Shown here piece by piece: positions 1 to 64,000 of a DNA stretch of 64,000 nucleotides. The stretch covers positions 1,210,088 to 1,274,087 of the forward strand of contig OY730415.1 of assembly GCA_963422635.1 (NCBI GenBank). Reading direction: 5' to 3'. A program made the position numbers and the translations under genes. The stretch's first letter is position 1. Every line of letters starts with the position of its first letter. This stretch comes from Dehalococcoidia bacterium. Its GTDB lineage: Bacteria; Chloroflexota; Dehalococcoidia; Lucifugimonadales; UBA3495. The notes under the pieces were generated by a model that had not been told where the DNA came from, did no database searches, and worked only from the letters and a program-made list of their open reading frames with translations.

Positions 1-154
1 GCGGTCTCTTGTCGGCGTTGTCGGCGTTGCCGTTGGCCGAACCCGGTGGAAGGGATTCGCCGGACCGGGGCGGTTCCTAATCAACCCATCAACATACCAA
101 TATCCAAGGAGTGGTAAAGCGGGAGGGGCAAAGCCGGTTGGTTGCCGACCAGTT

Positions 155-490
155 TCATTTGGCTGGCAGGGACCGGGCAAAGTCCACCGCCAGCCGAACC
201 CACTCTTGCAATGCGGACGGCGTTGCAAACCCGGCCCGGCTCACGTACACAAACCCTCGCATTGGCCGGCCGGTAAGGTCCATCAAACTAGCGTAGGGTT
301 TAGCGAGCGCCGCTGCATACCGCTCGGTTCCTACCCGCAGCATCAGCTTAGTCGCATCGACGCCGCAGCACATATTGCCGTTAAGCATAAAGACTAGCCC
401 GCCGAACATCTTTCTCTCGCTGACTACTTCCAGATCCATAGCATCCAGAACCTCCCGGACCCTTTGCGCCAGTTCCGCGTCATAAGCCAT
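155..490 (-). CDS. TfoX/Sxy N-terminal-domain protein
   Basis: 111-aa ORF. The core RKMFGGLVFMLNGNM resembles the TfoX_N family; assignment is from memory, no search run. Confidence 0.55.
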   Translation of the reverse strand: MAYDAELAQRVREVLDAMDLEVVSERKMFGGLVFMLNGNMCCGVDATKLMLRVGTERYAAALAKPYASLMDLTGRPMRGFVYVSRAGFATPSALQEWVRLAVDFARSLPAK

Positions 491-615
491 GCGCCGGCCT
501 CAACCTTCTAAAATACGAAAAATATGATAGTGCCGCCGGTCGGTTTCAGCCGGCGATATTGTACCGATAATGACTGCTCTGAATAGTTACGCTTAACGTT
601 TGCCTTCGGCTGAGG

Positions 616-628
616 TATAATCTATAAT
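616..628 (+). promoter_or_regulatory. Candidate -10 elements (two overlapping TATAAT hexamers)
   Basis: TATAAT at 616-621 and 623-628, in the only AT-rich stretch upstream of the ORF starting at 696. Confidence 0.3.
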
Positions 629-695
629 TAGTTGTATGATGTTACGTTAATTAAACTGGACAGCCCGGAAGAGCTGTCTCAGAAGGAGAGGATCT

Positions 696-965
696 ATGGC
701 AGACAATGGATTTGACAAGTTTGTAACCGGACTGCTTTTCGGCACCGTGGTCGGGGCAACTGTTGGGTTGCTCCTGGCGCCCAAGCCTGGAGCCGAGACT
801 CGCCAGATTGTCCGTGAACGCGCCGGAGAATACTTGGGCACTGCTCGGGAGCGGGCCGAAGGGTATGTGGGGGCGGCTCGGGAACGGGTACAGCACGTCC
901 GCCGCAGCAATAGCCCGGAGGTGGATGAGGACACGATACCCAGCCCGGTGAATGAGGCCGAGTAA
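696..965 (+). CDS. YtxH-domain protein (small membrane-anchored stress-type protein)
   Basis: N-terminal GLLFGTVVGATVGLLLAPKPGAETR followed by a helical ER-rich tail, as in the YtxH family. RBS GGAGAGG lies upstream. Confidence 0.6.
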   Translation: MADNGFDKFVTGLLFGTVVGATVGLLLAPKPGAETRQIVRERAGEYLGTARERAEGYVGAARERVQHVRRSNSPEVDEDTIPSPVNEAE

Positions 966-1129
966 TTTCGCCCGCTTCTTCGATCCAGTCGACTTTCCCG
1001 CCAGACTAAAGGGGCAATGCTTGGCAATGGAACTTGCGCCGGCATTGTCCTGGTTTTACCCGGTTTTGGCATCGGTATCACCTCCGTCTTTCCCGGCTCT
1101 GGGCAAACGGGCCGGCCCCGGACGCAGCC

Positions 1130-1924
1130 TTACAGTCCCAGCCTTTGCACCAGTTCCTCGGCGGTAACCAGGGCTCCGCTGAGGCCGCTGGCGTTTTGCC
1201 GGGCCAGAAAAGTCGTCGCTTTGACCATAGCCTCCGGCGTGGCCCAAGTAGAGAAGTCGGCGTCGGGCCGTTGCGCCTGGAACCCCTCGGTCAGCACCGG
1301 ACGCAGGGGTTTCAGGGCGTTTACGGCGATGTTGTATTGACCCAGTTCGGCGGATAGGCCCCAAGTAAGCCGTTCTACGGCGGCCTTGGCCACCCCGTAG
1401 GATTGGCCCAGCATGGCGATACCCTTTTCCGGGTCGGCGGCCAGGGTGGAGGAAAAGATATTGGCGGCGGCGTGGGAGGATATGTTGATGATGCTGCCCC
1501 CGCCCTGCTGAACCATCGCCGGCGCTACCGCGCGGCAGCAGATGAAGGTGGCGCGCAGGTTGATGTCGAGCACCAGGTCCCACTCCCGGAGGTTGGACTC
1601 CAGAAAGGGCCGATAGGCGCCGATTCCGGCGTTGTTCACCAGCGCATCAATGCGCCCAAAGGCATCCAGCGCCTGTTGCGCCATGGCGTTGATACTCGCT
1701 TCCTCCCGCACGTTGCAGCGCACCGGCAGAGCTTGGCCGCCTTGCTCCTTAATCGCGGCGGCGGTGGCGTAGATAGTTCCCGGCGCCAGGGGGCGCTCCG
1801 TCTCGGAGCGGGCGGCCACCACGACGCTGGCGCCGGCTTGGGCCAAACCGAGGGCGATCGCCTTGCCGATTCCTCGGCTGGAGCCGGTGACGATTGCTAC
1901 CTTGTTTTGCAGCGACATAGGCAA
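1130..1924 (-). CDS. SDR-family oxidoreductase
   Basis: Has TGSSRGIGKA (TGxxxGIG), NNAG and YxxxK (YGVAKAA) motifs. Confidence 0.85.
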   Translation of the reverse strand: MPMSLQNKVAIVTGSSRGIGKAIALGLAQAGASVVVAARSETERPLAPGTIYATAAAIKEQGGQALPVRCNVREEASINAMAQQALDAFGRIDALVNNAGIGAYRPFLESNLREWDLVLDINLRATFICCRAVAPAMVQQGGGSIINISSHAAANIFSSTLAADPEKGIAMLGQSYGVAKAAVERLTWGLSAELGQYNIAVNALKPLRPVLTEGFQAQRPDADFSTWATPEAMVKATTFLARQNASGLSGALVTAEELVQRLGL

Positions 1925-2065
1925 TTTACCTCTTCAATAGTATTCCCAACCTAGCGATCCGGCGCGCCGGCCTTTTACGTGGAAGGGATGGGGTCAGGTA
2001 GGGAGCCGATTACGCTCTTTCCCGGGAGAAGGGGGTGGAGAGTAGGGGAAACTGCGCCATTGCCG

Positions 2066-3040
2066 TTACCGTCCCCGGTAGTGCCGGTTCAGCTCCGAAG
2101 CATAGGCGGCCCCTAGATTAGCCGCGTTTTCGGTAAGCCAGACGCTTAGGCGGGTCGTTCCTTGGGGAGGTTCGCCGGAGGTCAGCAGGTTGGCCGCCAG
2201 TCCTGCTATCTCTTCCCGGGTCAGCACCACGTCCCGCACCAGGCAACCGACCAGCCGAGCCAGCGATAGGGCTAGGGCCGGCGGGACATGGACCAGTCGG
2301 GCGCGACGATGCAGTTGCGCAGCTACCAACCGCACCAGTTCGTCAAAGGTGTAGGTTTCCGGGCCGACGGCGTCGAGGATGGTATTGTCTGGTCCCGGCC
2401 CGGCGGCTACGGCCATTGCCGCCAGGTCATCGACGTGCACTGGCTGCGCCCGATATTGGCCGCTGCCGGCAACGGGAAATACCGGAAAGCGGCGCAGCAG
2501 CCAAGCGATGTTGTTGAGTAAAACGTCTCCCTCGCCAAAGACCAGGGCCGGCCGAATCAGGGCGTGGGACAAGCCGGATTCCCGGATCGCTTGTTCTACT
2601 AACCCCTTGCCCCGGAAATAGGGCAGGGGGGAGACGGCCGAGGGGTTGGTGATGCTGATATGCACCAGCCGCCGGATTCCGGCCCTTTCCGCCGCCCGTA
2701 TGAGGGTTTGGGAGTTTTCTACGGCCCGGTCAAAGGTGATCGGCCCGCTGGAGAAACGAATCCAGTAGGTGTTGTAGAGGGTGTCCACCCCGCGCAGACT
2801 CTCGGCCAGCGCCTCGGGCCGGTCAAAGTTGAAAGGGAAAGCATCGACCCGGCCGTCGAAAGGGTCGGCGGCGGGGCTGTCGGTCAGAGCGCGGCTGGTA
2901 AGAGTACGTACCGACCGGCCCGAATCCAGCAGACGCTGGGCGATATACCGTCCAGTGTACCCAAAGGCCCCGGTAACTGCATCAAGCCGGGTCGGGCGGT
3001 CAACGTCGTCCGGGTTTTCGGTCGGGTGGTCAACGTTCAT
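2066..3040 (-). CDS. NAD(P)H-binding atypical SDR (NmrA/NDUFA9-like)
   Basis: GAFGYTGRYIAQRLL Rossmann motif; length and layout match atypical/extended SDRs. Confidence 0.7.
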   Translation of the reverse strand: MNVDHPTENPDDVDRPTRLDAVTGAFGYTGRYIAQRLLDSGRSVRTLTSRALTDSPAADPFDGRVDAFPFNFDRPEALAESLRGVDTLYNTYWIRFSSGPITFDRAVENSQTLIRAAERAGIRRLVHISITNPSAVSPLPYFRGKGLVEQAIRESGLSHALIRPALVFGEGDVLLNNIAWLLRRFPVFPVAGSGQYRAQPVHVDDLAAMAVAAGPGPDNTILDAVGPETYTFDELVRLVAAQLHRRARLVHVPPALALSLARLVGCLVRDVVLTREEIAGLAANLLTSGEPPQGTTRLSVWLTENAANLGAAYASELNRHYRGR

Positions 3041-3258
3041 TGCCGGGGGATTCTATCACAAAGGAAGTATGCAGATAAAGAAAGCTGGGCGGAAGCCCTA
3101 CCGGACAGCGCGCTAACTTGTCAACGGATTGTCCGGCTTATACAATTTCTGCCGGCGCCGGCAGGAGTTCCTCAGCCGGTATAGCTTGGGCGCAAGGGAC
3201 TTCTAAGGGGATGCCGGAGGAAGCGGGAAAGGCGGAAGGAAGTTTCGGGAGGAGATAT

Positions 3259-3561
3259 ATGATTGCTCAACTACGCATTTACACCATCAATCGAGGGATG
3301 ATGGATTCCTGGCTCCAGGTGTTTAACGAGCATATTCGGCCGCTGCACGATCGGTTGGGTATTCCGGTGGTCAGCTCTTACGTCAGCGCCGACCGATCCG
3401 AGTTTATCTGGGTGCGCCGCTTCAGCAGCGCCGAGGAGATACCAGCTAAGGAAGCGGAGTATTTCGCCTCCCCGGAACGTTCCGCTCTGGGCGACTTGCC
3501 TACCAGCCATATCGCCAAAATGGAAGTGCGGGTGATTGAAGAGGCGGCGGCCGGGGGTTAA
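3259..3561 (+). CDS. NIPSNAP-family protein
   Basis: ATG at 3259 preceded by GGGAGGAG. QLRIYTINRGMMDSW...FIWVRRFSS pattern of NIPSNAP/Dabb-fold proteins. The 3118 start in the ORF track is probably an over-extension. Confidence 0.55.
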   Translation: MIAQLRIYTINRGMMDSWLQVFNEHIRPLHDRLGIPVVSSYVSADRSEFIWVRRFSSAEEIPAKEAEYFASPERSALGDLPTSHIAKMEVRVIEEAAAGG

Positions 3562-3659
3562 GGGGGTACAAGGGGGGAATCGCCGGGAACTGGAAACCGC
3601 CGGCGTAGAAGGGGCGCTAAAATAGTTAATGAGAATCTATCTCTTGAGGGGGCGATGTG

Positions 3660-4025
3660 ATGCTGGGATCTCCTAATCGCTATGCGGCTGCCAGCCGGGA
3701 GTTTATGGAGAAGGCCTACCAGTATCTGGCAGCGGAGGACTTGCCGCAAGCCTCGGAAAAGGGTTGGGGGGCGGCGGCGGAGATGGTCAAGGCGGTCGCC
3801 GAGGAACGGGGGTGGCCGCACGACAGCCACCGCCTGTTATACCGGATTGTCCGCAATCTGGTGAACGAAACCGGGGATTCGCAGCTATCCAACTTGTTTC
3901 GGACAGCCTCCGATCTGCACATCAATTTTTACGAGAATTGGCTGCCGCCCGAGGATGTCCAATTGGCCCTTCAAGAGGTTCAGCAGTTGCTGACCAAGTT
4001 GGAGCCGTTGCTGGAAGCGGGGTAG
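3660..4025 (+). CDS. PaREP1/HEPN-like helical protein, tandem copy 1
   Basis: 121 aa. ASEKGWGAAAEMVKAVAEERGW-HDSHR and LHINFYENW resemble the PaREP1 family (tentative, from memory). First of three tandem paralogs. Confidence 0.45.
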   Translation: MLGSPNRYAAASREFMEKAYQYLAAEDLPQASEKGWGAAAEMVKAVAEERGWPHDSHRLLYRIVRNLVNETGDSQLSNLFRTASDLHINFYENWLPPEDVQLALQEVQQLLTKLEPLLEAG

Positions 4026-4155
4026 GGGCGGAGCGAGAGAGCAGGAAGATCATCGGGAATTATTGTTGCGGTCTTTGGGCGGGTAGGGGCGCGGTTCCAA
4101 ACCAGGGGATATAGGCGCGGTTATGCCGTTGCAATCGACTTACAGGAGCGACGTG

Positions 4156-4521
4156 ATGCTGGGATCCCCTAATCGCTATGCGGCTGCCAGCCGGGAGTTT
4201 ATGGAGAAGGCCTACCAGTACCTGGCAGCGGAGGACTTGCCGCAAGCCTCGGAAAAGGGTTGGGGGGCGGCGGCGGAGATGGTCAAGGCGGTCGCTGAGG
4301 AACGGGGGTGGCCACACGACAGCCACCGCTTGTTGTATGGCATCGTCCGTAATCTGGAACAGGAAACTGGCGATGCGCAACTGTTCAGCGGGTTTCAGAT
4401 GGCTTCCGGTCTGCACATCAATTTTTACGAGAACTGGTTGCATCCGGAGAACATCCGGCGGTCTCTTCAAGAGGTTCAGCAGTTGCTGACCAAATTGGAG
4501 CCGTTGCTGGAAGCGGGGTAG
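4156..4521 (+). CDS. PaREP1/HEPN-like helical protein, tandem copy 2
   Basis: Start exactly 496 bp after copy 1. RBS AGGAG is 6 nt upstream of GTGATG. N-terminal about 60 codons nearly identical to copy 1. Confidence 0.45.
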   Translation: MLGSPNRYAAASREFMEKAYQYLAAEDLPQASEKGWGAAAEMVKAVAEERGWPHDSHRLLYGIVRNLEQETGDAQLFSGFQMASGLHINFYENWLHPENIRRSLQEVQQLLTKLEPLLEAG

Positions 4522-4651
4522 GGGAGGAGCGAGGGAGCAGGAAGATCATCGGGAATTATTGCTGCGGTCTTTGGGCGGGTAGGGGCGCGGTTCCAAACCA
4601 GGGGATATAGGCGCGGTTATGCCGTTGCAATCGACTTACAGGAGCGATGTG

Positions 4652-5017
4652 ATGCTGGGATCTCCTAATCGCTATGCCGTTGCCAGCCGGGAGTTTATGG
4701 AGAAGGCTTATCAGTATCTGGCAGCGGAGGACTTGCCGCAAGCCTCGGAAAAGGGTTGGGGGGCGGCGGCGGAGATGGTCAAGGCGGTCGCCGAGGAACG
4801 GGGGTGGCCGCACCGACACCATCGTCTGTTGTATGAGATTATCGAGGATTTGGTAGATGAAACCGGGGATGAGGAACTGGCGGTTCTGTTTGAGCGAGCA
4901 TCCCGGTTGCATGCTAATTTCTACGAGAACTGGTTGCGGTCGCGGGCCGTCCGGCGCTCGTTGCTAGCCGTTCAACAACTGCTGACCAAGTTGGAGCCGT
5001 TGCTGGAAGCGGGGTAG
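4652..5017 (+). CDS. PaREP1/HEPN-like helical protein, tandem copy 3
   Basis: Start exactly 496 bp after copy 2. Same N- and C-termini, divergent centre (HRHHRLLYEIIEDLVDETGDEE...). Confidence 0.45.
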   Translation: MLGSPNRYAVASREFMEKAYQYLAAEDLPQASEKGWGAAAEMVKAVAEERGWPHRHHRLLYEIIEDLVDETGDEELAVLFERASRLHANFYENWLRSRAVRRSLLAVQQLLTKLEPLLEAG

Positions 5018-5033
5018 GGGCGGAGCGGTATCT

Positions 5034-5504
5034 TTACAACTCTTTTCCCATCGCAATATGCGGTATATCCGCCTCCAGGAAAACTGCGCCTCTTTCCTGG
5101 TAGCCGGACTCGGCATAAAAGTCCTTGACGTATTCTTGGGCGTGGAGGATGCAGTTGGTGATACCGCGGGCGCGGGCTTCGGCCTCCAGGAACTGGAGAA
5201 TTTGCCGGCCGGCGCCCCGGCGACGCCAAGCTTGCTCGACGGCCATGCGGCCGATACGTCCAATGGGGCGGCCAAGAGGGCCGGTTTGGCCGAAATTATC
5301 CGAATTATTGTCGATTACCAGGCGGCCGACGCCGATAACCACTCCCTGGTTCAGGGCGATGGCGTGGGTAGCGGTGGCATCGGCCTCGTCCAGTTCCACT
5401 TCGGCGGGGATTTTCTGCTCAACCACGAACACGCGCATTCGCAGGTTGATGGCCTCGTCCAGTTCCGCTTCCGTCTCCACCAGCTTGACCTCTATTTTGT
5501 CCAC
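5034..5504 (-). CDS. GNAT-family N-acetyltransferase
   Basis: RIGRMAVEQAWRRRGAGRQIL matches the acetyl-CoA binding motif A (R/Q-x-x-G-x-G/A). Confidence 0.8.
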   Translation of the reverse strand: MDKIEVKLVETEAELDEAINLRMRVFVVEQKIPAEVELDEADATATHAIALNQGVVIGVGRLVIDNNSDNFGQTGPLGRPIGRIGRMAVEQAWRRRGAGRQILQFLEAEARARGITNCILHAQEYVKDFYAESGYQERGAVFLEADIPHIAMGKEL

Positions 5505-5570
5505 GCCACCAAGTCCTTACTTGCCGGGTTTGCCAAGGGTTGGGCTGAACTGAACCCGATTTAGGGCCGG

Positions 5571-6776
5571 CTAGCGGGCCAAGCCGTAAGCGATGGCCCG
5601 GAGGTTCGGGTCTTCCGTGTTATTCAGCGCGGCGGCCACCGCAGCAATTAGCTTGCCGCCGGCAGTGTTGCCCCAGAACCAGCGGTGCAGGGCGTCCTCA
5701 TCGGCCTCCGGATTCTGTTCCATCCGGGCTTCGTAGTAGAAAGCCTTCAAGTCGTCGGCGCAGTAGCGGATGAACTGGGGACGGGACACGCTGGCTGGCC
5801 GCTCCGTCATGTCGGCCTCCGCATCACCATGGGCGCAGGCTTCGAGGAAACGGACCACTCCCCGGAAACGGCGCTGGGGGATGGCGCAGAGGCCGACGGC
5901 GGTGCGTCCGGCGTGATTTTCCACCCAACGCTCGTAGAAGGCGCGCAGGGCGGTTACCTCGTCGGCGGCGCTGCGTTCGGTGGGCGGCGGCTCGACGGTT
6001 ACCTGGGATGCTTGAGGCATACCGGACGGGACCGCAGCGTCATCGTCGGGGAAATCGGTTAATACCGGCCCTTGGGGAGCCTGAAGCAAATCCAGCGCGG
6101 CCTCGATTACCCGGCTCTGGTATTCAGCATCGTCGGGTTTACCCAGGGCAAAACCGAAGAAGAAAGGTACGAAGAGGGCGCGGGGCGGCTTTACCTTTTC
6201 GGCGTGTTCCCGCACCATAGCGATGGTAGTGGTGGCGATGCCATGTTCCTCGAAAACCCGGGCCAGCACACTCACGGTGTGGGTGCAGAGAGGTCAAGTA
6301 GGGGTAAGCAGCGCCACGTCCACTCCCTCGTCTTGCAATCGCCGAGCCACTTCCGGGCCGGTTTCCTCGATCATCCGGCGAGGGTCGCGGAGGGCGCCCA
6401 TAAAGGAGTAATAGTTCTCGGCCAGGCTGCCGACCGCGCCCCGTTCCGCTAACTCCCGCAAACGGTCAATGGGGAAGGTTACGTTCAAGTCCCGGTAGAT
6501 GCCGGTATGGTCGAAGCCAATGGAAAAGTGGCTTTGGATTACATCTGCCGGGTTGCAGTCGCTGGGGATAACCCGGTAGGTGAACTCGCCGCCCGGGTCG
6601 TCCCGATTAAAGGGTTTGTCGTCGCGAAGGTGCAGGCCGGCGGAGGTTATCAGGGCCACCTTGCTTTGGGACAGCGGCTTGACCGGCGTAACCCAGGGCG
6701 TGGCGTCATGCTCGATGCAAGGGAAGAACTCCAGGGTTCGGCGCTGGACCTCGCTGAGGGTTTCTAATCGGGGCAT
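5571..6776 (-). CDS. GrdB-family (glycine/sarcosine/betaine reductase protein B-like) candidate selenoprotein; Sec codon at 6294-6296
   Basis: ORFs 6294..6776 and 5571..6275 share one frame and are separated only by TGA plus 6 sense codons. Read-through gives ...VALLTPT-U-PLCTHTVSVLARVFEEHGIATTT. A hairpin at 6267-6281 starts 12 nt after the UGA. Confidence 0.6.
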
Positions 6777-6872
6777 AGCGGACTCCTTAGTTTGAGGTTC
6801 GCGCAGTTCGCCGCTGCTTGGCCGCTGGCCAAGGGGTTGGGGAGAGGGAGAACTGCGCTCGCGGTTTCAGCG

Positions 6873-7964
6873 TTAAAACACGATGGCGCCCCGCCCAACC
6901 TCTCCCTGGTCCATATCGCCGTAAGCTTCGTTTATCTGCTCCAGGGAGTAGCGCCGGAGCACCAGGTCGTCCAAGTTTAGCTTGCCGGACTGGTACAGGT
7001 CAATCATAGTGGGCATATCGGTGCGAGAACGGGCCGAGCCGTAGTAGGTGCCGCGCAGGGTTTTCTCGTTGCGCACCAGGTCAACGGCGTTAATCGGGGC
7101 CTCGGCGCCGATGGGGGCAATGCCGACCACTGTTACCGTCCCGTTCTTGCCGCACATATCGTAGGCCGCCTTGACCGTCTCGGCGGAACCGAAAACCTCA
7201 AAGGTATAGTCGGCGCCCCGGCCGCCGGTCAATTCTTTGACCTGGGCTACCGGGTCCCGGTCGGCGGCGTTGACCGAGTGGGTAGCGCCGAACTTCATGG
7301 CGAACTCCAACTGGCTTTCCCGGATGTCCACGGCGATGATGGTGGCGGCGTTGAGCAGTTTGGCGCCCATAATCACGTTGAGGCCCACCCCGCCGCAGCC
7401 CACCACCGCGACGGCGCTGCCGGGCTGAACGTTGGCGCTGAACATGGTGGCGCCGACGCCGGTGGGAACGCAGCAACCAATCATCGCCGCCTTGTCCATC
7501 GGCAACTCGGTATGGGTGGGAATACAACCGGTTTCGGGAACTATGGCGTACTCGGCAAAGCAGGCGACCTTGCCCATGTGGTGTAGGTCTTGGCCGTTTT
7601 TGTGCAGACGAGTGGTACCGTCCAGCATAAAGGGGCCGGTAGCCATGTGCAGGTCGCAGACGTTAGAGCGGCCTTCGAGGCAGGATTTGCAGCGACCGCA
7701 GGCCGGGACAAAGGAGAGGATTACCTGGTCGCCGGGCTTGGCGAGGGTTACCCCCGGCCCGACCTTTTCCACCGTGCCGGCCCCCTCGTGGCCCAGGACG
7801 GCGGGCAGGTTGATGTGGGCGTCGCCGTGCATAAAGTGCCGGTCGCTGCGGCAAATTCCGGCGGCGCCGATTTTTACCAGAACCTCGCCGGCCTGGGGTT
7901 CGTCCAAATCCACATCTTCAACCACTAAAGGTTGACCATATTCGTACAAAACGGCAGCCTTCAC
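6873..7964 (-). CDS. Zinc-dependent alcohol dehydrogenase (class III-like)
   Basis: GICRSDRH, GHEGAGTVEKVG and GCGGVG motifs; 363 aa. Confidence 0.9.
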   Translation of the reverse strand: MKAAVLYEYGQPLVVEDVDLDEPQAGEVLVKIGAAGICRSDRHFMHGDAHINLPAVLGHEGAGTVEKVGPGVTLAKPGDQVILSFVPACGRCKSCLEGRSNVCDLHMATGPFMLDGTTRLHKNGQDLHHMGKVACFAEYAIVPETGCIPTHTELPMDKAAMIGCCVPTGVGATMFSANVQPGSAVAVVGCGGVGLNVIMGAKLLNAATIIAVDIRESQLEFAMKFGATHSVNAADRDPVAQVKELTGGRGADYTFEVFGSAETVKAAYDMCGKNGTVTVVGIAPIGAEAPINAVDLVRNEKTLRGTYYGSARSRTDMPTMIDLYQSGKLNLDDLVLRRYSLEQINEAYGDMDQGEVGRGAIVF

Positions 7965-8067
7965 GGGTGCGCCTCCTGAGCTATATTGCCGACTATCATC
8001 TATCCCTGCCCGGAATATGTCAACTATCGACCGGCGGGGCCGGGGCGTCGGGGGCGGCTTGGGCGTG

Positions 8068-8076
8068 TGTTAGAAT
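8068..8076 (+). promoter_or_regulatory. Candidate extended -10 promoter (TGtTAGAAT)
   Basis: TGT+TAGAAT lies about 55 nt upstream of the ATG at 8131. Confidence 0.35.
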
Positions 8077-8130
8077 ATCCGGTAGGCCCGAGCAGGGGTT
8101 TGGCGACTTTTCGTATTGGGGAGATGCTCT

Positions 8131-8760
8131 ATGTCCCGGAAGGTTAAAGTGTGGGCGGGCAAGGCGTTGCTGGCCTTGGCGCTGTTGGTATCCGTCGCCG
8201 GCTTGGCGACTTCGATGTATTGGTCAACGTATCGGTCAACCGGCGACTCTTCGGAAAAGGCGGGTTCCGACTATATTCTGACCAGCGAGGACTTTCCGGC
8301 GGCGTCTGCGGAGGTGGGTAATCAGGTGGGCGACCGGGTTCCCGATTTCGCCCTGGAGTTGGCGGACGGGACCACGGTTACGTCGGCGAGCCTGGTAGCG
8401 GAGGGTCGGCCCACCTTCCTGTTTTTCTGGGCCACTATTTGAGGGGTTTGCACCGCCGAGTTGCGGCGGATGAAAGAGGTTTATCCCGAATATGCCGCGG
8501 ATGTGGATTTTTATGCCGTGGGAGTCCACCCCGGCATTGTTGAGGATATTACTGCTTTGGAGGATTATCGCCGGGAACAGGGCCACCCCTGGCCGGTGGC
8601 GACAGCTCCGGGCCAGGTTATGGCCGATTTGGGGGTAACCATCCAGTCCACCAAGCTAGCTTTCAATTCTCGGGGGGTGATAACCTACCGGGAAGGGATG
8701 GGCCTGGGCGATGATGAAACTTGGCGCCAGGTGTTCGGGGGGTTGGCAGAGCCGCAGTAG
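8131..8760 (+). CDS. Thioredoxin-fold TlpA/redoxin-like protein, candidate selenoprotein (U-G-V-C); Sec codon at 8440-8442
   Basis: ORFs 8116..8442 and 8461..8760 are in one frame. TGA replaces the first Cys of the expected W-C-x-x-C motif: TFLFFWATI-U-GVCTAELRRMKEV. N-terminal TM/signal anchor present. Hairpin CCGCCG-AGUUG-CGGCGG at 8453-8469. Confidence 0.6.
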
Positions 8761-8942
8761 GAGCAGGGGAATCGCCGCCGGTTAGCGCGTTCGGGGTTGG
8801 AGCAGCGCGCCAATATCCGGTCGGTCGTCCATAAACCGGGCCATTGCCGCAAGAGCGGCGGCAGCGGTATCAAATCGCCAATGCGCTGGTCGCATTCGAT
8901 ACCATACTTTCTTTATCCGCTATCCCCGCTATTTCACAACCG

Positions 8943-9305
8943 TCAAATACTTTCCCGCAGTAGAACCTTATGGCGTGAGGTAACGGTTAAATCCATACTG
9001 GCCGGGTCGCAATACCGGTCAAACTCCCGGGCATCGCCCTTTATATGCCGGTGTTCTGAAACCAGAGTTCCATAGAACTGAACTTGGCCGATGGAGTTTA
9101 CCCCGCTGAGCTTGGCGGCCAAGGATGTGGTTCCGGCGCCGAGGAAGGGGTCAGCGATCCAGTGTTGCGGCGTAAGCCCATTCTCTTCAATTTTGGCTTG
9201 CACCAGTTTGTAGGAGTAGCCGGCCGGGTAGGTGAACCAGCGGTGAATCGGCGCTTTAAGGCTATCTTGAAAGGAGCCGTAACGCGGTTTGGCCGTTTCC
9301 AACAA
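8943..9305 (-). pseudogene. Truncated DNA methyltransferase fragment (N4/N6 type)
   Basis: HRWFTYPAGYS and DPFLGAGTT (AdoMet motif I) are present. ...GDAREF...SMDLTVTS then stops where TSPPY would be expected. Only 120 aa; locally lower GC. Confidence 0.45.
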
Positions 9306-9387
9306 TTCAGGCTCCTTTAATAAGCGTCATAGTAATCGTCGTTTTGCAACGAAAACGAATGAGTTACCGCCGATGGCTTGGTCTGCG

Positions 9388-11724
9388 TTACTTCTCCACC
9401 TTTTCCAGGCCGGCGTAGCTGAGCAGGAGCCGCCGCAGTTCGCCGCCGTCGAAGCGGACGGATACTTCGTAGTCGTTACCCCACGCCTCGCAGGCCATGA
9501 CCACCCCTACGCCGAATCGGCTGTGCCGCACCCCGTCGCCGATTTCCGGCACGTATCCCGGCGGCGGCTGGGTCGGGGCGGCGGCGGATGAACCGGGGGG
9601 CGAGCCGGGGGCTGAACCGGAGGATAAGGAATGCGGCTCCCGGTTCCGCGAGGGGGGACGCGGGCTGTCGGCAAGCCGGGCCGATGACGCTCCGGTTCCG
9701 GTTCCGGCGCGATTACCCCTTACGTTGCTGCCGGGGGCGCGGGCGTAGGTAGTTAGCTCCTCCGGAATCTCATCCAGAAAACGGGAGCGCAGAGTGGGGC
9801 CGCTGCTGCCCCACATGCTGCGGCGGAAGGCGCGCACTAAGTACAGCTTCTCCTTGGCTCGGGTGATGCCCACATAGCAGAGCCGCCGTTCCTCCTCCAG
9901 TTCTTCGTTGCTGTCCATGGAGCGGCTGTGGGGCAACAGACCCTCTTCCAGACCCACGATGAACACTACCGGAAACTCCAGTCCCTTGGCCTGATGCAGG
10001 GTAATTAGGGTAAGGGTGTCTTCCGATTCTTCGTAGCTGTCGGCATCGGAAACCAGGGAAACCCGCTCTAACAGGGCGGCCAGATCGTTCTCTGGGGAGT
10101 CGGAATGGTGTTCTCCGGCCAAGGCGATGAACTCCCGGAGGTTTTCCAGTCGTTCTTCCGGGCTGTTGTCGTTGCGCTGGATGTGGGCTTCCAGGCCCGA
10201 CTCGGCCAGGGTTAGCTTAATCAGGTCCGCCACCGGCATTTTGGTCTTGAGTTCGGTCAGGCGGCCCAGCAGGTCGCCGAACCGGGCCACGGCGGTATAG
10301 GCGCGGGATGCCAGGGGCGCCGGACAAGGCATCCCAGCGGCTTTGGCCTGGGATACCAGGAGGAGGGCGGCATAAACCGAGAGGCCCTGGCCGATGGACC
10401 AGTTGGTCAAGTCCTGAATCGACTTGTCGCCGATGCCCCGGGGCGGCGTATTGATGGCCCGCGCCAGGTTCAGGTCGTCTTGGGGGTTGTGGAGCAGGAA
10501 AAGGTAGGCGAGCAGGTCGCGGATTTCCCGCCGCCGGTAAAACTGGATGCCGCCGATAATGCGATACTTTATCCCTTGGCGCAGGCAGGCTTCTTCCAGG
10601 GCGCGGGATTGGGCGTTTACGCGGTACATCACGGCGCAGCGGCCGGGGGGTATTCTTTCCCGCCGGGCCAGGTCGTTTATCTGTTTAAGGACAAAGGCGG
10701 CCTCCTCATCCTGGGTATAAGCCTCGTGGATCACCACTTCCATCCCGGCGGGGTTCTCGGTGGTCAGTTCTTTGGGGGCCCGCATACCGTTGTTGGCGAT
10801 AAGACTGCTGGCCGCCCCCAGGATGGTTTGGGTGGAGCGATAGTTCTGCTCCAGGGTGATGACCTGGGCGTCCGGGTAGTCCTGCTGAAAGCTGAGAATG
10901 TTGCGGATGTCGGCGTTGCGCCAAGAGTAGATGGACTGGTCGGGGTCGCCGACCACGCAGATGTTCTGGTCGGGGCCGGTGAGCAGCCGGGCCAGCCGGT
11001 ACTGGGCGATGTTGGTATCTTGAAACTCGTCAATCATCAAGTATTCGTAGCGGCGCTGATACTCTTCGCGCACCTCGGCATTTTCGTAGAGGAGTTGGAC
11101 GGCTCGCAGCAGCAGGTCGTCGAAGTCCACGGCGTTGCGGCGCGCCAGCAGTTCTTCGTAGTGGTGATAGACTCGGGCGGCGGTTTCTTCCGGGTAGCTG
11201 TCATCGGTCTGGGCCTGCCGGGCCAGGGCTTCCGAACCCATCAGCAGGCTCTTGGCCCGGGAGATGATGGCCTGCATCGCCCGGGGTGGGTTGCGCTGGT
11301 CGTCAACGTCGGCTAGTTTCATGGCCTGCTTAAGCAGGCCCAACTGGTCGTCCGAGTCGTAAATGGTGTAATTGGCGTCGAGGCCGACGCCGTAGCCGTG
11401 GCGGCGGAGCAGCCGGGCGCAAAAGGAGTGGAAGGTGCCGGCAAAGATGGCGTCGGCCGCCGACTGGTTACTGCCGAAAAGGGACTGGGTGCGCTCCCGC
11501 AGTTCCCGGGCTGCTTTGTTGGTAAAGGTAACGGCGGCGATGCGGTAGGGGCTGACCCGGCATTCCTGCGCCAAGTAAGCGATGCGGTGGGTGATGACCC
11601 GGGTTTTGCCGCTGCCCGGCCCGGCGACAATCAGCAGCGGGCCGGCGGTGTGCAACACCGCTTCCGCCTGAGCGGGGTTCAGCCCGTCGATCAGGTTAAT
11701 GCCTGGAGCGTTTGGTTGATGCAT
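9388..11724 (-). CDS. pcrA: ATP-dependent DNA helicase PcrA/UvrD
   Basis: AGPGSGKTRV, TFTNKAA, DEFQDTN, GDPDQSIYSWRNA, NYRS, TLHQAKGLEF and YVGITRAK motifs, with a C-terminal Tudor-like tail. Confidence 0.9.
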   Translation of the reverse strand: MHQPNAPGINLIDGLNPAQAEAVLHTAGPLLIVAGPGSGKTRVITHRIAYLAQECRVSPYRIAAVTFTNKAARELRERTQSLFGSNQSAADAIFAGTFHSFCARLLRRHGYGVGLDANYTIYDSDDQLGLLKQAMKLADVDDQRNPPRAMQAIISRAKSLLMGSEALARQAQTDDSYPEETAARVYHHYEELLARRNAVDFDDLLLRAVQLLYENAEVREEYQRRYEYLMIDEFQDTNIAQYRLARLLTGPDQNICVVGDPDQSIYSWRNADIRNILSFQQDYPDAQVITLEQNYRSTQTILGAASSLIANNGMRAPKELTTENPAGMEVVIHEAYTQDEEAAFVLKQINDLARRERIPPGRCAVMYRVNAQSRALEEACLRQGIKYRIIGGIQFYRRREIRDLLAYLFLLHNPQDDLNLARAINTPPRGIGDKSIQDLTNWSIGQGLSVYAALLLVSQAKAAGMPCPAPLASRAYTAVARFGDLLGRLTELKTKMPVADLIKLTLAESGLEAHIQRNDNSPEERLENLREFIALAGEHHSDSPENDLAALLERVSLVSDADSYEESEDTLTLITLHQAKGLEFPVVFIVGLEEGLLPHSRSMDSNEELEEERRLCYVGITRAKEKLYLVRAFRRSMWGSSGPTLRSRFLDEIPEELTTYARAPGSNVRGNRAGTGTGASSARLADSPRPPSRNREPHSLSSGSAPGSPPGSSAAAPTQPPPGYVPEIGDGVRHSRFGVGVVMACEAWGNDYEVSVRFDGGELRRLLLSYAGLEKVEK

Positions 11725-12008
11725 CGCCGGCCAATTATAGCACGAGGCTGGGCCGGGGAAAGGGCCGGCTGGCTCGGGAAGTTAGCCCGGTCGAACCGGG
11801 CGGAAATACGCCGCCGGCTGAAAATGGCGGCCGGAAAAAGCCGGCCGGGTCATTATGGGATGATTCCCGAACTATCAGTTCCGATTTGACGCGCTGCCGG
11901 ACTTTGCAATCATCCGGTTGGTAGAGGATAGGACGGCATCGGATGCTGGGGGTCAAAAACCGGCGGCAACGTGTATAATAGCCCCAGAATCTCAGGAGGA
12001 GGGTCAGT

Positions 12009-12905
12009 ATGACGGAGATAGGCCGGCTAATAACGGCGATGATAACCCCCTTTGATGCTGCTGGGCAGGTGGACTATGCCCAGGCCGGGCGTCTGGCTAA
12101 CGCCTTACTGGACTCGGGCAGCGACGGCGTGATTGTATCCGGCACCACCGGCGAATCCCCTACGCTCACCACCGAGGAGAAGATTCGGCTCTTTGCCGAG
12201 GTCAAGCGCGCCGTCGGCGACCGGGGCGCAGTGGTCGCTGGCACGGGCAACTACAGCACCGCCGAAAGCATTGAATTGAGCCGGGAGGCCGAGCGGGCCG
12301 GCGCGGATGGCGTACTGCTGGTGGTTCCCTATTATAACAAGCCCCCGCAGGAAGGACTTTATCAGCACTTCAAGGCGGTCGCTGGCAGCATCCACCTGCC
12401 CTGTATGCTTTATAATGTGACCAGCCGCACCAGCCTCAATATGTCCCACGATACTACCATCCGGTTGAGCCACATCGACAATATCGTGGGAGTGAAAGAG
12501 GCCGGTAGCGATATGGACCAGATAACCCGCATTATTGACGGGGCGCGAGACGGCTTTCGGGTGTGGAGCGGCAACGACAACGAGACCTTCTACATTATGG
12601 CTACCGGCGGCTATGGGGTGGTCAGTGTGGCCGCTCACTTGGTGGGTAGCCAGATAAAGCATATGATGGGTCTGCTGTTGGAGGGAGAGGTGGAAGCGGC
12701 GGCGGCGGAACACCGGCGCCTGCTGGAGATATTCAAGGCGCTGTTCATCGTGTCCAACCCCATACCGGTTAAGCACGCCCTGAATCATATCGGTTTTCGG
12801 GTAGGTCGCCCGCGCTTGCCCCTAATCCCCGCTGACGAAAAGTCGGCAGCTCAGATTAACGAGACGCTGGCCCGCTATGACTTGGACCTGCCGGCGCCGG
12901 CCTAG
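12009..12905 (+). CDS. dapA: 4-hydroxy-tetrahydrodipicolinate synthase
   Basis: GTTGESPTLT and PYYNKP motifs; 298 aa; RBS AGGAGGA upstream. Confidence 0.9.
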   Translation: MTEIGRLITAMITPFDAAGQVDYAQAGRLANALLDSGSDGVIVSGTTGESPTLTTEEKIRLFAEVKRAVGDRGAVVAGTGNYSTAESIELSREAERAGADGVLLVVPYYNKPPQEGLYQHFKAVAGSIHLPCMLYNVTSRTSLNMSHDTTIRLSHIDNIVGVKEAGSDMDQITRIIDGARDGFRVWSGNDNETFYIMATGGYGVVSVAAHLVGSQIKHMMGLLLEGEVEAAAAEHRRLLEIFKALFIVSNPIPVKHALNHIGFRVGRPRLPLIPADEKSAAQINETLARYDLDLPAPA

Positions 12906-12985
12906 CCTAGGGTTGCCCAAGCCCGGAAGGGTATGGAAGGGATGCGGGAATTGCCGGTTCCTTTGAGCTAAACCAGAGTTAAAAG

Positions 12986-13019
12986 GCCGCCGCCGGGTAG
13001 CGGACGGCCCGGCGGCGGC
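12986..13019 (+). terminator. Strong hairpin downstream of dapA (12-bp perfect GC stem)
   Basis: GCCGCCGCCGGG-10 nt-CCCGGCGGCGGC. There is no clear U-tract, so intrinsic termination is uncertain. Confidence 0.4.
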
Positions 13020-13300
13020 TCGCTAATCTAAAATCGCCGGCGCCCCAAATCGTTCGAAGCTGACCAAAACTGCCGGGCCCGGGTAAATTGCCAGGTCTAG
13101 TCGCGGATTAACTGGCCTTTTATCTAGACTTACATAAACTTGCATAGACGGGCCGGGATGGGCTGGATATAGCGGAAGTCAGCCGGTTCAGCCCTGCTCT
13201 GATCGCCTAACCGACTTGGTGAGGTCGTATGCTGCTAACGGAACGCTCTAATGACCTTTTCACGCCATGCCGGTTCGCCAAGCCGCTCGCCGGATAGAAC

Positions 13301-15352
13301 TTGAACGCCGGGTTAACTAATATCTACCGCCAGTGGGAAGTGAGCCAGCTTTTGCTCTGGACGGTGCGAGCCGGCATATTATTAGTTCTGGTAACGCCGC
13401 TGGTCGTAACGCCAAGCGCCCTGTTTCCCTATGTGGTCGGGAAGGCGCTATTCGCCCGGTCGGTCATCGAGGTTACCTTTGCCTGCTGGCTGATATTAAT
13501 CTTCTACTATCCGCAGCATCGCCCGGCCCGTTCCTGGGTAATCGGCGCATTGAGCGTATGGCTGTTGGTTTCCCTGATTGCCGGATTTGCGGGAGTGAGT
13601 CCGGTTAGAAGCTTGTGGTCAAACTTTGAGCGGATGCAGGGCGTAATCGACTTGGCGCATTGGTGCGTCCTGGTACTGGTAGCCGGCTCCGTCTTTCGCT
13701 CCTTTTCAGGTTGGCGGCTGCTATTTACCCTAAACCTGGGCGTGGCGGTGGTGGTGTCCACCCTGGGACTGATTCAACACTATGACCTTTTCGACTCGCC
13801 CGTGGTAGGAGACTCGGAGCGGATTGAGTCTACCCTGGGTAATGCCGCCTACATGGGCGCTTACGCTATGGTTAACTCCATCATCGGCTTGGGCCTTCTC
13901 TTCCAATCCCTGGGCCGGTCCCCAGCGGAACCGGAAAGGGAACCGGCCCAGCGCCGGCAGTGGAGCAGAGCCGCCCGCCGCCGCGCCCGGCCCGGCGGGG
14001 GGCGATTCCCTTATCTTCCGTTACATCTTCCTTTACTCCAGGGGTTTTGGCTGTTGGCTGCGCTCGTATGCCTGTGGACGCTCTGGTTAACCGCTACTCG
14101 GGGAGCGGTCGTTGGTCTGGGAGCCGGCGTCATAACCTTTGCGGTTGGGTATATTTTATGGGGATCAATGCGCCGGGCGCGGCGGGCCTGCTACGTCATC
14201 CTGGCCGTCTCAGTAGTTGCGGTAGCGCTGGTTATGGTTGCCCGGTTCAGCCCGGCCCTGGATCCCTTGGTGAACTCCAGCTCGATGTTGCAGCGGCTGA
14301 ATTCCATCGGGTACGTGGACAACAGCGTTCGCGGGCGGCTTGTGTCGCTCCAGGTGGGCGTCAGAGCCTATCAGGAAAAGCCGATCCTCGGCTGGGGGCC
14401 GGAGAACTACCTGGTTGTCTGGGGGCGATACCTGCCCCCCGGGAATACTGCGATGGCCCGATTTGACCAAGCGCACAACAAAGTATTGGAAGAACTGGTT
14501 ACCAAGGGAGCCATGGGGTTGTTAACCTATATGCTGGTCTGGCTGGCGATGGCCGTGGTATTAGTTCGCTCGGTAAGGCGCAGACAGCGACAGGACCAGT
14601 TTTTGGTCTTGGCCTTGAGCGGCGCGCTGGTGGCCTTCTTTGTGCAGAACCTCTTTCTGTTCGATACGCCGGTTACTGCGATGCAGTTAGCCTTCCTCAT
14701 GGCCTTTGTAGTGTCCGAGGAGCGTCAATGCCGAGACCGGGAGGAAAACCTAGCCCAGGAAAACGGGCCAGAGGCGCCCGCCACCCGCCGGGGAGCCGGC
14801 GGGTGGCGGGAAGCGTTGGGGTTGCGCCGGCGGTTCGACTGGATGTTCCGGGAGTTGCGCACCCTCCAGGGGGGAGCCTTGGCGGTCGTGGCGCTAACCG
14901 CTTTAACCATCTGGTTACTGTTTAACTATAATGTGAAGCCCTATAATGCGGCGCAGGCGGCGAATCTATCGATCAATTCAGCTTCCTGGAGCGAGGCGGC
15001 CGCTCATTTTAACCGGTCTGCCGAAGCGTTTCCCGCCCTCGCCAATATCCCCAGAAGTTACCTGATAATCGAAGCAGCCGACAATATCGAGTCTGTGCCG
15101 GAGGAAGAGTTCACGCCGGCGGTCGCCCTGATTACGGTAGAAGGGTGGAAGGCCCTGAACGTCGAGCCGCAGAACTGGTATCTACACGCCAAATTGGCCC
15201 ACTTCTATCAGCGGGCATCCCTCAGGAACTTGGAATACCTGGAAGATGCTGGCAAACATGCTCGCGAGGCCTTTCGATTGGCGCCTAATATCCCCCAGCC
15301 TCGGGCAGTCTGGAGAGAACAGGAACGGCTTGAACGGCAACTGGCAAACTAG
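13301..15352 (+). CDS. O-antigen ligase (Wzy_C)-like polytopic membrane protein with C-terminal TPR-like region
   Basis: About 10 predicted TM helices, a central ATRGAVVGL loop typical of the O-antigen ligase family, and a helical-repeat C-terminus. Start codon uncertain. Confidence 0.55.
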   Translation: MNAGLTNIYRQWEVSQLLLWTVRAGILLVLVTPLVVTPSALFPYVVGKALFARSVIEVTFACWLILIFYYPQHRPARSWVIGALSVWLLVSLIAGFAGVSPVRSLWSNFERMQGVIDLAHWCVLVLVAGSVFRSFSGWRLLFTLNLGVAVVVSTLGLIQHYDLFDSPVVGDSERIESTLGNAAYMGAYAMVNSIIGLGLLFQSLGRSPAEPEREPAQRRQWSRAARRRARPGGGRFPYLPLHLPLLQGFWLLAALVCLWTLWLTATRGAVVGLGAGVITFAVGYILWGSMRRARRACYVILAVSVVAVALVMVARFSPALDPLVNSSSMLQRLNSIGYVDNSVRGRLVSLQVGVRAYQEKPILGWGPENYLVVWGRYLPPGNTAMARFDQAHNKVLEELVTKGAMGLLTYMLVWLAMAVVLVRSVRRRQRQDQFLVLALSGALVAFFVQNLFLFDTPVTAMQLAFLMAFVVSEERQCRDREENLAQENGPEAPATRRGAGGWREALGLRRRFDWMFRELRTLQGGALAVVALTALTIWLLFNYNVKPYNAAQAANLSINSASWSEAAAHFNRSAEAFPALANIPRSYLIIEAADNIESVPEEEFTPAVALITVEGWKALNVEPQNWYLHAKLAHFYQRASLRNLEYLEDAGKHAREAFRLAPNIPQPRAVWREQERLERQLAN

Positions 15353-15445
15353 CGGGCATCGTCAAAGCAGCCGGCTTCCAAGCGGGCGCTTTTCGGATTC
15401 TCCCGGTTCTTTAGGAAGCGGGCAGGGCGGGGGCCTTCCTCTGAT

Positions 15446-15551
15446 AATGAAAGTTCCCCGGGAAAATGAAAGTTCCCCGGGCTTGGCCTCCAGCATCAGC
15501 CACGCCGCCATCTGGAACCACCCGGGAAATGAAAGTTCCCCGGGCTTGGCC
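15446..15551. repeat. Three direct copies of AATGAAAGTTCCCCGGG(CTTGGCC)
   Basis: Copies at 15446, 15465 and 15528. The last two share 24 nt and are 63 bp apart. They lie just upstream of the leuB promoter candidate. Confidence 0.8.
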
Positions 15552-15560
15552 CTTGTTCCC

Positions 15561-15590
15561 TTGGATACCCCGGAAGTTTAAGGTTATACT
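15561..15590 (+). promoter_or_regulatory. Candidate sigma70-type promoter for leuB
   Basis: TTGGAT (15561-15566), 18-nt spacer, TATACT (15585-15590). Confidence 0.4.
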
Positions 15591-15724
15591 GTTGCCCGGT
15601 CGGGTTGGGGTTGACCCGGCCGGCAGCGGGTTGCGGTCGGTCGCGGGTGATAGACGGGGACTGAAGATTGGCTGACCAGGCCGGCGAGTTGCTGCGGGTA
15701 TTTTGAGACGCATATTGGTCAATA

Positions 15725-16834
<1,110 letters not shown>

Positions 16835-16913
16835 CTAATCCAGACCTCCGGGCAGCTTGGGGCGCTTCAAGCTGCCCGGAGGATACGTCTGAAAGTTGAG
16901 TTGAGAAGAGTAT

Positions 16914-17966
16914 ATGCCGGGGTTCCCCGATTCGGTTGGACTGCTAGTATCGCTCCCCGTATTCATTGCCAGCGCCGCTGCCGTCATATTTCTGGGCGTC
17001 CAGCTTGCCAAGTATGGCGACGCCTTGGCGACCTTGACCGGCTGGGGGCGCCTGTTTGTGGGCAGCATTCTGGTGGCGCTGGCAACCTCGCTGCCGGAAC
17101 TGTCCAATAATATCACCGCCGTGCGGATTGACAACCCCCAACTGGCCCTGGGCAACGTGGTGGGCGCCAACATGGTCAATATGTTCACCATGGCGGTGTT
17201 GGCGCTGATTTTTGGCGGACGGCGGTTTCTGCAACGGGTGGCGCCGGAACAGGGCTACCTGATCGTCTTGGCCGCTATCCTGACCGGATTGGCGGTAATG
17301 TTCGCCGGCTGGCATGCCCTGGCTCCCGGCGCCATCACCGAATTGGATGTTTGGGCCATTGGCCTACCCTCGCTGTTCCTGCTGGCGGTCTATGTCATCG
17401 GGATGCGGCTGGTGTACCAGCGCCGGCCGGCCGGGGACGCGGACGACGCGGCGGAGGACCCGGGGATGACCTTGAGACGGGCCTGGCTCATTTTCAGCCT
17501 GGTGTCGGTGGGAGTGATTATCGCCGGCGTGTTCTTGGCCCAGAGCGCCGACTGGATTGCCAACGCGACCGGTATATCCTCCGGGGTGCTGGGGATATTG
17601 GCCGTGTCCATCGTAACCACCATGCCCGAGGCGTCGGCGGCGGTAGCGGCGGCCCGCATGGGCGCGGCGGACTTGGGCGTGGCCGGGCTGTATGGCAGCT
17701 GCGTCTTTAACGCGACCATCCTGGCCTATGCCGACCCCTTTTACCGGGGAGGCGAGAACTGCGCTTCGGTAGTGTTATTGAACTGCGCTTCGCCGGAGCA
17801 TTTCGTGGCGGGAATCATCGCCGTCGCCCTGATCCTCTGGGGTGGGTTGCTGCTCTGGGGGCGAAACCGCTTTCCTCAGCCGTTGGTCGTGGGCGGCTTG
17901 GCGTTAATGGCGTCGGTTTACGTCCTTGGCGCCGCTTGGGTAGTCCTCTTGGGCGCGTCCAGCTAG
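16914..17966 (+). CDS. Ca2+/cation antiporter (CaCA, Na_Ca_ex) family membrane protein
   Basis: Two alpha-repeat regions, including GNVVGANMVNMF; about 10 TM helices. Confidence 0.75.
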   Translation: MPGFPDSVGLLVSLPVFIASAAAVIFLGVQLAKYGDALATLTGWGRLFVGSILVALATSLPELSNNITAVRIDNPQLALGNVVGANMVNMFTMAVLALIFGGRRFLQRVAPEQGYLIVLAAILTGLAVMFAGWHALAPGAITELDVWAIGLPSLFLLAVYVIGMRLVYQRRPAGDADDAAEDPGMTLRRAWLIFSLVSVGVIIAGVFLAQSADWIANATGISSGVLGILAVSIVTTMPEASAAVAAARMGAADLGVAGLYGSCVFNATILAYADPFYRGGENCASVVLLNCASPEHFVAGIIAVALILWGGLLLWGRNRFPQPLVVGGLALMASVYVLGAAWVVLLGASS

Positions 17967-17978
17967 GGCAGAGAACCG

Positions 17979-18003
17979 TCTTGCCTTGCCTTGTCTTGTC
18001 TTG
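17979..18003. repeat. Pentanucleotide microsatellite (CTTGY)x5
   Basis: cttgc cttgc cttgt cttgt cttgt, directly after the antiporter stop. Confidence 0.9.
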
Positions 18004-18152
18004 TATTGGTTGATGAGAGTCCTTCTGGCCGCGCCCAGCTAGGGCAGAATCGCCCTAGCCTTAACCTGACGGAAGCGGGGACTTTAGCGACAATAAAAGA
18101 ACCGGCCGTCAGCGGCTACGAACTATAAATGTGGGCTATAAAGGAGTTATCG

Positions 18153-18464
18153 ATGATTAAAGTTTCGTTCTTGTATGCCAATGAACCGGACAAAAAGTTT
18201 GACTTGGGTTACTTCACTGGTACGCATATACCTCTGGTGCATCAGCGGCTGGACTCGATGGGTTTGCTGCGCTCCGAGGTGGAGAGCGGGGTTAGTTCCG
18301 CTGACCCCAACGCCCCGGCTCCCTTCATCGCGGTGAGCAACCTCTATTTCAACACCGCCGATGAGGTTCATGAGGGGTTCAAGACTCACGGGCGAGAGTT
18401 GATGGGCGACACGGCCAACTATACCGACATCCGTCCTCAAGTTCAGATAAGCGAGTTGGTGTAG
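18153..18464 (+). CDS. EthD-domain (TIGR02118-like) protein
   Basis: ATG at 18153 preceded by AAGGAG. MIKVSFLY...FDLGYF...HIPLV pattern. Confidence 0.55.
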   Translation: MIKVSFLYANEPDKKFDLGYFTGTHIPLVHQRLDSMGLLRSEVESGVSSADPNAPAPFIAVSNLYFNTADEVHEGFKTHGRELMGDTANYTDIRPQVQISELV

Positions 18465-18605
18465 CCCGGCCCGGAGCCGGGTTTTGTCCTACGAGGCCTG
18501 GAGGGCTGGAGCATAGCGCATACCCCGATGGTTTATGCCGGCATCGCGGCATAGGCGCCGAGGTTTTGCGCCCCCAGTGGAAAACCGCCCTAGGGAGCAG
18601 ATTTT

Positions 18606-20342
18606 ATGGACAGCGTTTTTGACCGCTTGGCCCAGCGGCTGATTAAGGAACATTGGGATTTTTACCCTACCGCCGGCTCGCGCATCGGCAGGCATGAGTA
18701 TGATGGTCAACTTCCTGACCTGTCGCCCCATCGGTTGACTCGCCGGATTGAGGAACTGCGGCGGGGATTGGCCCAGCTATCGGGGATCGCTGAACCGGAT
18801 GCTAACGTCGATTCCGATTCCGGCTTCGGCTCCAGCGCCGCTTCCAACGGCGCAGTCCTGGAACGGCGGCTGGAATGGCGCCTGCTGGAGCTGTTTTTGC
18901 GGCGGGAGTTGTTTAACTTGGAGGAACTGCGTCCGCTGGAAACCAACCCGATGCGGCAGGTGGGCTACCTGAACGTGGGCGGCTACGTCCAGCGAAACTA
19001 TGCGCCGCTGGCCGACCGCCTGCACGCCGCCACCCAGTCTTTGCGCCAGACGCCGGAGTTCTTGCAGGTTTTGGACGACGCCCTGGCTCCGGAACTGAGC
19101 CGTCCGACGCTGGAAATGAGCATCGAGAGCTACCGGGGGATGGCCCGCTTTTACCGGGTTGACCTGGACCAGTCGGGGAACCAGTCGGGCAATAATTCGG
19201 CGGGCGGCGGTTTGGTTGCTCCGGGCGTTCTGGCCGAGTTTGACGATGCCCGGGAGCGGGCGGCCCTGGCCCTGGAGGCTTTTGTGGCCCGGTTGGAGGA
19301 GCGTTTGGAGCAGGTCGGCAAGGGAGAAGACGGCGACTTTGCTTTGGGCGCCCAACGTTATGCGGCGATGCTGGCTCATGGCGAGGGGGTAAACGTTCCG
19401 CTGCGGGAGTTGATTGACTTGGGCCAGGCCAACCTGGAACAGAACCTGGAACGGCTGGCGACGGCTACCGCAGCGGTAGCGCCGGGCCGTTCTATCCGGG
19501 AGATAGTCGCCGACATTAGCCGCAACCACCCCGCCGCCGCCGCCTTGATACCGGAAACCCGGGGGATGCTGGAGGGCCTGCGCCAGTCCTTGCTGGATTT
19601 GGACCTGATTTCCTTGCCCTCGGAGGACCGCTGCCAGGTGGCGGAGACGCCCGCCTATATGCGGTACGCCTTCGCCGCGATGGACAGTCCCGGTTCCCTG
19701 GAAACCCGGGCCACCGAGTCCTTTTACTATATTACCCCGGTGGAAGAGGCGTGGACGGCCCGCCAGCAGGAGGAATGGCTTTCCAACTTTAACTATGAAA
19801 CCTTGCGTATCGTGTCGATTCACGAGGTTTATCCGGGACACTTTGTCCACCACCTGCACAACCGGCACGGCCGTCCCCTGCCCTTGGTCAACCGGGTGGC
19901 GACCTCCTATGCCTTTACCGAGGGTTGGGCGCACTATACGGAGCAGATGATGCTGGAAACGGACTATGGAAAGGGGGAGACGGCCCTGCTGGTTACGCAG
20001 TTATTGGAGGCGCTGGTGCGCAACTGCCGCTACTTGTGCGCCTTGGGGATGCACACCGGCGGGATGACGGTGGCGGAGGCGACCCGTTTCTTTAGGGATA
20101 ACGCCTATATGGAGGAACTGCCGGCGCGCCGGGAAGCCTTGCGCGGAACCTTTGACCCCGGCTATCTGAACTACACGTTGGGCAAGCTGATGATTCTCAA
20201 GTTGCGGGAAGATTATCGGCGCGAACAGGGCGCGGCCTACTCGCTGAAGGAGTTTCATGACCGGCTTTTGTCCTATGGGGCGCCCCCGTTGCCTTTGCTA
20301 CGGGAGGTAATGCTGACTCGTCCCGGAGCGGGGCCGCTGTAG
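18606..20342 (+). CDS. DUF885-family protein (putative metallopeptidase-like)
   Basis: 578 aa with HEVYPGHFVHH (HExxPGH) near the C-terminal third, as in DUF885. Confidence 0.7.
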   Translation: MDSVFDRLAQRLIKEHWDFYPTAGSRIGRHEYDGQLPDLSPHRLTRRIEELRRGLAQLSGIAEPDANVDSDSGFGSSAASNGAVLERRLEWRLLELFLRRELFNLEELRPLETNPMRQVGYLNVGGYVQRNYAPLADRLHAATQSLRQTPEFLQVLDDALAPELSRPTLEMSIESYRGMARFYRVDLDQSGNQSGNNSAGGGLVAPGVLAEFDDARERAALALEAFVARLEERLEQVGKGEDGDFALGAQRYAAMLAHGEGVNVPLRELIDLGQANLEQNLERLATATAAVAPGRSIREIVADISRNHPAAAALIPETRGMLEGLRQSLLDLDLISLPSEDRCQVAETPAYMRYAFAAMDSPGSLETRATESFYYITPVEEAWTARQQEEWLSNFNYETLRIVSIHEVYPGHFVHHLHNRHGRPLPLVNRVATSYAFTEGWAHYTEQMMLETDYGKGETALLVTQLLEALVRNCRYLCALGMHTGGMTVAEATRFFRDNAYMEELPARREALRGTFDPGYLNYTLGKLMILKLREDYRREQGAAYSLKEFHDRLLSYGAPPLPLLREVMLTRPGAGPL

Positions 20343-20494
20343 GGAATAGCCAAGGCAACCACCAAGGCTGCCCCTACCGTCGGCGGTTATTGCCCGGTAG
20401 TTATTGCTTCGTAGCCAAGACAATCCTGGCGGCCGCTGCTGAACTGCCCGAGAGGGGAACACCCGCCGGGTGTAGCAAGGAAGGGGGGAGGGAA

Positions 20495-21202
20495 TCAGGT
20501 GGTTCGGAAGGTTACTTTGCGGAAAGCCTCGGCGTATTCGCAGCCGGTTTCGGCTCCGGCGTCCCGGGCGCGCTCCATTACGTAGTCAATCACTTCCCGT
20601 TGGGGATGCTCGGCTACTTGGCTGCGGTGGGCCTGCACCGCCGCCAGCTTGGCCTCCAGGGTTTCGCCGATGTCGATGAAGGTGTCGGCTCGTTCAGCTC
20701 CCCAAAAGAGGATTGTACCGGTCTTGTGAGGTTCCAGCCCCTCTTCGCTCCACAGCTCCCCAAAATGAAGGTGGTCGCGGGCGTAGGGAAAGACGGCATC
20801 CAGCGCCACTTGCCCGGCGACCCGATGGTCCCGGTGCCAAGCCAGGTTGCGGCGGTAAGGCTCGGTAACCAACACCACATCCGGCCGTACCCGGCGGATT
20901 TCCCGCACCAGTTGCTTGCGAAACTCGCCGCTGTCCTCCAGTTCGCCGTCGGGGTAGCCTAGCTTCACCACCTCTTTGACGCCCAGCAGATCAGCGGCGT
21001 CCAGTTGCTCTCGTTGGCGGATAGCGGCCAACTCCTGGGCGCTAACTCCCGGCATTTCGCTGCCCTTGCCGCCGTCGGTGCACAGGACGTAATAGACCTC
21101 GGCTCCCTGCCCGATCCAGCGGGCCAAGGTACCGCCGCACCAGATTTCCGCATCGTCCGGGTGCGGCGTAACCACCAATACGCGTTGCGGAGTTTCTTCC
21201 AT
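20495..21202 (-). CDS. PIG-L/LmbE-family deacetylase
   Basis: VLVVTPHPDDAEIWCGGT and HRDH motifs. ATG at 21202 preceded by AAGGAG. Confidence 0.8.
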   Translation of the reverse strand: MEETPQRVLVVTPHPDDAEIWCGGTLARWIGQGAEVYYVLCTDGGKGSEMPGVSAQELAAIRQREQLDAADLLGVKEVVKLGYPDGELEDSGEFRKQLVREIRRVRPDVVLVTEPYRRNLAWHRDHRVAGQVALDAVFPYARDHLHFGELWSEEGLEPHKTGTILFWGAERADTFIDIGETLEAKLAAVQAHRSQVAEHPQREVIDYVMERARDAGAETGCEYAEAFRKVTFRTT

Positions 21203-21465
21203 CCCCAGACTCCTTCCAGCGGCAGAAATATACCGGACGGCCCCGGCGCGGCTTTGGCCCGGCCCCGGGCCCAAGCAACTTTGATCCTATAGTACACAAA
21301 AATCCGGTGCGGTTCAACTTTCGGTTCAGCTTCCGGCTCAACTTCTTGGCGGAGTAGCTGCAATCGTCCCGGGGGATGGGATGGGTGAGCTGGAGGCGTC
21401 CGGGGTAATGCCTGGGCTATCCGATTTGTCGTATGCCGGGCAATCGCGCCGGGCAGTCGCCAATT

Positions 21466-22140
21466 TTAGTCGTGGTCTTGCTCTCGCCTGATGGAGGTAG
21501 GTTCCAAGTCGGGGCCTCCCATAATGGTTCCCGCCAGCAAGCCGCCGGATATGATTATCTTCATTGCGTCGTCCACGCTGATGTCGGTGGGGGTAACATC
21601 CTTGGTGGGAATCACGATCAGGAAGCCGGAGGAAGGCACCGGCGTGGTGGGTACGTAAACCGCCACCATATCCTCGCCGTCGGGTTTGCCAAGCTGGGAG
21701 GTGATCAGCCCGATGGACTTGGCCCCCGCCCGAGGAAACTCTACCAGCACTACCCCCCGGTAGGGTCGGTCTTCGGTGTTGCCGAGCAGCTGCATTGCGG
21801 AGCGTAAAGGGCCATATATTCTCTTGATGCCCGGGATGAACTCTACTGACCGGTGGCCGGCGTTAATCAGCCGTCGCCCCAAGCCATGGGTAGTGAACCA
21901 CCCGGCCACATAAATCAACACGAACATCGCCAAAACGCCCATGCCGGGAATTTGAGGGCCGGGGAGATGTTTAAGCGCCGTTTCTTGAAAAATGGGTTCC
22001 AGCAAGTCAAAGAAGAACTTGACCACCCAGATGGTAATAACCAGCGGCAGGACCACCAGCAGGCCAGCGCCGATGGTGGCCTCGAAGTGAAACAAGACCT
22101 TACGAGCGATGTTGCTGTCTTCGCTAATTGGGGCTGCCAT
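21466..22140 (-). CDS. DUF502-domain membrane protein
   Basis: Two N-terminal TM helices (LVVLPLVITIWVV...) and a conserved C-terminal globular part. Confidence 0.65.
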   Translation of the reverse strand: MAAPISEDSNIARKVLFHFEATIGAGLLVVLPLVITIWVVKFFFDLLEPIFQETALKHLPGPQIPGMGVLAMFVLIYVAGWFTTHGLGRRLINAGHRSVEFIPGIKRIYGPLRSAMQLLGNTEDRPYRGVVLVEFPRAGAKSIGLITSQLGKPDGEDMVAVYVPTTPVPSSGFLIVIPTKDVTPTDISVDDAMKIIISGGLLAGTIMGGPDLEPTSIRREQDHD

Positions 22141-22428
22141 TTCTCTCCGCGCCCGGCTTCATTTCTTGAAGGGCCGCATCTCTTGAAAGGGTTCATCACG
22201 GATAAGTTACGCCGCTACGCTATCCGGCCAACCGACTGGCAATGAGCCGGTTGGTCCCGGGTCGATGCCGGATACCGGGCCCGATACCGGCGAAGATGTA
22301 TCCGGAAGGGGGGCAGACCTGAATCTCTTCCCTGGGGGTAACCGATAACCTGGTTGGGTAAGGGGCGTTTGGGCGGGCGTCTCGGAGGGGATCAGCTCAA
22401 CGGGGCGTCATCTGGCCCGGCGATCAGC

Positions 22429-23790
22429 TCAAGATGCGCGCGGGGCGGCCCTTTCCGATGCCAGGGTTCGATAAACCTCGGCAATTTGGCCGGCGACCTT
22501 GTCCCAACTCAGGCCTTCGGCCCGACGACGGGCGGCCAAGCCCATGCTGTTTTGCAAGCTCTTGCTTGATATTAACATTTCCAGCGAATTAGCGAAAGCC
22601 TCCGGGCACCGCCAGGACTTTAGGTAGCCGGTGCTGCCGTGCTGGATTACGGTGGAAAGGCCGCCGACCCGGGAGGCGACTACGGGGGTGCCGCAGGCCA
22701 TCGACTCCAGGGCGGCCAAGCCGAAGCTCTCATAGAAGGAGGGGACGACACAGACATCGGCGGCGCTGTAATAGACCGGCAACTTTTCCTGGGCCACTCG
22801 GCCCACAAAATGAAAGGACTGCTCCACCCGCAAAGTTTCCGCCAGCCGGCGCAGCCGGTCCAACTCTTGGCCCTGGCCGTTGTCGTCGCCCACCACCAGT
22901 ACTCGCACCGGTTCGCAGGTATCCAGCTGGGCCGCGGTGTGCACCAGCAGTTCCACGCCTTTGAGGGACTCGATACGGCCCACGTAGAGTAGCACCTTGT
23001 CCCCGTTGAGGCCGAGCCGTTTGCGCGACTCCTCCCGGTCCAGGGGACGAAAGGTATTTAAATCAACGCCGCAGGGAGCCAGTTGAATGCGGTTTATGTC
23101 GGCCCCATAGAGCCGCGCCATTGCGTCGCGCTCGTGGGGGCTGAAGGCGATGATGCAGTCGGCAGAGGCCAACAACTCCTCCTCCACCTGCTGACGCTCT
23201 TGGGACTCGGTTTCCCCGACTCGGGACTGCATCTTTATCCGGGATAGGGTATGGAAGGTGACGACGTGGGGCAAGTTGAGGGCTTGGCTGAAGGCGCGGC
23301 CCAGCCAGCCCGAAAGCCAATAGTGGGAATGCACCGCCCGATAGGTCAGGTTGTGGCGTTCCCGGAACTCCTGCATCCCTTGCAAGAACTGCGGCAAGTA
23401 AGCGTACAAATCTTCCAAGGGGGTATCCGGTTCGCCGGCGGGCAGGTGAATGACCCGGACGTTGGCAGAGATGCGCTGTACTATATCTTCATCTTCGGCG
23501 TTGGCTGACTCGGCGGCACCGGTTGTATCGGTTGTATCGGTTGTATTGTTGATGCCGTTAGCGCCGTTGGCATAGTTAGTACCGTTGATATAATTGGCGC
23601 CGTTGGCGCCATATCCGCCATTTCGGTCGAAGCGCCGCTCCCGGGTAAAGATATCTATAGCGACGCCGGCGTTGCCCAACGCCCGGGCCAACTGGCGCAC
23701 GTATACGTTCATTCCCCCGGCTTTGCCCTCGCCCGGCTCTGCCAGGGGGCTGGCGTGGAAAGAGATGAAAGCTACCCTTGCTTCGGTCAA
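22429..23790 (-). CDS. GT4 glycosyltransferase, MshA-like N-terminus, with Asn/Gly/Thr-rich insertion
   Basis: VAFISFHASPLAEPGEGKAGGMNVYV resembles MshA-type GT4. C-terminal EX7E region (PSFYESFGLAALESMACG). Insertion NGGYGANGANYINGTNYANGANGINNTTDTTDTT. Confidence 0.7.
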   Translation of the reverse strand: MTEARVAFISFHASPLAEPGEGKAGGMNVYVRQLARALGNAGVAIDIFTRERRFDRNGGYGANGANYINGTNYANGANGINNTTDTTDTTGAAESANAEDEDIVQRISANVRVIHLPAGEPDTPLEDLYAYLPQFLQGMQEFRERHNLTYRAVHSHYWLSGWLGRAFSQALNLPHVVTFHTLSRIKMQSRVGETESQERQQVEEELLASADCIIAFSPHERDAMARLYGADINRIQLAPCGVDLNTFRPLDREESRKRLGLNGDKVLLYVGRIESLKGVELLVHTAAQLDTCEPVRVLVVGDDNGQGQELDRLRRLAETLRVEQSFHFVGRVAQEKLPVYYSAADVCVVPSFYESFGLAALESMACGTPVVASRVGGLSTVIQHGSTGYLKSWRCPEAFANSLEMLISSKSLQNSMGLAARRRAEGLSWDKVAGQIAEVYRTLASERAAPRAS

Positions 23791-24842
23791 CAGTCGCTCA
23801 CCGCCATCGGTTTGCTTACCACCATGCGATAGATGTTTCGGTCTTGGCCTCCGAGGTGGTACTTGTATGATTCCGGCCCCCGCAGAAAGTCGAAGTATCG
23901 CTGGCCCAGTTCAATGGCCTCTCGCAGGCACAGGGCGTTAAGCAGCAGTCCCACGCTGTAGTATCCATACTCCGGGTTGTAGCCGCTGTTATAGAGAAAC
24001 CGGGTTTTGTTGTAGTCAAAACACAGAGAGGCGGCCACCTCCTGCCCGTCCAGTTCCAGGAAGAAGAGCCGCAGCAGATCAAGTTCCGCCGTGCGCTGGG
24101 CCACGCGGCGGAAGAAGGCCTCCCGCTCCGGGGTCATATAGGCCGACTTTTCCGGGTCGCTTTGGCGCATCAAGGTCAGAAAGTCGTCTAGCCGGTCGGC
24201 CACCGTCGCCGGCTCCCGAACCGAGTACCAGCGCCAGTTTTCCACCGCTTCCAAACGGCGCAGCTTGCGGCGTAACTCGTGGCGGTTTTTCTTGGACAGC
24301 CCAGCCAAGTATTCCTCCCAAGTGGTCGGCAGCGCCAAGCCGGGGGTTACGTCCTCCGGGGAGATTTCTACCGCGTAGCCTTGCCGGCGGGCCAAGTCGG
24401 GCAGATATTTCAGGGTGGGGGAGGTTTCAATCAGCGAGGGCAGTTCCAACGCATCCCAGTTCTCCTGCTCCAACCAGCCTATAAGAGTGGCGAAGAAGTC
24501 GGCCTCGCCGCCGGGACGAATCATAAAGTCGTTGTAGTCAAAGGTTTCCGAGTTGCCGACAAAGGAGAGGGAGCGGCCCTGACGGGAGAGGGAGGCAATG
24601 GCGGTTACGCCCTCCGGCTGGCGCAGGTAAAACCCGGCCATTTCCCGTTCGGTTTCCCCGTTGCGGCGAAAGGCGTCCCACCATATTTCCTGCCATTGGG
24701 GCATCAGAAACACGGTGTTGACCGTACATTGGGCCAGAAGACCGAGCCATTCGGCCTGGATTTCCTGAAAAGAATTGAGGGGCGTGGCGGTCAAACCATC
24801 CTTCAAGCTACTTATCCCTCCGCAGCAATGCCAGCAGGGCAT
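23787..24842 (-). CDS. GNAT (Acetyltransf_6, CelD/BioF2-like) family protein
   Basis: 351 aa; C-terminal ...FLELDGQEVAASLCFDYNKTRFLYNSGYNPEY pattern. 4-nt overlap with the GT4 start. An alternative TTG start at 24806 is possible. Confidence 0.5.
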   Translation of the reverse strand: MPCWHCCGGISSLKDGLTATPLNSFQEIQAEWLGLLAQCTVNTVFLMPQWQEIWWDAFRRNGETEREMAGFYLRQPEGVTAIASLSRQGRSLSFVGNSETFDYNDFMIRPGGEADFFATLIGWLEQENWDALELPSLIETSPTLKYLPDLARRQGYAVEISPEDVTPGLALPTTWEEYLAGLSKKNRHELRRKLRRLEAVENWRWYSVREPATVADRLDDFLTLMRQSDPEKSAYMTPEREAFFRRVAQRTAELDLLRLFFLELDGQEVAASLCFDYNKTRFLYNSGYNPEYGYYSVGLLLNALCLREAIELGQRYFDFLRGPESYKYHLGGQDRNIYRMVVSKPMAVSDC

Positions 24843-25278
24843 CCCGGTTCCAATGGTTGCCGTCGTTGGAGAAGTTGCCCCGGATGGCGGCGGTTACCAC
24901 TCGGATGCCCGGTTTCTGCACCCCGCGCATTGCCATACACAGGTGTTCCGCTTCCAGTTCAACCGCCACGCCCAAGGGGTCGAGGGCGGCAAAGATGGCG
25001 TCGGCCACTTGGCTGGTCAACCTTTCCTGCACTTGGGGGCGGCGGCTGGCTACCTCCAGGGCGCGGGTTAGCTTGCTGATGCCGGCGATCCGGCCGTTGG
25101 GGACGTAGGCCAGGCGGGCGTGGCCAAAGAAGGGGAGCAGGTGATGTTCGCAGATGGAATAGAAGGCGACATCGCGCAGGATAACCGGGTCGCCGCTTGC
25201 CGCATCAAAGACGGCGTCGAAGGCGTCTTGCGGGTCCTGACCCAGGCCGGAGAATAGTTCGCCATACATCCGGGCCAC
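24808..25278 (-). CDS. folE: GTP cyclohydrolase I (coordinates from the first canonical start; conserved sequence continues upstream)
   Basis: SICEHHLLPF, SKLTRALEVASRRPQVQERLT and EAEHLCMAMRGV motifs. Homologous N-terminal residues (IEHTIADLLEAIGEDLQRPGLRETPQR) lie upstream of the GTG at 25278 with no ATG/GTG/TTG. Confidence 0.85.
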   Translation of the reverse strand: MARMYGELFSGLGQDPQDAFDAVFDAASGDPVILRDVAFYSICEHHLLPFFGHARLAYVPNGRIAGISKLTRALEVASRRPQVQERLTSQVADAIFAALDPLGVAVELEAEHLCMAMRGVQKPGIRVVTAAIRGNFSNDGNHWNRDALLALLRRDK

Positions 25279-25416
25279 CCGCTGGGGAGTTTCCCGCAGG
25301 CCCGGACGCTGAAGGTCTTCGCCAATCGCCTCGAGCAGGTCGGCGATGGTATGTTCGATACGCTGCTGGATGATATTTACTCGCTCTTTTGCTGGATCGG
25401 GTTATTGGGTTATTTT

Positions 25417-26478
25417 CTACTGGGCCGGCGCCAGGGCCGCCTCGGTCACGGCTTCCAGGGTTGGTTCCACCTCAAAGGTTTGAGCGGTTATGCTGCTGAC
25501 CGCCAAGTCCGGGTCTTTAAGGCCACTGCCGGTGATAACGCATACTACCCGTTGCCCCGCCAAGCTCAAACCCTGGCGGGTGAGCTTAATGAGCCCGGCT
25601 ACGGAGGCGGCCGAGGCCGGTTCGCCGAAGATGCCCTCTCTTGAGGAGAGGATCCGATAAGCCTCCAGGATTTCGTCGTCGCTCACCAAGTCTATTGCCC
25701 CGCCGGATTGGTCTCGCGCCTTGAGAGCCGGCTGCCAACTGGCCGGATTGCCGATGCGAATGGCCGAGGCGATGGTCTGGGGGTTGGCGACCGGGTGGCC
25801 GTGGACGATGGGAGCGGCCCCGGCGGCTTGAAAGCCCATCATGCGAGGCAAGGTTCTGGTTCGCTCCAACCGGTGATACTCCACAAACCCCTTCCAGTAG
25901 GCGGTGATATTGCCGGCGTTGCCCACCGGAATAAACAGGTAGTCTGGCGCATCGCCCAACACATCGGCCACCTCAAAGGCGGCGGTTTTCTGGCCTTCCA
26001 GCCGATGGGGGTTGACCGAGTTGACCAAAGTTATAGGGTGGTTGTCGGTAAACTCCCGAGCCAAGTTCAGGGCAGCGTCGAAGTTGCCGTCCACCATGAT
26101 AATTTTGGCGCCGTAGGCCATGGCTTGGGCCAGTTTTCCCAGCGCCACTTCTCCCTTGGGAATCAGCACGAAGGCCATCAGGTCGCAGTAGGCGCTATAG
26201 GCGGCGGCGGAGGCGCTGGTATTGCCGGTGGAGGCGCACATAATGCCGCTGGCGCCCGCTTCCCGCGCCTTGGCGATGGCTACCACCATTCCCCGGTCTT
26301 TGAAAGAGCCGGTCGGGTTGCAGCCCTCCAGCTTGAAGTAAAGCTCTGAACAGCCCAATTCCGGCCCCAGCCGGTTGGACTTAACCAAGGGCGTCTCGCC
26401 TTCCCCCAGGGAAAAAACGGGAGTAGCCTCGGTCAGCGGCAAAAACTCGCTATATTTATGCAATACCCCGACGCCCAT
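25417..26478 (-). CDS. thrC: Threonine synthase
   Basis: NPTGSFKDRG PLP-lysine motif; 353 aa. Confidence 0.9.
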   Translation of the reverse strand: MGVGVLHKYSEFLPLTEATPVFSLGEGETPLVKSNRLGPELGCSELYFKLEGCNPTGSFKDRGMVVAIAKAREAGASGIMCASTGNTSASAAAYSAYCDLMAFVLIPKGEVALGKLAQAMAYGAKIIMVDGNFDAALNLAREFTDNHPITLVNSVNPHRLEGQKTAAFEVADVLGDAPDYLFIPVGNAGNITAYWKGFVEYHRLERTRTLPRMMGFQAAGAAPIVHGHPVANPQTIASAIRIGNPASWQPALKARDQSGGAIDLVSDDEILEAYRILSSREGIFGEPASAASVAGLIKLTRQGLSLAGQRVVCVITGSGLKDPDLAVSSITAQTFEVEPTLEAVTEAALAPAQ

Positions 26479-26573
26479 GTTGTTATGCGCAACCTTCTTC
26501 CTGATTTGGCTTACTCCCTGCCTCCGGCCCGGTCCCGCTCTCTTATCTTAAAGGGTGGGGTCGGAGGCAGGCC

Positions 26574-27911
26574 CTATTCTTCAATACGCAACAGGCTGCT
26601 GATTTCCTGCACCACCTCCAGGTTTGCTGCCAACTCCAGAGACTTCTGGACTGCGGATTCCCGGGCCGGATGGGTGGTGATTACTATTTCTGCGGTCTGG
26701 GCCGCCGGGTTGGCGTCCTTTTGTAACACCGACGCGATGCTGATGCGCTGTTCGCCGAGGATGCGGGCAATCTCGGCCAGCACTCCAGGCCGGTCGGCGA
26801 TATTCAACCGGAGAAAATACTTGCATTCCAGATCGTCAATGGATTTGATGCGCCGGGGCCTTTCCGGGCGGGCCGCAGCCCCGGGCGCGGGGGACGTTAA
26901 CGGCGTCGTTTCGGAACCCAGCCGGCGGGCTATCTCCAGTAAATCCCCCACCACTGCGCTGGTAGTAGGCTCCCGTCCGGCGCCCCGACCGTGAAAGATG
27001 ACCCGGCCGCAGAGGCTACCCTCCACCTCCACCGCATTATACACCCCATCCACCTTGGCCAGCAGATGGTCCAGCGGAATCAGGGCCGGATATACCCGCG
27101 CCTGAACATCTCCGCCTTCCAGGGTGGCGATCGCCAAAGACTTGATGGCATAGCCCAATTCCTGGGCATAGCGAAAATCTTGGGCTTGCAGGTGGCCGAT
27201 TCCCTGCCGAAAAATGTCCTCCGGGGCTACCCGATGGTGAAAGGCCAGGTTGGCGAGAATGGCGAGTTTATATACGGCGTCGATGCCCTCAACGTCGTTG
27301 GTGGGGTCAGCTTCGGCGTAACCCTGTTCCTGGGCTTCGGCCAGGGCTTGCTGAAAGTCGGTATGGTCGTTAGCCATGCGGGTGAGGATATAGTTGGTGG
27401 TGCCGTTGATGATGCTGCGGATGGAGCGGAATTGGTTGGCTTGCAGTTCGTTCATCAAACCGCCGACTATGGGGATGCCGCCGCCGACGCTGGCCTCAAA
27501 CAGCAGGTTTACCCGGTGGCGTTGGGCCAAAGAGAGCAGTTCCGGCCCCTGCTTGGCGATTACCTCCTTGTTGGCGGTAACCACGTGTTTGCCGGCGGCG
27601 AGGGCGTCTTTCAGGTATTGGGCCGCTGGGTTAACGCCCCCGATGACCTCCACCACCAAACGGATGTCGGGGTCGCCCAGGATTTCCTCCGGATTGGCGG
27701 TAATCAACTCGTTGGGGATGTTCACGTCCCGGGGTTTGGCGGCATCGCGCACCAGGACCTTTTTGAGGTTAACTGGGCGACTGGCTCGGCCGGATAGGGC
27801 TTCCGACTGTTCCAGCAGGGCCGCGGCGACCCCGCCGCCGACCACGCCCAACCCCAGCAGACCGACGTTTATCGCGTCTTGGTCGTTGGGTTTGTCCGAT
27901 AAGTTACTCAC
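26574..27911 (-). CDS. hom: Homoserine dehydrogenase with C-terminal ACT domain
   Basis: GLLGLGVVGGGV Rossmann motif, central NAD_binding/HSDH region, C-terminal ACT (YFLRLNIADRPGVLAEIA). Confidence 0.9.
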   Translation of the reverse strand: MSNLSDKPNDQDAINVGLLGLGVVGGGVAAALLEQSEALSGRASRPVNLKKVLVRDAAKPRDVNIPNELITANPEEILGDPDIRLVVEVIGGVNPAAQYLKDALAAGKHVVTANKEVIAKQGPELLSLAQRHRVNLLFEASVGGGIPIVGGLMNELQANQFRSIRSIINGTTNYILTRMANDHTDFQQALAEAQEQGYAEADPTNDVEGIDAVYKLAILANLAFHHRVAPEDIFRQGIGHLQAQDFRYAQELGYAIKSLAIATLEGGDVQARVYPALIPLDHLLAKVDGVYNAVEVEGSLCGRVIFHGRGAGREPTTSAVVGDLLEIARRLGSETTPLTSPAPGAAARPERPRRIKSIDDLECKYFLRLNIADRPGVLAEIARILGEQRISIASVLQKDANPAAQTAEIVITTHPARESAVQKSLELAANLEVVQEISSLLRIEE

Positions 27912-27920
27912 GCGGGCCGC

Positions 27921-29084
27921 CTAGGGGAACCCGGGCCCGGCGGGGCGGCCCGGCGAAGGCGGTTGAACCCGGGGGGCGGATAGTTGCACCTGGTCGGCTA
28001 CCCAGGCATAGAGGTCGCTGTCAAAGTTCATTTTCAGCCAGCCGTTATCGGAACCTTGAGACATCTGGTCGTTAAACCACTCCTCAATCCGTTCCTGGGT
28101 TAGTCGGAAGGCCATTATGTCGGAAAGTTCCTGCTCTTCCAGGCCGGAAATCTTGTGGACGATGTAACTTCCGTCCTGGGAAAAAATCGGGTCGCTGATT
28201 TCCCCCGCCGGCAGGGGTTCTCGTTCCCGTTCCGGGTTGCCGAAAAGCGCCTCGTCCAAATCGGGGAAAGCCCCTTGGGGAACCCAGCCGGCATAGCCCT
28301 GCTGGTTGGTAAACCCAGCGGAGCGATGCACCTCGGCGGCAACGACGGTAAAGTCCTCGCGCTCCAGCCGGTCCCGGACGTCCTGAGGCTCAACCGGGCT
28401 TTCCATTTCCAGACGAATCCACGCCGCTTCCACCTGCTCGGCCGTTTCCGGTACGCTGGAGTTCATGATGATAAAGAACTGGCGGCGTAACAGTTCTTCT
28501 TCCACTAGCGTCCGGTATTCCGCTTCGGAAAGACGGGTAGAAGTCTTGAAATTGGTCAGAGCGTTTTCATACTCCTGCTCCAGTTGGTTGGGGTCCACTT
28601 CCTGGCCTTCCGGTTTAATCGGAAGGAAGCGGCGGCGCAGTTCCGCGTCAATATCGGCCGCGGTAACGGAGAAGCCCAGACCGGGGGCGGCCTGGCGCAA
28701 GATTTCGGCGTGAACCATATCCTGAAGGTACTCGAAGGGCACGGTGCTCAAGTCCACCCGACCGCCCTGGTAGCGGTTGATGCCCTGAAGCACGCGAATG
28801 CGGTCAACCAGGTCGCCCATAGTGAACCTGGCGTCGCGAACCTGACCGGCCAGCACCCGAGGCGGATGGTAGAACTCCTGGTAGTAGCCCCAGCCGACGA
28901 TTATGACGATAACCAGGATAAGCGTGGACCCGATGGCAATAGCCAAGCGTTGACGGCGCCGTTCCTCGGCGCGCCGGGCGGTTTGCCGTCCGGCGTCCTC
29001 GGTCCGCTCTCGACGACGGCGCCGGTTGCGCCGGTTGCCGGGCAGCGGAACGGCGGTTTCTGAGGGGGACCGGGGTAAGACCAT
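27921..29084 (-). CDS. SurA/PrsA-like membrane-anchored chaperone/peptidyl-prolyl isomerase-like protein
   Basis: Arg-rich N-terminus, one TM helix, SurA_N-like helical region, and a parvulin-like segment (GEISDPIFSQDGSYIVHKI). Confidence 0.5.
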   Translation of the reverse strand: MVLPRSPSETAVPLPGNRRNRRRRRERTEDAGRQTARRAEERRRQRLAIAIGSTLILVIVIIVGWGYYQEFYHPPRVLAGQVRDARFTMGDLVDRIRVLQGINRYQGGRVDLSTVPFEYLQDMVHAEILRQAAPGLGFSVTAADIDAELRRRFLPIKPEGQEVDPNQLEQEYENALTNFKTSTRLSEAEYRTLVEEELLRRQFFIIMNSSVPETAEQVEAAWIRLEMESPVEPQDVRDRLEREDFTVVAAEVHRSAGFTNQQGYAGWVPQGAFPDLDEALFGNPEREREPLPAGEISDPIFSQDGSYIVHKISGLEEQELSDIMAFRLTQERIEEWFNDQMSQGSDNGWLKMNFDSDLYAWVADQVQLSAPRVQPPSPGRPAGPGFP

Positions 29085-29412
29085 TTTATTTAACCTCGGG
29101 CAGTCGGGTAGCTAGTTAGATAAGCATTTTGCCCTCCTCCTCCAGCTCTCTCCGGAGGAGGCGATTGGGACGAAGGGCGCTAGTTCAAGGGCGACGCCGG
29201 TCGGGTGGAGGTAGCGCCGTCGTCATTCTCTACTTCTACCTTCCGGTATCTTGCCGGTTTGCCGGCATAAATCCAACGCGACCCAAGTATGCGCTGGCAT
29301 AAAACCGGATTCCACCCAAGGCTCCGCCGGCGTTTTACTTACCCGCCCCCGCCGGATGGGGGTTTCATTTCGGCGAAACCGAAATGCCTAAGTTGGCGCA
29401 ACGAGCCGGTCG

Positions 29413-29823
29413 TTAGCGGCGTATCCCGCTACGAATGGCCTGCATGGGAACAAAGGGAAGGAGGGCCAGGTGCCGGGCGCGCTTGATGGCCAGGCTCATG
29501 GCGCGCTGGTGCTTGGCGCAGACCCCGCTCTTGCGGCGCGGCTCGATTTTGGCTCGGTCCGATACATATCGACGCAGGCGCTCAAAGTCCTTATAGTCAA
29601 TATCCTTAACGTGGTCCACGCAGAAGGAGCAGACCCTTCGCCGAGGGGCGTAGCGGCCCCGGGGTCGGCCGCCGGGTCTCGAGCCGCCGGCGGGACGCGG
29701 GCCTCGGGATTGGTAGGGCGGGCGGGAACCGGTATTGCCCTGGAATCCGGGGCTTGCCGGGGGCGTTCCCGGGGCTGGGGCCGCCGGCGGTGCGGTGGGA
29801 GCTGCGGGCGCGGGTGTCGTCAT
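29413..29823 (-). CDS. rpsR: 30S ribosomal protein S18 with Pro/Ala/Gly-rich N-terminal extension
   Basis: C-terminal [60 protein letters not shown]. Confidence 0.85.
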
Positions 29824-29937
29824 ACCAGTGCTTCTCCTCGGCTAGTTTTTAGGGCCGGTTGTCGGGCGGTTAGTTGTTAGTTTAATTAAACCGGGGCGGT
29901 CAGCCGTTCGTATCGGTTTGGGTCAACGGGAGCTAGA

Positions 29938-30408
29938 CTAGAAGGGCAGGTCGTCCACGTCGTCATTGGGAGCGTCGTAGCCGCCATAGCCGCCGCTTTC
30001 GGCGCCACCGCCGCGACTGCCGTAGTCGTCCATTCCCCGGCCGCCTTCGCCCCCGTAGGGCGAGCGGTCATCGCCCATACCAGAGCCGCGGGAGCCCAAC
30101 ATTTGCATTTCGGTCAGATTTATTTCCAGAGAAAAGCGAGTTTGGCCGTCGTTTGCCTGATAACTTCGACTGCGGAGCCGTCCCTCTACGTAAACCTGCT
30201 GGCCCTTGGTGAGGTACTGGTTGCAGACTTCAGCCAAGCGACCCCAAGCGCTGACGTTAAACCACTCGGTTTCCTCCCGCTGCTCGCCGGCGGCGGTGCG
30301 GTAACGGCGGCTGGAGGCCACGCTGAAAGACGTTACACCCTGACCGCTGGGGGTGTAGCGCATCTCCGGATCTCTACCCAAATGGCCGATGACGATAATC
30401 TTGTTCAA
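29938..30408 (-). CDS. ssb: Single-stranded DNA-binding protein
   Basis: TTG start at 30408, 11 nt after the rpsF stop. NKIIVIGHLGRDPEMRY OB-fold, Gly-rich tail, acidic tip DDVDDLPF. Confidence 0.85.
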   Translation of the reverse strand: MNKIIVIGHLGRDPEMRYTPSGQGVTSFSVASSRRYRTAAGEQREETEWFNVSAWGRLAEVCNQYLTKGQQVYVEGRLRSRSYQANDGQTRFSLEINLTEMQMLGSRGSGMGDDRSPYGGEGGRGMDDYGSRGGGAESGGYGGYDAPNDDVDDLPF

Positions 30409-30418
30409 CTTGACCTGC

Positions 30419-31093
30419 CTACGCTGGGGGCTGTTCCGCTTCCGGGGAGACATCTTCCACTCCGGAAGCGGGTTCCGCTTTGGCGACCGGGGCTTCTTCG
30501 GCGGTTGCCTCAACCGCATCGACCTCGACCTCGGGGACCGGCTCCGGTTCTGCTACTACCGCTACTTCGGTGGTCGGCGACTCTTCCCCGGCTTCGGCCG
30601 AAGGGGTGGCGTCGGTTGTTTCCGTTTCCGTTGACGCTTCGGCTACGGGCGAGGTTTCTGCGTCCGCCGTTGCCGCTGCGGTAGTATCTGTTGCGGCGGC
30701 AACGGAAGGGGCCGCCGGGACGGCAGGAACGGTTGCCGGGGCGGCGGGGGTGGCCGACACTGGGTCGGGAAGAACTTGCGGCTCCGGGATAGTCACTACC
30801 AAGGAGCGCAGCACCCGTTCATCCAGGCGCAGAAAGTTCTCCAAGGCCTGGTTGAAGGGCGTTTCGGTGGAGAACCGGGTCAGGCGATAGTTGCCCTCCA
30901 GAAAGTGATGGCCGCCCTGGTGAATTGCGTAGGCCAACCGGCGCGTACCCCAAGGTTGTTCCTGGAATATATCTCCGTTCCGACTGGTGATAAAGGCGCT
31001 AATCTGGCCCCAAGCCTCGGCGGCCTGGTCTTGGCTGAGCATCGGGCTGAGGATGGTTACAAGTTCGTAATGACGCAAGGAGGACTCCTGCAA
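30419..31093 (-). CDS. rpsF: 30S ribosomal protein S6 with about 120-aa Ala/Thr/Glu/Pro-rich C-terminal extension
   Basis: RHYELVTILSP...WGTRRLAYAI core, followed by a low-complexity acidic tail. Confidence 0.85.
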   Translation of the reverse strand: MQESSLRHYELVTILSPMLSQDQAAEAWGQISAFITSRNGDIFQEQPWGTRRLAYAIHQGGHHFLEGNYRLTRFSTETPFNQALENFLRLDERVLRSLVVTIPEPQVLPDPVSATPAAPATVPAVPAAPSVAAATDTTAAATADAETSPVAEASTETETTDATPSAEAGEESPTTEVAVVAEPEPVPEVEVDAVEATAEEAPVAKAEPASGVEDVSPEAEQPPA

Positions 31094-31248
31094 AAAATTA
31101 ACCCAATTAAACTTGGTGGGATTATAACATTAGCGAGGCTAACCGCTCAACCATTCGGCTATCGGGTATTTTAATTCCGAACGCTTTAGTTGCCAGGAAA
31201 GGTATCCCCTCTTTACTCCGGAGGGTGGAGAGTTGAAAGACGCTGCCT

Positions 31249-32493
31249 TCAGGAATCCAGTCCCGGCGTCGGAAAGCGGGCGGTAAGCTTCTTGACGGCC
31301 TCCTTGACCTGCGCCTTAACCTGGGGGTCGCCCACATTGTTCAAGGTCTGGACGATTAGCCGGGACACCTCTTTAACCTCCGCTTCGGCAAAGCCCCGAC
31401 TGGTAATGGCCGGCGTTCCGAGGCGCAAGCCGCTGGCTACCCGGGGCGGGTTGGGGTCAAAGGGAATAGCATTTTTGTTGGCGACGATGCCGACCGATTC
31501 CAGGGCCGTTTCCGCTGCTTGGCCGGTAATGCCCAGCGGCGTCAAGTCCACCAGAATCAGGTGGTTCTCGGTGCCGCCGGAGACCAGCCGCAGTCCAGCC
31601 TCGGATAGCTCGTCGGCCATCACTCCGGCGTTGACGACGACTTGGTTGGCGTAGCGGGCGAATTCGGGGCGCAGCGCCTCGCCGAAGCAGACGGCCTTGG
31701 CGGCGATGACGTGCATCAGTGGCCCGCCCTGCATCAAGGGGAACACCGAAAAGTCTATCTGGCGGGCCAGTTCCGCCGTGCAGAGGATGAACCCGCCCCG
31801 GGGGCCGCGCAGGCTTTTTTGGGTGGTAGAAGTTACTACTTGAGCGTGCGGGAAGGGCGAGGGATGGGCGCCGCCGGCAACCAGCCCGGCGATGTGGGCC
31901 ATATCCACCATCAAGGTGGCGTCCACCGCGTCGGCGATGGCCCGAAAGCGCGGAAAGTCTAGCCGCTTGGCGTAGGCGCTGCATCCGGCGACAATCAGCT
32001 TGGGCCGATGTTCGTGGGCCAGCCGTTCTACCTCGTCATAGTCGATATGCTCGGTGTCCCGGTTCACGCCATAAGGAACGAAGTTATAGAGCTTGCCGGA
32101 AAAGTTGACTTCAGCGCCGTGGGTCAGGTGGCCGCCGTGGGCCAATTCCATCCCCAGCACCGTATCGCCCGGCTCCAGCAAGGCGAAATAGACGGCCATG
32201 TTGGCCTGGGCGCCGCTGTGGGGCTGGACGTTGGCGTGCTCGGCGCCGAAAAGCTTCTTGGCCCGCTGAATCGCCAAGCTTTCCACCACGTCCACATGTT
32301 CGCAGCCGCCATAATAACGGCGGCCCGGGTAGCCCTCGGCGTACTTATTGTTCATCACGCCGGCCTGGGCGGTCAGCACCCCTTGGCTGGCATAGTTTTC
32401 CGAGGCGATAAGAACGACGCAATTACGCTGCCGCTCGTCCTCCCGTTGAATGGCGCGAGCGACCTCCGGGTCCTGTTGGCTCAACAGGGACAT
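31249..32493 (-). CDS. glyA: Serine hydroxymethyltransferase
   Basis: [21 protein letters not shown] and [14 protein letters not shown] (PLP-Lys) motifs. Confidence 0.95.
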
Positions 32494-32822
32494 GACATAA
32501 GCCTGCCTTTGAATGAAAGATGAACGCGTGAATTAGCTGCCGGGCCGGCCAAGACCGCCGGGCGGAAAGAGCGCAGAGGCCAAACCCCCAAGCCGCCGCC
32601 CAACAAGCAACCAAGGTAGTATAACCCTACGCGGGTTGCCTGTCAAAAAGGAGCAGGGCGGCGGGCGAGACAATTCCGGGTTGAGGCGCTGTTAGACCGT
32701 CATTGCGGCGAAGGAGGGGCAAGGGGGAAGGACGGCGCGGGCCGGGGATTACCATGCTTGACCGCCTCGTGAGGTCGTTGTAATCCGGAAGGACGGCGAG
32801 GGCCGGGATTATTCTACATGTT

Positions 32823-33262
32823 TTATTTTACATAATGAATTGCGAATAATTGGTCATTAATTATGGCCGCTTGCTCGTAGTTTCCTCGGAAACCGTCAAC
32901 CAGTAAACGCATTACCAAGTTTACGTCAGACCGTTTCTCTTCCGCATCTTTGACGGTAACCTATTCGGGCAACCCCGGTATCGGGTTCGCCAAGGGTCTG
33001 GTTTTGGTTTCGGAGCGGAAAACGCCGTAGTAAATCTCCAAGTCGGGCAGAGCTTTCAAAGCTCTTAAATAAGCCTGCTGTCGTTGAGGCTAGGGAGTAT
33101 CAGCAAGGGGTGGATGAATTCGAGCGGTGAAGTAACAAACTTCCTGGAGCGTATCCTCAGGGAACCGGTTTCGGCCAGCTTTCGCAAGTCCAGCTACTTA
33201 AAGGGCGTGTTCTTGAAGGCCCGATAGTAGAGGTTGAACCGGTCAATATAGATATTGGTCGG
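32823..33262 (-). pseudogene. Decayed NYN (PIN-like) domain gene
   Basis: Minus-strand translation gives NIYIDRFNLYYRAFKNTPFK*LDLRKLAE. After a frameshift it gives ALKALPDLEIYYGVFRSETKTRPLANP...PE*VTVKDAEEKRSDVNLVMRLLVDGFRGNYEQAAIIND. No start codon, two in-frame TAG, truncated; AT-rich. Confidence 0.55.
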
Positions 33263-33292
33263 CGACGATACTCCTGACGCTCCCGACTCCTG

Positions 33293-33326
33293 AAAAAACC
33301 GAGGCCGCCCAACCGGTCGGTCTCGG
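33293..33326 (-). terminator. Orphan rho-independent terminator (minus strand)
   Basis: 9-bp stem (33299-33307 / 33318-33326) followed on the minus strand by a T6 run (A6 at 33293-33298 on plus). No intact minus-strand gene lies upstream of it. Confidence 0.45.
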
Positions 33327-33604
33327 CCCTACCGCCGAAGCGATAGGAGGGATACGCAGACTATTCTAACGGAAAACCCGAGATTGTCAGTATCCACTTA
33401 CTAGCGTAACCGTTCCGGCGTAACCGTTCCGGGTTGATGCGCCGTATGCGCCGTTAAACCGGCCGGCATTACCCGGCCACCGCCGTCATTCCCGAGCCAG
33501 CCGAAACCCAGCGGCGCCCGGTCCAACCCGCCCTCCGATCTCTTAATCTCTTAACCCTCCCAAGCTACCGCCTTGCTCCGGCGGGACAGCGATCCCCTCC
33601 AACC

Positions 33605-33633
33605 TTGACAACCGTCCCTCCCTCTTTGACAAT
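33605..33633 (+). promoter_or_regulatory. Candidate promoter for the alpha/beta hydrolase gene
   Basis: TTGACA (33605-33610), 17-nt spacer, GACAAT (33628-33633). Confidence 0.4.
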
Positions 33634-33716
33634 CAAGAAGTTCCACACATCTAACTTCCGCAACTACCTGCTTAATAACCGTCCGCCGGAGCAAGCGCCG
33701 GCCAGAAGGAGTTCTT

Positions 33717-34514
33717 ATGACCACCAGTTCGGTAGCATGGACTGAAGAGACAGTAGAGGTAGCCGGCGGCCAAATCCAGCTGCTCAAGGGCGGCTCCGGC
33801 GCGCCGCTGTTAGTTCTCCACGACGAAATGGGACACCCCGGCTGGCTGCGCTGGCACGAAGCCCTGGCCCAAAATCGCACCCTTTATATCCCCTGGCACC
33901 CCGGCTTTGGCCCGTCGCCGGAGTTGGATTGGGTAATGAACCTGCACGACCTGGCCGTCTGGTACTTGGGCGCCCTGGACGACCTGGGCTTGGCGGACGT
34001 GGATGTAATCGGCTTTTCCCTGGGCGGCTGGCTGGCGGCGGAAATGGCGGTGATGTGTCCGCCGCAGTTCCGGAAGCTGACCCTGGTGGCCGCCGCTGGC
34101 GTCCGCCCCCCGGAAGGTGAAATCTACGACATCTTCCAGGTAGTCGCCAAGTCCTATATCAACCGCTGCCTGCTGGCCCCGGAGTCGGTAGCCGAGTTCC
34201 AGTCCATCTGCCCCGACGAGCCGACGCCGGAGCAGCAGGAAAACTGGGAAACATCGCTGGAGGGCGCCTGCCGCCTCAGTTGGCGGCCCTACATGCACTA
34301 CCCGGCCCTGCCCCATCTGCTGCCCCGCCTCAAGCGGCTGCCCACCCTGCTGGTCTGGGGCCGCCAAGACCCCATCATTCCCTTGAGCGCCGGCCAGCTC
34401 TACCACGCCTCCATCCCCAACTCCCGCCTGGAGATAATCGAAAACTGCGGTCACCGCCCCGAAGTAGAACACCCGGAACGGTTCGTCGAGCTGGTGCGGG
34501 AGTGGTTGGGGTAG
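33717..34514 (+). CDS. Alpha/beta-fold hydrolase
   Basis: GFSLGGW nucleophile elbow (GxSxG), C-terminal His (NCGHRPEVEHPE); RBS AAGGAG. Confidence 0.8.
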   Translation: MTTSSVAWTEETVEVAGGQIQLLKGGSGAPLLVLHDEMGHPGWLRWHEALAQNRTLYIPWHPGFGPSPELDWVMNLHDLAVWYLGALDDLGLADVDVIGFSLGGWLAAEMAVMCPPQFRKLTLVAAAGVRPPEGEIYDIFQVVAKSYINRCLLAPESVAEFQSICPDEPTPEQQENWETSLEGACRLSWRPYMHYPALPHLLPRLKRLPTLLVWGRQDPIIPLSAGQLYHASIPNSRLEIIENCGHRPEVEHPERFVELVREWLG

Positions 34515-34585
34515 GGGGGAGACGGGGCAGTTTATGCAAGTTTCTTGTCGCATACCTCAACGACACGACCTGTTGTGGAGACGTT

Positions 34586-35794
34586 ATGAAGCTAACAAAA
34601 GCTCAGCAACAAGCAGTGAAATATAGTGGCCGAAACCTACAATTGATCGCTTGCGCAGGTTCAGGTAAAACCGAAGTGGTAGCGCAGCGGATCGCTCACC
34701 TGCTTACCAAACCCGGGTCCGACCGTCTCGAACCTAAAAATATTGTTGCGTTCACTTTCACCAATAAGGCCGCTTCTGAACTGAAGGAACGTATTGTCGA
34801 AAGAACAAAGGAAGCAGCAGAGGGCGAAGTTACCGGAATGGCCAATATGTACGTCGGCACCATTCACGGGTTTTGCCAGGAACTTCTGCAATCTGAGGTC
34901 CCACAGTACTCGAAATATGAGATTCTGGAGGCTGTTCGACAGGGGATTTACGTGGATCGCTATAGTACCCAAACCGGGTTGACCACTACTTCCACTCTCA
35001 ACGGGCGAGCATTAAAGCGGTGGAGCGACACCAGCCGGTACCTGGATGCTTTGTCGGTCTTGCGAGAGGATGAGGTCGATGGCGATAAATTGGAAGATTG
35101 CTCCATATGGGAAGGTCTGCGCAAATATCGTAACCGGTTAACTGAAGATTCATACTTTGACTTTTCTGCATTGCTTGAGATAGCCGTTGCAGAACTTGAG
35201 AACAACAAAGATCTGAGATCTAAAATATCTGAACAGTTAAAATACGTGGTAGTTGATGAATACCAGGATGTCAACCCTATCCAAGAAAGATTAGTAAAGC
35301 TATTGTACGATTTGGGCGCCAACTTATGCGTTGTTGGGGACGACGACCAAACCATTTATCAATGGCGAGGCAGCTCAGTCGAAAACATCTTGACCTTCCA
35401 AGACCGCTATTCTCCCGTGGAACAAATTAGGCTTGAAGAGAATTTCAGGTCCAGTCAAGGTGTTATTGATACAGCCCGCATGTTCATAGAGAAAGTTGAA
35501 GGTAGATTGCGCAAAGCAATGAAAGCAACCGATGCTCAACCATTTGAGACAGGAGACGTGGTTGCCCTGTCCTTCGAAACGCCAGAAGCAGAGGCCAAGT
35601 ATATTGCCGAAACAATCAAGTCGCTACGTGGAGTGGCATTCGACGATGGTGATAGCAAGCGCGGCATTTCGTGGTCAGACATGGCAGTTCTGTTAAGAAG
35701 CGTAAGAAATAATGGAGTAGTCATCACAGAAGCGCTGAAGCTTGCAAATATTCCGTTTGTTGTCAGTGGGTTGGTTAATCTCTTTGAGGCGTAA
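34586..35794 (+). CDS. UvrD/Rep-type SF1 helicase, N-terminal part (motifs Q-IV) of an interrupted helicase-nuclease gene
   Basis: ATG at 34586 preceded by GGAG. CAGSGKTEV, FTFTNKAASEL, VDEYQDVN, VVGDDDQTIYQWRGS and ENFRSS motifs. Ends at TAA 35792-35794 inside the helicase fold. Confidence 0.8.
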   Translation: MKLTKAQQQAVKYSGRNLQLIACAGSGKTEVVAQRIAHLLTKPGSDRLEPKNIVAFTFTNKAASELKERIVERTKEAAEGEVTGMANMYVGTIHGFCQELLQSEVPQYSKYEILEAVRQGIYVDRYSTQTGLTTTSTLNGRALKRWSDTSRYLDALSVLREDEVDGDKLEDCSIWEGLRKYRNRLTEDSYFDFSALLEIAVAELENNKDLRSKISEQLKYVVVDEYQDVNPIQERLVKLLYDLGANLCVVGDDDQTIYQWRGSSVENILTFQDRYSPVEQIRLEENFRSSQGVIDTARMFIEKVEGRLRKAMKATDAQPFETGDVVALSFETPEAEAKYIAETIKSLRGVAFDDGDSKRGISWSDMAVLLRSVRNNGVVITEALKLANIPFVVSGLVNLFEA

Positions 35795-35926
35795 GAAGCG
35801 CGAGCAGCCAGAGACCTTTTCTACTTTATATCGGGCGCATCGTTCGACTCGTCCCAGCTAGATGCCACTGCGCTACGCCAGTCGTGGGATCAAGCCCAAC
35901 TTGGTATATCAAAAGAAAAACTGGAC

Positions 35927-37339
35927 GTGGCGTTGAGATATGCCGAAAGCGTCCACGCCGATTTACGCTCTGAAGGCTCCAGTAATGCGCCAACTATACA
36001 AAGAGCGTTTCTGAAATTCCTAGAACTAACGGAGGTTCGGGAGGAAAAAATCCCGGACAATCGCGGTGAGGTCGTGTTCTTCAACCTCGGGAGGTTCAGT
36101 GAAGCTATTACGGATTGGGAAACTATTCATTTCAGGTCAAAGCCAATAGACTCTTTCCAATCATTCGCACGGTTTCTCTGCTACCAAGCTGAAGGCTCTT
36201 ATAGTGAAGGGGCCGAAGACAATGATTATATAGTCCCTGACGCTGTTCAAATTATGACAGTCCACCAGGCTAAGGGCCGAGAGTGGCCCGCAGTGTTTTT
36301 ACCCGCTCTGTTGCGAAATCGCTTTCCATCGTCTAACCGGAAGAGTTCCGTTTGGGATTTAGTCCCTGGCCAAGCAATTAATAACTCTGCCCGTTATGAT
36401 GGATCCAAAGAGGACGAAAGGCGCCTGTTTTACGTCGCTATGACGAGAAGCAAGAAGTTTCTCCATATGACTTGGGCGCCAATTCAAGGAAAGAACAATA
36501 GGTACGCTAGGAAGTCGGAGTTCTGGGACGACGTTTTGGCATCCGAATACGTTAAACGGCGTCATCCTGATTACGCAGATCGCCGCCGTATAGAAGCCCA
36601 ACCAAAAGCCTCTGTCGCCAATGTTGAGTTTTCTTTCAGTGACTTGAAATACCTATTCGAATGCCCATACCAGTTCAAACTGAGGGTCTTGTACGGTTTC
36701 AATAATCCACTCGTTCCCCCAATGGGTTACGGGAAGTCGCTACACGATGCTTTGGCGGAAGTACACCAGCGCGCAATGCGTGGCAAGATGGTCACCGTAG
36801 ACGATGTCCCTGAACTGGTCAACTGCCATTTGCGGATTCCGTACGCTGCACAAGACTTGCGCGACCGGCTTGGAGAGTTAGCTCATCGAGATATCACCAA
36901 CTACATCGTTGACAATGCTGAAAACCTCCGCTACATAGAGTTCTACGAGCAGTCAGTCCAAGTTAACCTCGATGATGGCGTTAGCATTAAGGGCCGTATC
37001 GATTTGGTGCGCCGCACCGATACTAACGAAACTACCATCGTGGATCTTAAATCCAACGAGCGTAGCCAAGAAGAAGAGGTGACTGAAACACAACTGCATA
37101 CCTATGCACTAGGGTATCAAGAACTCACTGGGAAAGATGCCGACTTCGTTGAGATATATGAGCTAGAGGGCAGGCGTCCTATCAAAAGAGCGGTGGATGA
37201 AGGGTTCATAGACGACGTCCGTACCAAAACCCTAGATGCTGCCAAGTCATTGCGCACGATGAAACTTGAGCCCACCCCTAGCGTAGCAACTTGTCATCAG
37301 TGTGATTTTTCCGCTCTCTGTAGCAAGAGCTTGAGCTAA
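35927..37339 (+). CDS. UvrD C-terminal helicase domain fused to a Cas4/AddB-type PD-(D/E)XK nuclease (same frame as 34586..35794; frame is open from 35795)
   Basis: Helicase motifs TVHQAKGREWPAVF (V) and RLFYVAMTRSKKFL (VI). Nuclease motifs ECPYQF, GRIDLV, IVDLKS, QLHTYALGY and terminal CHQCDFSALC (4-Cys cluster). Confidence 0.75.
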   Translation: MALRYAESVHADLRSEGSSNAPTIQRAFLKFLELTEVREEKIPDNRGEVVFFNLGRFSEAITDWETIHFRSKPIDSFQSFARFLCYQAEGSYSEGAEDNDYIVPDAVQIMTVHQAKGREWPAVFLPALLRNRFPSSNRKSSVWDLVPGQAINNSARYDGSKEDERRLFYVAMTRSKKFLHMTWAPIQGKNNRYARKSEFWDDVLASEYVKRRHPDYADRRRIEAQPKASVANVEFSFSDLKYLFECPYQFKLRVLYGFNNPLVPPMGYGKSLHDALAEVHQRAMRGKMVTVDDVPELVNCHLRIPYAAQDLRDRLGELAHRDITNYIVDNAENLRYIEFYEQSVQVNLDDGVSIKGRIDLVRRTDTNETTIVDLKSNERSQEEEVTETQLHTYALGYQELTGKDADFVEIYELEGRRPIKRAVDEGFIDDVRTKTLDAAKSLRTMKLEPTPSVATCHQCDFSALCSKSLS

Positions 37340-37386
37340 TACGTGGACGCGCCTTATTCACAATGGATAGCCGGCGATGAACCTGG

Positions 37387-37398
37387 CCCCCCCCCCCC
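37387..37398. repeat. Poly-C tract (12 nt) in a C-rich spacer
   Basis: C12, followed by ttgccaCCCCCCgtCCCCC. Lies between the helicase-nuclease stop and the next gene. Confidence 0.9.
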
Positions 37399-37479
37399 TT
37401 GCCACCCCCCGTCCCCCGGCGCTAAACTCTGCCCAATCCCCCCGGCTTTAACGCTACCTTCCCGATTTGAGGTGTTGAT

Positions 37480-38763
37480 ATGCTCATCGGCCACTTTACC
37501 GAACAGCCCTGGCAAGACGACCAATCCGGCTTGATGGGAACCCAGTCCACCGACCTCAGCATCAGCAACGAACATTATAACCCCTCCGTCGGCGCCCAGC
37601 TCTACAACCGCTACCTCGACGAAAAGGTCTATGCCGAGGAAATGGGCTTCGACGCCCTCATGCTCAACGAACACCACAGCACCCCCTTCTGTATGCAGGG
37701 CGTTACCAACGTCGGCGCCTCCATCCTCGCCCGCATCACCAACAAAGCCAAAATCATCATCCTCGGCAACGTCCTGCCCATCTGGGAAGACCCCCTCTGG
37801 CTGGCCGAACAGCTGGCGATGATTGACATGATCTCCCACGGCCGCCTGGTATCCGGCTTTGTGCGCGGCGGCGGCCGGGAAAGCTACTCCCACAACGCCC
37901 CGCCCCACTTCAACCGGGAACGGTTCGAAGAAGCCCACGACTTCCTCATTAAAGCCTGGACCACCCCCGGCCCATGGCGTTGGGAAGGCAAGCACTACCA
38001 CTACCGCTACGTCAACCCTTGGGCGCGCCCCCTGCAGCAACCCCATCCGCCCATCTGGATCCCCTCCACCGTCAGCGTCGAGACCGTGAAATGGACCGCC
38101 GAGAAAGGCTACCCCCTGGTGTTGCTGGCGACCAGGCTGGAGCCAACCAAAGAGGCCTTCCAGCTCTACCACGACACCGCCGCCGAATTCGGCCACAAGT
38201 CGGGAACCCAGAACGTCGCCTACCTGTGGAAAGTCCACGTGGACGAAACCGAAGAAAAAGCCGACGAGGTAGGCCGCAAGTACCTCTCCGGCGTCAGCAA
38301 CCCCTTCCTCTCCGGCAACGAAGGACAGGTCAATCCGGCCATCATGAACCTGCCTGGCCATACCTCCCGCGCCTCCCGGCGGCTGTCCACCACCTCCTTC
38401 GGGCCAGCGGGCCGCTTCGGAACCAACCGCCGCCCCTACGAAGACCAGGCCGCCGACTACAGCATCATCTCCGGCACGCCCAAGACGGTGCTGCCTAAAA
38501 TCCGCCACGTCCTGGAATATCTGCGACCCGGCAGCGTCTTCTTCTGGGACGGCGACGGCGCCATGAGCCACGAAGACCAGATGCGCAGCCTGCGCCTGAT
38601 GGGGCAAGAGGTTATCCCGGCGGTGCGAGAGATGGCTAAAGAACTGGATCTGAAGAGCCCCTTCGAGGTTGACCCCAAAACCGGCGAACCCGTTTCCGAT
38701 ACCCCCGATACTACCGATACCGTCGCCGCCCAGACCCTGGACCCGGTGGCCGGCGACAACTAA
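37480..38763 (+). CDS. Luciferase-like (LLM-class) flavin-dependent oxidoreductase
   Basis: MGFDALMLNEHH and ...GRLVSGFVRGG patterns typical of the TIM-barrel LLM family; 427 aa. Confidence 0.75.
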   Translation: MLIGHFTEQPWQDDQSGLMGTQSTDLSISNEHYNPSVGAQLYNRYLDEKVYAEEMGFDALMLNEHHSTPFCMQGVTNVGASILARITNKAKIIILGNVLPIWEDPLWLAEQLAMIDMISHGRLVSGFVRGGGRESYSHNAPPHFNRERFEEAHDFLIKAWTTPGPWRWEGKHYHYRYVNPWARPLQQPHPPIWIPSTVSVETVKWTAEKGYPLVLLATRLEPTKEAFQLYHDTAAEFGHKSGTQNVAYLWKVHVDETEEKADEVGRKYLSGVSNPFLSGNEGQVNPAIMNLPGHTSRASRRLSTTSFGPAGRFGTNRRPYEDQAADYSIISGTPKTVLPKIRHVLEYLRPGSVFFWDGDGAMSHEDQMRSLRLMGQEVIPAVREMAKELDLKSPFEVDPKTGEPVSDTPDTTDTVAAQTLDPVAGDN

Positions 38764-39076
38764 CCAACTCCGAGCCGAGCGACTGGTCCGGCTACCCTTT
38801 GATCCGACCCAACGCCGGGCGGCTGGCCCGGCGGCGATTGCCCAGCCCCCTTAGACCTTATAAGAGGGCATAGGAGGACAATCGCCGCCGAGATACCCAT
38901 CCTTCTGGCCCCGCCCTTTCCCATCCCCCCTTCGAAAGCCGGGCCGGGGTGAGGGTAGCCGTCGCCAGGGCCACCTGCAGTTAACAAACATTTAACCTTT
39001 TCGTAACTCTGGCTTAAAACCTTGCCATCATTCTGAACTTGTCAGACATCTAACTGGAAAGCCCGGGAGGGCCAGT

Positions 39077-39406
39077 ATGGAATTAAGCCTTTGTCCGGTC
39101 AAAAAAATCGACTGCGCAGTCAGCTCCCTGATAATTACTTGGCAGGACGGTGAACAGAGAGCTCTTCCGCACCGCTGGCTCCGCGAAAACGCTCCGGAAA
39201 ACTACTCTCCGGTAATCAGAGAGGAACTGACCGATTACTATGACTCTCAGGAAACTCCTTCCCCCCGCTCCGTTGCCGTAGAGTACGACGAGACCTTGGT
39301 AGTATCCTGGGCCGGCCGGTGGGAAGTTACCCGCCATCCCCTTTCTTACTTAAGGGAGTATCCGCCGCCGCTCGAGTCCGTCGAGTTGTCTCTGGCCGCC
39401 GATTAG
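39077..39406 (+). CDS. DUF971-like small protein
   Basis: ITWQDGEQRALPHRWLRENAP resembles the DUF971 core; weak call. Confidence 0.4.
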   Translation: MELSLCPVKKIDCAVSSLIITWQDGEQRALPHRWLRENAPENYSPVIREELTDYYDSQETPSPRSVAVEYDETLVVSWAGRWEVTRHPLSYLREYPPPLESVELSLAAD

Positions 39407-39435
39407 GCCCCGGTTCTGTTATTTTCGCTGAAGGC

Positions 39436-39444
39436 TGGTATAAT
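39436..39444 (+). promoter_or_regulatory. Candidate extended -10 promoter (TGgTATAAT) for the two-component operon
   Basis: TGG+TATAAT lies about 95 nt upstream of the ATG at 39538. Confidence 0.4.
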
Positions 39445-39537
39445 ATGCCTGAGAAGCGCGAAAGGTCAGCGCCGGACAGTTCGCTATCCGTGATTGACCG
39501 CGAAACTGCAAATTAAAACCCCTCCGCCAGAGGCCCG

Positions 39538-40239
39538 ATGCCGGAACGATCAGTGCTCGTCGTCGAGGACGAGGAAAACCTTCTGGAAGCCCTGCGCTAT
39601 AACCTGGAGCGAGAAGGGTATCAGGTGCATACCGCCACCGACGGCGGTGATGGCCTGGAACTGGCCCGCCGCGTTAACCCCTCCCTAATTCTCCTCGACA
39701 TAATGCTGCCGACCCTCGACGGCTTTGAGGTTTGCCGCATTCTCCGCCGGGAATCGCAAGCGCCCATCCTGATGCTGACCGCCAAGGGTGAAGAGGTTGA
39801 CCGGGTGGTGGGCCTCGAACTGGGCGCCGACGACTACATTACCAAACCCTTCAGCATTCGCGAACTAATGGCCCGAGTCCGTAATACCCTGCGTCGCGCC
39901 CGTCCGCTGGAAGACGCCCAAAGCCCGGAGGCCGCTAACCGGAATCACCGAGTCGGCAACCTGGAAATCGACCTGAACCGCCACGAAGCGCGCTTGGCCG
40001 GCCAGCCCCTGAACCTCAAACCCAAGGAATTTGACCTGCTGGCCCTCTTGGTGGCCGACCCGGGCCGCGCCTTCACCCGCGACCAGATTCTGGAAAAGGT
40101 TTGGGGCTACGACTACATCGGTCAGACCAGAACGGTGGACGTTTACATCAGTTGGCTGCGCGAGAAACTTCAGGCCGATCCCACCACCGCCCGGAGCATC
40201 GTTACCATCCGAGGAGTCGGCTACCGGCTGGATGGATGA
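39538..40239 (+). CDS. OmpR/PhoB-family response regulator
   Basis: REC domain (LLDIMLPTLDG, LTAKG) plus a winged-helix domain (RTVDVYISWLREKL). Confidence 0.9.
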   Translation: MPERSVLVVEDEENLLEALRYNLEREGYQVHTATDGGDGLELARRVNPSLILLDIMLPTLDGFEVCRILRRESQAPILMLTAKGEEVDRVVGLELGADDYITKPFSIRELMARVRNTLRRARPLEDAQSPEAANRNHRVGNLEIDLNRHEARLAGQPLNLKPKEFDLLALLVADPGRAFTRDQILEKVWGYDYIGQTRTVDVYISWLREKLQADPTTARSIVTIRGVGYRLDG

Positions 40240-41654
40240 ACTTTCAGCGCTCGCTACTAGCGCGTATCGCCTTGGCTTATGCGGCCCTCACCCTCCCCTT
40301 CCTCGCCCTTATTTTAGCGGCGCCCTTTGACCGTATGGGGAACCTACCGGGCCTGGGCGCTTCTTTTCTGGGCTGGGGCTGGAGTCTGGAAATCGGAATC
40401 GGGGTCGGAATCGGAGCTTTTGGCGTCCTTTCGGCGGCCTTGGCCTACCTGATTGCCCGTCGCGCCTACCGCGCGGTTCGCGCGGTTACGCAAGGTTCCC
40501 GCCGACTGGCCGCCGGCGACCTCGATTACCGAGTTCCGCCCGTATTCTCCCCGGAAACTCGGGAAATGACCGACGCCTTCAACCGGATGGCCGATTCTCT
40601 CAAAAGAGTCATCGAACACCGGTCCGCCGAGCGCGATACCCTGTCCGCCGTCCTGGATACCATGGCCGATGGCGTGATTGTTACCGAATTGGGCGGACGG
40701 GTAATGCTCTTGAACCCGGCCTCCCGGGAACTAATGGGCATCGGGGACGAAGCGGTGGAAGGCTCCCGGCTCATTGAACTGGTGCGCGACAACGAAATCC
40801 ACCGGCTGGCGACCCAATGCCAGTCCGAAAAAACTCGCCAACAAGGGGAAGTCGCCTTGCTCCACCCCCGGCGCTACCTCAGCGCCATCGCTACCCCCCT
40901 GGACGGCGTCGGCGCCCAGGGCGTGCTGTTGACCATCCACGACCTGACCCGCATCCGCCAAGTGGAAACCAGCCAGAAGGAGTTTGTCAGCAACGTCTCC
41001 CACGAACTGCGCAACCCCATGGCCTCCATCAAGGCGATGGTGGAAACTCTGGAGGCCGGGGCGATGCACGACCCCAAGGTCGCCGCCGACTTCCTGGGGC
41101 GGATGCGCCGGGATGTGGACCGCATTAACGGCCTGGTCAATGACTTGCTAGAACTGTCCCGGATGGAGAGCGGTCAGTTTACCATCGAGGCGGAACCCCT
41201 GTCCTTGGCCCCCTTGATGCAAGGCGTCAAGCGACAATTCCAGGAAACGGCCGCCTCTCGGGGAGTAACCATCGAATTCCAGGCGCCCGACGACTTACCG
41301 CTGGCAATGGCCGACGGCGACAAGCTGAGCCAGGTCTTGGTGAATCTGGTGGAAAACTCGCTCAAGTTCAGCCGGCCGCAAGGTCGGATTAACCTCGAAG
41401 CGCAGTCTCGGCCCGGCTACCCGGACTACTTGGAAGTGCGGCTGAGGGATACCGGAATCGGCGTGGCTCCCCAGCACCTGCCGCATATCTTTGAGCGGTT
41501 CTACAAGGTTGACCGCTCCCGGCGCGACGGCGGCACGGGATTGGGCTTGGCGATAGTCAAACAGTTAGTCGAGGCTCACGGGGGCTGGATAACGGTGGAA
41601 AGTCGGGAAGGGGAAGGTTGCGCCTTCACCTTTACCATCCCCTGCGCCGGTTGA
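40236..41654 (+). CDS. PhoR-like sensor histidine kinase (TM-HAMP-PAS-HisKA-HATPase)
   Basis: ATG overlaps the regulator stop (ATGA). H-box SHELRNPMASI; N, G1 and G2 boxes (DTGIGV, GGTGLGLAIV). Confidence 0.85.
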   Translation: MNFQRSLLARIALAYAALTLPFLALILAAPFDRMGNLPGLGASFLGWGWSLEIGIGVGIGAFGVLSAALAYLIARRAYRAVRAVTQGSRRLAAGDLDYRVPPVFSPETREMTDAFNRMADSLKRVIEHRSAERDTLSAVLDTMADGVIVTELGGRVMLLNPASRELMGIGDEAVEGSRLIELVRDNEIHRLATQCQSEKTRQQGEVALLHPRRYLSAIATPLDGVGAQGVLLTIHDLTRIRQVETSQKEFVSNVSHELRNPMASIKAMVETLEAGAMHDPKVAADFLGRMRRDVDRINGLVNDLLELSRMESGQFTIEAEPLSLAPLMQGVKRQFQETAASRGVTIEFQAPDDLPLAMADGDKLSQVLVNLVENSLKFSRPQGRINLEAQSRPGYPDYLEVRLRDTGIGVAPQHLPHIFERFYKVDRSRRDGGTGLGLAIVKQLVEAHGGWITVESREGEGCAFTFTIPCAG

Positions 41655-41707
41655 ACCGCGCCAAGTCTATCCTAGGTATTCACCGATAACGCAAAGGGAG
41701 AAATGAC

Positions 41708-42466
41708 ATGTCGTCTGTCGTACAACTCCTGAGATTCCTCCAGTTCGGAATCTTGGGCTTGGCGCTAATCCTCGCTGCCCTGGCTTGCTCCAGTGTACCC
41801 GAACTAATCCCCATCCCCGCGACGCCGGAGGTAAAGACGGCGGCGCCGGTTTCGACGCCCATCCCGACGCTAACTTTAGAACCCACCCCGGCGCCGCCCG
41901 TTTCGCCGCCGGTCCCGACAAGGGCTGATGGGCGGGAACCAGCGCCCCGGCTCACCCTTTCCCCGATCCCCGCCGACCTGCCCGATTATGACCGGAAGGA
42001 CTGGAAGCACTGGACCGACGCCGACCAGGACTGCCAGAACACCCGGGCCGAGGTCTTAATCGCCGAATCCGCTGCGCCGGTAACCTTCCGGCGTACCCGG
42101 GGCTGCACCGTTGACACCGGCCAGTGGCTTGATCCATTTACCGGAACTACCTTTACCGAAGCCGGCGACCTGGACGTTGACCACCTGGTTCCCTTGGCCA
42201 ACGCCCACCGCTCCGGCGGCTGGAAATGGAACGCCGCCCGGAAGCGGGAGTTCGCCAACAGTTTGGCCTACGACAACCATCTGATTGCCGTATCGGCCTC
42301 GGCCAACCGGGCCAAAGGCGCTAAAGGGCCGGAGGCTTGGCAGCCGCCCAACTCGGACCACCACTGCCAATATGCGCAGGACTGGATAACGGTAAAGGAC
42401 GAGTGGGGCCTTACCGCCACCACCGACGAGTGGGCCGCTCTGGAACAAATGCTGGGCCGATGCTGA
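41708..42466 (+). CDS. Secreted HNH/DUF1524-family nuclease lipoprotein
   Basis: Lipobox LAALAC, Pro-rich linker, then DVDHLVPLANAHRSGG...NRAKG...W.P and conserved Cys pairs, as in extracellular DUF1524/GmrSD-C nucleases. Confidence 0.65.
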   Translation: MSSVVQLLRFLQFGILGLALILAALACSSVPELIPIPATPEVKTAAPVSTPIPTLTLEPTPAPPVSPPVPTRADGREPAPRLTLSPIPADLPDYDRKDWKHWTDADQDCQNTRAEVLIAESAAPVTFRRTRGCTVDTGQWLDPFTGTTFTEAGDLDVDHLVPLANAHRSGGWKWNAARKREFANSLAYDNHLIAVSASANRAKGAKGPEAWQPPNSDHHCQYAQDWITVKDEWGLTATTDEWAALEQMLGRC

Positions 42467-42631
42467 TAAGAATAGCGCCCCCGCAGGGAGCGGTTCCAAG
42501 GCATTCGTATCTGGAAATATATAAATATCCCTAATTTCGTTGCCTGACCTTACTCCGGCCTACCTTCCGGTCCCGCTGGCCTTTGCCGGGATATGGGCTT
42601 GGTTGTCGCGGGCCGCCGCCCGGCGGCGACC

Positions 42632-42681
42632 TTTAACCAAGGTTTAACCCGACCTTAAAAGGGCTTTAACGGCAACCTAAT
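42632..42681 (+). promoter_or_regulatory. Pho-box-like array: five hexamers at exact 11-bp spacing
   Basis: TTTAAC at 42632, 42643 and 42665; CTTAAA at 42654; CCTAAT at 42676. TATAGG at 42702-42707 follows as a possible -10. Upstream of pstS. Confidence 0.5.
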
Positions 42682-42805
42682 TGCCGCTTGAAACGGAAAG
42701 TATAGGCTTACCGTCGTGCGCCAAGCGCGGCGCAACAGGCCTCCCTGGGGGGCGATGCGCGACCTTCGGCGTCAGAAATAGCCGAAAATACTATCAGGAG
42801 GAACC

Positions 42806-43912
<1,107 letters not shown>

Positions 43913-44113
43913 ATAATAAGGCAACGGCAGCCGAGTTCTCCCGCAAAATCAGCTGCTCTTATAACCGAATAAAGGGAAGAGGTCGGCTCCAACGGATTTA
44001 AGGAGGCGCCCCCTTCCCTTTGCTTTGTCGATAGGTCGCCGGTCAAAGAAGAGTGATCGGTTTCCTGGGTTAACCGGGTTTCCGGCGATAGGCTAGATAC
44101 GCTCCCCCGGATT

Positions 44114-44139
44114 GACCGATTAACCCGGTTTAATCGGTC
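44114..44139 (-). terminator. Hairpin abutting the NHL gene stop (10-bp perfect stem)
   Basis: GACCGATTAA-6 nt-TTAATCGGTC, immediately 3' of the stop at 44140-44142. No U-tract. Confidence 0.35.
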
Positions 44140-45177
44140 CTATAGCGGGCCGCCCATAAACACCGCAGCCTGTTTCCGAAAGACCTGAAGGCGTTGGCGA
44201 GAGCATTCCACCACAAAGACCCGGCCCGCATCATCCACCTCTACCGCTATCGGCCCGTGGAACTGCTTCTCGCGCTCCCGCAGACCCTGGGCCATTTCCC
44301 GGCCCCGCAGGATCGTCGGGTCCAGTTCCACCCGCTCCCGGCCCCACTTGGACAAGGTTGCCTCGCCGGTCAGCTTGGCGATAAAGTCGCCATCGGCGTT
44401 GAACACCTGGAGGCGGTCGTTCTTGAAGTCGGTAACGTAGATGATTCCCTCCTGGTCCACGGCGACTCCGGTGGGCCGGTTGAACTCCCCGTCCTCCTGA
44501 CCGGAGGCGCCAAACTTCATCAGGAACTGCCCGTCCGGGGCGAACTTCTGGATGCGGTCATTGCGCCAGTCCGCCACGTACACCGCCCCGTTGGGGTCAA
44601 TCTCGATGCCCCAAGGGTAGCTAAACTCCCCGTCCCCGCTGCCTTCGCGGCCCCATTGGGCCAGATACTTACCCTCTTTGGTGAATATCTGGATCCGGTG
44701 ATTTGCGCTGTCCACCAGGTAAAGGTTATCTGCGGCGTCGAAGGCCAGCCCGGAGGGACGGTTGAACTTGCCGTCGCCGTCGCCGAGGGTTCCCCACTTG
44801 CCGAGGCAGCGACCTTCCGGGTCAAAAATGGTAATCCGGTTGAGCCACTCGTCGGCCACGTAAGCGTTGCCGGCGCGGTCCAGGGCGACCGATGTGGGCC
44901 ACATAAAGCTGCCGTCGGGGGCGGAGGCGTCGGCTTCTTCCGGGGGAACCTTCTGGCCGAACTCGCGGACTAGCTCTTCATCCACCGTGAAGACGGTAAC
45001 CCGCTTGCAGGGGAAAAAGGCCGGAGTTTCTGAACCGCGGCTCAGCACATATAACCGGTTTTCTGGGTCCCGCGTTATCGCCACCGGGTAGAAGAACCCG
45101 GTTCCGCTCCGGTTCTCCTGCCGTCCAATGGTGTGGCTGTATTGAAAAGTTATCGGCGCAATTTCAGTAGTAACCAT
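44140..45177 (-). CDS. NHL-repeat six-bladed beta-propeller protein (cassette 1)
   Basis: Repeated ...P.G(I/V)A.D..G..YV.D..N.R(I/V)Q.F... blades x5-6. ATG at 45177 aligns with the paralog start MVT. Confidence 0.75.
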   Translation of the reverse strand: MVTTEIAPITFQYSHTIGRQENRSGTGFFYPVAITRDPENRLYVLSRGSETPAFFPCKRVTVFTVDEELVREFGQKVPPEEADASAPDGSFMWPTSVALDRAGNAYVADEWLNRITIFDPEGRCLGKWGTLGDGDGKFNRPSGLAFDAADNLYLVDSANHRIQIFTKEGKYLAQWGREGSGDGEFSYPWGIEIDPNGAVYVADWRNDRIQKFAPDGQFLMKFGASGQEDGEFNRPTGVAVDQEGIIYVTDFKNDRLQVFNADGDFIAKLTGEATLSKWGRERVELDPTILRGREMAQGLREREKQFHGPIAVEVDDAGRVFVVECSRQRLQVFRKQAAVFMGGPL

Positions 45178-45209
45178 TTTGCCTGCCCTCACAAAAGCGT
45201 CTTTTCATC

Positions 45210-45259
45210 AGGTAAGGCGGCGCTGGCGGCGGTCGACCGCCGCCAGCGCCGCCTTACCT
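45210..45259. repeat. Perfect 50-bp palindrome (25-bp arms, no loop)
   Basis: aGGTAAGGCGGCGCTGGCGGCGGTC|GACCGCCGCCAGCGCCGCCTTACCt. Verified base by base as its own reverse complement. Confidence 0.95.
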
Positions 45260-45273
45260 TTCCGATGGTCAAG

Positions 45274-46410
45274 TTACTTGATAAAGTCAAACTGCTCGTA
45301 GGCGCCGCCGAGTACGGGGTTGGCGTCGAGGCCCATCCACTGTTCCAGCAGCGCGGCGTAGGTTCCCCGGAAGTCATTGTTCCACCGTAGGTCGCCCTCA
45401 TCCAGCTTCTCCGGTTCCAGCGACGGGTACTCGCCGTACAGTCCGCCCTTTACCGAATCGCCGATGACAAAGGCCACGCCGCCCGAGCCGTGGTCGGTGC
45501 CGGAGCCATTTTCCTTTACCCGCCGCCCAAACTCGGTGAAGAGCAGCATCACGACTTCCTCGTTGGCATTATGCTCCTTCAAGTCCTGGTAGAAGTCGCC
45601 GATGGCGTTGGAGACGTCGCCCCACAGTTTGGGGAAGGTGATGTTCTGGTTGGCGTGGGTGTCGAAGGTGCCGGGGTTGACGCCGGTGTAAAGCACTCGC
45701 GTCCCGAAGTTCGCCAAGTGCACTTGGGCGATGTTTTTCAGCCATTGGGCGAAGGGGCTGCCGCCATACTCGACGCTGGAGGAATAGATTTCGGGAGCGG
45801 CGCTCAGGATGTCGGCGCCCTTCAGCGCGTCCAGACCGGTTTGGGAGAGGTAGTCGTTAACTGGCCCGGAGCCGATCATCGGGGAATACATCCGGCCAAA
45901 AATATCGAGGGCTTCCATCCGTTCTTCCTCGCCGCCGATGCCGGTCAGCACCCCGTAGCTTGCCAAATCGCCGACGGAGGCTACCGATACGCCGGGGGCG
46001 GCCAAGGCCCGGGGCAGGCCGCGGCCAAAGTTGACGGCGGTCAGGATATTCTCCTTGTTGGGGTCCAGGTCGCGGATCGCCTTGCCCAGCCAGCCGTCGG
46101 TTACCATTTTTTCCGGCTCGGCGGTGTGCCAGATGTCCAGGGAGCGGAAGTGGGAGCGAATGGGGTTGGGGTAGCCGATACCTTGCATAACGGCCACTTT
46201 GCCCTCGTCATACAGCTCCTTCAGGGGAGCCATGGCCGGGTGGAACCCGACCTTGTCGTCAACGGCCAGTACATCTTCGGGTGAAACTTGCAAGGTCGGG
46301 CGATAGTCGGGATAGTGGGGGTCGCTGTAGGGGATAAAGGTGTTTAGCGCATCATAAGCGCCGGTCATCTGAAGTATCACCAAGACCGGGTCTTTCTTGT
46401 TGGAGGTCAT
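45274..46410 (-). CDS. DUF1501-family protein (sulfatase/phosphatase-like fold), cassette 1
   Basis: RSHFRSLDIWHT, FDTHANQ and EFGRRVKENGSGTDHG motifs. No Tat/Sec signal at the N-terminus. Confidence 0.8.
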   Translation of the reverse strand: MTSNKKDPVLVILQMTGAYDALNTFIPYSDPHYPDYRPTLQVSPEDVLAVDDKVGFHPAMAPLKELYDEGKVAVMQGIGYPNPIRSHFRSLDIWHTAEPEKMVTDGWLGKAIRDLDPNKENILTAVNFGRGLPRALAAPGVSVASVGDLASYGVLTGIGGEEERMEALDIFGRMYSPMIGSGPVNDYLSQTGLDALKGADILSAAPEIYSSSVEYGGSPFAQWLKNIAQVHLANFGTRVLYTGVNPGTFDTHANQNITFPKLWGDVSNAIGDFYQDLKEHNANEEVVMLLFTEFGRRVKENGSGTDHGSGGVAFVIGDSVKGGLYGEYPSLEPEKLDEGDLRWNNDFRGTYAALLEQWMGLDANPVLGGAYEQFDFIK

Positions 46411-46517
46411 GCTCTTCTCCTTCTCGGTATGAGGTACGAGGTAGGGGTTGGTTTTGTAGCGTCGTCTTTCAGCCGTCTTTCCGTCTTTTAATTGTTGGGG
46501 CCGGTCGCTGGTTCCGG

Positions 46518-47921
46518 CTAGGCGTAGAGATATTCCTTGGTGGCTACGATCATCTGAAGTATTTGGCTAACTTGTTCGGGAAACTCCTGGGTATGGGTAG
46601 GCAACTCCCCGCTCTTTCGGGCGTGTTCCACCAGCATCCGGTAATTCTCCTCGGCCAGTTCGTAGTGGCCCAATAGCCGCAGGCAACCATCCACCAAGTT
46701 TTCCGGAGTTAGGGTGGGGCCTTCCGCCGCCAGTTTCCGAACTATGTCCTGGACGCCGGGGTAGCTGACATCCCCCACATAGTCGGCAATGAAGTTAATG
46801 CGGCGCACCAAGGTTCCGCCGTCAATCCACTCCTTGCCGGTATGCCAGCCCTCCACGGAAGGGGGATTTAGTATCTCTTGCCCCATGTGTTTCATTTCGT
46901 CGAAAATGGACTCAAAGCCGGGTTTGGGCGAGGTCCAGTCGCCAACCAGGCGCAGAGTTCCGATTACCGTCTCGATGGGGCCTTTTATGCGGGAAAAGCG
47001 CGCCTTCTTGAAGGCGTCGGAGTTAAACAGCGTCCGTAGCATAGAACGGATGTCGTAGCCGGAGCGGAAATACTCGGCTTCCAGCAGCTTGATGGTGTCC
47101 GGGTCCCGGGGCGGGGTATCCATCCAGGCCGGCACCTGAGCTTCGTCAGCGACGAAGAAACTGTAGAGGTGGCGAGAGATGAATCGGGCGGTGGCCGGCT
47201 GCTGACAGATAATGTCAATAATGTCCTCGCCGTTAAAGTTGCCGGTGCGACCCAAAAAAGTCTTCTCGCCTTCATCGTGGTCTTGGGGGTTATATACAAA
47301 CTGCGAACTGTAGCGGCCATAGGGTTGTCCGGGGATGCCGTTGGCGATCGTCCAGCCGGTAAAGGCCCGGGCGCACTCCTTCACGTCATCCTCGGTGTAG
47401 TTGAACTGCCCGTCCATGCCCACGCCCATGGAAAATAGCTCCAGCAGCTCCCGTCCGTAGTTCTCGTTGATTGCGTCTTTGTGGCTCAAGCAGTTGTCCA
47501 GAAAATAGACCATCGCCGGGTCTCGGGAAATCTCGATCAAGAGGTCTCGGAAGCTGCCCATCCCGCACCGGCGGAGCATCTCCAACTCGGCGTTAGAGGT
47601 AACATAACTTTGGGTCTTGCTGTCCGCCGTGCACAGGATGCCATGCCAGAAAAGGACCATTTTCTCTTCTAACTGGCTCCTGGAGTTTATCATGCGCCAC
47701 GCATTGTATTCGGGGACGCAGCGGATGAAGTGATTCCATTCGATGAAGCTCCGTTCCGCCAGATCCAGGTCCATCCCATTCGAATGGTCTTCAGGGTGGA
47801 GCAGTTCCTCCACGGTGGCCTCGTATCCCTGGGCGGCGCGGGCTGCCAGTTCTTCGTACTGCGCCCCAAATCCGGCGCGCCGCATCAGGTGGGCCATCAA
47901 AGCGATGTCGTTATCTGCCAT
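46518..47921 (-). CDS. DUF1800-family protein, cassette 1
   Basis: LMAHLMRRAGFGA, FWHGILCT, YFLDN...NENYGRELLELFSMG and YTEDDVKECARAFTGW motifs. Confidence 0.8.
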   Translation of the reverse strand: MADNDIALMAHLMRRAGFGAQYEELAARAAQGYEATVEELLHPEDHSNGMDLDLAERSFIEWNHFIRCVPEYNAWRMINSRSQLEEKMVLFWHGILCTADSKTQSYVTSNAELEMLRRCGMGSFRDLLIEISRDPAMVYFLDNCLSHKDAINENYGRELLELFSMGVGMDGQFNYTEDDVKECARAFTGWTIANGIPGQPYGRYSSQFVYNPQDHDEGEKTFLGRTGNFNGEDIIDIICQQPATARFISRHLYSFFVADEAQVPAWMDTPPRDPDTIKLLEAEYFRSGYDIRSMLRTLFNSDAFKKARFSRIKGPIETVIGTLRLVGDWTSPKPGFESIFDEMKHMGQEILNPPSVEGWHTGKEWIDGGTLVRRINFIADYVGDVSYPGVQDIVRKLAAEGPTLTPENLVDGCLRLLGHYELAEENYRMLVEHARKSGELPTHTQEFPEQVSQILQMIVATKEYLYA

Positions 47922-48206
47922 ACATACTCCTCCTCAACCGGGTATGAGGTAAACATAGCTGCGCTTATGATAGCATCTTTGCGATTTCCTATCAAGTTAG
48001 CCTTTCCGGTCGCCGGCTCCGTTACATCGTTGTTACACGGCCATCAAAGCTTCATTCCGGCGGAACCCCATCGGCGAATTGGGCGAAACCGCCAGCGCGT
48101 GCTAGAATGGCTTACGCTGCCGCCAATTCAAGGCTTTGCTGCGCGATGCTGCTGGGGAAGCTTCGGCAGCTGCGAGAATTATCAGGACATTATTGGAGGT
48201 TGACCA

Positions 48207-48545
48207 ATGAAGTTTATCCGACTCTACACCGGCGATGACGGGCATACCCACATTGAAGAACTGGATTGGGAATCCCGCCCCGATTTTACTAACTTGCATC
48301 AGGCCAAGGGCGTGGTTTTCCGGGCTGCCGAGGCGGGTCGGTTCAGCGACTGGCACGTCGCCCCCCGGCGGCAGTACGTTATCACCCTGGCTGGCGAAGG
48401 TGAAATCGGCTTGAAGGATGGAACCAAGTACCGCCTCGGCCCCGGCGATGTCAACCTGGCGGAAGATGTTGCCGGCGACGGCCATACCACCGCCGTGGTC
48501 GGCGACACCCCCCGCGTTACGGTTACCATACACTTGGAAGACTAA
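48207..48545 (+). CDS. Small cupin-fold protein
   Basis: 112 aa with beta-rich pattern W.H.APRRQYVITLAGEGEI...G...LGPGDV. Weak family call. Confidence 0.5.
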   Translation: MKFIRLYTGDDGHTHIEELDWESRPDFTNLHQAKGVVFRAAEAGRFSDWHVAPRRQYVITLAGEGEIGLKDGTKYRLGPGDVNLAEDVAGDGHTTAVVGDTPRVTVTIHLED

Positions 48546-48639
48546 TCCCCGGCCTTTCCCCCGGCGCCAACCGCTCCTCTTTAGGGGGAGCGGTTGGCGC
48601 CGGGACTTGCCGAATGGTTAATCCGGCCCTAATCCGGTA

Positions 48640-50658
48640 ATGGAGGTTAGCGTGATGGCAGTTTCTCGACTGGAGGTTAGGTCCATCCGGCCCTTTGCTG
48701 ATGGAGCGGTTTTTGGCGACGCCGGCGCTTACCGGCAGTTGGAAGGGCTGGCTCATTTTGCGGTTGATCCCGACCACCCGGCCAATGGCGGGATAACCGA
48801 TCTGGAGTTGGCGCCTCGGGATGCCGCTGGCCTAGTACATTGCGTCGCCGATTTTTGCATTCTGCAGCCCGAAGCGCCAGAGCGGGGGAACCACCGTATT
48901 TTGTTTGATGTGGTAAACCGGGGCAACCCTACGGCGCTGACTAACCTGAACAGCGCCGGGGAGCGGTTGGGCGCGGGCAACGGCTTCCTGATGCGGCAGG
49001 GTTACACGGTAGTTTGGTGTGGTTGGCAGTATGATGTGCCGCCGGATAGCCCCGGCCTGGTGGGACTGACCGTTCCGGAGGCCCTGACTCCGGTTGAGGC
49101 CGAGGGCGGGGGTGGGGAAGCGATTTCCGGCAAGATTTCCTTCGCTTTGCAGCCTCACCGGGTTATCTACGATCATCCGCTGGCGGACCGGGGGCACCGG
49201 CCGCATCCGGTCAGCGACGGCGGCGACCCGGAAGCGGAACTGGCGGTTCGGGAACACCAGGATGGCCCGCCCCGGGTAATTCCGAGGGAGCAGTGGGCCT
49301 TTGCTCGGCGCGACGGCGATTCGGTGGTTGCGGATGCCAGCTATGTTTATCTGGAATCGGGTTTTCAGCCGGGCCAGGTGTATGAAATAACCTACACTAC
49401 TTCCGGAGCGGCGGTGGTTGGTATGGGTCTGCTGACGCCGCGGGACTTGGTGTCCTTCCTGCGCTATGGCGCGGCGGCTGACGGCAACCCCTGCGCCGGC
49501 GACATCCAGTACGCCTATGCCTTTGGCCGTTCCCAGAGCGGCGGCTTTCTGCGCCGCTTCCTATATTGCGGCTTGACCCAGGATGAGGCTGACCGCCCGG
49601 TGTTTGAAGGGTTGATTCCCTTGGTGGCTGGCAGTGGGCGCGGGGAGATGAACCAGCGGTTTGGCCAGCCCTCGACGCCGCCCCGGGCTACCGCTGGGCG
49701 CACCTTCCCCTTCCATGACCGGCTGCAAACCGACCCGGATACCGGGCGGGTTGACGGCCTGCTAGCTCGGCTGGACGCCGCCGGCAAAACGCCCAAGGTT
49801 TTCTTGACCAACACCTCGGCGGAGTACTGGAGCGGCCACGCTTCGCTAATTCATACCACTCTGGATGGGGCGGCCGACCTGCCGCCCGCCGCCTCGGTGC
49901 GAATCTATCACTATGCTGGCGCTCAGCACGGGCCGGGCCGCTTGAGCCTGTTTGATGTGGATGTTAGGGACGGCCCCCAAGGGCAGCAGTTGGCTAATTC
50001 GGTGGATTATCGGCCGCTGCTGCGGGCGGCTCTGGTCAACCTGGACGCTTGGGTAACCAGAGGGCAGGAACCGCCGCCCAGCTGTCATCCCCGCTTGGCT
50101 GATGGCACGGCGATGCCGGCCCCGCAAACCGAGGCGGTGTTTCGGGCCATTCCGGGAGTGAACTTCCCGGAGTATCTGAAGTATGTTTATCGGCTAGACT
50201 TCGGCCCGGAGGCGTATCGGGGGCTTATCGGCCAATTGCCGCCGGCGGTGGGCGAACCTTACCCCAATTTGGTCGCGGCGGTGGATGGGGACGGCAATGA
50301 GGTGGCGGGCATCCGCTTGCCGGATGTGAGCGTGCCGGTGGCGACCAACACGGGTTGGAACCTGCGGCAGCCGGTGAGCGGCGGCCCTGGCCAGATTATG
50401 CCGCAGATTGGTTCCAGCATTCCTTTTCCGGCGACCCGCGCCCACCGGGAGGCTGCCGGCGACCCGCGCGCTTCCATCGAGGAACGTTATCGTTCCCTAG
50501 AGGACTACTTGGGGCAGGTTCAGCGGGCGGCCGAGGTTCTGGTTGACCAGGGATATTTGCTGGCCGAGGACTTGGACGTCATTGCCGAACAAGCCGCTGA
50601 ACGCTATAGCGCCTTGTCGGGGCGACCAGGGGCAGTTCCGGCGGCGACGGACGATTAG
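48640..50658 (+). CDS. Large conserved hypothetical protein, possibly of the alpha/beta-hydrolase-domain (Abhydrolase_10-like) family
   Basis: 672 aa. N-terminal ...NRGNPTALTNLNSAG...GFLMRQGYTVVWCGWQYD resembles that family from memory. Low-confidence function. Confidence 0.35.
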   Translation: MEVSVMAVSRLEVRSIRPFADGAVFGDAGAYRQLEGLAHFAVDPDHPANGGITDLELAPRDAAGLVHCVADFCILQPEAPERGNHRILFDVVNRGNPTALTNLNSAGERLGAGNGFLMRQGYTVVWCGWQYDVPPDSPGLVGLTVPEALTPVEAEGGGGEAISGKISFALQPHRVIYDHPLADRGHRPHPVSDGGDPEAELAVREHQDGPPRVIPREQWAFARRDGDSVVADASYVYLESGFQPGQVYEITYTTSGAAVVGMGLLTPRDLVSFLRYGAAADGNPCAGDIQYAYAFGRSQSGGFLRRFLYCGLTQDEADRPVFEGLIPLVAGSGRGEMNQRFGQPSTPPRATAGRTFPFHDRLQTDPDTGRVDGLLARLDAAGKTPKVFLTNTSAEYWSGHASLIHTTLDGAADLPPAASVRIYHYAGAQHGPGRLSLFDVDVRDGPQGQQLANSVDYRPLLRAALVNLDAWVTRGQEPPPSCHPRLADGTAMPAPQTEAVFRAIPGVNFPEYLKYVYRLDFGPEAYRGLIGQLPPAVGEPYPNLVAAVDGDGNEVAGIRLPDVSVPVATNTGWNLRQPVSGGPGQIMPQIGSSIPFPATRAHREAAGDPRASIEERYRSLEDYLGQVQRAAEVLVDQGYLLAEDLDVIAEQAAERYSALSGRPGAVPAATDD

Positions 50659-50704
50659 CGCGACTATAGGGGCAGGGGTTGGGGAGGTGCTTCCGGCGGC
50701 CTAT

Positions 50705-50746
50705 TTGATCGGGGCGGATAGGGACGGGCTTGCCGCCCCCGATCAA
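50705..50746 (+). terminator. Hairpin downstream of the 672-aa gene (10+3 bp stem, one bulge)
   Basis: TTGATCGGGGCGG ... CCGcCCCCGATCAA. A second short hairpin with a T5 run lies at 50766-50787. Confidence 0.4.
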
Positions 50747-50801
50747 GTAGAGCATCCGGCTTGGCGGAGCAACGGCCGCTCCTTTTTGCCTACGAACTCT
50801 C

Positions 50802-51848
50802 CTACAGGTTTCTGGCCGGGCTGGAATAGTTGTTCAGCTTGTTGTAAATCTGGATTCGGCTGCGCTGGGTGTCGAGGATTAGTAGGCGGTTATTCGGGGC
50901 GTCGAAGGCTACCGCCCGGGGCATTTGCAGGCGCCATTCCGCTTGGAAGTTCTTGACCTCCCGGCGCCGTTTCACTGCCTCCGGGTTGGTTTGCACGATC
51001 ATCTGCGCCCACTTGGTCAGTTGCCGGGCGTCGCCGATGAAGCTGGTAAAGAACTTCCCGGAGGGGTCAAAAGCCTGCACCCGGTCGTTGCCCCAGTCGC
51101 AGACGTAAACGTCGCCGTCCGGGTCAACGGCCACGTCCGAGGGGTGGTTCAGTTCGCCTCGTCCGACGCCATAGCTGCCAAACTGGGCCAGATATTCCCC
51201 TTGGGGAGTGAACTTCTGGACTCGATGATTCTTGTGGTCCACCACGTAAAGGAAGCCTTCCCGGTCGAGGGTGATGCCCCAGGGCGAATTGAGTTGGCCG
51301 TCGCCGCTGCCGGGGCCGCCGAACTTGGCGAGGAAGCGGCCGTCGTTGCTGAACTTCTGGACCCGGTGATTTCGGCTGTCCACGATATATAGGTTATCGT
51401 CCTTGTCGCAGACTATGCCGGAGGGGCCGTCGAACTCGCCGTCGCCGGTTCCCGTTGTTCCCCAGTCCCACAGCAAGTTACCCTCAGAATCGAAAACGTT
51501 GACCCGATTTAGCCACTCGTCGGTTACGTAAATGCGGTCGCGGGAATCGAGGGCGAGCCCGGCCGGCCAAGTCAACTCGCCCCGGCTGTCGCCATTGCGG
51601 CCAAACTCGGCGATAAATTCTTCGTCGCCGGCCTGAAGGCCCACGTCGAATTTGGTTACCCGGGCTCCGCGGGCGGTGCGGTTCCAGGGAACGGCGGTTA
51701 CCGCTTCGCCGCCCCGACTGAGGACGTACACTAAGTTATCTGAGCTGAAGGCCAGGGCGTTGCCGGAGGTGAAACCGGCGCCGACGCCCCCGCGACCCAT
51801 GGCGTGGCTGAAATCGTAAGCTCTGCCGGCTACTACCCGCGTTACCAT
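50802..51848 (-). CDS. NHL-repeat six-bladed beta-propeller protein (cassette 2)
   Basis: Paralog of 44140..45177, with the same blade pattern (YVTDEWLNRVNVF, YIVDSRNHRVQKF, YVVDHKNHRVQKF, YVCDWGNDRVQAF). Confidence 0.75.
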   Translation of the reverse strand: MVTRVVAGRAYDFSHAMGRGGVGAGFTSGNALAFSSDNLVYVLSRGGEAVTAVPWNRTARGARVTKFDVGLQAGDEEFIAEFGRNGDSRGELTWPAGLALDSRDRIYVTDEWLNRVNVFDSEGNLLWDWGTTGTGDGEFDGPSGIVCDKDDNLYIVDSRNHRVQKFSNDGRFLAKFGGPGSGDGQLNSPWGITLDREGFLYVVDHKNHRVQKFTPQGEYLAQFGSYGVGRGELNHPSDVAVDPDGDVYVCDWGNDRVQAFDPSGKFFTSFIGDARQLTKWAQMIVQTNPEAVKRRREVKNFQAEWRLQMPRAVAFDAPNNRLLILDTQRSRIQIYNKLNNYSSPARNL

Positions 51849-52009
51849 CTTTACTGGGCCTCCCGACGTTTTTCCAATGGGTTGGTACAGGTGGTATAGA
51901 AGGATTGAGTTGGAATGTTATGCTGGGCGCATTTGGGGAGGTTCCTAACTCAAAGGGCCAGCGTCCTTTTCAGGATTGCTGGCCCCGAAGGACGCGCCGG
52001 CGGAGCGCC

Positions 52010-53137
52010 CTAAAGGAACTTGGGCTTCTCGAACTCGCCTTTGACGATGGGTTTGGCGTCCAGGCCCAGCCAGTCTTCCAGGACGGTGGCGTAGAAGCCG
52101 CGGAAGTCCAGGTTGGGAACCAGGTCGCCCTGCTGCAAATCTTCGGCCTTCCGGGAGGGGTATTCTCCGTAGAAACCGCCTTGCACTGGGTCGCCGATGA
52201 CAAAGGCAGCGCCGGCGGCGCCGTGGTCGGTGCCGGAGCCGTTGTCCCGCACGCGGCGGCCAAACTCGGAGAAGAGCAGCATAATCACGTTGTCGGCGGC
52301 GTGGTGTTCTTTCAGGTCGGAGAAGAAGTCGCCCACCGCGGCGGAAACGTCGCTCCATAGGCTGGCGTGCATCCCCGGCTGGTTGGCATGGGAGTCGAAG
52401 CTACCGTAATCGCAGTAGAAAATTCGGGTTCCCAGGTCGGCCAGGTGGATTCGGGCGATGTCCTTGAGCTTGCGGGCGATGGGAGTGTCGGCGTACTCCA
52501 CGGTGGAGGAATACATCCCCGGCGCCACTTTCAGGATGTCGGCTCCTTTCATCGCTTCCAAGCCGGTCTCGCCCAAGTATTCCATCACCTGACCGGAGCC
52601 GATGGCGGGGGTGTACATCTGGGTGAAACGGTCCAGAATTTTGAGGCGCTGGTCTTCGTTGGAGATGCCGGTGAGCAGGCCATAGCTGTCAAGGCTGTCC
52701 ACTGCGGCCACGGGGACTCCGGCGACCGATACGGCCCGGAACATACTAGGTCCCATACTGACGGTGGTTACTACGTTTTCCTTGCGGGGGTCGATTTCCC
52801 GGGTAGCCAGGCCCAGCCAGCCTTCGGTGCCCAGCTTGTCCGGCTCGCAGGTGTGCCAGATGTCCATTGACCGGAAGTGGGAGCGCGGCGAATCGGGGTA
52901 GCCTACCCCGTGAATTACCGCGAGGTTGCCTTGGTCAAACAGTTCTTGCATTACGCGCATACTGGGATGAAAGCCCAGTTCGCTGTTAATTCGGATAATG
53001 TCTTCGTCGGCAATCCCCACCGCCGGCCGGTTGTCCCGGTAGAGGGGGTCGGTGTAGGGAATGACGGTGTTCATATAGTCGTTACCGCCGGAAAGCTGGA
53101 GTACCACCAAAACCGGGTCTTTTTTGTTGCTGGTCAT
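52010..53137 (-). CDS. DUF1501-family protein, cassette 2
   Basis: The first 11 residues, MTSNKKDPVLV, are identical to cassette 1. RSHFRSMDIWHT, FDSHANQ and EFGRRVRDNGSGTDHG motifs. Confidence 0.8.
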   Translation of the reverse strand: MTSNKKDPVLVVLQLSGGNDYMNTVIPYTDPLYRDNRPAVGIADEDIIRINSELGFHPSMRVMQELFDQGNLAVIHGVGYPDSPRSHFRSMDIWHTCEPDKLGTEGWLGLATREIDPRKENVVTTVSMGPSMFRAVSVAGVPVAAVDSLDSYGLLTGISNEDQRLKILDRFTQMYTPAIGSGQVMEYLGETGLEAMKGADILKVAPGMYSSTVEYADTPIARKLKDIARIHLADLGTRIFYCDYGSFDSHANQPGMHASLWSDVSAAVGDFFSDLKEHHAADNVIMLLFSEFGRRVRDNGSGTDHGAAGAAFVIGDPVQGGFYGEYPSRKAEDLQQGDLVPNLDFRGFYATVLEDWLGLDAKPIVKGEFEKPKFL

Positions 53138-53208
53138 TGTTTAATCTCCTTGCTAGGGCAACTCTGGGGGTATTTTATCGTATTTTTGCAGGTTTTCAAC
53201 CGGTTAGG

Positions 53209-54603
53209 TTAAGCGTACTGGTATTCGCGGAGGGATACGATTAGCTGGAGCATTTCGCCGACTCGGTGGGCAGCCTCTTGGGGGTTGGCCCAGGTCAGGA
53301 TGCCGGTTTCCTGGGCGTGGTTCACTAGTTGCTGCCGGTTGTCGGCTTGCACTTCCAGAGGGCCTAACAGGTCCAGGCAGTTGTCTACTAGTTCCTCGGG
53401 GGTCAGGTCGCCTTGGGTCTGGAGGCGGTTGATGATGGACCGGATGCCTGGTTTGGCGATGTTCCCCACCAAGTCGGCGGAGAAGTTAATCCGCTTCATC
53501 AGGGTGCCGCTGTTAATCCACTCGGGGCCGGTGTGCCAGCCCTCTACGCTGGGGGGGTTGAGCAGTTCCTGGCCCATATAGCCGGCTTCCTTGGAGAGGT
53601 TGCCGATGCCTGGCGCCGGGAACTGGTAGCCGCCGACCAGGCGCAGGCTGCCTACCAATACCTCGGCGGGACTTTTGATTTTGGCGAAGCGGGCGTTCTT
53701 GAAGAAGTCGGACATAAACAGAACCCGCAGCGTCGGCGTGATTTCGTAGTTGGAGTCGATAAAGGTTTGCGCCAGCAGGTCGATGGCCGCCGGGTCGTTG
53801 GGTGGCGTTACCGACCAGGCGGGAACCGGCGGCTCTTCGGCCACGAAGAAGTTGTAGAGGTGGCGGGCGATGAACCGGGCGGTGGCTGGTTGCTGACAAA
53901 CGATGTTGATGATGTCTTCGCCGTTGAAGTTGCCGGTATGCCCCAGGAAGGTCTTTTCTCCGTCGTCGTGGTCTTCTTCCTGGTACTCGAACTCCCAGTC
54001 GTAGCGGCCGTGGGCGTTGCGGGGAATAGAGGCGGCAATCGTCCAGCCGGTGAAGGCGCGGGAACATTCCCGCACATCGTCTTCGGTATAGTTGCCGACG
54101 CCCATACTGAAAAGTTCCAGCAGTTCCCGGCCCCAGTTCTCGTTGATGGCGTCGGCGTGGTTGTCGCAGTTATCCAGCCAGTAAATCATGGCCGGGTTTT
54201 TGGCTAACTCCACCAGCAAGTCTCGGTAGTTGCCCATGCCCCGTTCCCGGAACAGATCCACTTGGCTGACCATCTCGTGCCAGTGGTCCAGCTTGGAGCC
54301 GCCGGTGGCGAAAACCTGGTGCCAGAAAAGGACCATTTTCTCTTCCAGGGCCCGCTCGGTGTTGAGCATACTGTGGAGCCAAGCGGAGGCGCCCATGCCC
54401 GGCGAGGTGATAGGTTTCCAGAAGGATGGGTGGTAGCGGAGGAACTCGTAGCGGTCGGCCCCGGTTACGGTTTCCGGGCTCAGCAACTCCTCCACCGTGG
54501 CGGCATAGCCTTGGGCGGCGCGTTCTTCCAGTTCGTCGCGGGTAGCGCCGAAGCCGGCGCGACGCATTAGGTGAGCCATCAATGCAAGGTCTTCGTTAGC
54601 CAT
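53209..54603 (-). CDS. DUF1800-family protein, cassette 2
   Basis: ATG at 54603 preceded by AAGGAGGG. MANEDLALMAHLMRRAGFGA aligns with the cassette 1 start. Confidence 0.8.
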   Translation of the reverse strand: MANEDLALMAHLMRRAGFGATRDELEERAAQGYAATVEELLSPETVTGADRYEFLRYHPSFWKPITSPGMGASAWLHSMLNTERALEEKMVLFWHQVFATGGSKLDHWHEMVSQVDLFRERGMGNYRDLLVELAKNPAMIYWLDNCDNHADAINENWGRELLELFSMGVGNYTEDDVRECSRAFTGWTIAASIPRNAHGRYDWEFEYQEEDHDDGEKTFLGHTGNFNGEDIINIVCQQPATARFIARHLYNFFVAEEPPVPAWSVTPPNDPAAIDLLAQTFIDSNYEITPTLRVLFMSDFFKNARFAKIKSPAEVLVGSLRLVGGYQFPAPGIGNLSKEAGYMGQELLNPPSVEGWHTGPEWINSGTLMKRINFSADLVGNIAKPGIRSIINRLQTQGDLTPEELVDNCLDLLGPLEVQADNRQQLVNHAQETGILTWANPQEAAHRVGEMLQLIVSLREYQYA

Positions 54604-55553
54604 ATTCCCTCCTTGCCATAAATCAGAAAGGGTTGCTTTTGGGGTTGACTTGGAATAGGGCAAATCCAGCTTGCGAGCTTTCCGGGTAAGCAAGGAAAAC
54701 CGGAAAAGATCAGTTTAATTATCCCGGTTTGGCAGGGAAATTGTCAATACCGGGGGTGAAATAAAGATGGGCTTAGCGCGCCCCGCCGGTCTGGGGTCCC
54801 GGGGTAGAGTCGGGCTACTGCGGGGTTGCCAGCGCCGCAACGCCCGGCCCGCCGGGCGCTGGTCGGTGAGGTTCCGGCGTCGGCGGGGTGGGCAAATTCC
54901 CCGTCTTATCCGGCCCGTCAAACCGCTTTTCGCTGGCTGCTTGACTGGGCAGTCGTTCCCGGCCGGACTTGGGCCGGCCGGCTGGCTGCGCTTAGGAAGG
55001 GGCGGGCGGCGAGATGTAATCGGACACTTTTGGCGCCTGCGCTATTTGCGATTTCAAGATTTCCGGTAGGTTGCCGGACGGCTCTTGATGGCCGGGATCG
55101 GGATCGGTAGGTGGCTGCCCCTTCGAAGTGGGCGTATCCGGGTGGGCGTATCCACGCTGGATTGGTTCCAGGGAGACCGATCGCCCTGCGTCCAGGGCGC
55201 TGCGCAATGGTTAACCCGCACATTTTCAGATTAGAGAGGGGTCATCCAGGGTGTCAATGGGGCCGGCGTCAGCGAATCGGGGCAATTGCCCGGTGGGTCC
55301 TTGAGGGTGAAACCTTGGGGTAGTTAGGGACTCTACCGTTGCTCTGGGCGGCGCCGGAATCCAGGAGCTATTACCCCTTGGTGTCGTTTTGGTGTCATTC
55401 TTTGCGCCAGTCATTTCTGGGTTCTGGTCTGTGTCGGCACTGGTGGGGGGTGGGAAGGACGGGGAGATAAGGAATGTTCGGTTGCCCTCACGATTAACGA
55501 GGGTGGGGTATAATGGCGCTGGATCGCCGGACAAACGCGGAGGAGGGAACGGT

Positions 55554-56720
55554 ATGAAGTTTGGCTTGTTGTATGAGACCCAACGTCCTTATCAGGGGAC
55601 GGATATAGACTGGAACCTTTTATACAAGGAAACCCTGGACCAATGCGAACTGGCGGACCAGGTGGGGTTCGATAACCTGTGGTTCGTGGAGCATCACTTC
55701 TTGACCGGGTTCTCCGGTTCTCCCAGCCAAGACGCTATGTTTGGCGCGCTCAGCCGTATCACCAAGCAAATCCGCATCGGTTATGGCGTCTGTATTTTGC
55801 CGTACCACCACCCGGTTCGGGTGGCCGAGCGGGTGGCGCTGGTGGACCAGTTGACTGATGGGCGGGTCGAGTTCGGTACGGGCCGTTCCAACGCCTACGA
55901 ACAGATTGGGTTGGGGGTTGACCCGCGCAATACTCGTTCCCTGTGGGAGGAGTCGATTGCGATGCTGCCCCAAATCTGGCAGTCGGAGGAGTTTTCCTGG
56001 GAGGGGGAACACTGGAACGTACCCAAGCGGCGGGTGCTGCCCAAGCCTTTCCAGAAACCGCATCCCCGGATGTATTTGGCCTGCACCCAGACGGAGAGCT
56101 TTCGGCTGGCGGCCGAAAGGGGAATCGGCGTCCTGTCTTCGGCCTCCTACGCCACCGCGGTGCTGGCGGGGCATGTCCAGGTCTATCGGGAGGCGTTGGC
56201 GAATGCTAATCCGGTAGGGGCCTTCGTTAATGACTTCTGGGGGAACAATGTCCACGCCTATTGCGGGCTGGACAACGAGGAGGCGCGGGAGCTGGCGGCC
56301 CTTTCGATGAAGACTTTTTTCGGGCCGGACAAGCCCTATATCGCCGGTCGGATTAACGCTTACGAGGAATTGCTGGAGGCTTGGGGCGGGGTTCCGGACC
56401 ATTTGCAGGCCGACTTTGGGCGATGGCTTCGCCAGTCGGACGAGGCGCACCAGGCTCAGGCGGAGGAGTCGGGCATTTCTCTGGACGCCGGCCCCGGCGC
56501 GGCGCGGGCGGCGATTGCCCAGTTGGACGCCAATACTCTGGCCGACCGGGGCGTCATCATCGCTGGCGACCCGGATAGCTGCGCCGAGGCGGTGCAGTTG
56601 TACGAGGACATCGGGGTTGACCAGGTGATAATGATTATGCAGACGGAGACCATCCCTCACGAAAAGGTGATGAGCTCCATTGAGCTGTTCGGGAAAGAGG
56701 TTATCCCGCGTTTCCGCTAA
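55554..56720 (+). CDS. Luciferase-like (LLM-class) flavin-dependent oxidoreductase
   Basis: ATG at 55554 preceded by GGAGGAGGG. MKFGLLYE...GFDNLWFVEHHF...GRVEFGTGRS. Confidence 0.8.
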   Translation: MKFGLLYETQRPYQGTDIDWNLLYKETLDQCELADQVGFDNLWFVEHHFLTGFSGSPSQDAMFGALSRITKQIRIGYGVCILPYHHPVRVAERVALVDQLTDGRVEFGTGRSNAYEQIGLGVDPRNTRSLWEESIAMLPQIWQSEEFSWEGEHWNVPKRRVLPKPFQKPHPRMYLACTQTESFRLAAERGIGVLSSASYATAVLAGHVQVYREALANANPVGAFVNDFWGNNVHAYCGLDNEEARELAALSMKTFFGPDKPYIAGRINAYEELLEAWGGVPDHLQADFGRWLRQSDEAHQAQAEESGISLDAGPGAARAAIAQLDANTLADRGVIIAGDPDSCAEAVQLYEDIGVDQVIMIMQTETIPHEKVMSSIELFGKEVIPRFR

Positions 56721-56762
56721 CCCGGGTCAACCCCGGCGTTGCCCGAACTGGCGGCAGCGCGA

Positions 56763-57785
56763 TTAGCTGATGCGATAGACGCGGGCGGCGGTGTCGTGGA
56801 ACATTGCCGCCCGCTCGGTGGCCGAGTAGCCGGCGGATAGCCGCTTGAAGGCGTTGAACAGGACGGGGTGGGAATAGGAAACCTTGTCCACCGGGAAGTT
56901 GCTCTCAAACATACACCGCTCCGGCCCGAACTGTTCGATGCAGTAGTGCATCAGGGGAGCCATATCCGCGGCCAGTTCCGCCGAGCCGATGGGCTGGGCG
57001 CGGGTGTGCCAGTCGAAGCCGGTGCGGGGCATGCCGATGCCGCCCAGCTTAACTACCACGTTGGGGCAGGCGGCGACGGCGGCGATGCCGCGGCGCCATT
57101 GGGGCATTACTTCCGCGTCCCGGTTGGCGTAGGGGCCGACTCGCAGTAGGCCGCCGATGTGGTTCAGGATGATGGTCAGGTTGGGAAGGGCTTGGGCGAA
57201 GTCGGCCAGTTCGGGCAGTTGGGGGAAGTAGAGCCAGCCTTCCAGGGACAGGCCCTTTTGGGATAAGACTTGGGCTCCGGCGCGGAAGTTGGCGCTGGCT
57301 AGTTGGCCTTCCATATTGTGGGCGGCGGTGTTATCCACTTCCGGGTGGGGGTCCCAGGTTACGGAGTGGCGGATGCCCCGGAAGCGGTAGGGGCTAGCCG
57401 TTTGCAGAGCGTCCAGTATCGGCGCTACGGCGGCGCCCAGGTTGAGGTTGGCGTGGCCGATGATGGCGGCGGCGGCTTGGCCGGGGCCGTAGAGGCCGCT
57501 GGCGCTGGCGGCCGCCAACCCTTGCACAAACTCCACCTCGCCCACCGGACGCAGTTCCGCTGGCCCTTCGGCGCGGTACATGGACCGGGCCTCGATGAAC
57601 ACGGTGGAGCGGATGTTGTGGCCGGCGTTGATGTCGGCGGCTAGTTCGTGGAGCAGGTAGCGTTGGTAGGGGATGCGCTCCGGCCTGAAGTCCCAGAAGT
57701 GGTGGTGGGGGTCGCAGATAGGCAGGTCGGGTTCCAGGGCTTCTTCCTGGGTTAGTTCCAGCCAGTCGTTACCGCCGAAAGGCAT
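56763..57785 (-). CDS. Amidohydrolase_2-family protein (ACMSD-type metal-dependent hydrolase/decarboxylase)
   Basis: ICDPHHHFWD metal-binding start and NHIGG motif; 340 aa. Confidence 0.7.
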   Translation of the reverse strand: MPFGGNDWLELTQEEALEPDLPICDPHHHFWDFRPERIPYQRYLLHELAADINAGHNIRSTVFIEARSMYRAEGPAELRPVGEVEFVQGLAAASASGLYGPGQAAAAIIGHANLNLGAAVAPILDALQTASPYRFRGIRHSVTWDPHPEVDNTAAHNMEGQLASANFRAGAQVLSQKGLSLEGWLYFPQLPELADFAQALPNLTIILNHIGGLLRVGPYANRDAEVMPQWRRGIAAVAACPNVVVKLGGIGMPRTGFDWHTRAQPIGSAELAADMAPLMHYCIEQFGPERCMFESNFPVDKVSYSHPVLFNAFKRLSAGYSATERAAMFHDTAARVYRIS

Positions 57786-57971
57786 AAAGGCCTCCTTGGG
57801 GGTTTGGGTGGGTTTATTCCTCTATTGGGACCTGGCCGTTGGCTAAAGTCAGGTAAGCGTCAAACCTGGTATCCAAGATGGTTTCAAAAGGTTCGCCTCC
57901 CGGCAAGAATGCCAGGCCTCGCCGGGAGGCGGTCTTGGCTATAGCGCCGGTCAGTAGTCGCTTGGGATCTC

Positions 57972-58415
57972 CTAGTAGTGTCGCAGCTCCACCACGTTGT
58001 TGTCCGGGTCGTAGATATACAGGGATATGCCGTCGCCGTGGGAACCCCAACGCTGGCCGGGGCCGGCCTGGATTTCGACGCCCAAGGTCTCAAAGTCGGC
58101 CTTTAGCGCATCCATATCCGTCGGCTCGATGACCATACAGTAGTGGTCCTGGTTGCGCGCTCCGTCCTTGGCGATGGGTTCTTGGTCGGAGGCGAAGAGG
58201 TCGATGATGGTGTCGGCGTTGAGCCTTACCGAGGGGAAGCGCACTTCGCCGGCGCGCCACTGCGCCACCCGTTCCACGGGCAAGCCCAGCAGTTGGGAGT
58301 AGAAGCGCAGGGATTCTTCCACGTCCTTGACCCGTAAAACGATGTGATCCATCGCGGTAATTTTCACCAGGGGTTGGGCTATCGATGGGGTGGCCCGTTC
58401 AGTTTGCGTTGCCAT
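57972..58415 (-). CDS. VOC (glyoxalase/bleomycin-resistance/dioxygenase) family protein
   Basis: MDHIVLRVKDVEESLRFYSQLLGL...HYCM...YIYDPDNNVVEL. Confidence 0.75.
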   Translation of the reverse strand: MATQTERATPSIAQPLVKITAMDHIVLRVKDVEESLRFYSQLLGLPVERVAQWRAGEVRFPSVRLNADTIIDLFASDQEPIAKDGARNQDHYCMVIEPTDMDALKADFETLGVEIQAGPGQRWGSHGDGISLYIYDPDNNVVELRHY

Positions 58416-58503
58416 TTTCGCACTTCCTTAAGCCTTATTCCGTATGCCGTACAGGATACCGGTAGAAACTGGGGCTGGGCTGGGCGGTTTGGTTTTCGGA
58501 TGG

Positions 58504-59004
58504 TCAGGCCGGGACGGTGTTGTATTGCGGTAGGCGTCGCCATTGGGGGCTTTCGGAATGGTGGGCCAGTTCCAGTTGGTTGCCGTCGGCGTCTTCTAAC
58601 CCCAGGGGGTGTTGGACCAGTTCAATCATGTTGCCGTCCGGGTCGTGGATGTAGGCATAACAGCCGTTGCTGTAGTCGCGGCGGCCCCAGGATGACTCGA
58701 CCCCTTCCTGGTTCCGGCGGCCCGGCGTGGTGGTATAGGGAACGCCCAGGCGGTCTAGGTTGGTAATCATTTCGTCCCAGTCGTTGATTTCAACGGCGAA
58801 GTGGACGGACGGCGTCGGGGTGGGGTTGCGGGAGTCGGTGGTGTGGATTTCGCCGTTGCCAATGCGCAGTTGCAGCTGCCTTTGGTTGAGTTCGGGCCCG
58901 CGGTCCAAGTACTCGGCGCCGAGGACTTCCTCATACCACCGTCGGGTTTTCTCCCGGTCGCTTACCTGGATGTTGATGTGCTGGATTAGGGTTACTCGGG
59001 ACAT
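58504..59004 (-). CDS. VOC family protein
   Basis: IQHINIQVSDREKTRRWYEEVLGA...HFAVE...YIHDPDGNMIEL. Confidence 0.75.
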   Translation of the reverse strand: MSRVTLIQHINIQVSDREKTRRWYEEVLGAEYLDRGPELNQRQLQLRIGNGEIHTTDSRNPTPTPSVHFAVEINDWDEMITNLDRLGVPYTTTPGRRNQEGVESSWGRRDYSNGCYAYIHDPDGNMIELVQHPLGLEDADGNQLELAHHSESPQWRRLPQYNTVPA

Positions 59005-59136
59005 AAGGTTCCCTCCTAAACCTGATTTGGTTATGAAGCGGCCGCGGTGGCCTTGACTTTATACTGATACTTGGGATTAGACAAGGGGGAAGGGCGGCGG
59101 GAAAATAGCCTGAAGGCGGTTGCCTGGGGGCTGGGC

Positions 59137-59907
59137 CTAGCCGCCAAAGGTTCGCTCCCCGCCGTTGACGTGGATGGTCTGCCCGGTGATGTAGTCGGCG
59201 GCGTTGGAGCAGAGAAAGACGCACAGGTTGGCGATGTCGTCGGTGTGGCCCATGCGGCCGGCGGGAATGTCGGCCAGCCGGTTGCCGGCGCGAGGGGCGG
59301 TTGCGCCTTCTCGGGTGGTGTCAATCATCCCTGGTACGACGCAGTTGACGCGGATGCCCTGGGGCGCCAGTTCGGTGGAGAGGGCGCGGGTAAAGCCGAC
59401 CAGCCCAACTTTGGCGGCGGAAATATGCGCGCCACCGTGGCGCCCTTGGTGCGCTTGCAATCCGCCCAGGTTGATTATTCGGCCCCAGCCGCGCTCGAGC
59501 ATCCCGGGGACGGCGGCGCGGGAGGTTAGGAAGGCCGAGTCCAGGTCGGTAGCCAGCACGGAGCGCCAATCGGCATAGCTCATTTCAGTAAAGGGTTTGT
59601 GGGGTCGTACCGAGGCGTTATTTATGACGATGTCCAGGCGGCCGAACTCGGCCAGGGCGGTTTCCAGCAACTGTTCCAGCGCGGCGTGGTGGCCGACGTC
59701 GGCCAATAAGGGCAGGGATTTTCGCCCCAGGGCGCGCACCTCGTCGGCCACTGCGGCGGCGTCCGCCTGATTGGCGCGAGCGTTCACCACTACGTCCGCT
59801 CCCTCTTTCGCCAGACCCAGGGCGATAGACCGCCCGATGTTTCGGCCCGAGCCGGTAACCAGGGCCACCTTTCCTGCTAGCTGCATACGTTCCTCCAATT
59901 CCGCCAT
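59137..59907 (-). CDS. SDR-family oxidoreductase (FabG-like)
   Basis: TGSGRNIGRS, NNAS and YxxxK-equivalent (ISAAKVG) motifs. Confidence 0.8.
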   Translation of the reverse strand: MAELEERMQLAGKVALVTGSGRNIGRSIALGLAKEGADVVVNARANQADAAAVADEVRALGRKSLPLLADVGHHAALEQLLETALAEFGRLDIVINNASVRPHKPFTEMSYADWRSVLATDLDSAFLTSRAAVPGMLERGWGRIINLGGLQAHQGRHGGAHISAAKVGLVGFTRALSTELAPQGIRVNCVVPGMIDTTREGATAPRAGNRLADIPAGRMGHTDDIANLCVFLCSNAADYITGQTIHVNGGERTFGG

Positions 59908-60095
59908 CCCGATTCTGCCGTCCGGGGTGTTCTTGCGGTTATTATGCTGGGGATTACCTGGTTAGGGCAACTGTTTGCGCTGCGGGTTCCGGGCTAGGGT
60001 GAGTTCTCACCCCAGCCCTTTACCGGCGGTAGAGGGGGCGGTTACGACAGTTAAACAGTTAAAATCCCCGGCAATTAAAGCGCCGGCGTGGGTAG

Positions 60096-60183
60096 GGGCT
60101 TAACGGTTAGACACGGACACTAGTCAGCGCGACCGGCGGAAATCAGCTCAGTAGAGGGCTTAACGGTTAGACGCGGACACTAG
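60096..60183. repeat. 28-bp direct repeat x2 with exact 60-bp period
   Basis: GGGCTTAACGGTTAGAC(A/G)CGGACACTAG at 60096-60123 and 60156-60183, with 1 mismatch. Upstream of the 60246 ORF. Confidence 0.9.
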
Positions 60184-60245
60184 CCACTAGCTAAAGAGCC
60201 GTCCGCCCCTTATAATTGGTTCATCTTGCTGAAGGAGAGTACGGT

Positions 60246-60572
60246 ATGTATATGGTGCGGAGAGTTTGTCGGACTAAACCCGGCCAGGCTTGGCGAGTCG
60301 CCGGTTTCCTGGCGAAGATTTGTGAGGCGTATGAGGAGGGTGGGCGGAACAAGGCTCAGATTTACATCGGCGGTCAGGGTTTGCCCGGCACGGCCAATTC
60401 GGTGTATGCCGAGTGGACTCAGGAGTCCATCGAACCCAACTGGTTTTCCAAGATACCGGCGGCGGTGCTGGAATATAACCCGCAGTTGCAGGAGCTGTTG
60501 ACCGAATATACTCTGGAACTTTATGAAATGGCGACCCCGGAAAAGCTGGTGGAAAGAGGGGTGGCTCAGTAG
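60246..60572 (+). CDS. Small hypothetical protein (108 aa)
   Basis: ATG at 60246 preceded by GAAGGAGAG. I could not recognise a family. Confidence 0.5.
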   Translation: MYMVRRVCRTKPGQAWRVAGFLAKICEAYEEGGRNKAQIYIGGQGLPGTANSVYAEWTQESIEPNWFSKIPAAVLEYNPQLQELLTEYTLELYEMATPEKLVERGVAQ

Positions 60573-60660
60573 GGAAAGAGGGATGGTTCGGCGGTAGTAG
60601 TGTATCGGCTGACCGATTCCCTTTATTCCTAGTCCGAAAGTCGGATAAGTCCAACCGGTT

Positions 60661-60684
60661 AACGGCGGGCGGAGGTCCGCCGTT
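60661..60684 (+). terminator. Hairpin after the 60246 ORF
   Basis: AACGGCGG-8 nt-CCGCCGTT, followed by TGGCTGGGTTT (weak U-tract). Confidence 0.35.
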
Positions 60685-60780
60685 TGGCTGGGTTTACGTT
60701 TCCGGTTGCCCGGCGGCGGCTTGACGGTTGCCCGGCGGTTGATTGTTGCGTTGCGATGATAATTATTGAAGGAGCAGACT

Positions 60781-61599
60781 ATGCTGATAGTCGATGCGCA
60801 GGTGCACATTTGGGGTACTGGGTTGCCCACCAACCCGGCCCACCGGCAGATTACCGCTTTTTCCAGGGATGACCTGCTGCAGGAGATGGATGAGGCGGGC
60901 GTGGCTGCGGCGGTTATTCACCCGCCGGGCTGGGATCCCAACTCCGGCCAACTCGCCATTGAAGCGGCGGCCCAGTATCCCGACCGGCTGGCGATTTTGG
61001 GCAACTTCCCGCTGGATAGAGAGGAAAGCAAGGGCTTGGTGGCGGGTTGGAAGGGGCAGCCGGGGATGTTGGGGCTGCGCTTTACTTTTCAGCAGCCGCA
61101 GATGCAGTCGTGGCCCACTGACGGCACGATGGATTGGCTGTGGCCGGCGGCGGCAGCGGCGGGTTTGCCAGTGGCTTTGGCCTGTTCCGCCTTTTTGCCG
61201 GCCCTTGGCGAGATTGCTGAGCGCCACCCGGAAGTTAAGCTGATTGTGGATCATTTTGGTCGGGGCGGGGGAGCCGCGGATGCGGAAGCTTGGGCCAACT
61301 TGCCGGACTTGCTGGCCTTGGCGCGGTATCCCAATGTGGCGGTGAAGGCTACTGGAGCTCCCAGCTATTCTAGCGCCGCCTACCCTTTTAGCAACATTCA
61401 CGATTACCTCCGCCAGGTTTATGACGCCTTTGGCCCGGAGCGGATGTTCTGGGGCACCGATATTACTCGGATGCCGTGTTCCTGGAAACAGTGCATTACC
61501 CTCTTTACGGAGGAATTGCCCTGGCTGTCGGAAAGCGACAAGGAGTTGATTATGGGGCGGGCGCTCTGCAATTGGCTGGGCTGGGAGCTGGCGGGTTAA
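60781..61599 (+). CDS. Amidohydrolase_2-family protein
   Basis: ATG at 60781 preceded by GAAGGAG. IVDAQVHIW...VDHFG pattern. Confidence 0.7.
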   Translation: MLIVDAQVHIWGTGLPTNPAHRQITAFSRDDLLQEMDEAGVAAAVIHPPGWDPNSGQLAIEAAAQYPDRLAILGNFPLDREESKGLVAGWKGQPGMLGLRFTFQQPQMQSWPTDGTMDWLWPAAAAAGLPVALACSAFLPALGEIAERHPEVKLIVDHFGRGGGAADAEAWANLPDLLALARYPNVAVKATGAPSYSSAAYPFSNIHDYLRQVYDAFGPERMFWGTDITRMPCSWKQCITLFTEELPWLSESDKELIMGRALCNWLGWELAG

Positions 61600-61702
61600 G
61601 CTCGGCCGGCTGGCTTTTATCCCAACCGGCGGCTCTTGGCGGGATGGCCGGGCTGAAGTCGACTCGGGGAAGGGGGTTGCTTGGGGTTTGGGAAGCTGGG
61701 GA

Positions 61703-61794
61703 GGTTTGACCCAGGCGCAAGGGGTGTATTGGCCACTACGACTACCGAGCGGAGTGATGTAATGGTTTGACCCAGGCGCAAGGGGTGTATTGGC
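61703..61794. repeat. 31-bp perfect direct repeat x2 with 61-bp period
   Basis: GGTTTGACCCAGGCGCAAGGGGTGTATTGGC at 61703-61733 and 61764-61794, separated by a 30-bp spacer. Confidence 0.95.
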
Positions 61795-61912
61795 TGTAGC
61801 CAAAGGTTGCGGCGGAACAGCTTGGATAAGATGGCGGGTAACTTATTGGCGTTCCCCCAGGGGCCGGACTACCTCAATAAACTCAACAAGATAGGGTCGG
61901 GAGGCAATCGCG

Positions 61913-62354
61913 ATGGATTTCGGATTTCGGAGTTTTTCTCGATTTTCCGACGGCGGGAGGCACGCACGAAGACGCCTTTTGGGAGACCTTTGATTTGGTG
62001 GATCTGGCGGACGAACCGGGGTTGGATACGGTTTGGCTGGGGGAGACTCACTTTACGCCGGAACGGGCGGCGCACTCGGCGCAGATGGTAATCGCCAGTT
62101 CTATCGGGACCAGAACCAAGCGGTTGCGGGTTGGTTCGGCGGTGCATGTGCTGCCGTTGGCGCATCCCCTGCGGATTGCCGAAGAGGCGGCGACCGTGGA
62201 CCAGATTAGCCAGGGTCGCTTTGAGTTTGGCGTGGGGCGTAGCGGCAACATCCGGGCTTATGACACTATGGGGATCGACTATGTGAAAAGCAAAGGACGG
62301 TTCCCCAAAACGAAGGGGACTGGTAGATTGTTCGGATTGACAAACCGGCCCTGA
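61913..62354 (+). pseudogene. LLM-class oxidoreductase remnant (frameshifted and 3'-truncated)
   Basis: ATG GATTTCG GATTTCG GAG: a 7-bp tandem duplication (61916-61922 / 61923-61929). Removing one copy restores MDFGVFLDFPTAGGTHEDAFWETFDLVDLADEPGLDTVWLGETHF. The ORF ends after about 145 codons versus 330 or more expected. Confidence 0.65.
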
Positions 62355-62539
62355 TTCGGGATAATGGGCGGGTATGCTGGGCGGCCTCGGTAGGCATTCA
62401 TCGGCCGGTTGACCAATCGGCTAATGAGCCGGCCGGTTAATTTGCAGTCCCGAAGTCAGTTAACTCGGCGCGGTGGGCGCCCGGCGCCAGACCTTATACC
62501 CTTGACCTTTGGGGCGAAGTTGAAGGAAGGAATTGCAAG

Positions 62540-63846
<1,307 letters not shown>

Positions 63847-63850
<4 letters not shown>

Positions 63851-64000
63851 AGCTGCGGGGATTTGCGCGGGGCGGCCTGACGCTGCGAAGGCCCCGGTTC
63901 GACTGGTTCACCCTGTCGCTGGCGGTCTTGGGCCTGCTGGGCGCGGCGTTGGTTCTGCTGCGTCAAGCCAACTATGGCGTAGGAATGGGGGGAGATTCCA
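63847..64000 (+). CDS. 5' end of a membrane protein gene (partial, runs off the window)
   Basis: GTG overlaps the GT2 stop (GTGA). Translation VKLRGFARGGLTLRRPRFDWFTLSLAVLGLLGAALVLL begins with a TM helix. Confidence 0.35.

Follow-up and report, generated by a model that had tools for sequence, protein, structure and literature searches.

How can three neighbouring genes be almost identical at both ends, and in the spacers that separate them, while being heavily diverged in the middle? This question is raised by a short tandem array in the window (the whole stretch of 64,000 nucleotides that was analysed). An earlier reading, made from the letters alone and called the sequence-only reading below, had proposed that gene conversion homogenised the ends and that one protein surface was diversified. 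The first half of this proposal stands, the second does not. It is very probable that the array consists of three anciently diverged PaREP1 paralogues (with centre subtypes A, B and C), the ends and spacers of which have been homogenised by gene conversion, and the centres of which are subtype-specific and under purifying selection. As an instance of partial concerted evolution it is clear-cut but ordinary, and the gene family is a known one.

Layout and divergence of the array

Tandem Repeats Finder (TRF) reported one array, with a period of 496 bp, 2.8 copies, 86% matches and a score of 2021 (Table 1). The ATGs at 3660, 4156 and 4652 are spaced by exactly 496 bp, as the sequence-only reading had it, and each starts an intact open reading frame (ORF) of 121 codons. 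N-terminally extended starts at 4123 and 4619 were rejected, since homologues begin with MLES or MLGS and the AGGAG Shine-Dalgarno sequence would fall within the extension. ORFs on the minus strand (3558-3830, 4060-4470 and 4556-4912) were also rejected as genes, since purifying selection acts on the sense frame and, between genomes, its synonymous sites have reached saturation.

Table 1. Features of the PaREP1 array and its immediate surroundings, in window coordinates.
Feature	Position	Strand	Remarks
Sigma-70-like promoter match	3118-3146	+	TTGTCA-17-TACAAT; only such match in 3100-5600
NIPSNAP-like gene, 100 aa	3259-3561	+	98 nt upstream of copy 1; Pfam NIPSNAP E 7.7e-5, 23.3 bits (cutoff 22.3)
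Tandem array	3652-5027	+	Period 496 bp, 2.8 copies (TRF)
PaREP1 copy 1, 121 aa, centre subtype A	3660-4025	+	PF05942 E 3.4e-23, 82.2 bits; R81-x5-H87 at canonical HEPN position
Diverged centre, copy 1	3822-3987	+	Codons 55-109: insert helix, helix 3, start of helix 4
Homogenised block 1, contiguous 330 nt	3988-4317	+	3' 38 nt of copy 1, spacer 1, 5' 162 nt of copy 2
Spacer 1, 130 nt	4026-4155	+	AGGAG Shine-Dalgarno 8 nt before copy 2 ATG; 4/130 mismatches to spacer 2
PaREP1 copy 2, 121 aa, centre subtype B	4156-4521	+	PF05942 E 1.2e-20; Q81, M82
Diverged centre, copy 2	4318-4483	+	Regional divergence; only short identical runs to other copies
Homogenised block 2	4484-4813	+	3' 38 nt of copy 2, spacer 2, 5' 162 nt of copy 3
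Spacer 2, 130 nt	4522-4651	+	Near-identical to spacer 1
PaREP1 copy 3, 121 aa, centre subtype C	4652-5017	+	PF05942 E 1.1e-20; R82-x4-H87
Diverged centre, copy 3	4814-4979	+	Regional divergence; only short identical runs to other copies
GNAT acetyltransferase gene	5034-5504	-	Pfam; convergent with array; first gene of right-hand syntenic anchor

Compared pairwise, the copies differ at 4-8 positions in nucleotides 1-162 of the coding sequence, at 39-69 positions in nucleotides 163-328 and at 0-1 positions in nucleotides 329-366. The centres are 25-40% diverged, and pS between array copies is 0.10-0.19 in the 5' half versus 0.54-0.72 in the centre. Amino acid differences cluster at residues 55-108. 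The longest identical runs within the array measure 74-102 nt in the homogenised parts versus 12-24 nt in the centres; between the two homogenised blocks, which are near-identical, they measure 74-85 nt. In a two-breakpoint maximum chi-square test on all sites the observed value was reached 0 times in 200 permutations, and with third codon positions only, the counts were 0, 0 and 1 out of 200. The mosaic of conserved ends and spacers around a diverged centre is thus real. Its conserved parts are somewhat shorter than had been estimated, with 54 rather than about 60 codons at the 5' end and 12-13 rather than about 15 at the 3' end. The substitutions between copies involve every base pair, with transitions dominant and no adenine bias, and mutagenesis of the centre by a diversity-generating retroelement (DGR) was rejected on this ground.

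The spacers are as similar as had been thought (about five differences were estimated, four were counted), and they have no counterpart in the flanks: upstream of copy 1, homology extends for only 8 nt, or patchily 17 nt, and past the stop of copy 3 it ends after 10 nt. The remark in the sequence-only reading that a simple recent duplication of local sequence fails to account for the spacer is correct. No relative of the spacer was found in the rest of the window, in 83 related loci or in the metagenome collection. No stable structure is predicted for it, with z-scores against shuffled sequence of +1.7 as RNA and +1.2 as DNA, and Rfam gave nothing in the spacer at E<=1; a structured RNA was rejected on these grounds. 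An integron attC site was rejected on the folding of the bottom strand (-8 kcal/mol, at the z-score given above for DNA) and of the top-strand RNA. The same holds for an integron cassette array, as the repeat runs into coding sequence, unlike integron cassettes.

Old centres and homogenised ends

The centres of the three genes have their closest relatives in other genomes. For copy 1 these are P0009 and L002_1 (both 78% amino acid identity), for copy 2 P0043 (83%) and L010_1 (78%), and for copy 3 P0028 (83%) and L005_1 (74%). Identity to other genomes is thus 74-83%, versus 70% between the centres of copies 1 and 2, and neither of these two is among the eight nearest relatives of the copy 3 centre. 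Between array copies, centre dS is 0.96-2.5 and dN/dS is 0.16-0.34, and against the nearest relatives from other genomes centre pN/pS is about 0.2. Because dS is near saturation, dN/dS is this low and closer relatives exist in other genomes, the three centres are old subtypes under purifying selection that were not recently diversified. The diversification of one surface proposed earlier is contradicted by the same values. P0043 (subtype B) and P0028 (subtype C) are single genes at unrelated loci, and the subtypes are therefore not bound to the array locus in every lineage.

The genomic context points in the same direction. The right-hand syntenic anchor, which consists of the GNAT, orf234/GRDB-like and ADH genes, is shared with the related loci L002, L007, L008, L009, L010 and L113 (tblastn), and the orthologous locus in relatives holds 1-4 PaREP1 copies. 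If N denotes the NIPSNAP-like gene, the order there is A-N in L002 and L113, N-B in L010 and A-N-C in L081-L083. Taken over different genomes, the orthologous locus thus contains each of the subtypes A, B and C, which suggests an old cluster. A transfer of the block of NIPSNAP-like and PaREP1 genes into a new context was considered and rejected, since relatives share the synteny of the right flank, the difference being confined to the left flank. JGI metagenomes contained no closer relatives, the best match having 57% identity.

A different picture emerges for the ends. Between genomes, pS in the 5' half has a median of 0.72 and a minimum of 0.33, showing that its synonymous sites are not conserved, and helices 1 and 4 are among the most variable regions across the family (1.62 and 1.86 bits) yet identical within the array. 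The nearest N-terminal relatives of each copy are its array mates, at 98-100%. The hallmarks of concerted evolution are therefore all present, in that 5'-half paralogues are closer to each other than to orthologues at synonymous sites, the phylogenies of the segments are incongruent and the breakpoints are significant. Given the far lower pS within the array than between genomes and the incongruent nearest neighbours of N-part and centre, the earlier suggestion that gene conversion homogenised ends and spacers is well founded.

The pattern is not confined to this array. Of the best 80 related loci, 23 contain 2-4 tandem PaREP1 copies on the same strand. In multi-copy related loci the median within-array pS is 0.20 in the 5' half versus 0.58 in the centre, and the nearest relative lies in the gene's own locus for 43 of 62 N-parts versus 25 of 62 centres. 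TRF arrays were also found in L011, L038 and L039, and a milder version of the profile is seen in L011 and L039. Spacers in the other arrays are only 8-30 nt long.

Taken as a history, subtypes A, B and C would have come to stand one after another at a place in the chromosome where PaREP1 genes are gained, lost and reordered. Non-reciprocal recombination between neighbours would then have repeatedly overwritten a contiguous 330-nt block that starts 38 nt before the end of one gene, runs through the 130-nt spacer and takes in the first 162 nt of the gene that follows. The corresponding stretches at the 5' end of copy 1 and the 3' end of copy 3 would have been overwritten likewise, and ends and spacers would therefore evolve in concert. 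The central 166 nt, which code for the insert between helices 2 and 3, for helix 3 (the one that carries the conserved His) and for the beginning of helix 4, would retain subtype identity through purifying selection. Conversion tracts probably end at the centre because identical runs there are so much shorter than in the homogenised parts, and it is possible that the subtypes not being interchangeable is an added reason. The direction of conversion (ends homogenised as opposed to centres imported) rests on parsimony, since none of the related genomes analysed has an A-B-C array or the 130-nt spacer.

The genes tufA and tufB in Salmonella are an example of concerted evolution of duplicated bacterial genes by gene conversion. 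The PaREP1 array is like such cases in that paralogues from one genome are more similar to each other than to orthologues (synonymous sites included), in its sharp tract boundaries and in its incongruent segments. It differs from them in that homogenisation is limited to the ends and the intergenic spacer, with a central module that remains subtype-specific, and in that many independent arrays of the family show this end-homogenised pattern as well.

Alternative explanations

The array could instead be young, arising from a recent triplication of gene and spacer, with the centres later replaced by conversion from dispersed, diverged PaREP1 paralogues. Spacers with 97% identity and without a match in the flanks are what one would expect of a duplicated unit, centres of subtypes B and C do occur as single dispersed genes in other genomes, and the source genome has a fourth paralogue, P0006, elsewhere on the contig. 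However, P0006 is the only other paralogue on the source contig, is just 72% identical to the copy 3 centre and falls outside the eight nearest relatives of the copy 1 and copy 2 centres, and therefore no recent donor is visible. Two independent and precisely bounded central replacements would also be required, 5' halves are equally homogenised in many other arrays with short, unrelated spacers, and A, B and C are all present at the orthologous locus in relatives. On balance a young array is rather unlikely. The model of the sequence-only reading, that is, a recent duplication followed by diversifying (positive) selection on a central surface with the ends unchanged, is very improbable. The amino acid differences do concentrate at residues 55-108, around the predicted active-site end of helix 3, but the near-saturated dS and low dN/dS of the centres, the 74-83% identity and low pN/pS against relatives in other genomes and the lack of an adenine-specific substitution bias all speak against it.

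Instead of recombination, a function at the nucleotide level might keep the ends and spacer constant, for instance that of a structured RNA, regulatory element or antisense gene, and it is true that the minus-strand ORFs at 4060-4470 and 4556-4912 span part of each spacer, the 5' halves and partly the centres of copies 2 and 3. This is hardly credible given that sense synonymous changes in the 5' half have reached saturation between genomes, which leaves no conserved RNA element and no conserved antisense protein, that the folding and Rfam searches of the spacer described above gave nothing, and that other arrays make do with much shorter spacers. As for an assembly artefact in which the repeat was expanded or collapsed, short-read assemblers can go astray on repeats of about 330 nt that are 97-100% identical. 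Here, however, every unit has a unique, strongly diverged centre, each of the three proteins has its own entry on a single contig of 2.64 Mb, and arrays of this kind are also present in complete chromosomes that were assembled independently; for these reasons the probability of an artefact is close to nil. Homogenisation of the ends of three old paralogues by gene conversion thus remains the preferred reading.

Protein family and putative active site

The proteins belong where the sequence-only reading had placed them, with PaREP1 and the HEPN domains; PaREP1 is a four-helix domain of the HEPN-T clade. The Pfam model for PaREP1 (PF05942) scores copies 1-3 at 82.2, 74.0 and 74.1 bits, well above the cutoff of 24.4, over model positions 2-114 (copies 1 and 2) and 5-114 (copy 3) of 115, and the same family is precomputed on 120 of 120 homologues listed. 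The AF2 model (pLDDT 94.7) has five helices at residues 7-24, 28-50, 57-71 (the insert), 75-92 and 97-117. With this model, the first-ranked Foldseek match is the PaREP1 structure 2q00_A (E 4e-4, TM 0.80, rmsd 2.1 over 118 columns), and the top matches 2q00, 2hsb, 1ufb, 1wol, 1o3u and 3o10 are all HEPN domains; predicted helix arrangement and structural neighbours fit the HEPN superfamily. The solved PaREP1 member, Sulfolobus solfataricus P95883 (2q00/2jpu), is also found by phmmer (E 0.022), with H87 aligned to the LH of 2q00, but it does not have the invariant insert residues of the subfamily (R50-G-W-x-H54 and H57). The three genes probably encode small HEPN-type proteins that would bind or cut RNA.

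The Rx4-6H motif of HEPN domains is located at the end of helix 3 (PMC3710099), a position that corresponds to residues 81/82 to H87 in the array proteins. H87 is present in 120 of 120 homologues, while an Arg at 81 or 82 is found in 22 of 120; in the array, copies 1 and 3 have it and copy 2 has no Arg at the canonical position. The sequence-only reading had instead assigned the motif to ERGWPH(D/R)(S/H)H, an assignment that is not supported, as R50-x6-H57 sits in the insert and not at the canonical site. R50, H54 and H57 are nevertheless conserved in the bacterial subfamily, and the AF2 model places them in the loop after helix 2, within the helix-2/helix-3 insert. A putative conserved site would comprise H87, N89, Y91 and E92, with R50, H54 and H57 from the insert replacing the canonical Arg; that the insert residues cluster with H87 in space is deduced from the predicted helix topology.

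Among described systems, PaREP1/PaREP8 (PF05942; HEPN-T clade, Anantharaman et al. 2013, PMC3710099) is similar in Pfam match, fold, the invariant helix-3 His without a conserved Arg, tandem genes and the lack of an MNT, and differs in that the array proteins have no RHH or helicase fusion. The family is said there to lack the Arg ('lacks R but H is conserved') and its genes to occur 'in tandem repeats' (PMC3710099), and the residue pattern of this subfamily agrees with that description. The AF0298-like HEPN-T protein (PDB 2hsb) has the highest TM-score, 0.86, but only 13% sequence identity; AF0298 loses the motif His and keeps the basic residue, whereas the array proteins keep H87 and have lost the Arg. 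No experimental study of any PaREP1 protein was found in the literature naming PaREP1.

Neighbouring genes and possible partners

The array is flanked by the NIPSNAP-like and GNAT genes, and no nucleotidyltransferase adjoins it, as had been noted earlier. The NIPSNAP-like protein is 85-88% identical at the amino acid level to ORFs beside PaREP1 genes in L002, L007, L008, L010, L081-L083, L113 and L114, making it a conserved PaREP1 neighbour at the orthologous locus in related genomes. The three PaREP1 genes are probably co-transcribed with it, and the site at 3118-3146 is a possible promoter of this transcription unit. With about 0.9 promoter-like sites expected by chance, this single match is weak evidence; terminator-like sites are absent from 3100-5600.

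No universal partner gene of PaREP1 emerged from an all-vs-all clustering of 1786 flanking ORFs together with a Pfam search on 150; the clusters are locus-specific synteny blocks only (MR_MLE, PmbA/TldD, NIPSNAP-like and a small aspartyl-protease-like ORF). An NTP-transferase or MNT was absent from the top families in the Pfam search of the 150 ORFs flanking the best 80 related loci. NCBIfam gave no meaningful match, and the defence-system models of PADLOC-DB gave no match at E<=1 save a chance-level one (0.058) to a type I specificity subunit. Published work likewise states that PaREP1 genes are not associated with MNT (PMC3632139). The HEPN-MNT (HepT/MntA) type II/VII toxin-antitoxin modules are similar in having a HEPN-fold toxin-like component, small genes and many copies per genome. 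They are different in that neither the array nor the best 80 related loci have an adjacent nucleotidyltransferase, in that Rx4-6H is not conserved here, and in that PaREP1 genes are mostly flanked by metabolic and housekeeping genes at syntenic positions.

A more speculative idea, which must be considered quite doubtful, is that the tandem paralogues form a self-contained multi-subunit HEPN system, with selection, and not neutral conversion, keeping the hairpin of helix 1 and helix 2 identical as a shared interface for co-assembly of A, B and C, or that copy 2 inhibits the others; in a weaker variant the NIPSNAP-like neighbour would be the inhibitor. If the multi-subunit reading were true, the distinct centres would give composite sites of differing RNA specificity. 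If copy 2, without its helix-3 Arg, were an inhibitor, this would bear on what restrains PaREP1 proteins without an MNT.

Implications for the PaREP1 family

Tandem arrays and a missing nucleotidyltransferase partner are already on record for PaREP1, and the importance of this array is modest. PaREP1 has been described as an archaeal, crenarchaeal family found 'almost exclusively in thermophiles' (PMC3710099, PMC3632139). The hosts of the present subfamily are bacterial and many of the MAGs are sponge-associated, a distribution that departs from this description. For the best 80 loci the hosts are titled as Dehalococcoidia, SAR202, Chloroflexota, Acidimicrobiia or Candidatus Spongiisocius/Spongiisociaceae MAGs, with one titled only 'bacterium'. 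This amounts to a large lineage-specific expansion of PaREP1 among bacteria: the Dehalococcoidia and Acidimicrobiia MAGs, which come from marine and sponge samples, carry hundreds of loci, and a single genome often has several.

It is worth keeping in mind that whole-gene trees or whole-gene dN/dS values of these paralogues are misleading, because the segments of the genes differ in history. On the other side, the arrays represent natural chimeras. Their module boundaries, at about residue 54/55 and about residue 108/109, separate a shared scaffold from a subtype-specific region around the putative active site, and this chimera boundary could guide experiments on a family of no known function or partner.

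Mosaic structure of the array

Tandem Repeats Finder (TRF) recovers one large array in the window, with a period of 496 bp, 2.8 copies and 86% matches. The starts of its three PaREP1 ORFs are spaced by exactly 496 bp; all three are intact (121 codons), each with a GGAG-type Shine-Dalgarno sequence 7–8 nt upstream. In an ungapped comparison, copy pairs differ at 4–8 sites over nucleotides 1–162 of the coding sequence, at 39–69 sites over nucleotides 163–328 and at 0–1 sites over nucleotides 329–366, while the two 130-nt spacers have 4 mismatched positions. Beyond the outer copies, homology to the spacer soon fades: it covers just 8 nt before copy 1, or 17 nt if patchy matches are counted, and 10 nt after copy 3. 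The conserved material thus forms an uninterrupted block of 330 nt, made up of 3' end, spacer and 5' half, and such blocks alternate along the array with 166-nt diverged centres, referred to as subtypes A, B and C for copies 1, 2 and 3. In a two-breakpoint maximum chi-square test, the breakpoints fall near nt 162 and 329. With all sites the observed value was reached in 0 of 200 permutations, and with third codon positions alone in 0, 0 and 1 of 200. Identical runs extend over 74–102 nt in the homogenised parts versus 12–24 nt in the centres. The composition is unremarkable (GC 0.585–0.59 in the array, 0.604 in the window). The mosaic described in the sequence-only reading, a 496-bp array with similar ends and spacers and a diverged centre, is therefore borne out by TRF, the ungapped comparison and the chi-square test, the last supporting both breakpoints with third positions included.

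Evolution of the ends and the centres

Proportions of synonymous and nonsynonymous differences (pS and pN) were computed for 80 related loci from species-representative genomes. Within arrays, the median pS is 0.20 in the 5' half and 0.58 in the centre; between genomes the medians are 0.72 (minimum 0.33) and 0.74, respectively. The high between-genome value means that the 5' half can change freely at synonymous sites, which are alike only between neighbours of one array. Helices 1 and 4 of the protein are among the most variable segments family-wide (1.62 and 1.86 bits per column), and despite this the three window copies do not differ there. Over the first 54 residues, the nearest relatives of each window copy are its array mates (98–100%), followed by P0006, a fourth paralogue on the same contig (91–93%). 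The nearest centres all come from other genomes: homologue P0009 and L002_1, a gene of related locus L002, for copy 1 (both 78%), P0043 (83%) and L010_1 (78%) for copy 2, and P0028 (83%) and L005_1 (74%) for copy 3. Between the centres of copies 1 and 2 the value is 70%, and neither copy is found among the eight nearest centre relatives of copy 3. This incongruence, together with a pN/pS of about 0.2 between the centres and their nearest relatives from other genomes, identifies A, B and C as three old subtypes. The ends, in turn, appear to have been overwritten within the source genome, which upholds the earlier suggestion of gene conversion. Conversion tracts would be ended by a homology threshold, and this would fit the short identical runs (12–24 nt) in the centres.

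Nei-Gojobori estimates give a dS of 0.09–0.22 in the 5' half and 0.11–0.37 in the 3' end, and in the centre (codons 55–108) a dS of 0.96–2.5 with a dN/dS of 0.16–0.34. With such high dS and low dN/dS, the centre is old and under purifying selection, not positively diversified, and the 'diversification of one surface' proposed earlier is not supported. Mutagenesis by a diversity-generating retroelement was also considered and rejected, the substitutions between copies being without adenine-specific bias.

The arrangement is found elsewhere, as 23 of the 80 related loci contain 2–4 same-strand tandem copies. Examples from TRF are L011 (378 bp, 3.8 copies), L038 (378 bp, 3.0 copies) and L039 (434 bp, 2.9 copies); L011 and L039 have an identity profile like that of the window array, but softer. 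For the 62 genes of multi-copy loci, the nearest N-terminal part lies in the same locus in 43 cases and the nearest centre in 25.

History of the orthologous locus

To the right of the window array lie GNAT, orf234, GRDB-like and ADH genes, all on the minus strand. This flank shows synteny with L002, L007, L008, L009, L010 and L113, with ADH up to 94% identical at the amino acid level. MR_MLE, the left flank of those relatives, is missing from the window. If N denotes the NIPSNAP-like gene and P a PaREP1 gene unmatched to the three subtypes, the order is N-A-B-C in the window, A-N in L002 and L113, N-B in L010, A-N-orf40-C in L081–L083, P-P-N in L007, P-N in L008 and P-GNAT in L009, while L011 has four P copies. 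Related genomes do vary in copy number at this locus, from 1 to 4 PaREP1 genes, and A, B and C are each present there in some genome. The main rival to an old cluster is a young triplication into which the centres were imported afterwards, and it can draw on the fact that the same A-B-C array or 130-nt spacer was found in none of the genomes compared. The varied arrangements and the occurrence of all subtypes at one locus nevertheless favour an old cluster, the ends of which would have been homogenised later.

It is worth adding that orf40, the 40-aa ORF called in L081–L083 with the NIPSNAP-like gene on one side and the second PaREP1 gene on the other, is conserved in these three related genomes. 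The window is without it; L010 has a match of 48% identity downstream of its PaREP1 gene.

Fold and conserved residues

The three proteins score 74–82 bits with Pfam PaREP1 (PF05942), far above the gathering score of 24.4, confirming the suspected family. An AlphaFold2 model made with 41 homologues is confident (pLDDT 94.7); it has helices at residues 7–24, 28–50, 57–71, 75–92 and 97–117. The structure closest to it is that of Sulfolobus PaREP1 (2q00, TM 0.80), and classical HEPN domains (2hsb, 1ufb, 1wol, 1o3u and sacsin 3o10) come next, in line with the HEPN-like fold that had been proposed. Anantharaman et al. (2013, PMC3710099) assigned Parep1/8 to the HEPN-T clade and placed the Rx4-6H motif at the end of HEPN helix 3. 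Mapped on the model, this description corresponds to residues 81/82 to H87. H87, N89, Y91 and E92 are invariant among 120 homologues; Arg at 81 or 82 is present in only 22 of them. Copy 1 has R81-x5-H87 and copy 3 R82-x4-H87; copy 2 has Q81/M82.

The R-x6-H of ERGWPH(D/R)(S/H)H, previously taken for the Rx4-6H motif, is indeed conserved across the subfamily (R50 in 114, H54 in 120 and H57 in 113 of the 120 homologues). It sits in the loop after helix 2, within the helix-2/helix-3 insert, and 2q00 lacks this motif; it therefore does not correspond in position to Rx4-6H. One possibility is that it belongs to the 'other strongly conserved basic residues' invoked in the same paper (PMC3710099). 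Judging from the simple up-down topology and short loops, the end of helix 75–92 should lie beside the end of helix 28–50. Family membership and conservation suggest a small RNA-binding or RNA-cleaving protein of HEPN type, its putative site formed by H87/N89/Y91/E92, perhaps together with R50/H54/H57. No experimental study of any PaREP1 protein was found in the literature searched.

Neighbouring genes

No nucleotidyltransferase gene adjoins the array, as noted before from the sequence, and 150 ORFs flanking related loci include none. PADLOC defence models gave no match, and all-vs-all clustering of 1786 flanking ORFs gave only clade-specific synteny blocks. The flanking-ORF results agree with Makarova et al. 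(2013, PMC3632139), who state that paREP1/8 'is not associated with MNT' and that the antitoxin, if any, is 'still unidentified'.

At the orthologous locus, the NIPSNAP-like gene adjoins PaREP1 genes on the same strand in at least nine genomes, in varying relative position. The sequence-only reading had named no partner gene. Since it is restricted to one syntenic locus, this neighbour only weakly suggests functional coupling with PaREP1. The region 3100–5600 contains one promoter-like site, which precedes the NIPSNAP-like gene, and lacks terminator-like sites; co-transcription of this gene and the PaREP1 copies would be compatible with this.

A small ORF of ~156 aa recurs no more than 1.5 kb away from PaREP1 genes in eight loci (L006, L013, L014, L016, L020, L026, L038 and L043), which include one Acidimicrobiia genome and partially overlap with a PmbA/TldD synteny block. 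In two loci, ORFs of the upstream flank match Pfam Asp_protease_2. DNA methylase, HNH and MmeI genes recur beside PaREP1 genes elsewhere, at low frequency.

Coordinates of features in the window and in related loci
Feature	Sequence	Position	Strand	Remark
Promoter-like site	window	3118-3146
NIPSNAP-like gene	window	3259-3561	+	100 aa; weak Pfam match; dimeric alpha/beta-barrel type
Tandem array	window	3652-5027
PaREP1 copy 1	window	3660-4025	+	subtype A
PaREP1 copy 2	window	4156-4521	+	subtype B
PaREP1 copy 3	window	4652-5017	+	subtype C
orf234	window	5571-6275	-	right flank of array; without family
GRDB-like ORF	window	6294-6776	-	right flank of array; stop codon 6294-6296
Methylase-like ORF	window	8943-9305	-	120 aa
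Helicase-like ORF	window	9388-11724		778 aa
18-nt tandem repeat	window	42915-42983
C homopolymer	window	63002-63038
NIPSNAP-like gene	L002	6407-6697
NIPSNAP-like gene	L007	5771-6070
NIPSNAP-like gene	L008	6406-6705
NIPSNAP-like gene	L010	5610-5897
NIPSNAP-like gene	L081	3061-3363
NIPSNAP-like gene	L113	3407-3703
orf40	L081	3591-3713
~156-aa ORF	L026	6385-6855	-

Other features of the window

The GRDB-like ORF and orf234 share a frame and are split by a single TGA in the context TPT-TGA-PLC, a U-x-x-C motif. Rather than two genes, the stretch 5571–6776 looks like a single one, for a candidate GrdB-like selenoprotein of ~401 aa with selenocysteine encoded by the TGA; the same adjacent pair is found in L002, L008, L009 and L010. 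The methylase-like ORF matches only positions 160–208 of the 221-position N6_N4 DNA methylase model and is probably a gene fragment; the ORF adjoining it looks, judging by its sequence, like a UvrD/PcrA-type helicase. TRF also reports a homopolymer of 37 C, unusual in a bacterial chromosome, which could reflect phase variation or an error of sequencing or assembly, and a perfect 18-nt repeat, CTCCCGCCGCTACCGCTC (3.8 copies, 100% identity), that is probably a coding hexapeptide repeat.

Relation to published work

Membership criteria, HEPN fold, tandem arrangement, loss of the canonical Arg and absence of MNT are already published for PaREP1. The family is described as archaeal and thermophile-restricted (PMC3710099, PMC3632139); here, a large expansion is found in bacterial Dehalococcoidia/SAR202 and Acidimicrobiia MAGs, many of them sponge-derived. 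The literature searched contains no description of this bacterial expansion, of the subfamily-specific conserved insert motif, or of recurrent partial concerted evolution in which ends and spacers are homogenised and a central module is spared. All three are extensions of known kinds of things. The array itself illustrates segmental gene conversion cleanly and usefully points to where the modules of this uncharacterised family meet.

Follow-up and report, generated by a model that had tools for sequence, protein, structure and literature searches.

The DNA that we analysed (the window) is a 64-kb stretch of a Dehalococcoidia genome. When the window is translated, two open reading frames, 8116..8442 and 8461..8760, lie in one frame on the + strand. 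Read as a single gene, 8131-8760 has 209 codons with one internal stop, the TGA at 8440-8442, whose context is ...GRPTFLFFWATI-*-GVCTAELRRMKEVYPEY.... The likely start is the ATG at 8131, and a GGAG 7 nt before it (8120..8123, +) resembles a Shine-Dalgarno sequence and may function as one. The frame ends with TAG at 8758-8760. We annotate 8131..8760 (+) as a complete selenoprotein gene, whose predicted product has 209 residues with selenocysteine (Sec) at residue 104. This annotation draws on the single frame with one TGA, on the conservation of orthologues on both sides of it, and on matches to Pfam: with a cysteine at the internal stop, the protein matches AhpC-TSA (PF00578; E = 6.5e-14, 52.4 bits, gathering score 26) and Redoxin (E = 3.3e-13, 50 bits), both above the gathering score. 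The Sec-encoding UGA (8440..8442, +) would supply the first position of a U-G-V-C redox motif, and the second (resolving) Cys is encoded by the TGC at 8449..8451 (+). Further downstream, residues 172-175 form a Q-S-T-K motif (8644..8655, +) at the place of the cis-Pro loop of ResA, CcmG, and TlpA.

Hydropathy predicts an N-terminal transmembrane signal anchor at residues 12-30 (ALLALALLVSVAGLATSMY; 8164..8220, +), with a mean Kyte-Doolittle value of 2.01 over its 19 residues and four basic residues (R3, K4, K6, and K11) before it. Many of the Cys-containing homologues have lipoprotein-type (lipobox) or signal-type N-termini, and the fold is like those of ResA, CcmG, and Etrx (see below). These results support a membrane anchor and a domain outside the cytoplasmic membrane, as an earlier note on this DNA had proposed, with the topology predicted from sequence.

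On the - strand, 5571..6776 appears to encode a second selenoprotein, which is PrdB/GrdB-like (TIGR04483, E = 1.7e-46, below the family cut-off) and is not part of the redoxin gene. The in-frame TGA that the earlier note had pointed out in this gene is real: it is at 6294-6296 (-), in a T-U-P-L-C motif (...LLTPT-*-PLCTH), and it is kept in the syntenic copies of three other loci (L012, L025, and L028). On the other side, a convergent PcrA/UvrD-type helicase (9388..11724, -) adjoins the redoxin gene or genes in 17 loci, including the window; this helicase is the only neighbour that is conserved across loci (±7 kb, about 40 loci) and so serves as a synteny marker. A scan of 7900-9400 for promoters and terminators gave counts at chance level.

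The TGA is present at the aligned codon in 70 of 70 distinct copies of the redoxin gene, which represent the genomes of 37 Dehalococcoidia/SAR202 species plus five contigs from metagenomes. None of these copies has drifted to TGG, TGC, or TGT, and the sole exception to the TGA is one degenerate copy with TAA. Paralogues are often in tandem arrays of 2-4 copies. The orthologues have invariant residues on both sides of the TGA: U-x-x-C-T-A-E-L is kept as protein, with synonymous variation at third positions (GTC/GTT/GTA/GTG and TGC/TGT), and the second Cys is found in all 70 copies. (Two low-coverage contigs, L003 and L004, have frameshifts elsewhere in the gene.)

Homologues with Cys at the Sec site also exist. 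We searched 1.84 billion proteins with the C-terminal half of the window protein. Among the 150 representative clusters listed, 36 are full-length WCxxC forms whose Cys aligns with the Sec site, and in another 64 the ORF begins 1-13 residues past this site, which is the pattern expected of miscalled Sec genes. In the alignment to one Cys form, P0007 (48% identity over 158 aa, E = 6e-51), residue 104 of the window protein is opposite C85. (P0007 always adjoins a DUF4395 gene amid transposases, an arrangement that is not interpretable.) The earlier note had read the two ORFs as one redoxin gene with TGA in place of the first active-site Cys. Translation and alignment to the Cys forms confirm this, and the conservation of the TGA across genomes and metagenomes excludes a sequence error.

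A profile search of the PDB gave CcmG/DsbE (8e-10) and ResA (6e-08), with the U opposite the first Cys of WATWCPTC in CcmG. We also built an AF2 model of P0007, the Cys form, as a stand-in for the window protein. The model has a pLDDT of 89.7 and resembles ResA with TM scores of 0.85-0.91 and an rmsd of 1.5-2.0 Å. C85 lies directly before a helix (86-102), and S152 lies directly before a strand (153-157). On the strength of the profile matches and this model, the window protein is predicted to have a TlpA/ResA-type thioredoxin fold in which helix alpha1 starts at the redox motif. By sequence and by fold, ResA, CcmG, Etrx, and SdbA are the closest, and AhpE first appears at rank 46. There was a weak Pfam match (0.0026) that would suggest a Sco1/SenC-like copper chaperone; we rejected this candidate, as the motif is of the CxxC type rather than CxxxC and no His is conserved family-wide.

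The likeness to ResA, CcmG, and TlpA includes the N-terminal membrane anchor and the active-site register (WAT-x-U-x-x-C versus WATWCPTC), but the window protein has Sec instead of the nucleophilic Cys, and the Sec forms carry T, I, V, or Y in place of the Trp that precedes the active site. Also, the cis-Pro is replaced by Ser within the invariant QSTK of the window family. In the HMMER alignment, Ser173 is opposite residue 144 of CcmG, which is the cis-Pro position, and the best match is the P144A variant (2g0f), which has Ala there. The signature of the family is xSTK; QSTK is present in 44 clusters among the 150 representative clusters listed. Scores for the curated NCBIfam models are far below their cut-offs (ResA, 39.4 versus 170 bits; DsbE, 35.7 versus 123; StoA, 28 versus 210). 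Finally, there are no ccdA, resBC, or ccm genes near the redoxin gene; ccdA/dsbD, ccm/res, and msr are not recurrent neighbours (±7 kb, about 40 loci); and the Pfam-annotated neighbours in loci L001 and L002 include no cytochrome-maturation or CcdA/DsbD genes. So, the kinship with TlpA/ResA/redoxin proteins that had been noted earlier holds for sequence and fold, but the protein is not an orthologue of ResA, CcmG, or TlpA, because the cis-Pro is missing and because the gene is not associated with cytochrome-maturation genes.

Shortly downstream of the UGA is a candidate bacterial SECIS element (8453..8469, +). After a 10-nt spacer (8443-8452), CCGCCG (8453-8458) pairs with CGGCGG (8464-8469) around the apical loop AGUUG (8459-8463), so the hairpin is a perfect one of 6 bp and 5 nt, exactly as had been claimed. 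Comparison across the aligned copies shows that the stem covaries: 98.1% of cells are paired, and there are compensatory changes at 4 of the 6 pairs (50 cells). None of 500 shuffles matched the stem in pairing and covariation, and control stems slid along the alignment were 16-76% paired. RNAalifold independently gave the same 6-bp stem; it did not detect a conserved lower stem below it in the aligned copies.

Codon usage in this region is limited to what maintains the stem and the loop. The Ala codon within the stem is GCC together with CGG in 39 copies and GCU together with CAG in 24, and GCC never occurs with CAG; every major paralogue class contains both combinations. As for the loop, AGUUG is preserved, with Glu always encoded by GAG and Leu by UUG in 66 of the 70 copies. 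Since the coding sequence around the stem is itself conserved, the protein accounts for part of the stem's conservation. On its own, the hairpin does not stand out from shuffled sequences (z = -1.3, with 20 of 200 shuffles folding as well, in DNA of 60% GC), so its significance comes only through comparison, and we did not use single-sequence folding as evidence.

In the SECIS element of E. coli fdhF, the minimal upper stem-loop is placed 11 nt past the UGA, with an essential GU in its loop. The hairpin at 8453-8469 is like the fdhF-type SECIS and the bSECISearch consensus in that it begins 10 nt past the UGA, has a small loop with G-U at positions 2-3, leaves 16 nt between the UGA and the loop, and is within coding sequence. 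Its stem, short and perfectly paired over 6 bp, lacks the bulged U of fdhF. In a published model, bacterial SECIS elements have a loop of 3-9 nt, a stem of 4-16 bp, a G in the first two loop positions, a UGA-to-loop distance of 16-37 nt, and an MFE of at most -7.5 kcal/mol (PMC13188914, Fig. 2). The 5-nt loop, the 6-bp stem, the G and then U at loop positions 2-3, and the 16 nt from UGA to loop all agree with this model, and the MFE of the hairpin is -12.2 kcal/mol. Rfam gave no SECIS family, either for the whole window at the gathering threshold or for 8400-8540 at E ≤ 10 (there was only a chance match to a snoRNA). The PrdB/GrdB-like gene has a hairpin as well (CACAC-CGUGA-GUGUG), 12 nt past its UGA, which is invariant in the four available orthologues and folds no better than shuffles. 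The earlier note described the two hairpins as matching; this is only partly so, and the likeness is weak.

We did not find selA, selB, or selD in the window or in 43 related loci, and ARAGORN did not find a tRNA-Sec in the same sequences. Pfam assigned no SelA, SelB, or SelD to any of the 20 largest ORFs that remained in the window, and tblastn with approximate E. coli SelA/SelB/SelD queries against the window and all loci gave no match, which is a weak negative. One of the related loci (L009) is from contig MPMM01000002.1 of SAR202 bin22 and carries three TGA copies of the redoxin gene. The bin22 genome is reported to have two genes in COG1921 (SelA), one in COG3276 (SelB), and one in COG0709 (SelD) (Slaby et al. 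2017, PMC5649159, Table 2 and Table S4). In BSepDB, two Dehalococcoidia MAGs are in the top ten, with 46-49 selenoproteins. Elsewhere in the window, TGA is an ordinary stop codon, as in a histidine kinase of 517 residues with a HATPase_c domain that runs to residue 515. In a window-wide scan, only the redoxin and the PrdB-like gene have genuine-looking in-frame TGAs with a redox context.

Could the TGA be a true stop, with 8131-8442 and 8461-8760 being two small genes or the remains of a pseudogene, or could it be an assembly error? Public gene callers do annotate the two halves as separate ORFs, and the low-coverage L003 and L004 contigs do have frameshifts at other places in the gene. However, TGA is at the same codon in 70 copies from 37 species, and amino-acid conservation runs across the junction. 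The stretch GVCTAEL, which separates the TGA from the first start codon that could be used, includes the invariant second Cys, and each half alone would be an incomplete thioredoxin fold, as the earlier note had said of the N-terminal half. On these comparisons we consider a true stop, in any of these forms, extremely improbable and effectively refuted. It is also very improbable that a standard tRNA (a Trp or Cys near-cognate) reads through the UGA, or that the lineage has reassigned it, so that no selenium is involved. The Cys homologues show that a thiol works at this site, and the Sec machinery was not seen in the 64-kb fragment, but the bin22 genome, which carries orthologues, encodes SelA, SelB, and SelD; many ordinary genes in the window have TGA as their stop; and both of the genuine-looking in-frame TGAs in 64 kb are at U-x-x-C sites. 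Simple read-through would give no role to a covarying hairpin at the SECIS distance, and it would not explain the lack of drift to other codons at this position.

We propose instead that the UGA at 8440-8442 is decoded as Sec, which is very likely given the alignments. The conservation of the TGA, the pairing of Sec with Cys, and the covarying hairpin all support the earlier note's explanation of a Sec-decoding organism. Building on the in-frame TGA, its conservation and its pairing with Cys, the covarying hairpin, the hydrophobic anchor, and the fold class of a Cys homologue, we are confident that 8131-8760 encodes one selenoprotein of 209 residues and that it is likely an extracytoplasmic thiol/selenol:disulfide oxidoreductase. 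In the proposed mechanism, the hairpin at 8453-8469 would act as a bacterial SECIS and recruit SelB and Sec-tRNA(Sec) to the ribosome, so that selenium is presumably inserted at the UGA. The signal anchor would tether the product so that its thioredoxin-fold domain is on the outer side of the cytoplasmic membrane. Sec104 is predicted to lie at the N-terminus of the active-site helix, at the site of the nucleophilic Cys in ResA, CcmG, and TlpA, and it may form a selenenylsulfide with Cys107 (U-G-V-C). We infer that the protein probably reduces oxidised envelope proteins or small oxidants.

Alternatively, the selenoprotein might work as a selenol peroxidase, akin to Prx or GPx, that detoxifies peroxide at the cell surface, instead of reducing protein disulfides. 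Enzymes that reduce peroxides typically use Sec. AhpC/TSA is the best Pfam match, there is no linkage to cytochrome-maturation genes, and xSTK replaces the cis-Pro loop, which is the substrate-binding element of disulfide reductases with a thioredoxin fold. Also, UxxC selenoproteins with PF00578 are filed in the literature as "Prx-like," with function unknown (PMC2398784; PMC13188914). Against this, the motif is U-x-x-C in the thioredoxin register. The selenoprotein peroxiredoxins share the Pfam family (PF00578), a thioredoxin-derived fold, and a Sec in the active-site turn, but their Sec is second in T-x-x-U whereas that of the window protein is first in U-x-x-C. The window protein lacks the peroxidatic T/S-x-x-C(U) motif and has Ser, with no Prx-type Arg, at the site equivalent to the cis-Pro. 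With ResA, CcmG, Etrx, and SdbA as its nearest relatives and AhpE ranked so far behind them, we view a peroxidase as unlikely, and we favour the oxidoreductase.

The window gene joins a known type. Both UxxC redoxin selenoproteins and selenoprotein-rich Dehalococcoidia have already been described. The UxxC "Prx-like" or "Redoxin family" selenoproteins (PF00578/PF08534) were reported by Zhang et al. 2006 (PMC1794560), in PMC2398784, and in a 2026 review (PMC13188914), and the GOS selenoproteome of 2008 has the categories "Prx-like 1" and "Prx-like 3" (PMC2398784). The definition that we used is a PF00578 or PF08534 domain together with Sec in U-x-x-C (PMC13188914, Table 1; PMC2398784, Table 2), and our class assignment is by Pfam domain and motif. 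The published representatives of the type are WP_010940744.1 and HEU0032618.1. The window protein has both domains (AhpC-TSA and Redoxin) with Sec first in U-x-x-C. Like these proteins, it has Cys homologues, a SECIS directly downstream, and marine bacterial hosts, and PrdB-like selenoproteins co-occur in the same communities. The window subfamily differs in being membrane-anchored, in having xSTK in place of the cis-Pro, in having mostly Sec and not Cys among its detectable relatives, and in occurring, in Dehalococcoidia, as tandem arrays with as many as four Sec genes.

Since selenoproteins with a thioredoxin fold and a U-x-x-C motif are among the most frequent ones in bacteria, our analysis leaves existing concepts as they are. 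What it offers in practice is correct annotation: public data for dozens of Dehalococcoidia/SAR202 genomes break genes of this family into two ORFs that make no sense, so the selenoproteomes and the envelope redox capacity of these bacteria are under-counted. The alignment of 70 copies is also a clean natural record of covariation in a minimal bacterial SECIS that is embedded in coding sequence, and it could help to train SECIS models for Chloroflexota. The family adds to the evidence that sponge-associated and deep-ocean SAR202 depend heavily on selenium.

More tentatively, these proteins may be a distinct subfamily with the ResA/TlpA fold that is dominated by Sec, lacks the cis-Pro, occurs in arrays of up to four, and is perhaps not yet catalogued; we think this is possible but rather doubtful. 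The family's signature strings did not occur in the part of the GOS sequence supplement that we searched. If this idea is correct, the subfamily may form a selenol redox relay or a peroxidase system at the cell surface, and its chemistry or substrate might be outside the known roles of ResA, CcmG, TlpA, and Prx. The signature of the proposed subfamily is F-F-W/F-A-T-x-U-x-x-C ... Q-S-T-K ... Y-R-x-G. Its hosts are marine and sponge-associated SAR202/Dehalococcoidia, in which the membrane-anchored proteins are encoded in tandem arrays.

The redoxin gene at 8131-8760 (+ strand) very probably encodes a selenoprotein, with Sec at residue 104: this reading is supported by a conserved TGA, a Sec/Cys pair, and a covarying hairpin. 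The gene has a GGAG (8120-8123, + strand) upstream of its start ATG at 8131, and it has 209 codons in one frame with a single internal TGA (8440-8442, + strand; context ...GRPTFLFFWATI-*-GVCTAELRRMKEVYPEY...). Translation confirmed the earlier note's claim that the two halves share a frame and are split only by this TGA. Translated with Cys in place of the stop, it matches the Pfam families AhpC-TSA (6.5e-14) and Redoxin (3.3e-13). Many of the window's other genes use TGA as their ordinary terminator, and a window-wide scan found genuine-looking in-frame TGAs only in the redoxin and in the neighboring PrdB/GrdB-like gene.

Only five relatives of the redoxin turned up when 5.8 billion proteins were searched by word index, every one a half-protein: three terminate at ...FLFFWATT, and two begin at a Met directly past the hairpin. 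On the contigs that encode them, this in-frame TGA recurs and the frame stays open past it. Scanning one genome from each GTDB species added 37 loci; these came exclusively from MAGs of Dehalococcoidia, SAR202, or "Chloroflexi," and tandem paralogues (2-4 per locus) were frequent. The TGA is at exactly the same codon in 70 distinct copies. The residues past it (x-x-C-T/A-A-E-L) are conserved as amino acids despite variable third codon positions, so translation continues through the TGA. A distant gene from Flavihumibacter has Cys in place of the TGA (FLFFWATWCGGC).

The largest tandem arrays have four Sec-redoxin paralogues (locus L007, at 8872, 9524, 10307, and 11092; locus L021, at 8866, 9518, 10301, and 11091), and L009 has three (9454, 10298, and 11075), whereas the window has a single copy. 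Every paralogue in these arrays carries a separate TGA and hairpin, and three classes of paralogue can be recognized: T-S-T-T-U-G-Q-C, F-F-F-A-T-T-U-G-V-C, and F-F-W-A-T-x-U-P-V-C. One paralogue (at 11089 in locus L014) is the sole copy with TAA at the Sec codon; its hairpin is degenerate and its motif is altered to P-T-*-P-T-C-T-L-G-L. This paralogue is probably a decaying copy. The copies on two metagenome contigs (L003, ~6200-6260, whose record name has a 2x tag; and L004, ~1180-1200) have frameshifts near their 3' ends, at differing sites, which are probably indel errors. Because of these frameshifts, the public ORF calls (P0001 and P0002) end out of frame.

With the C-terminal half of the redoxin as the query, HMMER was run exhaustively against 1.84 billion cluster representatives and identified 160 relatives; we re-aligned the 150 that were listed. 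Among the 150, 36 are full-length and have Cys opposite the TGA (mostly as A-T-W-C-P-x-C), and 64 are short ORFs that start 1-13 residues past that site (27 at Met and 23 at TTG Leu). We take such short ORFs to be the signature of miscalled Sec genes. The remainder are 41 other fragments and 9 without Cys at the aligned site. The Cys form P0007 is 48% identical to the redoxin over 158 residues (E = 6e-51), with its C85 opposite residue 104, so homologs do have the Cys that the earlier note had expected. P0007 is the closest full-length Cys form and is found at 7223-7744 of three contigs (L044, L045, and L046). It is preceded by a gene for a DUF4395 membrane protein in all three, with transposases around; no DUF4395 gene was seen beside the Sec forms.

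The perfect hairpin that had been noted ten nucleotides past the UGA is present (CCGCCG at 8453-8458, loop AGUUG at 8459-8463, and CGGCGG at 8464-8469, + strand). Taken alone, its folding is not statistically unusual for DNA of 60% GC (z = -1.3). In a gap-free alignment of 70 redoxin segments, 98.1% of cells are paired across the 6-bp stem, and compensatory double changes (50 cells) affect four of its six pairs. This covariation was not matched in any of 500 column shuffles, shifting the partner by 1-3 columns reduces the pairing to 16-76%, and RNAalifold independently predicted the identical stem. The covariation ties synonymous sites to amino acid changes: 39 copies combine a GCC Ala codon in the 5' arm with CGG (Arg) in the 3' arm, 24 combine GCU with CAG (Gln), and none of the 70 has GCC with CAG. 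Every major paralogue class contains both combinations, so switching occurred repeatedly. Similarly, the wobble position of the Thr codon follows the middle base of the next codon in the 3' arm (ACC/CGG, GCU/CAG, ACG/CUN). As a nucleotide sequence, the loop is fixed more strictly than the protein requires: its Glu codon is GAG in 70/70 copies and its Leu codon is UUG in 66/70, and Glu and Leu codons elsewhere in the alignment vary freely.

The published model for bacterial SECIS elements has an apical loop of 3-9 nt, an upper stem of 4-16 bp, a G within the first two loop positions that is usually followed by G or U, a UGA-to-loop distance of 16-37 nt, and MFE ≤ -7.5 kcal/mol (PMC13188914, Fig. 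2 legend). The redoxin hairpin, with a 5-nt loop starting A-G-U, a 6-bp stem, a distance of 16 nt, and MFE of -12.2 kcal/mol, agrees with all four constraints of that model (PMC13188914), and we predict that it is a SECIS element. No SECIS family in Rfam matches it, but this is not an argument against that prediction because Rfam's SECIS models are lineage-specific.

We found no genes for Sec machinery within the window or in any related locus retrieved. L009, which has three TGA copies of the redoxin gene, is contig MPMM01000002.1 of "SAR202 cluster bacterium bin22" (MPMM00000000; Slaby et al. 2017, PMC5649159). In bin22, SelA (COG1921) is counted twice and SelB (COG3276) and SelD (COG0709) once each, and all three are present in 5/5 SAR202 bins (PMC5649159, Table S4). 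Also, two MAGs from Dehalococcoidia, one with 49 selenoprotein genes and one with 46, are in the top ten of BSepDB, which requires at least 2 Sec-pathway genes per species (PMC13326102). Selection maintains the UGA along with a covarying SECIS-like hairpin, and the lineage has SelA, SelB, and SelD. SelB with Sec-tRNA(Sec) would bind the hairpin as the ribosome arrives at the UGA, and Sec104 would be inserted.

A profile of six redoxin orthologues, searched against solved structures, matched E. coli CcmG/DsbE (8e-10) and ResA, with the Sec site aligned to the first Cys of WATWCPTC in CcmG/DsbE. In an AlphaFold model of P0007 (28-sequence alignment, pLDDT 89.7), C85 lies immediately before a helix (86-102). 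The model's best PDB matches are ResA structures (TM 0.85-0.91, rmsd 1.5-2.0 Å), followed by Etrx1/2, SdbA, CcmG, and similar surface-exposed thiol-disulfide reductases. Residues 12-30 of the redoxin are strongly hydrophobic, with four basic residues ahead, and many Cys homologs have lipoprotein-type signal peptides, so the domain is most likely extracytoplasmic, which is consistent with the membrane anchor previously suggested.

Given the fold and motif, Sec104 would attack a disulfide or an oxidant, and Cys107 would resolve it to a selenenylsulfide that is re-reduced by a donor. We prefer, with moderate confidence, disulfide reduction as the physiological activity. Peroxide reduction is a less likely alternative, favored by the missing cis-Pro. 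However, true peroxiredoxin selenoproteins have T-x-x-U, which is a different motif register from U-x-x-C, and the peroxiredoxin AhpE does not appear among the fold matches before rank 46. We rejected the idea that the redoxin is an orthologue of ResA, CcmG, or TlpA: where those proteins have the cis-Pro loop, this family has Ser in an invariant Q-S-T-K, common to Sec and Cys forms; its matches to the NCBIfam models for ResA, DsbE, and StoA are weak and miss the curated cut-offs by a wide margin; and no cytochrome-maturation or CcdA/DsbD gene was found as a conserved neighbor.

Catalogs from 2004-2008 onward list selenoproteins with U-x-x-C and PF00578 or PF08534, under the names "Prx-like thiol:disulfide oxidoreductase," "Prx-like 1/3," and "Redoxin family protein." In marine metagenomes, such proteins are abundant alongside PrdB-like selenoproteins. 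Selenoprotein-rich Dehalococcoidia are also on record. The assignment of this redoxin as a selenoprotein is correct and well supported, and would not surprise a specialist. What may be new is the cis-Pro-less xSTK signature, the fact that Sec forms outnumber Cys forms in the detectable relatives, and the arrangement of up to four Sec paralogues in tandem. The family's signature strings did not occur in the part of the GOS sequence supplement that was searched.

The second in-frame UGA reported near the redoxin is indeed present (6294-6296, - strand; ...LLTPT-*-PLCTH), in a gene (5571-6776, - strand) that matches PrdB and GrdB selenoprotein models. The protein is ~400 amino acids with a T-U-P-L-C motif and a long C-terminal extension past the PrdB-like part. 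L012, L025, and L028 share both this TGA and the synteny with the redoxin (80-87% identity). The copies in these three loci and in the window have an identical putative SECIS 12 nt past the UGA (CACAC-CGUGA-GUGUG), whose folding is unremarkable.

The sole recurring neighbor of the redoxin is a convergent PcrA-type helicase (9388-11724; 17 loci including the window). Between them lies a remnant of an N6/N4 DNA methylase (8943-9305, - strand; 120 amino acids; PF01555, profile positions 160-208 of 221). Elsewhere in the window, 3657-5017 (+ strand) holds three tandem paralogues of ~122-132 amino acids, with nearly identical N-termini, from the archaeal PaREP1/PaREP8 family (PF05942, 1.5e-20). The N-terminal part of a UvrD-type helicase (34280-35794, + strand) and a UvrD_C plus PD-(D/E)XK nuclease part (35927-37339, + strand) are separate ORFs with GC3 of 0.48-0.52, versus ~0.75 in the rest of the window, and look like a foreign or split AddA/helicase-nuclease gene. 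Two paralogous three-gene cassettes (44140-47921 and 50802-54693, - strand), each with DUF1800, DUF1501, and an NHL-repeat beta-propeller, flank an Abhydrolase_10 gene.

Follow-up and report, generated by a model that had tools for sequence, protein, structure and literature searches.

The gene at positions 34586–37339 (+) of the window, the whole 64,000-nucleotide stretch of DNA analyzed, is best explained as a nonsense-interrupted UvrD-Cas4 helicase-nuclease gene, the sole cargo of a hotspot between hydrolase and LLM genes (hydrolase|LLM), whose product would shred foreign DNA when intact; we hold this combined reading with somewhat better than even confidence. The gene forms one 917-codon frame, and the ORF translation joined across the stop yields a 917-aa product. 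This product is an SF1A (UvrD/PcrA-like) 3′–5′ motor followed by a C-terminal Cas4/AddB-type PD-(D/E)XK nuclease in a single polypeptide.

A Pfam scan placed UvrD-helicase (PF00580, 4e-61), UvrD_C (PF13361, 2e-35) and PDDEXK_1 (PF12705, 8e-23, aa 682–912) on the joined protein, in agreement with an earlier sequence-only reading that had proposed a UvrD helicase/Cas4-type Fe-S nuclease fusion and an HMM search to check it. Every motif that it listed is found in the translation. The helicase carries GSGKT (aa 25–29), TFTNKAA (57–63), DEYQD (224–228), GDDDQTIYQWRG (251–262), NFRS (286–289), motif V HQAKGREW (560–567) and motif VI VAMTRSK (617–623). Motifs I–VI are all present and invariant across 111 sequences, as are Walker A K28, D224/E225, Q255 and R288. 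The nuclease domain (36623..37339, +; aa 680–917), which ends at the gene's own TAA, contains ECPYQF (692–697), GRIDLV (803–808), DLK (820–822), QLHTY (836–840) and C903-x2-C906-x5-C912; residues C693, D806, D820, K822, Q836, Y840, C903, C906 and C912 are invariant or near-invariant in the same 111 sequences. The four cysteines are presumed to be a 4Fe-4S cluster site, and PADLOC Cas4 models match this domain at 7e-13. The predicted structure (AF2 model; pLDDT 86.6, pTM 0.84) shows an AddA/RecB-like overall architecture. Its best whole-chain Foldseek match was AddA (4ceh_A, E=8e-34, 1191 aligned columns), followed by UvrD/PcrA, RecB and AdnA/B, and a sequence-profile search of the PDB matched UvrD (1e-65).

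The sequence-only reading had not assigned this fusion to a named system, but it is assignable: the gene belongs to the UvrD-Cas4 (Cas4-UvrD) clade of pfam12705 (Hudaiberdiev et al. 2017, BMC Evol Biol 17:232; PMC5704561). The clade was described computationally and predicted to be defense-associated, likely in an accessory role; its members occur either stand-alone, in non-conserved contexts, or beside type III Mod/Res or Dcm/Vsr restriction-modification genes (PMC5704561). A leaf of the supplementary tree, Arenimonas composti TR7, is labeled 'Cas4-UvrD' (PMC5704561), and this protein (locus L002) is 54% identical to the joined product over its full length, with 53–58% across the helicase and nuclease parts. 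Alongside this relatedness, the window copy has the UvrD-like SF1 helicase and the C-terminal pfam12705 nuclease with its catalytic D/D-x-K/Q-x3-Y residues and four cysteines, and its context is stand-alone. The shared architecture, the homolog contexts (type III Mod/Res, Dcm/Vsr, stand-alone) and a dN/dS of ~0.08 likewise agree with the published account of the clade. What sets the window copy apart is its premature TAA, where 110 of 110 homologs have a single uninterrupted ORF, and its solitary position in a Dehalococcoidia hydrolase|LLM hotspot. It is a disrupted UvrD-Cas4 member, not a separate family.

The two ORFs, 34586..35794 and 35927..37339, lie in the same frame, and the TAA at 35792–35794 (+; codon 403) is its sole break, as the earlier reading had recognized. 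The 5′ part (34586..35794, +; codons 1–402 plus the TAA) encodes helicase domains 1A, 1B and the first half of 2A, with motifs Q, I, Ia, II, III and IV, while the in-frame continuation (35795..36505, +) encodes 2B and the second half of 2A, with motifs V and VI (UvrD_C, 1.6e-35). The stop, at aa 403, falls where it had been placed, between motifs IV and V and inside the RecA-like 2A domain. Across 110 homologs this column is occupied by D (52), A (20), E (16), P (7), K (4), S (3), Y (2) and others, a sense codon in every case, and the L082 ortholog has AAT. The window copy deviates at 6/208 and 5/244 conserved columns, on par with intact homologs. Purifying selection is strong on both halves: dN/dS against L082 is ~0.08 both before (0.09) and after (0.067) the stop. 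No decay other than the TAA was seen in the window copy, a single lesion in 2.75 kb. Because all homologs have a sense codon, further decay is absent and dN/dS is low on both sides, the stop is either recent or a sequence error. Most likely, a change of one base has recently turned codon 403 into TAA and so inactivated the gene, and on this reading a full-length functional enzyme is most likely not produced in this genome. The window copy is probably dead, and the locus therefore teaches nothing new on mechanism.

We consider it rather unlikely that the TAA stems from faulty sequencing or assembly and that the organism carries an intact, functional copy of the gene. An error would account for a lone lesion, and for conservation and dN/dS 3′ of the stop that are indistinguishable from those of intact homologs; TAA is also one substitution from GAA (E, in 16 homologs), AAA (K, 4) and TAT/TAC (Y, 2), at a variable position. 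However, errors in long-read consensus assemblies are mostly homopolymer indels, and a substitution to a stop is atypical of them. An identical or near-identical intact allele is also absent from a collection of 5.8 billion proteins, in which the nearest protein is 80% identical; each of the two fragments is a singleton there. Finally, a clearly decayed NYN gene lies 1.4 kb away, so accessory genes do decay in this neighborhood. This NYN-domain (PF01936) pseudogene remnant (32826..33176, −), which the sequence-only reading had called a decayed NYN nuclease gene, is a 117-aa stretch with 2 in-frame stops. A direct Pfam scan of it gave no match, but it matches intact NYN proteins of ~180 aa (best 59% identity, E=7e-35), two of which are named Chloroflexi/Chloroflexota by their sources. 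It sits in a second, smaller low-GC patch (GC 49–55%) that lies upstream of the island itself, and it does not belong to the helicase cassette.

The third possibility raised earlier, a genuine split, is highly improbable. It would have polypeptides of 402 and ~470 aa assemble, or the stop read through, and both the purifying selection on the two halves relative to L082 and the calling of both ORFs in the source annotation are consistent with it. Against this, all 110 homologs are continuous, so that of the three readings of the stop a lesion or an error holds and a conserved split does not. The break lies within a RecA-like domain, and the earliest restart codon, GTG 35927, is 44 codons downstream; restarting there would delete 44 conserved codons, which take in the invariant residues E404 and A407 as well as the beginning of 2B. 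The gene also terminates at a TAA of its own, so this codon functions as a normal stop here. The low dN/dS mainly reflects long shared history and is uninformative on the time since the mutation.

The UvrD-Cas4 gene is compositionally foreign. Its GC content is 48.2%, compared to 61.0 ± 1.2% in gene-sized windows elsewhere (z ~ −10.6), and the windowed GC and k-mer profiles that had been suggested as a check identify it as both the GC minimum and the top tetranucleotide outlier of the whole window. The low-GC island described earlier is therefore real, although its contrast had been overstated: 60-nt rows in the gene average 48% GC (range 32–60) rather than 40–42%, and the LLM gene is at 62% rather than 68%. 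The cargo is low in GC throughout, with a cassette GC3 of 0.50 versus 0.80–0.89 for host genes. The description of the island as acquired DNA fits this foreign composition, but an 80%-identical syntenic copy shows that it was not newly acquired by this genome alone.

The flanking genes are a hydrolase and a monooxygenase, as previously noted, identified through Pfam-annotated orthologs to which they are 83% and 93% identical. On the left border, the alpha/beta-hydrolase gene (33717..34514, +; GC 64.8%, GC3 0.82), with relatives in 80 metagenomic loci, shows the 83% amino acid identity to the Abhydrolase_6/Hydrolase_4 gene of L081–L083. On the right, the LLM-class (Bac_luciferase) flavin monooxygenase gene (37480..38763, +; GC 62.3%, GC3 0.83) shows the 93% identity to the Bac_luciferase gene of L081/L082, and its 90% cluster is named 'LLM class flavin-dependent oxidoreductase [Dehalococcoidia bacterium]'. 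Junction sequence comparison defined the left junction with the 5′ leader of the helicase cassette (34515..34585, +), where GGGGGAGACGGGGCAGTTTAT (34515–34535) is also found upstream of the L081/L082 ortholog. The right junction (37340..37479, +) contains a C12 homopolymer (37387–37398) and an LLM promoter-like element (TTGCCA, 37399–37404; 18 nt; TAAACT, 37423–37428). The same −35/−10-like element precedes the LLM gene in relatives' empty and occupied sites. Direct or inverted terminal repeats were not present at the junctions beyond chance level.

In this Dehalococcoidia-class (Chloroflexota) genome, UvrD-Cas4 is the only cargo of a variable low-GC hydrolase|LLM hotspot. The hydrolase and LLM genes are adjacent, leaving the site empty, in ~59 related metagenomic contigs, and the 80%-identical UvrD-Cas4 copy occupies the same site in a related lineage. 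Among the nearest relatives, cargo at this site comprises UvrD-Cas4 with an HNH_2 endonuclease in L081/L082, HicAB with UvrD-Cas4 in L091, HNH_2 alone in L098, Dcm with Vsr and EcoRII in L097 and a BrxC/D-like ATPase in L108. A single chromosomal site thereby offers a natural comparison of empty, UvrD-Cas4 alone, UvrD-Cas4 with HNH_2, HNH_2 alone and Dcm-Vsr-EcoRII states, and these alternatives support UvrD-Cas4 as exchangeable defense-type cargo. The HNH_2 (type IV-like) neighbor in the syntenic relatives is a further difference from the clade as published, since this pairing does not appear in the available portion of PMC5704561. The cassette has dS values of 1.4–2.0, versus 0.8–0.9 for host genes, and L091 identity is 65% versus 90%. 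Cassette divergence is decoupled from host-gene divergence, although the dS excess could partly reflect a difference in codon bias rather than separate acquisition.

Homologs elsewhere occupy variable neighborhoods, as anticipated, with type III restriction-modification, Dcm/Vsr/restriction endonuclease, GmrSD and HNH_2 genes and toxin-antitoxin pairs nearby. Adjacency to type III and Dcm-type restriction-modification genes is recurrent: type III Mod/Res adjoins homologs in L089, L093–96, L179 and L181, and Dcm with a restriction endonuclease adjoins those in L177 and L178. The L086 homolog resides in a GmrSD/PARIS-like island, and other copies reside on plasmids and on an integrative element that encodes a serine recombinase. 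A search of ±8–10 kb around the gene in 36 loci found no further helicase- or nuclease-like gene or partner, nor was an AddB/RecC-like or second helicase-nuclease gene found at 29.5–41.7 kb of the window, in keeping with the earlier description of a partnerless gene. With the window's own PcrA-like helicase at 9388–11724 and these 36 partnerless loci, the UvrD-Cas4 gene is not a core function; the ~59 empty sites likewise speak against a core recombination gene kept in synteny with an AddB/RecC partner, the case that had been named as contrary to an acquired module. AAA_15/AAA_21 ATPase genes were also observed several kilobases from the homologs in L086 and L091.

Together with analogy, this context suggests how the intact protein might work. 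UvrD-Cas4 would load at DNA ends or nicks and unwind them with ATP, and the displaced strand would be fed into the protein's own nuclease, as in RecB and AddA. Foreign linear or nicked DNA could be shredded in this way, either by the protein alone or downstream of a neighboring restriction enzyme. The family is strongly conserved, repeatedly tied to restriction systems and apparently never tested experimentally; a full-text literature search found no published experiment on any member, so the defense role and the shredding mechanism rest on context and analogy. The single-gene anti-phage or anti-plasmid module proposed earlier finds support in the defense-rich contexts, but it is one possibility rather than established, because both PMC5704561 and the homolog contexts examined here show the family often lying beside restriction-modification genes as a probable accessory. 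The protein might even be an autonomous anti-mobile-element nuclease-helicase, a one-subunit 'RecBCD-like' shredder of foreign DNA ends that acts with or without a neighboring restriction enzyme, and hydrolase|LLM a dedicated defense hotspot of environmental Dehalococcoidia that swaps restriction-type cassettes through flank recombination. We raise this fuller proposal tentatively, as possible rather than probable.

A role in DNA repair or recombination, with UvrD-Cas4 as a minimal one-subunit RecB/AddA-like end-resection helicase-nuclease rather than an attacker of foreign DNA, is rather unlikely. Such an enzyme might be carried with restriction-modification genes to mend self-inflicted breaks, or might partly duplicate RecBCD/AddAB. 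The structural ranking, with AddA first and then RecB and AdnAB, points this way, as do RecB/AddA HMM matches at 1e-44 to 1e-45 and the association with the repair-linked Dcm-Vsr pair. Hudaiberdiev et al. suggested that the family plays a part comparable to that of the RecB/AddB nucleases and is partially redundant with RecB (PMC5704561). Among ~17 independent contexts, the window included, 5 place the gene alone between housekeeping genes (the window, L085, L088, L090 and L092), which is equally compatible with repair. However, the partner subunit is absent in all 36 loci, equivalog scores are far below cut-off, and the distribution is patchy, with empty sites in the ~59 close relatives. The foreign composition and carriage on mobile DNA argue in the same direction, and the gene was dispensable enough for knock-out here. 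Homologs also co-occur with type IV enzymes (GmrSD, HNH_2); these come without a methylase, and the usual self-restriction problem therefore does not arise with them.

UvrD-Cas4 resembles AddA, RecB and AdnB in having a UvrD-like motor and then a C-terminal RecB-family nuclease, and these give its best whole-chain structural matches. It probably works like AddA/RecB, with the tethered nuclease cutting the strand as it exits the motor; the Foldseek match to AddA supports this likeness of action, not membership. UvrD-Cas4 is ~300 aa shorter, has no AddB, RecC, RecD or AdnA partner, and is accessory and horizontally mobile, not core. In AddAB the four-cysteine cluster belongs to AddB and not AddA, whereas here the helicase-nuclease chain itself carries it. 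AddA/RecB identity was rejected on scores of 154 bits for recB (cut-off 696) and 150 for addA (cut-off 708), and core AddAB/RecBCD/AdnAB synteny on the gene's absence from the same site in relatives, its GC3 (0.50 versus 0.82) and the plasmid and integrative-element copies.

A PADLOC v2 search, also proposed earlier, found no model spanning the whole protein, only generic GajB/RTasHel helicase and Cas4/DruK nuclease matches. The strongest named matches were GajB models (2e-66), and Gabija GajB is, likewise, a UvrD-like SF1 helicase of defense loci. GajB is described as lacking a nuclease domain and as working with the OLD-type nuclease GajA. Solved GajB chains are 493–499 aa, and the GajB match in the PDB is local only (1e-16 over ~110 aa). 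Gabija was rejected on the lack of an adjacent GajA-like OLD-type ATPase-TOPRIM gene in the window, where the neighbors are the hydrolase and LLM genes, and in the homolog loci. CRISPR Cas4 shares its fold signature and C...CxxCx5C cysteines with the nuclease domain, but it is a stand-alone protein of ~180–220 aa and not a domain fused to a helicase in a 917-aa protein. CRISPR Cas4 was excluded at 33 bits against the 65-bit cut-off of TIGR00372, and no cas genes were found in the window neighborhood or 12 homolog loci. Nhi, Hna and DdmD also join a helicase motor and a PD-(D/E)XK-type nuclease in one polypeptide in accessory regions, a likeness that we regard as functional analogy. Their motors differ (Upf1/DNA2-like SF1B or SF2), as does their order of domains, and PADLOC gave no sequence relationship to them beyond generic matches.

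The UvrD-Cas4 family is large, with hundreds of 50%-identity clusters drawn from many phyla as well as from plasmids and predicted viral contigs. Intact homologs at 59–80% identity number more than 110 and span about 911–929 aa (~917). A nuclease-domain search of 1.84 billion representatives returned 1303 matches at E≤1e-3 and 492 at E≤1e-10; among the 150 matches listed, the full-length proteins are mostly ~900–1000 aa, with the domain at the C-terminus.

The UvrD-Cas4 gene, which joins a UvrD-type SF1 helicase to a C-terminal Cas4/PD-(D/E)XK nuclease, lies on the plus strand at 34586–37339. Its translation is one 917-codon frame whose sole break is a TAA at 35792–35794, as the sequence-only reading had it, and the helicase and nuclease motifs quoted in that reading are all found in the order stated. 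Pfam matches both parts, with UvrD-helicase at residues 3–275 (4e-61), UvrD_C (1.6e-35) and PDDEXK_1 at residues 682–912 (8e-23). More than 110 uninterrupted homologs of 911–929 aa, 59–80% identical over their full length, were found among 5.8 billion proteins. The 111-sequence alignment shows (near-)invariant residues in the helicase (Walker A K28, D224/E225, Q255, R288 and R621) and in the nuclease (D806, D820, K822, Q836 and Y840), together with four cysteines, C693, C903, C906 and C912. A single polypeptide thereby combines an intact motor with an intact nuclease of the Fe-S type. When the nuclease domain alone was searched against 1.84 billion cluster representatives, 1303 matches were obtained, 492 of them at E≤1e-10; among the 150 matches listed, full-length proteins are mostly ~900–1000 aa with the nuclease domain at the C-terminus.

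An AlphaFold model based on all 111 aligned sequences has high confidence (pLDDT 86.6, pTM 0.84) and was used in place of a poor 21-sequence model (pLDDT 58.5). Among solved structures, the whole chain of this model matches AddA of AddAB best (E=8e-34); UvrD/PcrA, RecB and AdnA/AdnB come next, and a sequence profile search of the PDB agrees (UvrD, 1e-65). The modeled arrangement is AddA/RecB-like. No curated NCBIfam cut-off is reached, the scores against the PcrA and RecB equivalogs being 263 bits versus a cut-off of 911 and 154 versus 696, respectively. PADLOC gave only generic UvrD-helicase matches for the whole protein (GajB, RTasHel) and only Cas4/DruK for the nuclease domain alone, so that no named defence system is assignable by this route.

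The sequence-only reading had likewise left the fusion unassigned, yet the UvrD-Cas4 clade of Hudaiberdiev et al. 2017 (PMC5704561) fits it. There, the largest branch of pfam12705 is described as Cas4-like nucleases joined to a UvrD-like SF1 helicase; the fusion is monophyletic, has a median dN/dS of 0.08, and occurs beside type III Mod/Res, beside Dcm/Vsr or stand-alone. The supplementary tree of that paper labels Arenimonas composti TR7 'Cas4-UvrD', and the protein of the Arenimonas composti TR7-09 locus (L002) is 53–58% identical to the window protein in both parts, which directly supports clade membership. We are highly confident that the window gene is a disrupted UvrD-Cas4 member. Since architecture, monophyly, contexts and a predicted defence role were already stated in that 2017 paper, the gene adds one more member, a broken one, to a kind that is known but uncharacterised; no experimental study of the family turned up in full-text literature searches. 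A MANTIS preprint, considered for a connection, deals with a SauUSI-like effector and has no bearing on UvrD-Cas4.

The TAA interrupts the RecA-like 2A domain at a point between motifs IV and V. The corresponding column in 110 homologs holds D (52), A (20), E (16), P (7), K (4), Y (2) and others, with no stop in any, and the syntenic ortholog has AAT at this position. Over columns with conservation of 90% or more, the window protein deviates at 6 of 208 before the stop and 5 of 244 after it, a level equal to that of intact homologs (6 and 7 for P0001, the closest of them). Against the ortholog in the related lineage (L082), dN/dS is 0.09 for codons 1–402 and 0.067 for codons 404–917. With no extra decay, and no homolog sharing the stop, the lesion is either young or an error. 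Recent inactivation and error, two of the explanations offered from the sequence, thus both stand. The third, a genuine functional split, is very unlikely because the earliest possible restart, GTG at 35927, drops 44 codons that include the invariant E404 and A407. Most likely the gene is non-functional in this genome. Its normal terminator is also TAA. Both ORF fragments are singletons in a collection of 15 billion sequences and come from one 2.64-Mb contig.

The low-GC island described earlier is real in direction but was overstated in size. At 48.2% GC against 61.0 ± 1.2% in gene-sized windows elsewhere (z ~ −10.6), the gene is both the GC minimum and the strongest tetranucleotide outlier of the 64 kb; the contrast first given, 40–42% against 68%, is too large, as the mean over 60-nt rows is 48%, and the LLM gene has 62%. 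GC3 is 0.80–0.89 in the flanking host genes, and ~0.50 in the cassette, a value kept in three lineages. Elsewhere the gene's GC follows its host in many lineages (41–69%), and hosts include Deltaproteobacteria, Gammaproteobacteria, Dehalococcoidia, Trueperaceae, Nitrospirae, Firmicutes and Thermoanaerobaculia; the tracking of host GC indicates an old and widely exchanged family. GenBank phage records held no full-length relative. Predicted viral or prophage contigs from IMG/VR (L180–L231) contain full-length relatives with identities of 60%, 55% and 36%, besides about 25 that range from 24 to 32%.

The placement of the gene between a hydrolase and a monooxygenase holds, the flanks being an alpha/beta hydrolase (33717–34514) and an LLM/Bac_luciferase monooxygenase (37480–38763). 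P0001, 80% identical in amino acid sequence, occupies the same site in the related lineage, where the hydrolase (83% aa) is succeeded by two small DUF4258/DUF2283 genes, then by UvrD-Cas4, HNH_2 and LLM (93% aa). The HNH_2 endonuclease starts 8 nt past UvrD-Cas4 and resembles phosphorothioate-dependent restriction endonucleases with a score below the cut-off; a GmrSD gene lies upstream. A hydrolase search of metagenomes returned 80 loci, in ~59 of which hydrolase and LLM are adjacent with a gap of ~12–320 bp, the empty state of the site. The pair has the appearance of a two-gene unit conserved in this group of Chloroflexota. These adjacent pairs (within L097–L176) are on marine and soil metagenome contigs, with hydrolase identities of 54–81%. 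The promoter-like element of the LLM gene (TTGCCA/TAAACT) is kept in empty and occupied sites alike.

Among the metagenomic hotspot loci, cargo is confined to the closest relatives and is all low in GC (46–55%). It comprises DUF4258/DUF2283, Dcm, Vsr, an EcoRII-type endonuclease and two small ORFs in L097; DUF4258/DUF2283, HNH_2 and the same two small ORFs in L098; a BrxC/BrxD-like ATPase in L108; and HicAB with a 65%-identical UvrD-Cas4, beside a 90%-identical LLM, in L091. What is locally new here is this hotspot, which is empty in a series of relatives and whose restriction-type cargo is interchangeable, together with the pairing of UvrD-Cas4 with HNH_2 in the nearest relatives. The cassette has diverged more (dS 1.4–2.0, 65–80% aa) than its flanks (dS 0.8–0.9, 83–93% aa), which suggests allele replacement at the hotspot rather than strict co-inheritance, though codon bias may affect dS.

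No integrase marks the site, and neither direct nor inverted terminal repeats could be convincingly recognised in 34300–37700; one 21-nt pair (34514–34534 and 37423–37443, 71% complementary) overlaps the promoter-like element of the LLM gene and is probably a chance match. Across all 64 kb, neither Rfam at its gathering threshold nor a search for tRNA and tmRNA genes returned anything, hence there is no tRNA-type integration site. Recombination via the conserved flanks would be the simplest route of cargo exchange. Synteny with the L081/L082 lineage covers the hydrolase–cassette–LLM block only, and tblastn of the L082 island neighbours (GmrSD, DUF2283, DUF4258, HNH_2, small ORFs and DEAD helicase) found no remnants in the window, so derivation of the window site from an L082-like island by simple deletion could not be demonstrated. 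Another homolog (L088) also has a hydrolase beside it, but one with no detectable relationship to the window hydrolase, and UvrD-Cas4 thus has no general linkage to a hydrolase.

In every richly loaded hotspot a toxin-antitoxin-like pair, DUF4258 with DUF2283 or two DUF2283, lies directly 3′ of the hydrolase (L081 9402–9856, L082 9387–9856, L097 1063–1511, L098 3863–4311); it is missing in the window. The LLM end carries two small conserved ORFs whatever the cargo (L082 13680–14778, L097 4586–6033, L098 5854–7363), also missing from the window and from L081. One encodes an HTH protein of ~155–176 aa with weak HTH_Tnp-like matches, the other a protein with the N-terminus M(Y/P)TLSQ(I/L)RRRVDALKRKYA. 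They may be an island backbone or regulatory module.

Neighbourhoods were tallied over ~17 independent contexts, the window included. The gene is next to type III Mod/Res genes in L089, L093–96, the Athalassotoga plasmid L179 and L181. On plasmids of Priestia and Vibrio it adjoins Dcm and a type II endonuclease, in some cases together with Vsr or HNH. L181 has a large serine recombinase immediately upstream and is an integrative element carrying a three-gene unit, UvrD-Cas4/Mod/Res; the full order over 1855–13175 is DUF2924 and the recombinase, UvrD-Cas4, Mod, Res and HTH. In L086 the gene sits in an island densely packed with defence genes (DUF87, AAA_21 with DUF4276, GmrSD, NOV_C), and toxin-antitoxin or IS genes flank it in L084, L087 and L091. 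It is solitary among housekeeping genes in the window, L085, L088, L090 and L092. The lack of an AddB/RecC-like partner extends to homologs, as no second helicase-nuclease gene occurs within ±8–10 kb in 36 loci.

UvrD-Cas4 is therefore accessory and mobile, and linked to restriction genes. The intact enzyme would engage DNA ends or nicks and move 3′–5′ with ATP, as UvrD and PcrA do, while the tethered nuclease would cut the unwound strand; foreign DNA could be degraded by this protein alone or after a cut by a neighbouring restriction enzyme. We lean modestly towards such a defence-type role in foreign-DNA degradation. Hudaiberdiev et al. 2017 (PMC5704561) 'strongly suggested' that the fusion is a defence-system component, perhaps ancillary, and also considered a role in repair or resection; the latter is the main rival, and we regard it as improbable. 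A narrower proposal, that UvrD-Cas4 is an autonomous single-protein shredder of mobile elements in a dedicated Dehalococcoidia defence hotspot, is doubtful. The window has a separate PcrA/UvrD-type helicase of 778 aa at 9388–11724 (−), with a full-length match to TIGR01073 (791 bits), presumably the housekeeping SF1 helicase, which makes the fusion an extra paralog and not the housekeeping enzyme. Many distant matches in the collection scans are to this PcrA-like gene, not to the fusion.

Core genes, rpsR-ssb-rpsF and glyA (29413–32493, −), lie just upstream, and the island region is thus embedded among them. Within a low-GC patch at 32.5–33.3 kb, with glyA on one side and the hydrolase on the other, the decayed NYN nuclease gene noticed earlier was recovered as an NYN/LabA-like (PF01936) pseudogene with in-frame stops (32826–33176, −), a second decayed accessory gene in the neighbourhood. 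A direct Pfam scan of the remnant was negative; it was recognised by homology to intact NYN proteins of ~180 aa (best 59% identity, E=7e-35), two of which are named Chloroflexi/Chloroflexota by their sources. On the other side of the cassette, a C12 homopolymer (37387–37398) directly precedes the −35-like hexamer TTGCCA (37399–37404) of the LLM gene, and further C6 and C5 runs follow. This tract could be slippage-prone, with an effect on LLM expression, or a place prone to assembly error.

Follow-up and report, generated by a model that had tools for sequence, protein, structure and literature searches.

An intracellular, signal-less form of the DUF1800/DUF1501 pair, which is uncharacterised and usually exported, points to an unstudied enzyme system, and the locus described here raises the question of what such a form does together with an NHL beta-propeller and how it arose. 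The locus belongs to a marine SAR202-type Dehalococcoidia (Chloroflexota) and lies in a stretch of 64,000 nucleotides, which is called the window below.

Two cassettes of the same three genes

The window contains two minus-strand cassettes, A (47921→44140) and B (54603→50802), each consisting of a DUF1800, a DUF1501 and an NHL propeller gene and separated by a gap of 3 kb. Exactly two copies were detected by a within-window search. The genes of the cassettes and those between them are as follows.

46518..47921, minus strand: DUF1800-A, 467 aa, without signal peptide, ORF closed upstream; PF08811, 343 bits
45274..46410, minus strand: DUF1501-A, 378 aa, no signal, alkaline-phosphatase-superfamily protein and putative catalytic subunit; PF07394, 85.6 bits
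44140..45177, minus strand: NHL-A, 345 aa, six-bladed NHL beta-propeller without signal peptide; Pfam NHL, 130 bits
48207..48545, plus strand: cupin-like protein, 112 aa, divergently oriented from cassette A; Cupin_2, E 2e-4, below the Pfam cut-off
48640..50658, plus strand: Abhydrolase_10 protein, 672 aa; PF20091, E 3e-39; present in 8/80 loci
53209..54603, minus strand: DUF1800-B, 464 aa, 55% identical to DUF1800-A; PF08811, 356 bits
52010..53137, minus strand: DUF1501-B, 375 aa, canonical GGND motif, 56% identical to DUF1501-A; PF07394, 79.9 bits
50802..51848, minus strand: NHL-B, 348 aa, 41% identical to NHL-A; Pfam NHL, 135 bits

Both DUF1501 copies score well above the Pfam gathering threshold of 27 bits, the DUF1800 matches are full-length (model positions 1-418 of 419), and 3-5 repeats of each NHL protein (PF01436) were scored individually. 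The start of NHL-A is most likely the ATG at 45177 and not the GTG at 45192. The ORFs and their translations agree with the original prediction of a trio duplicated in the same order and on the same strand, and the shared N-termini that it described are exact: both DUF1501 proteins begin with MTSNKKDPVLV and both DUF1800 proteins fit MA(D/N)(N/E)D(I/L)ALMAHLMRRAGFGA. Its estimate that the paralogs are half to two-thirds identical held in BLASTP for DUF1800 and DUF1501, but NHL fell below that range. Both genes that it placed between the cassettes, a cupin and a 672-aa protein, are present, the latter as an Abhydrolase_10 protein, but the cupin match is only weak. The cupin-like protein is 91-93% identical in seven loci and its gene is present in 9/80; as the two genes are linked to the trio in only about 10 of 80 genomes, they are accessory genes outside the conserved unit.

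Absence of export signals

The A-cassette ORFs and DUF1501-B begin at the first start codon past the upstream stop, and DUF1800-B can be extended upstream by only 30 residues, which are hydrophilic. With the frames closed upstream, a signal peptide is, as judged from the sequence, impossible for all six proteins. The highest 19-residue Kyte-Doolittle value did not exceed 1.3 in any of them, indicating that they have no membrane-spanning segment. The predicted lack of signals and membrane segments also withstood correction of upstream starts, since in none of 56 metagenomic relatives could such a start add an RR motif, and no signal was found on any of the three proteins in more than 130 trios examined. 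As an internal contrast, the neighbouring PstS and nuclease-like proteins carry clear lipoprotein signals. DUF1501 usually has a Tat signal, as had been expected: most of its nearest 150 cluster representatives (50% identity) carry RRxF[L]-type signals, and, with few exceptions, relatives that are no more than about 43% identical have Tat signals. The twin-arginine signal, which is typical of the family and not strictly defining, is absent from both window copies, and these begin 8 residues before strand 1.

Conserved linkage and origin of the trio

Gene order was surveyed in 80 SAR202/Dehalococcoidia species loci, and a reverse test via the NHL protein was performed on 64 metagenome loci with enough flanking sequence. 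Practically all 80 species loci retain the order DUF1800→DUF1501→NHL. DUF1800/DUF1501 adjoin NHL in 64/64 metagenome loci, 58 of which have the usual order with DUF1501 directly upstream of NHL; in the other six, permuted to DUF1800–NHL(–DUF1501), DUF1800 is directly upstream. DUF1501 was found after NHL in the sole permuted locus with a contig long enough (L153), and likewise in the short-flank locus L141, so the linkage survives a change of gene order. NHL adjacency extends to at least six paralog types, and stand-alone B-type trios, one of which (L090) has a 74%-identical NHL-B ortholog, retain all three genes, as do further paralog types. The trio proposed in the original prediction is thus a conserved unit, and no other neighbour of it is conserved beyond 19/80 loci.

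In a neighbour-joining tree of 135 sequences the signal-less DUF1501 copies form one exclusive clade, which indicates that the trio arose once. DUF1800 directly precedes DUF1501, in the same orientation, in 6/6 Tat-type loci, as it does in both window cassettes. None of these six loci has an NHL gene adjacent to the pair, and the propellers encoded near them show only 24-27% local identity. A signal is missing from three of five Tat-type DUF1800 proteins, suggesting that these are co-exported with DUF1501 as a folded complex.

Predicted folds and conserved residues

With an AF2 model of DUF1501-A (pLDDT 83.8), Foldseek retrieved sulfatases, LtaS, 3lxq and alkaline-phosphatase-superfamily proteins at probability 1.0, and the predicted fold is that of the alkaline-phosphatase/sulfatase superfamily. 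The TM-scores are low (0.35-0.45) and the identity is about 10%, so the assignment extends to the superfamily and not to a reaction. D20, S86, H87, D250, H252, D306 and H307 are invariant in 130 DUF1501 sequences. In the model the helix that follows strand 72-79 has S86 at its N-terminus, the canonical place of the nucleophile, and D20, S86 and D306/H307 fit the superfamily by secondary-structure position. The search of DUF1501 for active-site metal ligands, as originally proposed, yielded an invariant D, S, DxH and DH set as candidate active-site residues by sequence position. All the family-wide invariant motifs (D in GGND, S-H-F, D-x-H, E-F-G-R-R, G-T-D-H-G) occur in both copies; in type A the GGN flanking the invariant D is replaced by GAY (G18A, N19Y), and this is conserved among A orthologs. 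A type I formylglycine sulfatase was rejected, as the nucleophile region shows no C/S-x-P-x-R motif (it reads P-I-R-S-H-F-R-S around S86 in both copies and family-wide) and no Pfam Sulfatase match was obtained even at E up to 10.

The DUF1800-A model (pLDDT 81.8) is mostly alpha-helical, and a search with it gave no PDB fold match. Many polar residues are invariant in DUF1800, and a catalytic role of this protein is possible. For NHL, an assignment to ScyF, the NHL protein of scytonemin biosynthesis, was rejected, as model NF035926 gave 192 and 178 bits, short of its cut-off of 350 bits, and no PEP-CTERM or other C-terminal sorting signal was visible. No known anti-phage defence system was recognised by PADLOC, in which NHL-A alone gave a match, to PD-T4-6 at the level of repeats (19 bits).

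Promoters and stem-loops

The following regulatory elements were predicted.

47967..47995, minus strand: promoter-like site of cassette A, TTGATA, 17 nt, TGcTATCAT extended -10; 10/12 match, TG present
54718..54747, minus strand: promoter-like site of cassette B, TTGACA, 18 nt, GATAAT; 11/12 match
45211..45258, minus strand: stem-loop A, between DUF1501-A and NHL-A, perfect 22-23 bp stem; dG -61.4 kcal/mol, z -7.6
51943..51992, minus strand: stem-loop B, between DUF1501-B and NHL-B, interrupted stem; z -2.6

Six orthologous loci show no variation in the -35 and extended -10 elements of cassette A or in the GAGGAGGAG ribosome-binding site that follows, and farther upstream their sequences are not alignable. 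In cassette B the promoter-like site precedes the ATG at 54603, a start codon with AAGGAGG as its ribosome-binding site. A hairpin between DUF1501 and NHL was indeed found in each cassette, perfect in A and interrupted in B. Stem-loop A is unique in the window, and as only 35 nt part it from the NHL-A start, expression of NHL-A requires read-through of this structure. Stems of at least 9 bp occur in the DUF1501-NHL spacer of 39/75 orthologous loci, compared to 3/75 shuffles, and the GGCCAGC...GCTGGCC core of stem-loop B resembles the GGCTGGC(G/A)GC...GCTGCCAGCC stem family of many orthologous spacers. No structure was found in the DUF1800-DUF1501 spacers.

Proposed function and its alternatives

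We infer that the trio is an enzyme system, and our preferred reading, which has about an even chance of being correct, is a self-contained cytoplasmic three-protein metallo-esterase system that diversified by whole-cassette duplication. Each cassette would be transcribed as a unit of its own (promoter, DUF1800, DUF1501, stem-loop, NHL), and its three soluble cytoplasmic proteins would act together, probably as a complex. DUF1501 would be the catalytic subunit, a metal-dependent member of the alkaline-phosphatase/sulfatase superfamily with Ser86 as the likely nucleophile and Asp20, Asp306/His307 and Asp250/His252 as likely metal and substrate ligands, and may act on an anionic ester group (phospho- or sulfo-type) by cleaving or transferring it. 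DUF1800 would be its obligate helical partner, as in exported two-gene systems, and the NHL propeller a third, lineage-specific partner, most likely a substrate- or protein-binding scaffold and not a catalyst. NHL could be the looser partner, being set apart by the stem-loop in about half of the loci and evolving faster (41% identity between paralogs vs 55-56%), and the stem-loop may determine how much NHL is made relative to DUF1800 and DUF1501. The single origin would have been from a Tat-exported DUF1800/DUF1501 pair, with signal loss accompanying recruitment of the NHL gene, and duplication of the whole trio would have given six or more cassette types, A and B included, with changed active-site surroundings, such as GGND to GAYD in type A. 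The paralogous cassettes presumably act on different imported substrates, which would fit the paralog-rich, catabolic genomes of SAR202.

Alternatively, the three proteins may form a pathway and not a complex, with NHL as an independent enzyme (lactonase, lyase or phosphotriesterase-like, cf. SMP-30, PAL, Vgb lyase) that acts on the same substrate before or after the DUF1800/DUF1501 step. The stem-loop that parts NHL from the other two genes is consistent with this, as are the secondary Pfam matches of NHL to SGL, Vgb_lyase and Phytase-like and a PDB match to PAL at 1e-12. However, SGL and Vgb_lyase scored far below NHL, with Vgb_lyase below its cut-off, and the PDB sequence matches, which also include PknD, are led by far by non-enzymatic TRIM-NHL binding domains (2e-83). 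Catalytic NHL propellers of the PAL type bear on their face a conserved three-His zinc site together with catalytic Tyr and Arg residues. In 90 trio sequences the conserved NHL residues are almost all structural positions of the repeat motif and H15 is the only invariant His, so a PAL-type lyase was rejected, and we consider the pathway unlikely.

A function in phosphate starvation (Pho regulon), in which the trio would release phosphate intracellularly from organophosphorus compounds, is suggested by the surroundings of cassette A. This cassette is convergent with a gene for a PstS-family lipoprotein (TIGR02136, 294 bits), beside which are a nuclease-like lipoprotein gene and a PhoB/PhoR-like two-component pair, and the only two T[GT]TAAC-N5-T[GT]TAAC direct repeats in the window lie upstream of pstS and of DUF1800-A. 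The putative Ser nucleophile of DUF1501 would also be as in alkaline phosphatase. But PstS follows NHL in 16/80 loci and two-component neighbours occur in 8-9/80, in the closest relatives only; the repeat is missing from 76/76 orthologous DUF1800-A promoters, and the core promoter alone is conserved; and cassette B and the other paralog types lie in unrelated contexts. Pho regulon membership was thus rejected, and we regard this function as quite improbable.

A role of the trio as a redox or electron-transfer module, which has been proposed for the DUF1501/PSCyt/PSD1 clusters of PVC bacteria and would here involve cytoplasmic electron carriers, is more doubtful still. Some Tat-type relatives adjoin cupredoxin genes, two of them followed by a cupredoxin with a C-x2-H-x4-M motif, and both DUF1800 paralogs show a weak PSD1 similarity (E 0.04-0.05). 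DUF1501 has also been linked to partners with cytochrome c domains, to which PVC relatives may also be fused, and sometimes to a WD40 propeller (PMC3542564), and the cupredoxin neighbours and cytochrome c links together give hints of redox chemistry beyond a simple esterase model. Nevertheless, no cytochrome, cupredoxin or other redox domain was found in or beside the signal-less trios, and the predicted fold and invariant residues of DUF1501 are of the hydrolytic or transferase type of its superfamily.

Export of the trio proteins by a non-classical route, or piggy-back on an unlinked signal-bearing protein, is very improbable: Tat hitch-hiking of DUF1800 is probable in some Tat-type pairs, but here all three proteins lack a signal throughout the trios examined, the loss is clade-wide and old, and a conserved fourth gene is absent. 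Finally, the chance that assembly or annotation errors produced the two cassettes is negligible, and the assembly duplication that the original prediction had named as an objection is ruled out, since their proteins are only 41-56% identical, at least six other genomes (L004-L007, L033, L036) likewise have two cassettes on either side of the cupin and Abhydrolase_10 genes, A and B orthologs are conserved separately from each other, and no evidence for an artefact was found. On these comparisons the cassette duplication is old.

Comparison with known systems

The metallo-esterase trio that we propose is closest to the Tat-exported DUF1800-DUF1501 pairs of Chloroflexota, Bipolaricaulota and others, with which it shares the Pfam families, gene order and invariant residues at 34-43% identity. 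In those pairs DUF1501 has a Tat signal of 35-55 residues and there is no adjoining NHL (0/6), whereas in the window clade the signal is missing, an NHL partner is always present and DUF1800 bears clade-specific insertions at residues 195-203 and 262-272. In Proteobacteria the exported pairs occur beside chitin synthase genes (PMC5122149).

The PVC DUF1501/PSCyt-PSD1 modules similarly combine DUF1501 with a large helical partner, to which the weak PSD1 similarity of DUF1800 relates. They show massive paralog expansion, include some four-gene clusters with a WD40 beta-propeller, and have partners with cytochrome c and carbohydrate-binding domains plus signal peptides (PMC3542564, PMC5615132). 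In contrast, the window trio has no redox domain, its propeller is NHL and not WD40, and all its proteins are predicted to be cytoplasmic.

With the branch of type I sulfatases, LtaS and phosphoethanolamine transferases, DUF1501 shares the Asp that follows strand 1, the placement of the nucleophile at the N-terminal end of a helix, and a C-terminal D-H pair; it differs in its low similarity (about 10% identity, TM 0.35-0.45), the missing formylglycine motif and the probable need for a DUF1800 partner. The window NHL proteins have canonical six-bladed NHL repeats in common with TRIM-NHL, PknD-sensor and ScyF-type propellers. Unlike these they are stand-alone and cytoplasmic, with RING/B-box and kinase domains absent; they possess an additional N-terminal S-H-x2-G-R motif, and their last blade contains a helical insertion.

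Two cassettes and their neighborhood

Pfam tests placed the proteins of two minus-strand gene trios in the window, cassette A (47921 to 44140) and cassette B (54603 to 50802), in the DUF1800, DUF1501 and NHL families. The gene order is identical in both cassettes (44140-54603), and no third copy was found within the window. The paralogs were 55% (DUF1800), 56% (DUF1501) and 41% (NHL) identical, and the N-terminal motifs given in the original prediction matched the sequence exactly.

Genes of the two cassettes, the stems between them and the adjoining Pho-like cluster
46518-47921, minus strand: DUF1800-A, 467 aa, Pfam 343 bits
45274-46410, minus strand: DUF1501-A, 378 aa, Pfam 86 bits
45211-45258, DUF1501-A/NHL-A spacer: hairpin A, perfect stem of 22-23 bp, dG -61 kcal/mol, z -7.6
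44140-45177, minus strand: NHL-A, 345 aa counted from the ATG that aligns with the paralog NHL-B, Pfam 130 bits
53209-54603, minus strand: DUF1800-B, 464 aa, Pfam 356 bits
52010-53137, minus strand: DUF1501-B, 375 aa, Pfam 80 bits
51943-51992, DUF1501-B/NHL-B spacer: stem B, interrupted stem, z -2.6
50802-51848, minus strand: NHL-B, 348 aa, Pfam 135 bits
39538-43912, Pho-like cluster: OmpR-type response regulator; HAMP-PAS histidine kinase; lipoprotein with a GmrSD_C/DUF1524 nuclease-like domain; PstS-family lipoprotein (TIGR02136, 294 bits), its gene not followed by pstCAB

Between the cassettes lies a plus-strand pair encoding a 112-aa protein, whose Cupin_2 match is weak and falls below the threshold, and a 672-aa Abhydrolase_10 protein, and the Pho-like cluster adjoins cassette A. 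The cassettes are also flanked by luciferase-like monooxygenase paralogs (37480-38763 and 55389-56720), an Amidohydro_2 protein (56763-57785), a glyoxalase-fold protein (57972-58415) and an SDR (59137-59907). Paralog-rich catabolic gene content of this kind has been reported for SAR202, a lineage prominent in the dark ocean and in sponges. The stretch 33000-38000 has a lower G+C (0.52 vs about 0.61). It contains an ORF for the N-terminal half of a UvrD-type helicase (34280-35794) and another that combines UvrD_C with a PD-(D/E)XK nuclease (35927-37339); the two look like an AddA-like gene in two ORFs, be it a frameshift, a pseudogene or a genuine two-gene form.

Conservation of the trio

In 80 species-representative genomes DUF1501-A had matches of 80-95% identity. 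These genomes were SAR202-type Dehalococcoidia or Chloroflexota MAGs except for one labelled Proteobacteria, and several bore sponge-style isolate names. The order DUF1800, DUF1501, NHL on one strand was kept in essentially every genome locus with sufficient flank. The double cassette with the cupin and Abhydrolase_10 genes between recurred in six loci (L004-L007, L033, L036), different extra cassettes were present in other genomes (L050 and L080), and another genome carried a stand-alone B-type trio about 33 kb from its A-type trio.

As a reverse test, metagenomes were searched with the NHL-protein alignment, and 64 of the loci found had 700 nt or more of sequence ahead of the NHL gene. DUF1501 stood directly upstream in 58 of them, with DUF1800 before it in most contigs that were long enough, and DUF1800 stood directly upstream in the remaining six (L132, L139, L142, L152, L153 and L154). 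DUF1501 followed NHL in L153, the only one of the six with a long enough contig, and in the short-flank locus L141, which indicates a permuted order DUF1800-NHL-DUF1501 in the six loci. The NHL adjacency that had been predicted was thus conserved in about all of the 80 genome loci, and DUF1800 or DUF1501 was adjacent in 64/64 loci found through NHL. Linkage that persists although the gene order has changed argues strongly for a shared function. L139 contains two divergent DUF1800-NHL pairs, and in L153 two genes for Opp/Dpp-type ABC ATPases precede the trio on its strand.

When the flanking ORFs of 80 genome and 80 metagenome loci were clustered, no family apart from the trio exceeded 19/80 loci, which rules out a conserved fourth gene or transporter and leaves the trio as the unit. 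The top non-trio neighbor (19/80, L001-L080), lying about 3 kb downstream of NHL, encodes a ZnuC-like metal ABC-transporter ATPase whose tail is His-rich. The other commonest ones encode PstS, an amidase, luciferase-like monooxygenases or a MIP channel, and Opp/Dpp-type ABC genes occurred in a few loci only. The cupin and hydrolase genes (8-9/80 loci), PstS (16/80) and the PhoBR-like pair (8-9/80) are local synteny.

Protein identities and proposed function

The AF2 model of DUF1501 (pLDDT 83.8) matched type I sulfatases, LtaS/LtaP and other alkaline-phosphatase-superfamily structures with probability 1.0, at TM-scores of just 0.35-0.45 and about 10% identity; neither the single sequence nor a 150-sequence profile found a solved sequence relative. 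The classical layout of this superfamily consists of a first metal ligand, a nucleophile and a distal D-H pair. Invariant in 130 family members were D20, S86-H87, D250, H252, E293, R296, N301, D306-H307, D346 and R348. In the model D20 follows strand 1, S86 lies at a helix N-terminus after strand 72-79 and D306/H307 follow a later core strand, so placed that they would form the classical arrangement with a putative metal site. The formylglycine motif C/S-x-P-x-R is absent, so DUF1501 is not a type I sulfatase, and its putative Ser nucleophile is compatible with the transfer of phosphoryl or sulfuryl groups in general. Type A proteins have GAYD, conserved among A orthologs, in place of the near-universal GGND, and GAND is seen in other types, so that the paralogs differ beside the presumed metal site.

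DUF1800 was modelled as mainly helical (pLDDT 81.8), with no PDB match and no solved relative by sequence. It has many invariant polar residues, among them H11, R14, R15, W92-H93, N152-E153-N154, R157-E158, H215-D216 and K220, and both paralogs showed a weak, consistent similarity to PSD1 (E 0.04-0.05). PSD1 is the DUF1501 partner in Planctomycetes and Verrucomicrobia, where DUF1501 is hugely expanded.

We infer the chemistry and substrate of the trio, and consider the chances even that its three proteins work in the cytoplasm as a metallo-esterase or transferase system. DUF1501 would be the catalytic subunit, DUF1800 its obligate partner and NHL a clade-specific third component, and duplication of the cassette would have diversified the system for different imported substrates.

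The NHL protein could instead be a separate enzyme of the same pathway, which we consider unlikely. Both NHL proteins are six-bladed propellers of the canonical type and do not classify as PAL or ScyF; their closest matches are TRIM-NHL binding domains (2e-83), with PAL far behind (1e-12). Their conserved residues are almost all structural repeat-motif positions and include a single invariant His, which makes a binding or scaffold role likelier than catalysis. PADLOC defence models had no match to the trio, leaving a defence-system reading without support.

Transcription signals

Directly upstream of DUF1800 both cassettes have a promoter-like site. For cassette A the -35 element TTGATA, the extended -10 element TGcTAtcAT and the ribosome-binding site GAGGAGGAG were invariant in six orthologous loci, among which the sequence further upstream could not be aligned. 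The DUF1800-DUF1501 spacers of both cassettes showed no structure. Hairpin A, the sole one of its kind in the window, ends 35 nt ahead of the NHL-A start codon, and transcription of NHL-A therefore has to pass through it. Of 75 orthologous loci, 39 had an unbroken stem of 9 bp or more in the DUF1501-NHL spacer, compared with 3 for shuffled spacers and 5 for DUF1800-DUF1501 spacers, and the stem sequences varied from lineage to lineage. One recurrent family, AAAGGCTGGCGGC, loop, GCTGCCAGCCTTT, was seen in L004-L007, L012, L016, L018, L020-L025, L028, L029, L033 and L035-L037, and other lineages had different GC-rich stems at the same position, such as GTAGGGGCAGGTT...AACCTGCCCCTAC in L072-L077. 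The stem-loop may serve as an attenuator within the operon or as an mRNA-stability element, and so fix the amount of NHL relative to DUF1800/DUF1501.

A phosphate-release function within a Pho regulon would be another explanation of the trio. The divergent promoter region of the cupin gene and DUF1800-A contains a direct repeat TGTAAC-N5-TGTAAC (48021-48037, minus-strand reading), which resembles the TTTAAC direct repeats with 11-bp spacing upstream of pstS (42632), and T[GT]TAAC-N5-T[GT]TAAC occurs only twice in 64 kb, upstream of pstS and of DUF1800-A. However, the repeat was absent in 76/76 orthologous promoters, which rules out its reading as a Pho box, and since neither the repeat nor the pst linkage is conserved, we find this explanation improbable.

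Relation to Tat-type family members

A DUF1501 search of 1.84 billion cluster representatives (50% identity) gave 12,893 relatives. Among the best 150 of these, full-length proteins of at most about 43% identity almost all carried an N-terminal extension of 35-55 residues with an RRxF[L]-type Tat motif, bearing out the expectation that DUF1501 normally has a Tat signal, and the closest relatives (43-63% identity) began directly at the catalytic domain. In a neighbor-joining tree of 135 sequences the two copies of the window formed an exclusive clade with the L050 and L080 types, L088/P0241 and L087/P0246, and every member type of this signal-less clade had a propeller gene immediately adjacent. 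DUF1800 was upstream of DUF1501 in all six Tat-type loci, with an adjacent NHL gene in 0/6. In two of them propellers occurred within 3 kb, merely 24-27% identical locally to the NHL partner; these are not orthologs and were rejected as its ancestors. Signal loss and NHL recruitment thus coincide on one branch, and repeated duplication of the whole trio came afterwards.

Three of five Tat-type DUF1800 proteins themselves lacked a signal and left no space for one, which suggests export with DUF1501 as a folded complex; such co-export would support a physical partnership of the two proteins. Cupin_2 genes were also found near the Tat-type pairs in L083 and L085. The 617-aa DUF1800 protein P0121, on a 3-kb contig, ranked top in the profile search because it contains a stretch of about 150 residues twice; this is probably an artefact of assembly.

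In L082 (8274-9107) and L085 (8297-9115) the Tat-type DUF1501 gene is immediately followed by one for a secreted cupredoxin-like protein that has the type-1 copper motif C-x2-H-x4-M. These genes hint at a redox module of the kind put forward for PVC bacteria (PMC3542564), which we nevertheless rate as rather remote for the trio.

Absence of export signals

The prediction that the trio proteins are signal-less was confirmed, and the window's DUF1501 proteins are without the family-typical Tat feature. For the cassette A ORFs and DUF1501-B the start is the first possible one past the upstream stop; DUF1800-B has room for an extension of at most 30 hydrophilic residues, and the ribosome-binding site AAGGAGG belongs to its ATG at 54603. 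The top 19-residue hydropathy over the six proteins was 1.3, under the requirement for a membrane segment, and the DUF1501 N-terminus lies just eight residues ahead of catalytic-domain strand 1. Signals are easy to recognise in this genome, as the neighboring PstS-family and nuclease-like proteins carry textbook lipoprotein signals. Corrected upstream starts, which the original prediction named as a possible refutation, cannot supply a signal, and an RR motif was found in any possible N-terminal extension of 0/56 metagenomic trios with a bounded upstream frame. Hidden signal peptides are ruled out by ORF boundaries, hydropathy and these relatives. Export by a cryptic route is very unlikely. 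That the cassettes are an artefact can be dismissed, since the paralogs are 41-56% identical and both cassettes are conserved elsewhere, which excludes the assembly duplication that had been considered beforehand.

Significance and comparison with known systems

The cytoplasmic three-protein reading makes this clade, which is abundant in SAR202 bacteria, a soluble and tractable version of a very large family, one whose expression in E. coli would not depend on Tat export, with matched natural paralog sets for specificity studies. The comparative signal that the propeller belongs to the function is unusually clean. To our knowledge, DUF1501 with DUF1800 or PSD1 partners is among the larger bacterial families without an assigned reaction; if its chemistry were solved, thousands of genes could be annotated, and it could show which compounds SAR202 processes intracellularly. 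More tentatively, the trio might represent a new class of three-subunit cytoplasmic enzymes, with a Ser-nucleophile DUF1501, a helical DUF1800 and a substrate-selecting NHL, duplicated into intracellular esterases or transferases with which SAR202 and related Chloroflexota degrade distinct anionic esters, imported and stemming from refractory organic matter of marine or host origin. In that case the soluble, export-free trio would be the first tractable route into DUF1501/DUF1800/PSD1 chemistry.

In the literature searched we found neither a functional characterisation of DUF1800 or DUF1501 nor a description of a signal-less, NHL-linked DUF1501 clade. DUF1800/DUF1501 are described there only as genes paired in an operon, with a Tat motif and no assigned function (PMC5122149), and in PVC bacteria DUF1501 clusters with PSCyt/PSD1 proteins and sometimes a WD40 propeller (PMC3542564, PMC5615132). 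The clade is distinct by three traits: it is cytoplasmic, has a constant NHL propeller partner and multiplies as a three-gene block. Tat-type DUF1800/DUF1501 pairs have a signal and no adjacent NHL gene, whereas the clade of the window has no signal and an adjacent NHL gene. Similarly, the PVC modules have PSCyt/PSD1 partners and at times a WD40 propeller, whereas this clade has a DUF1800 with weak PSD1 similarity and an NHL propeller.
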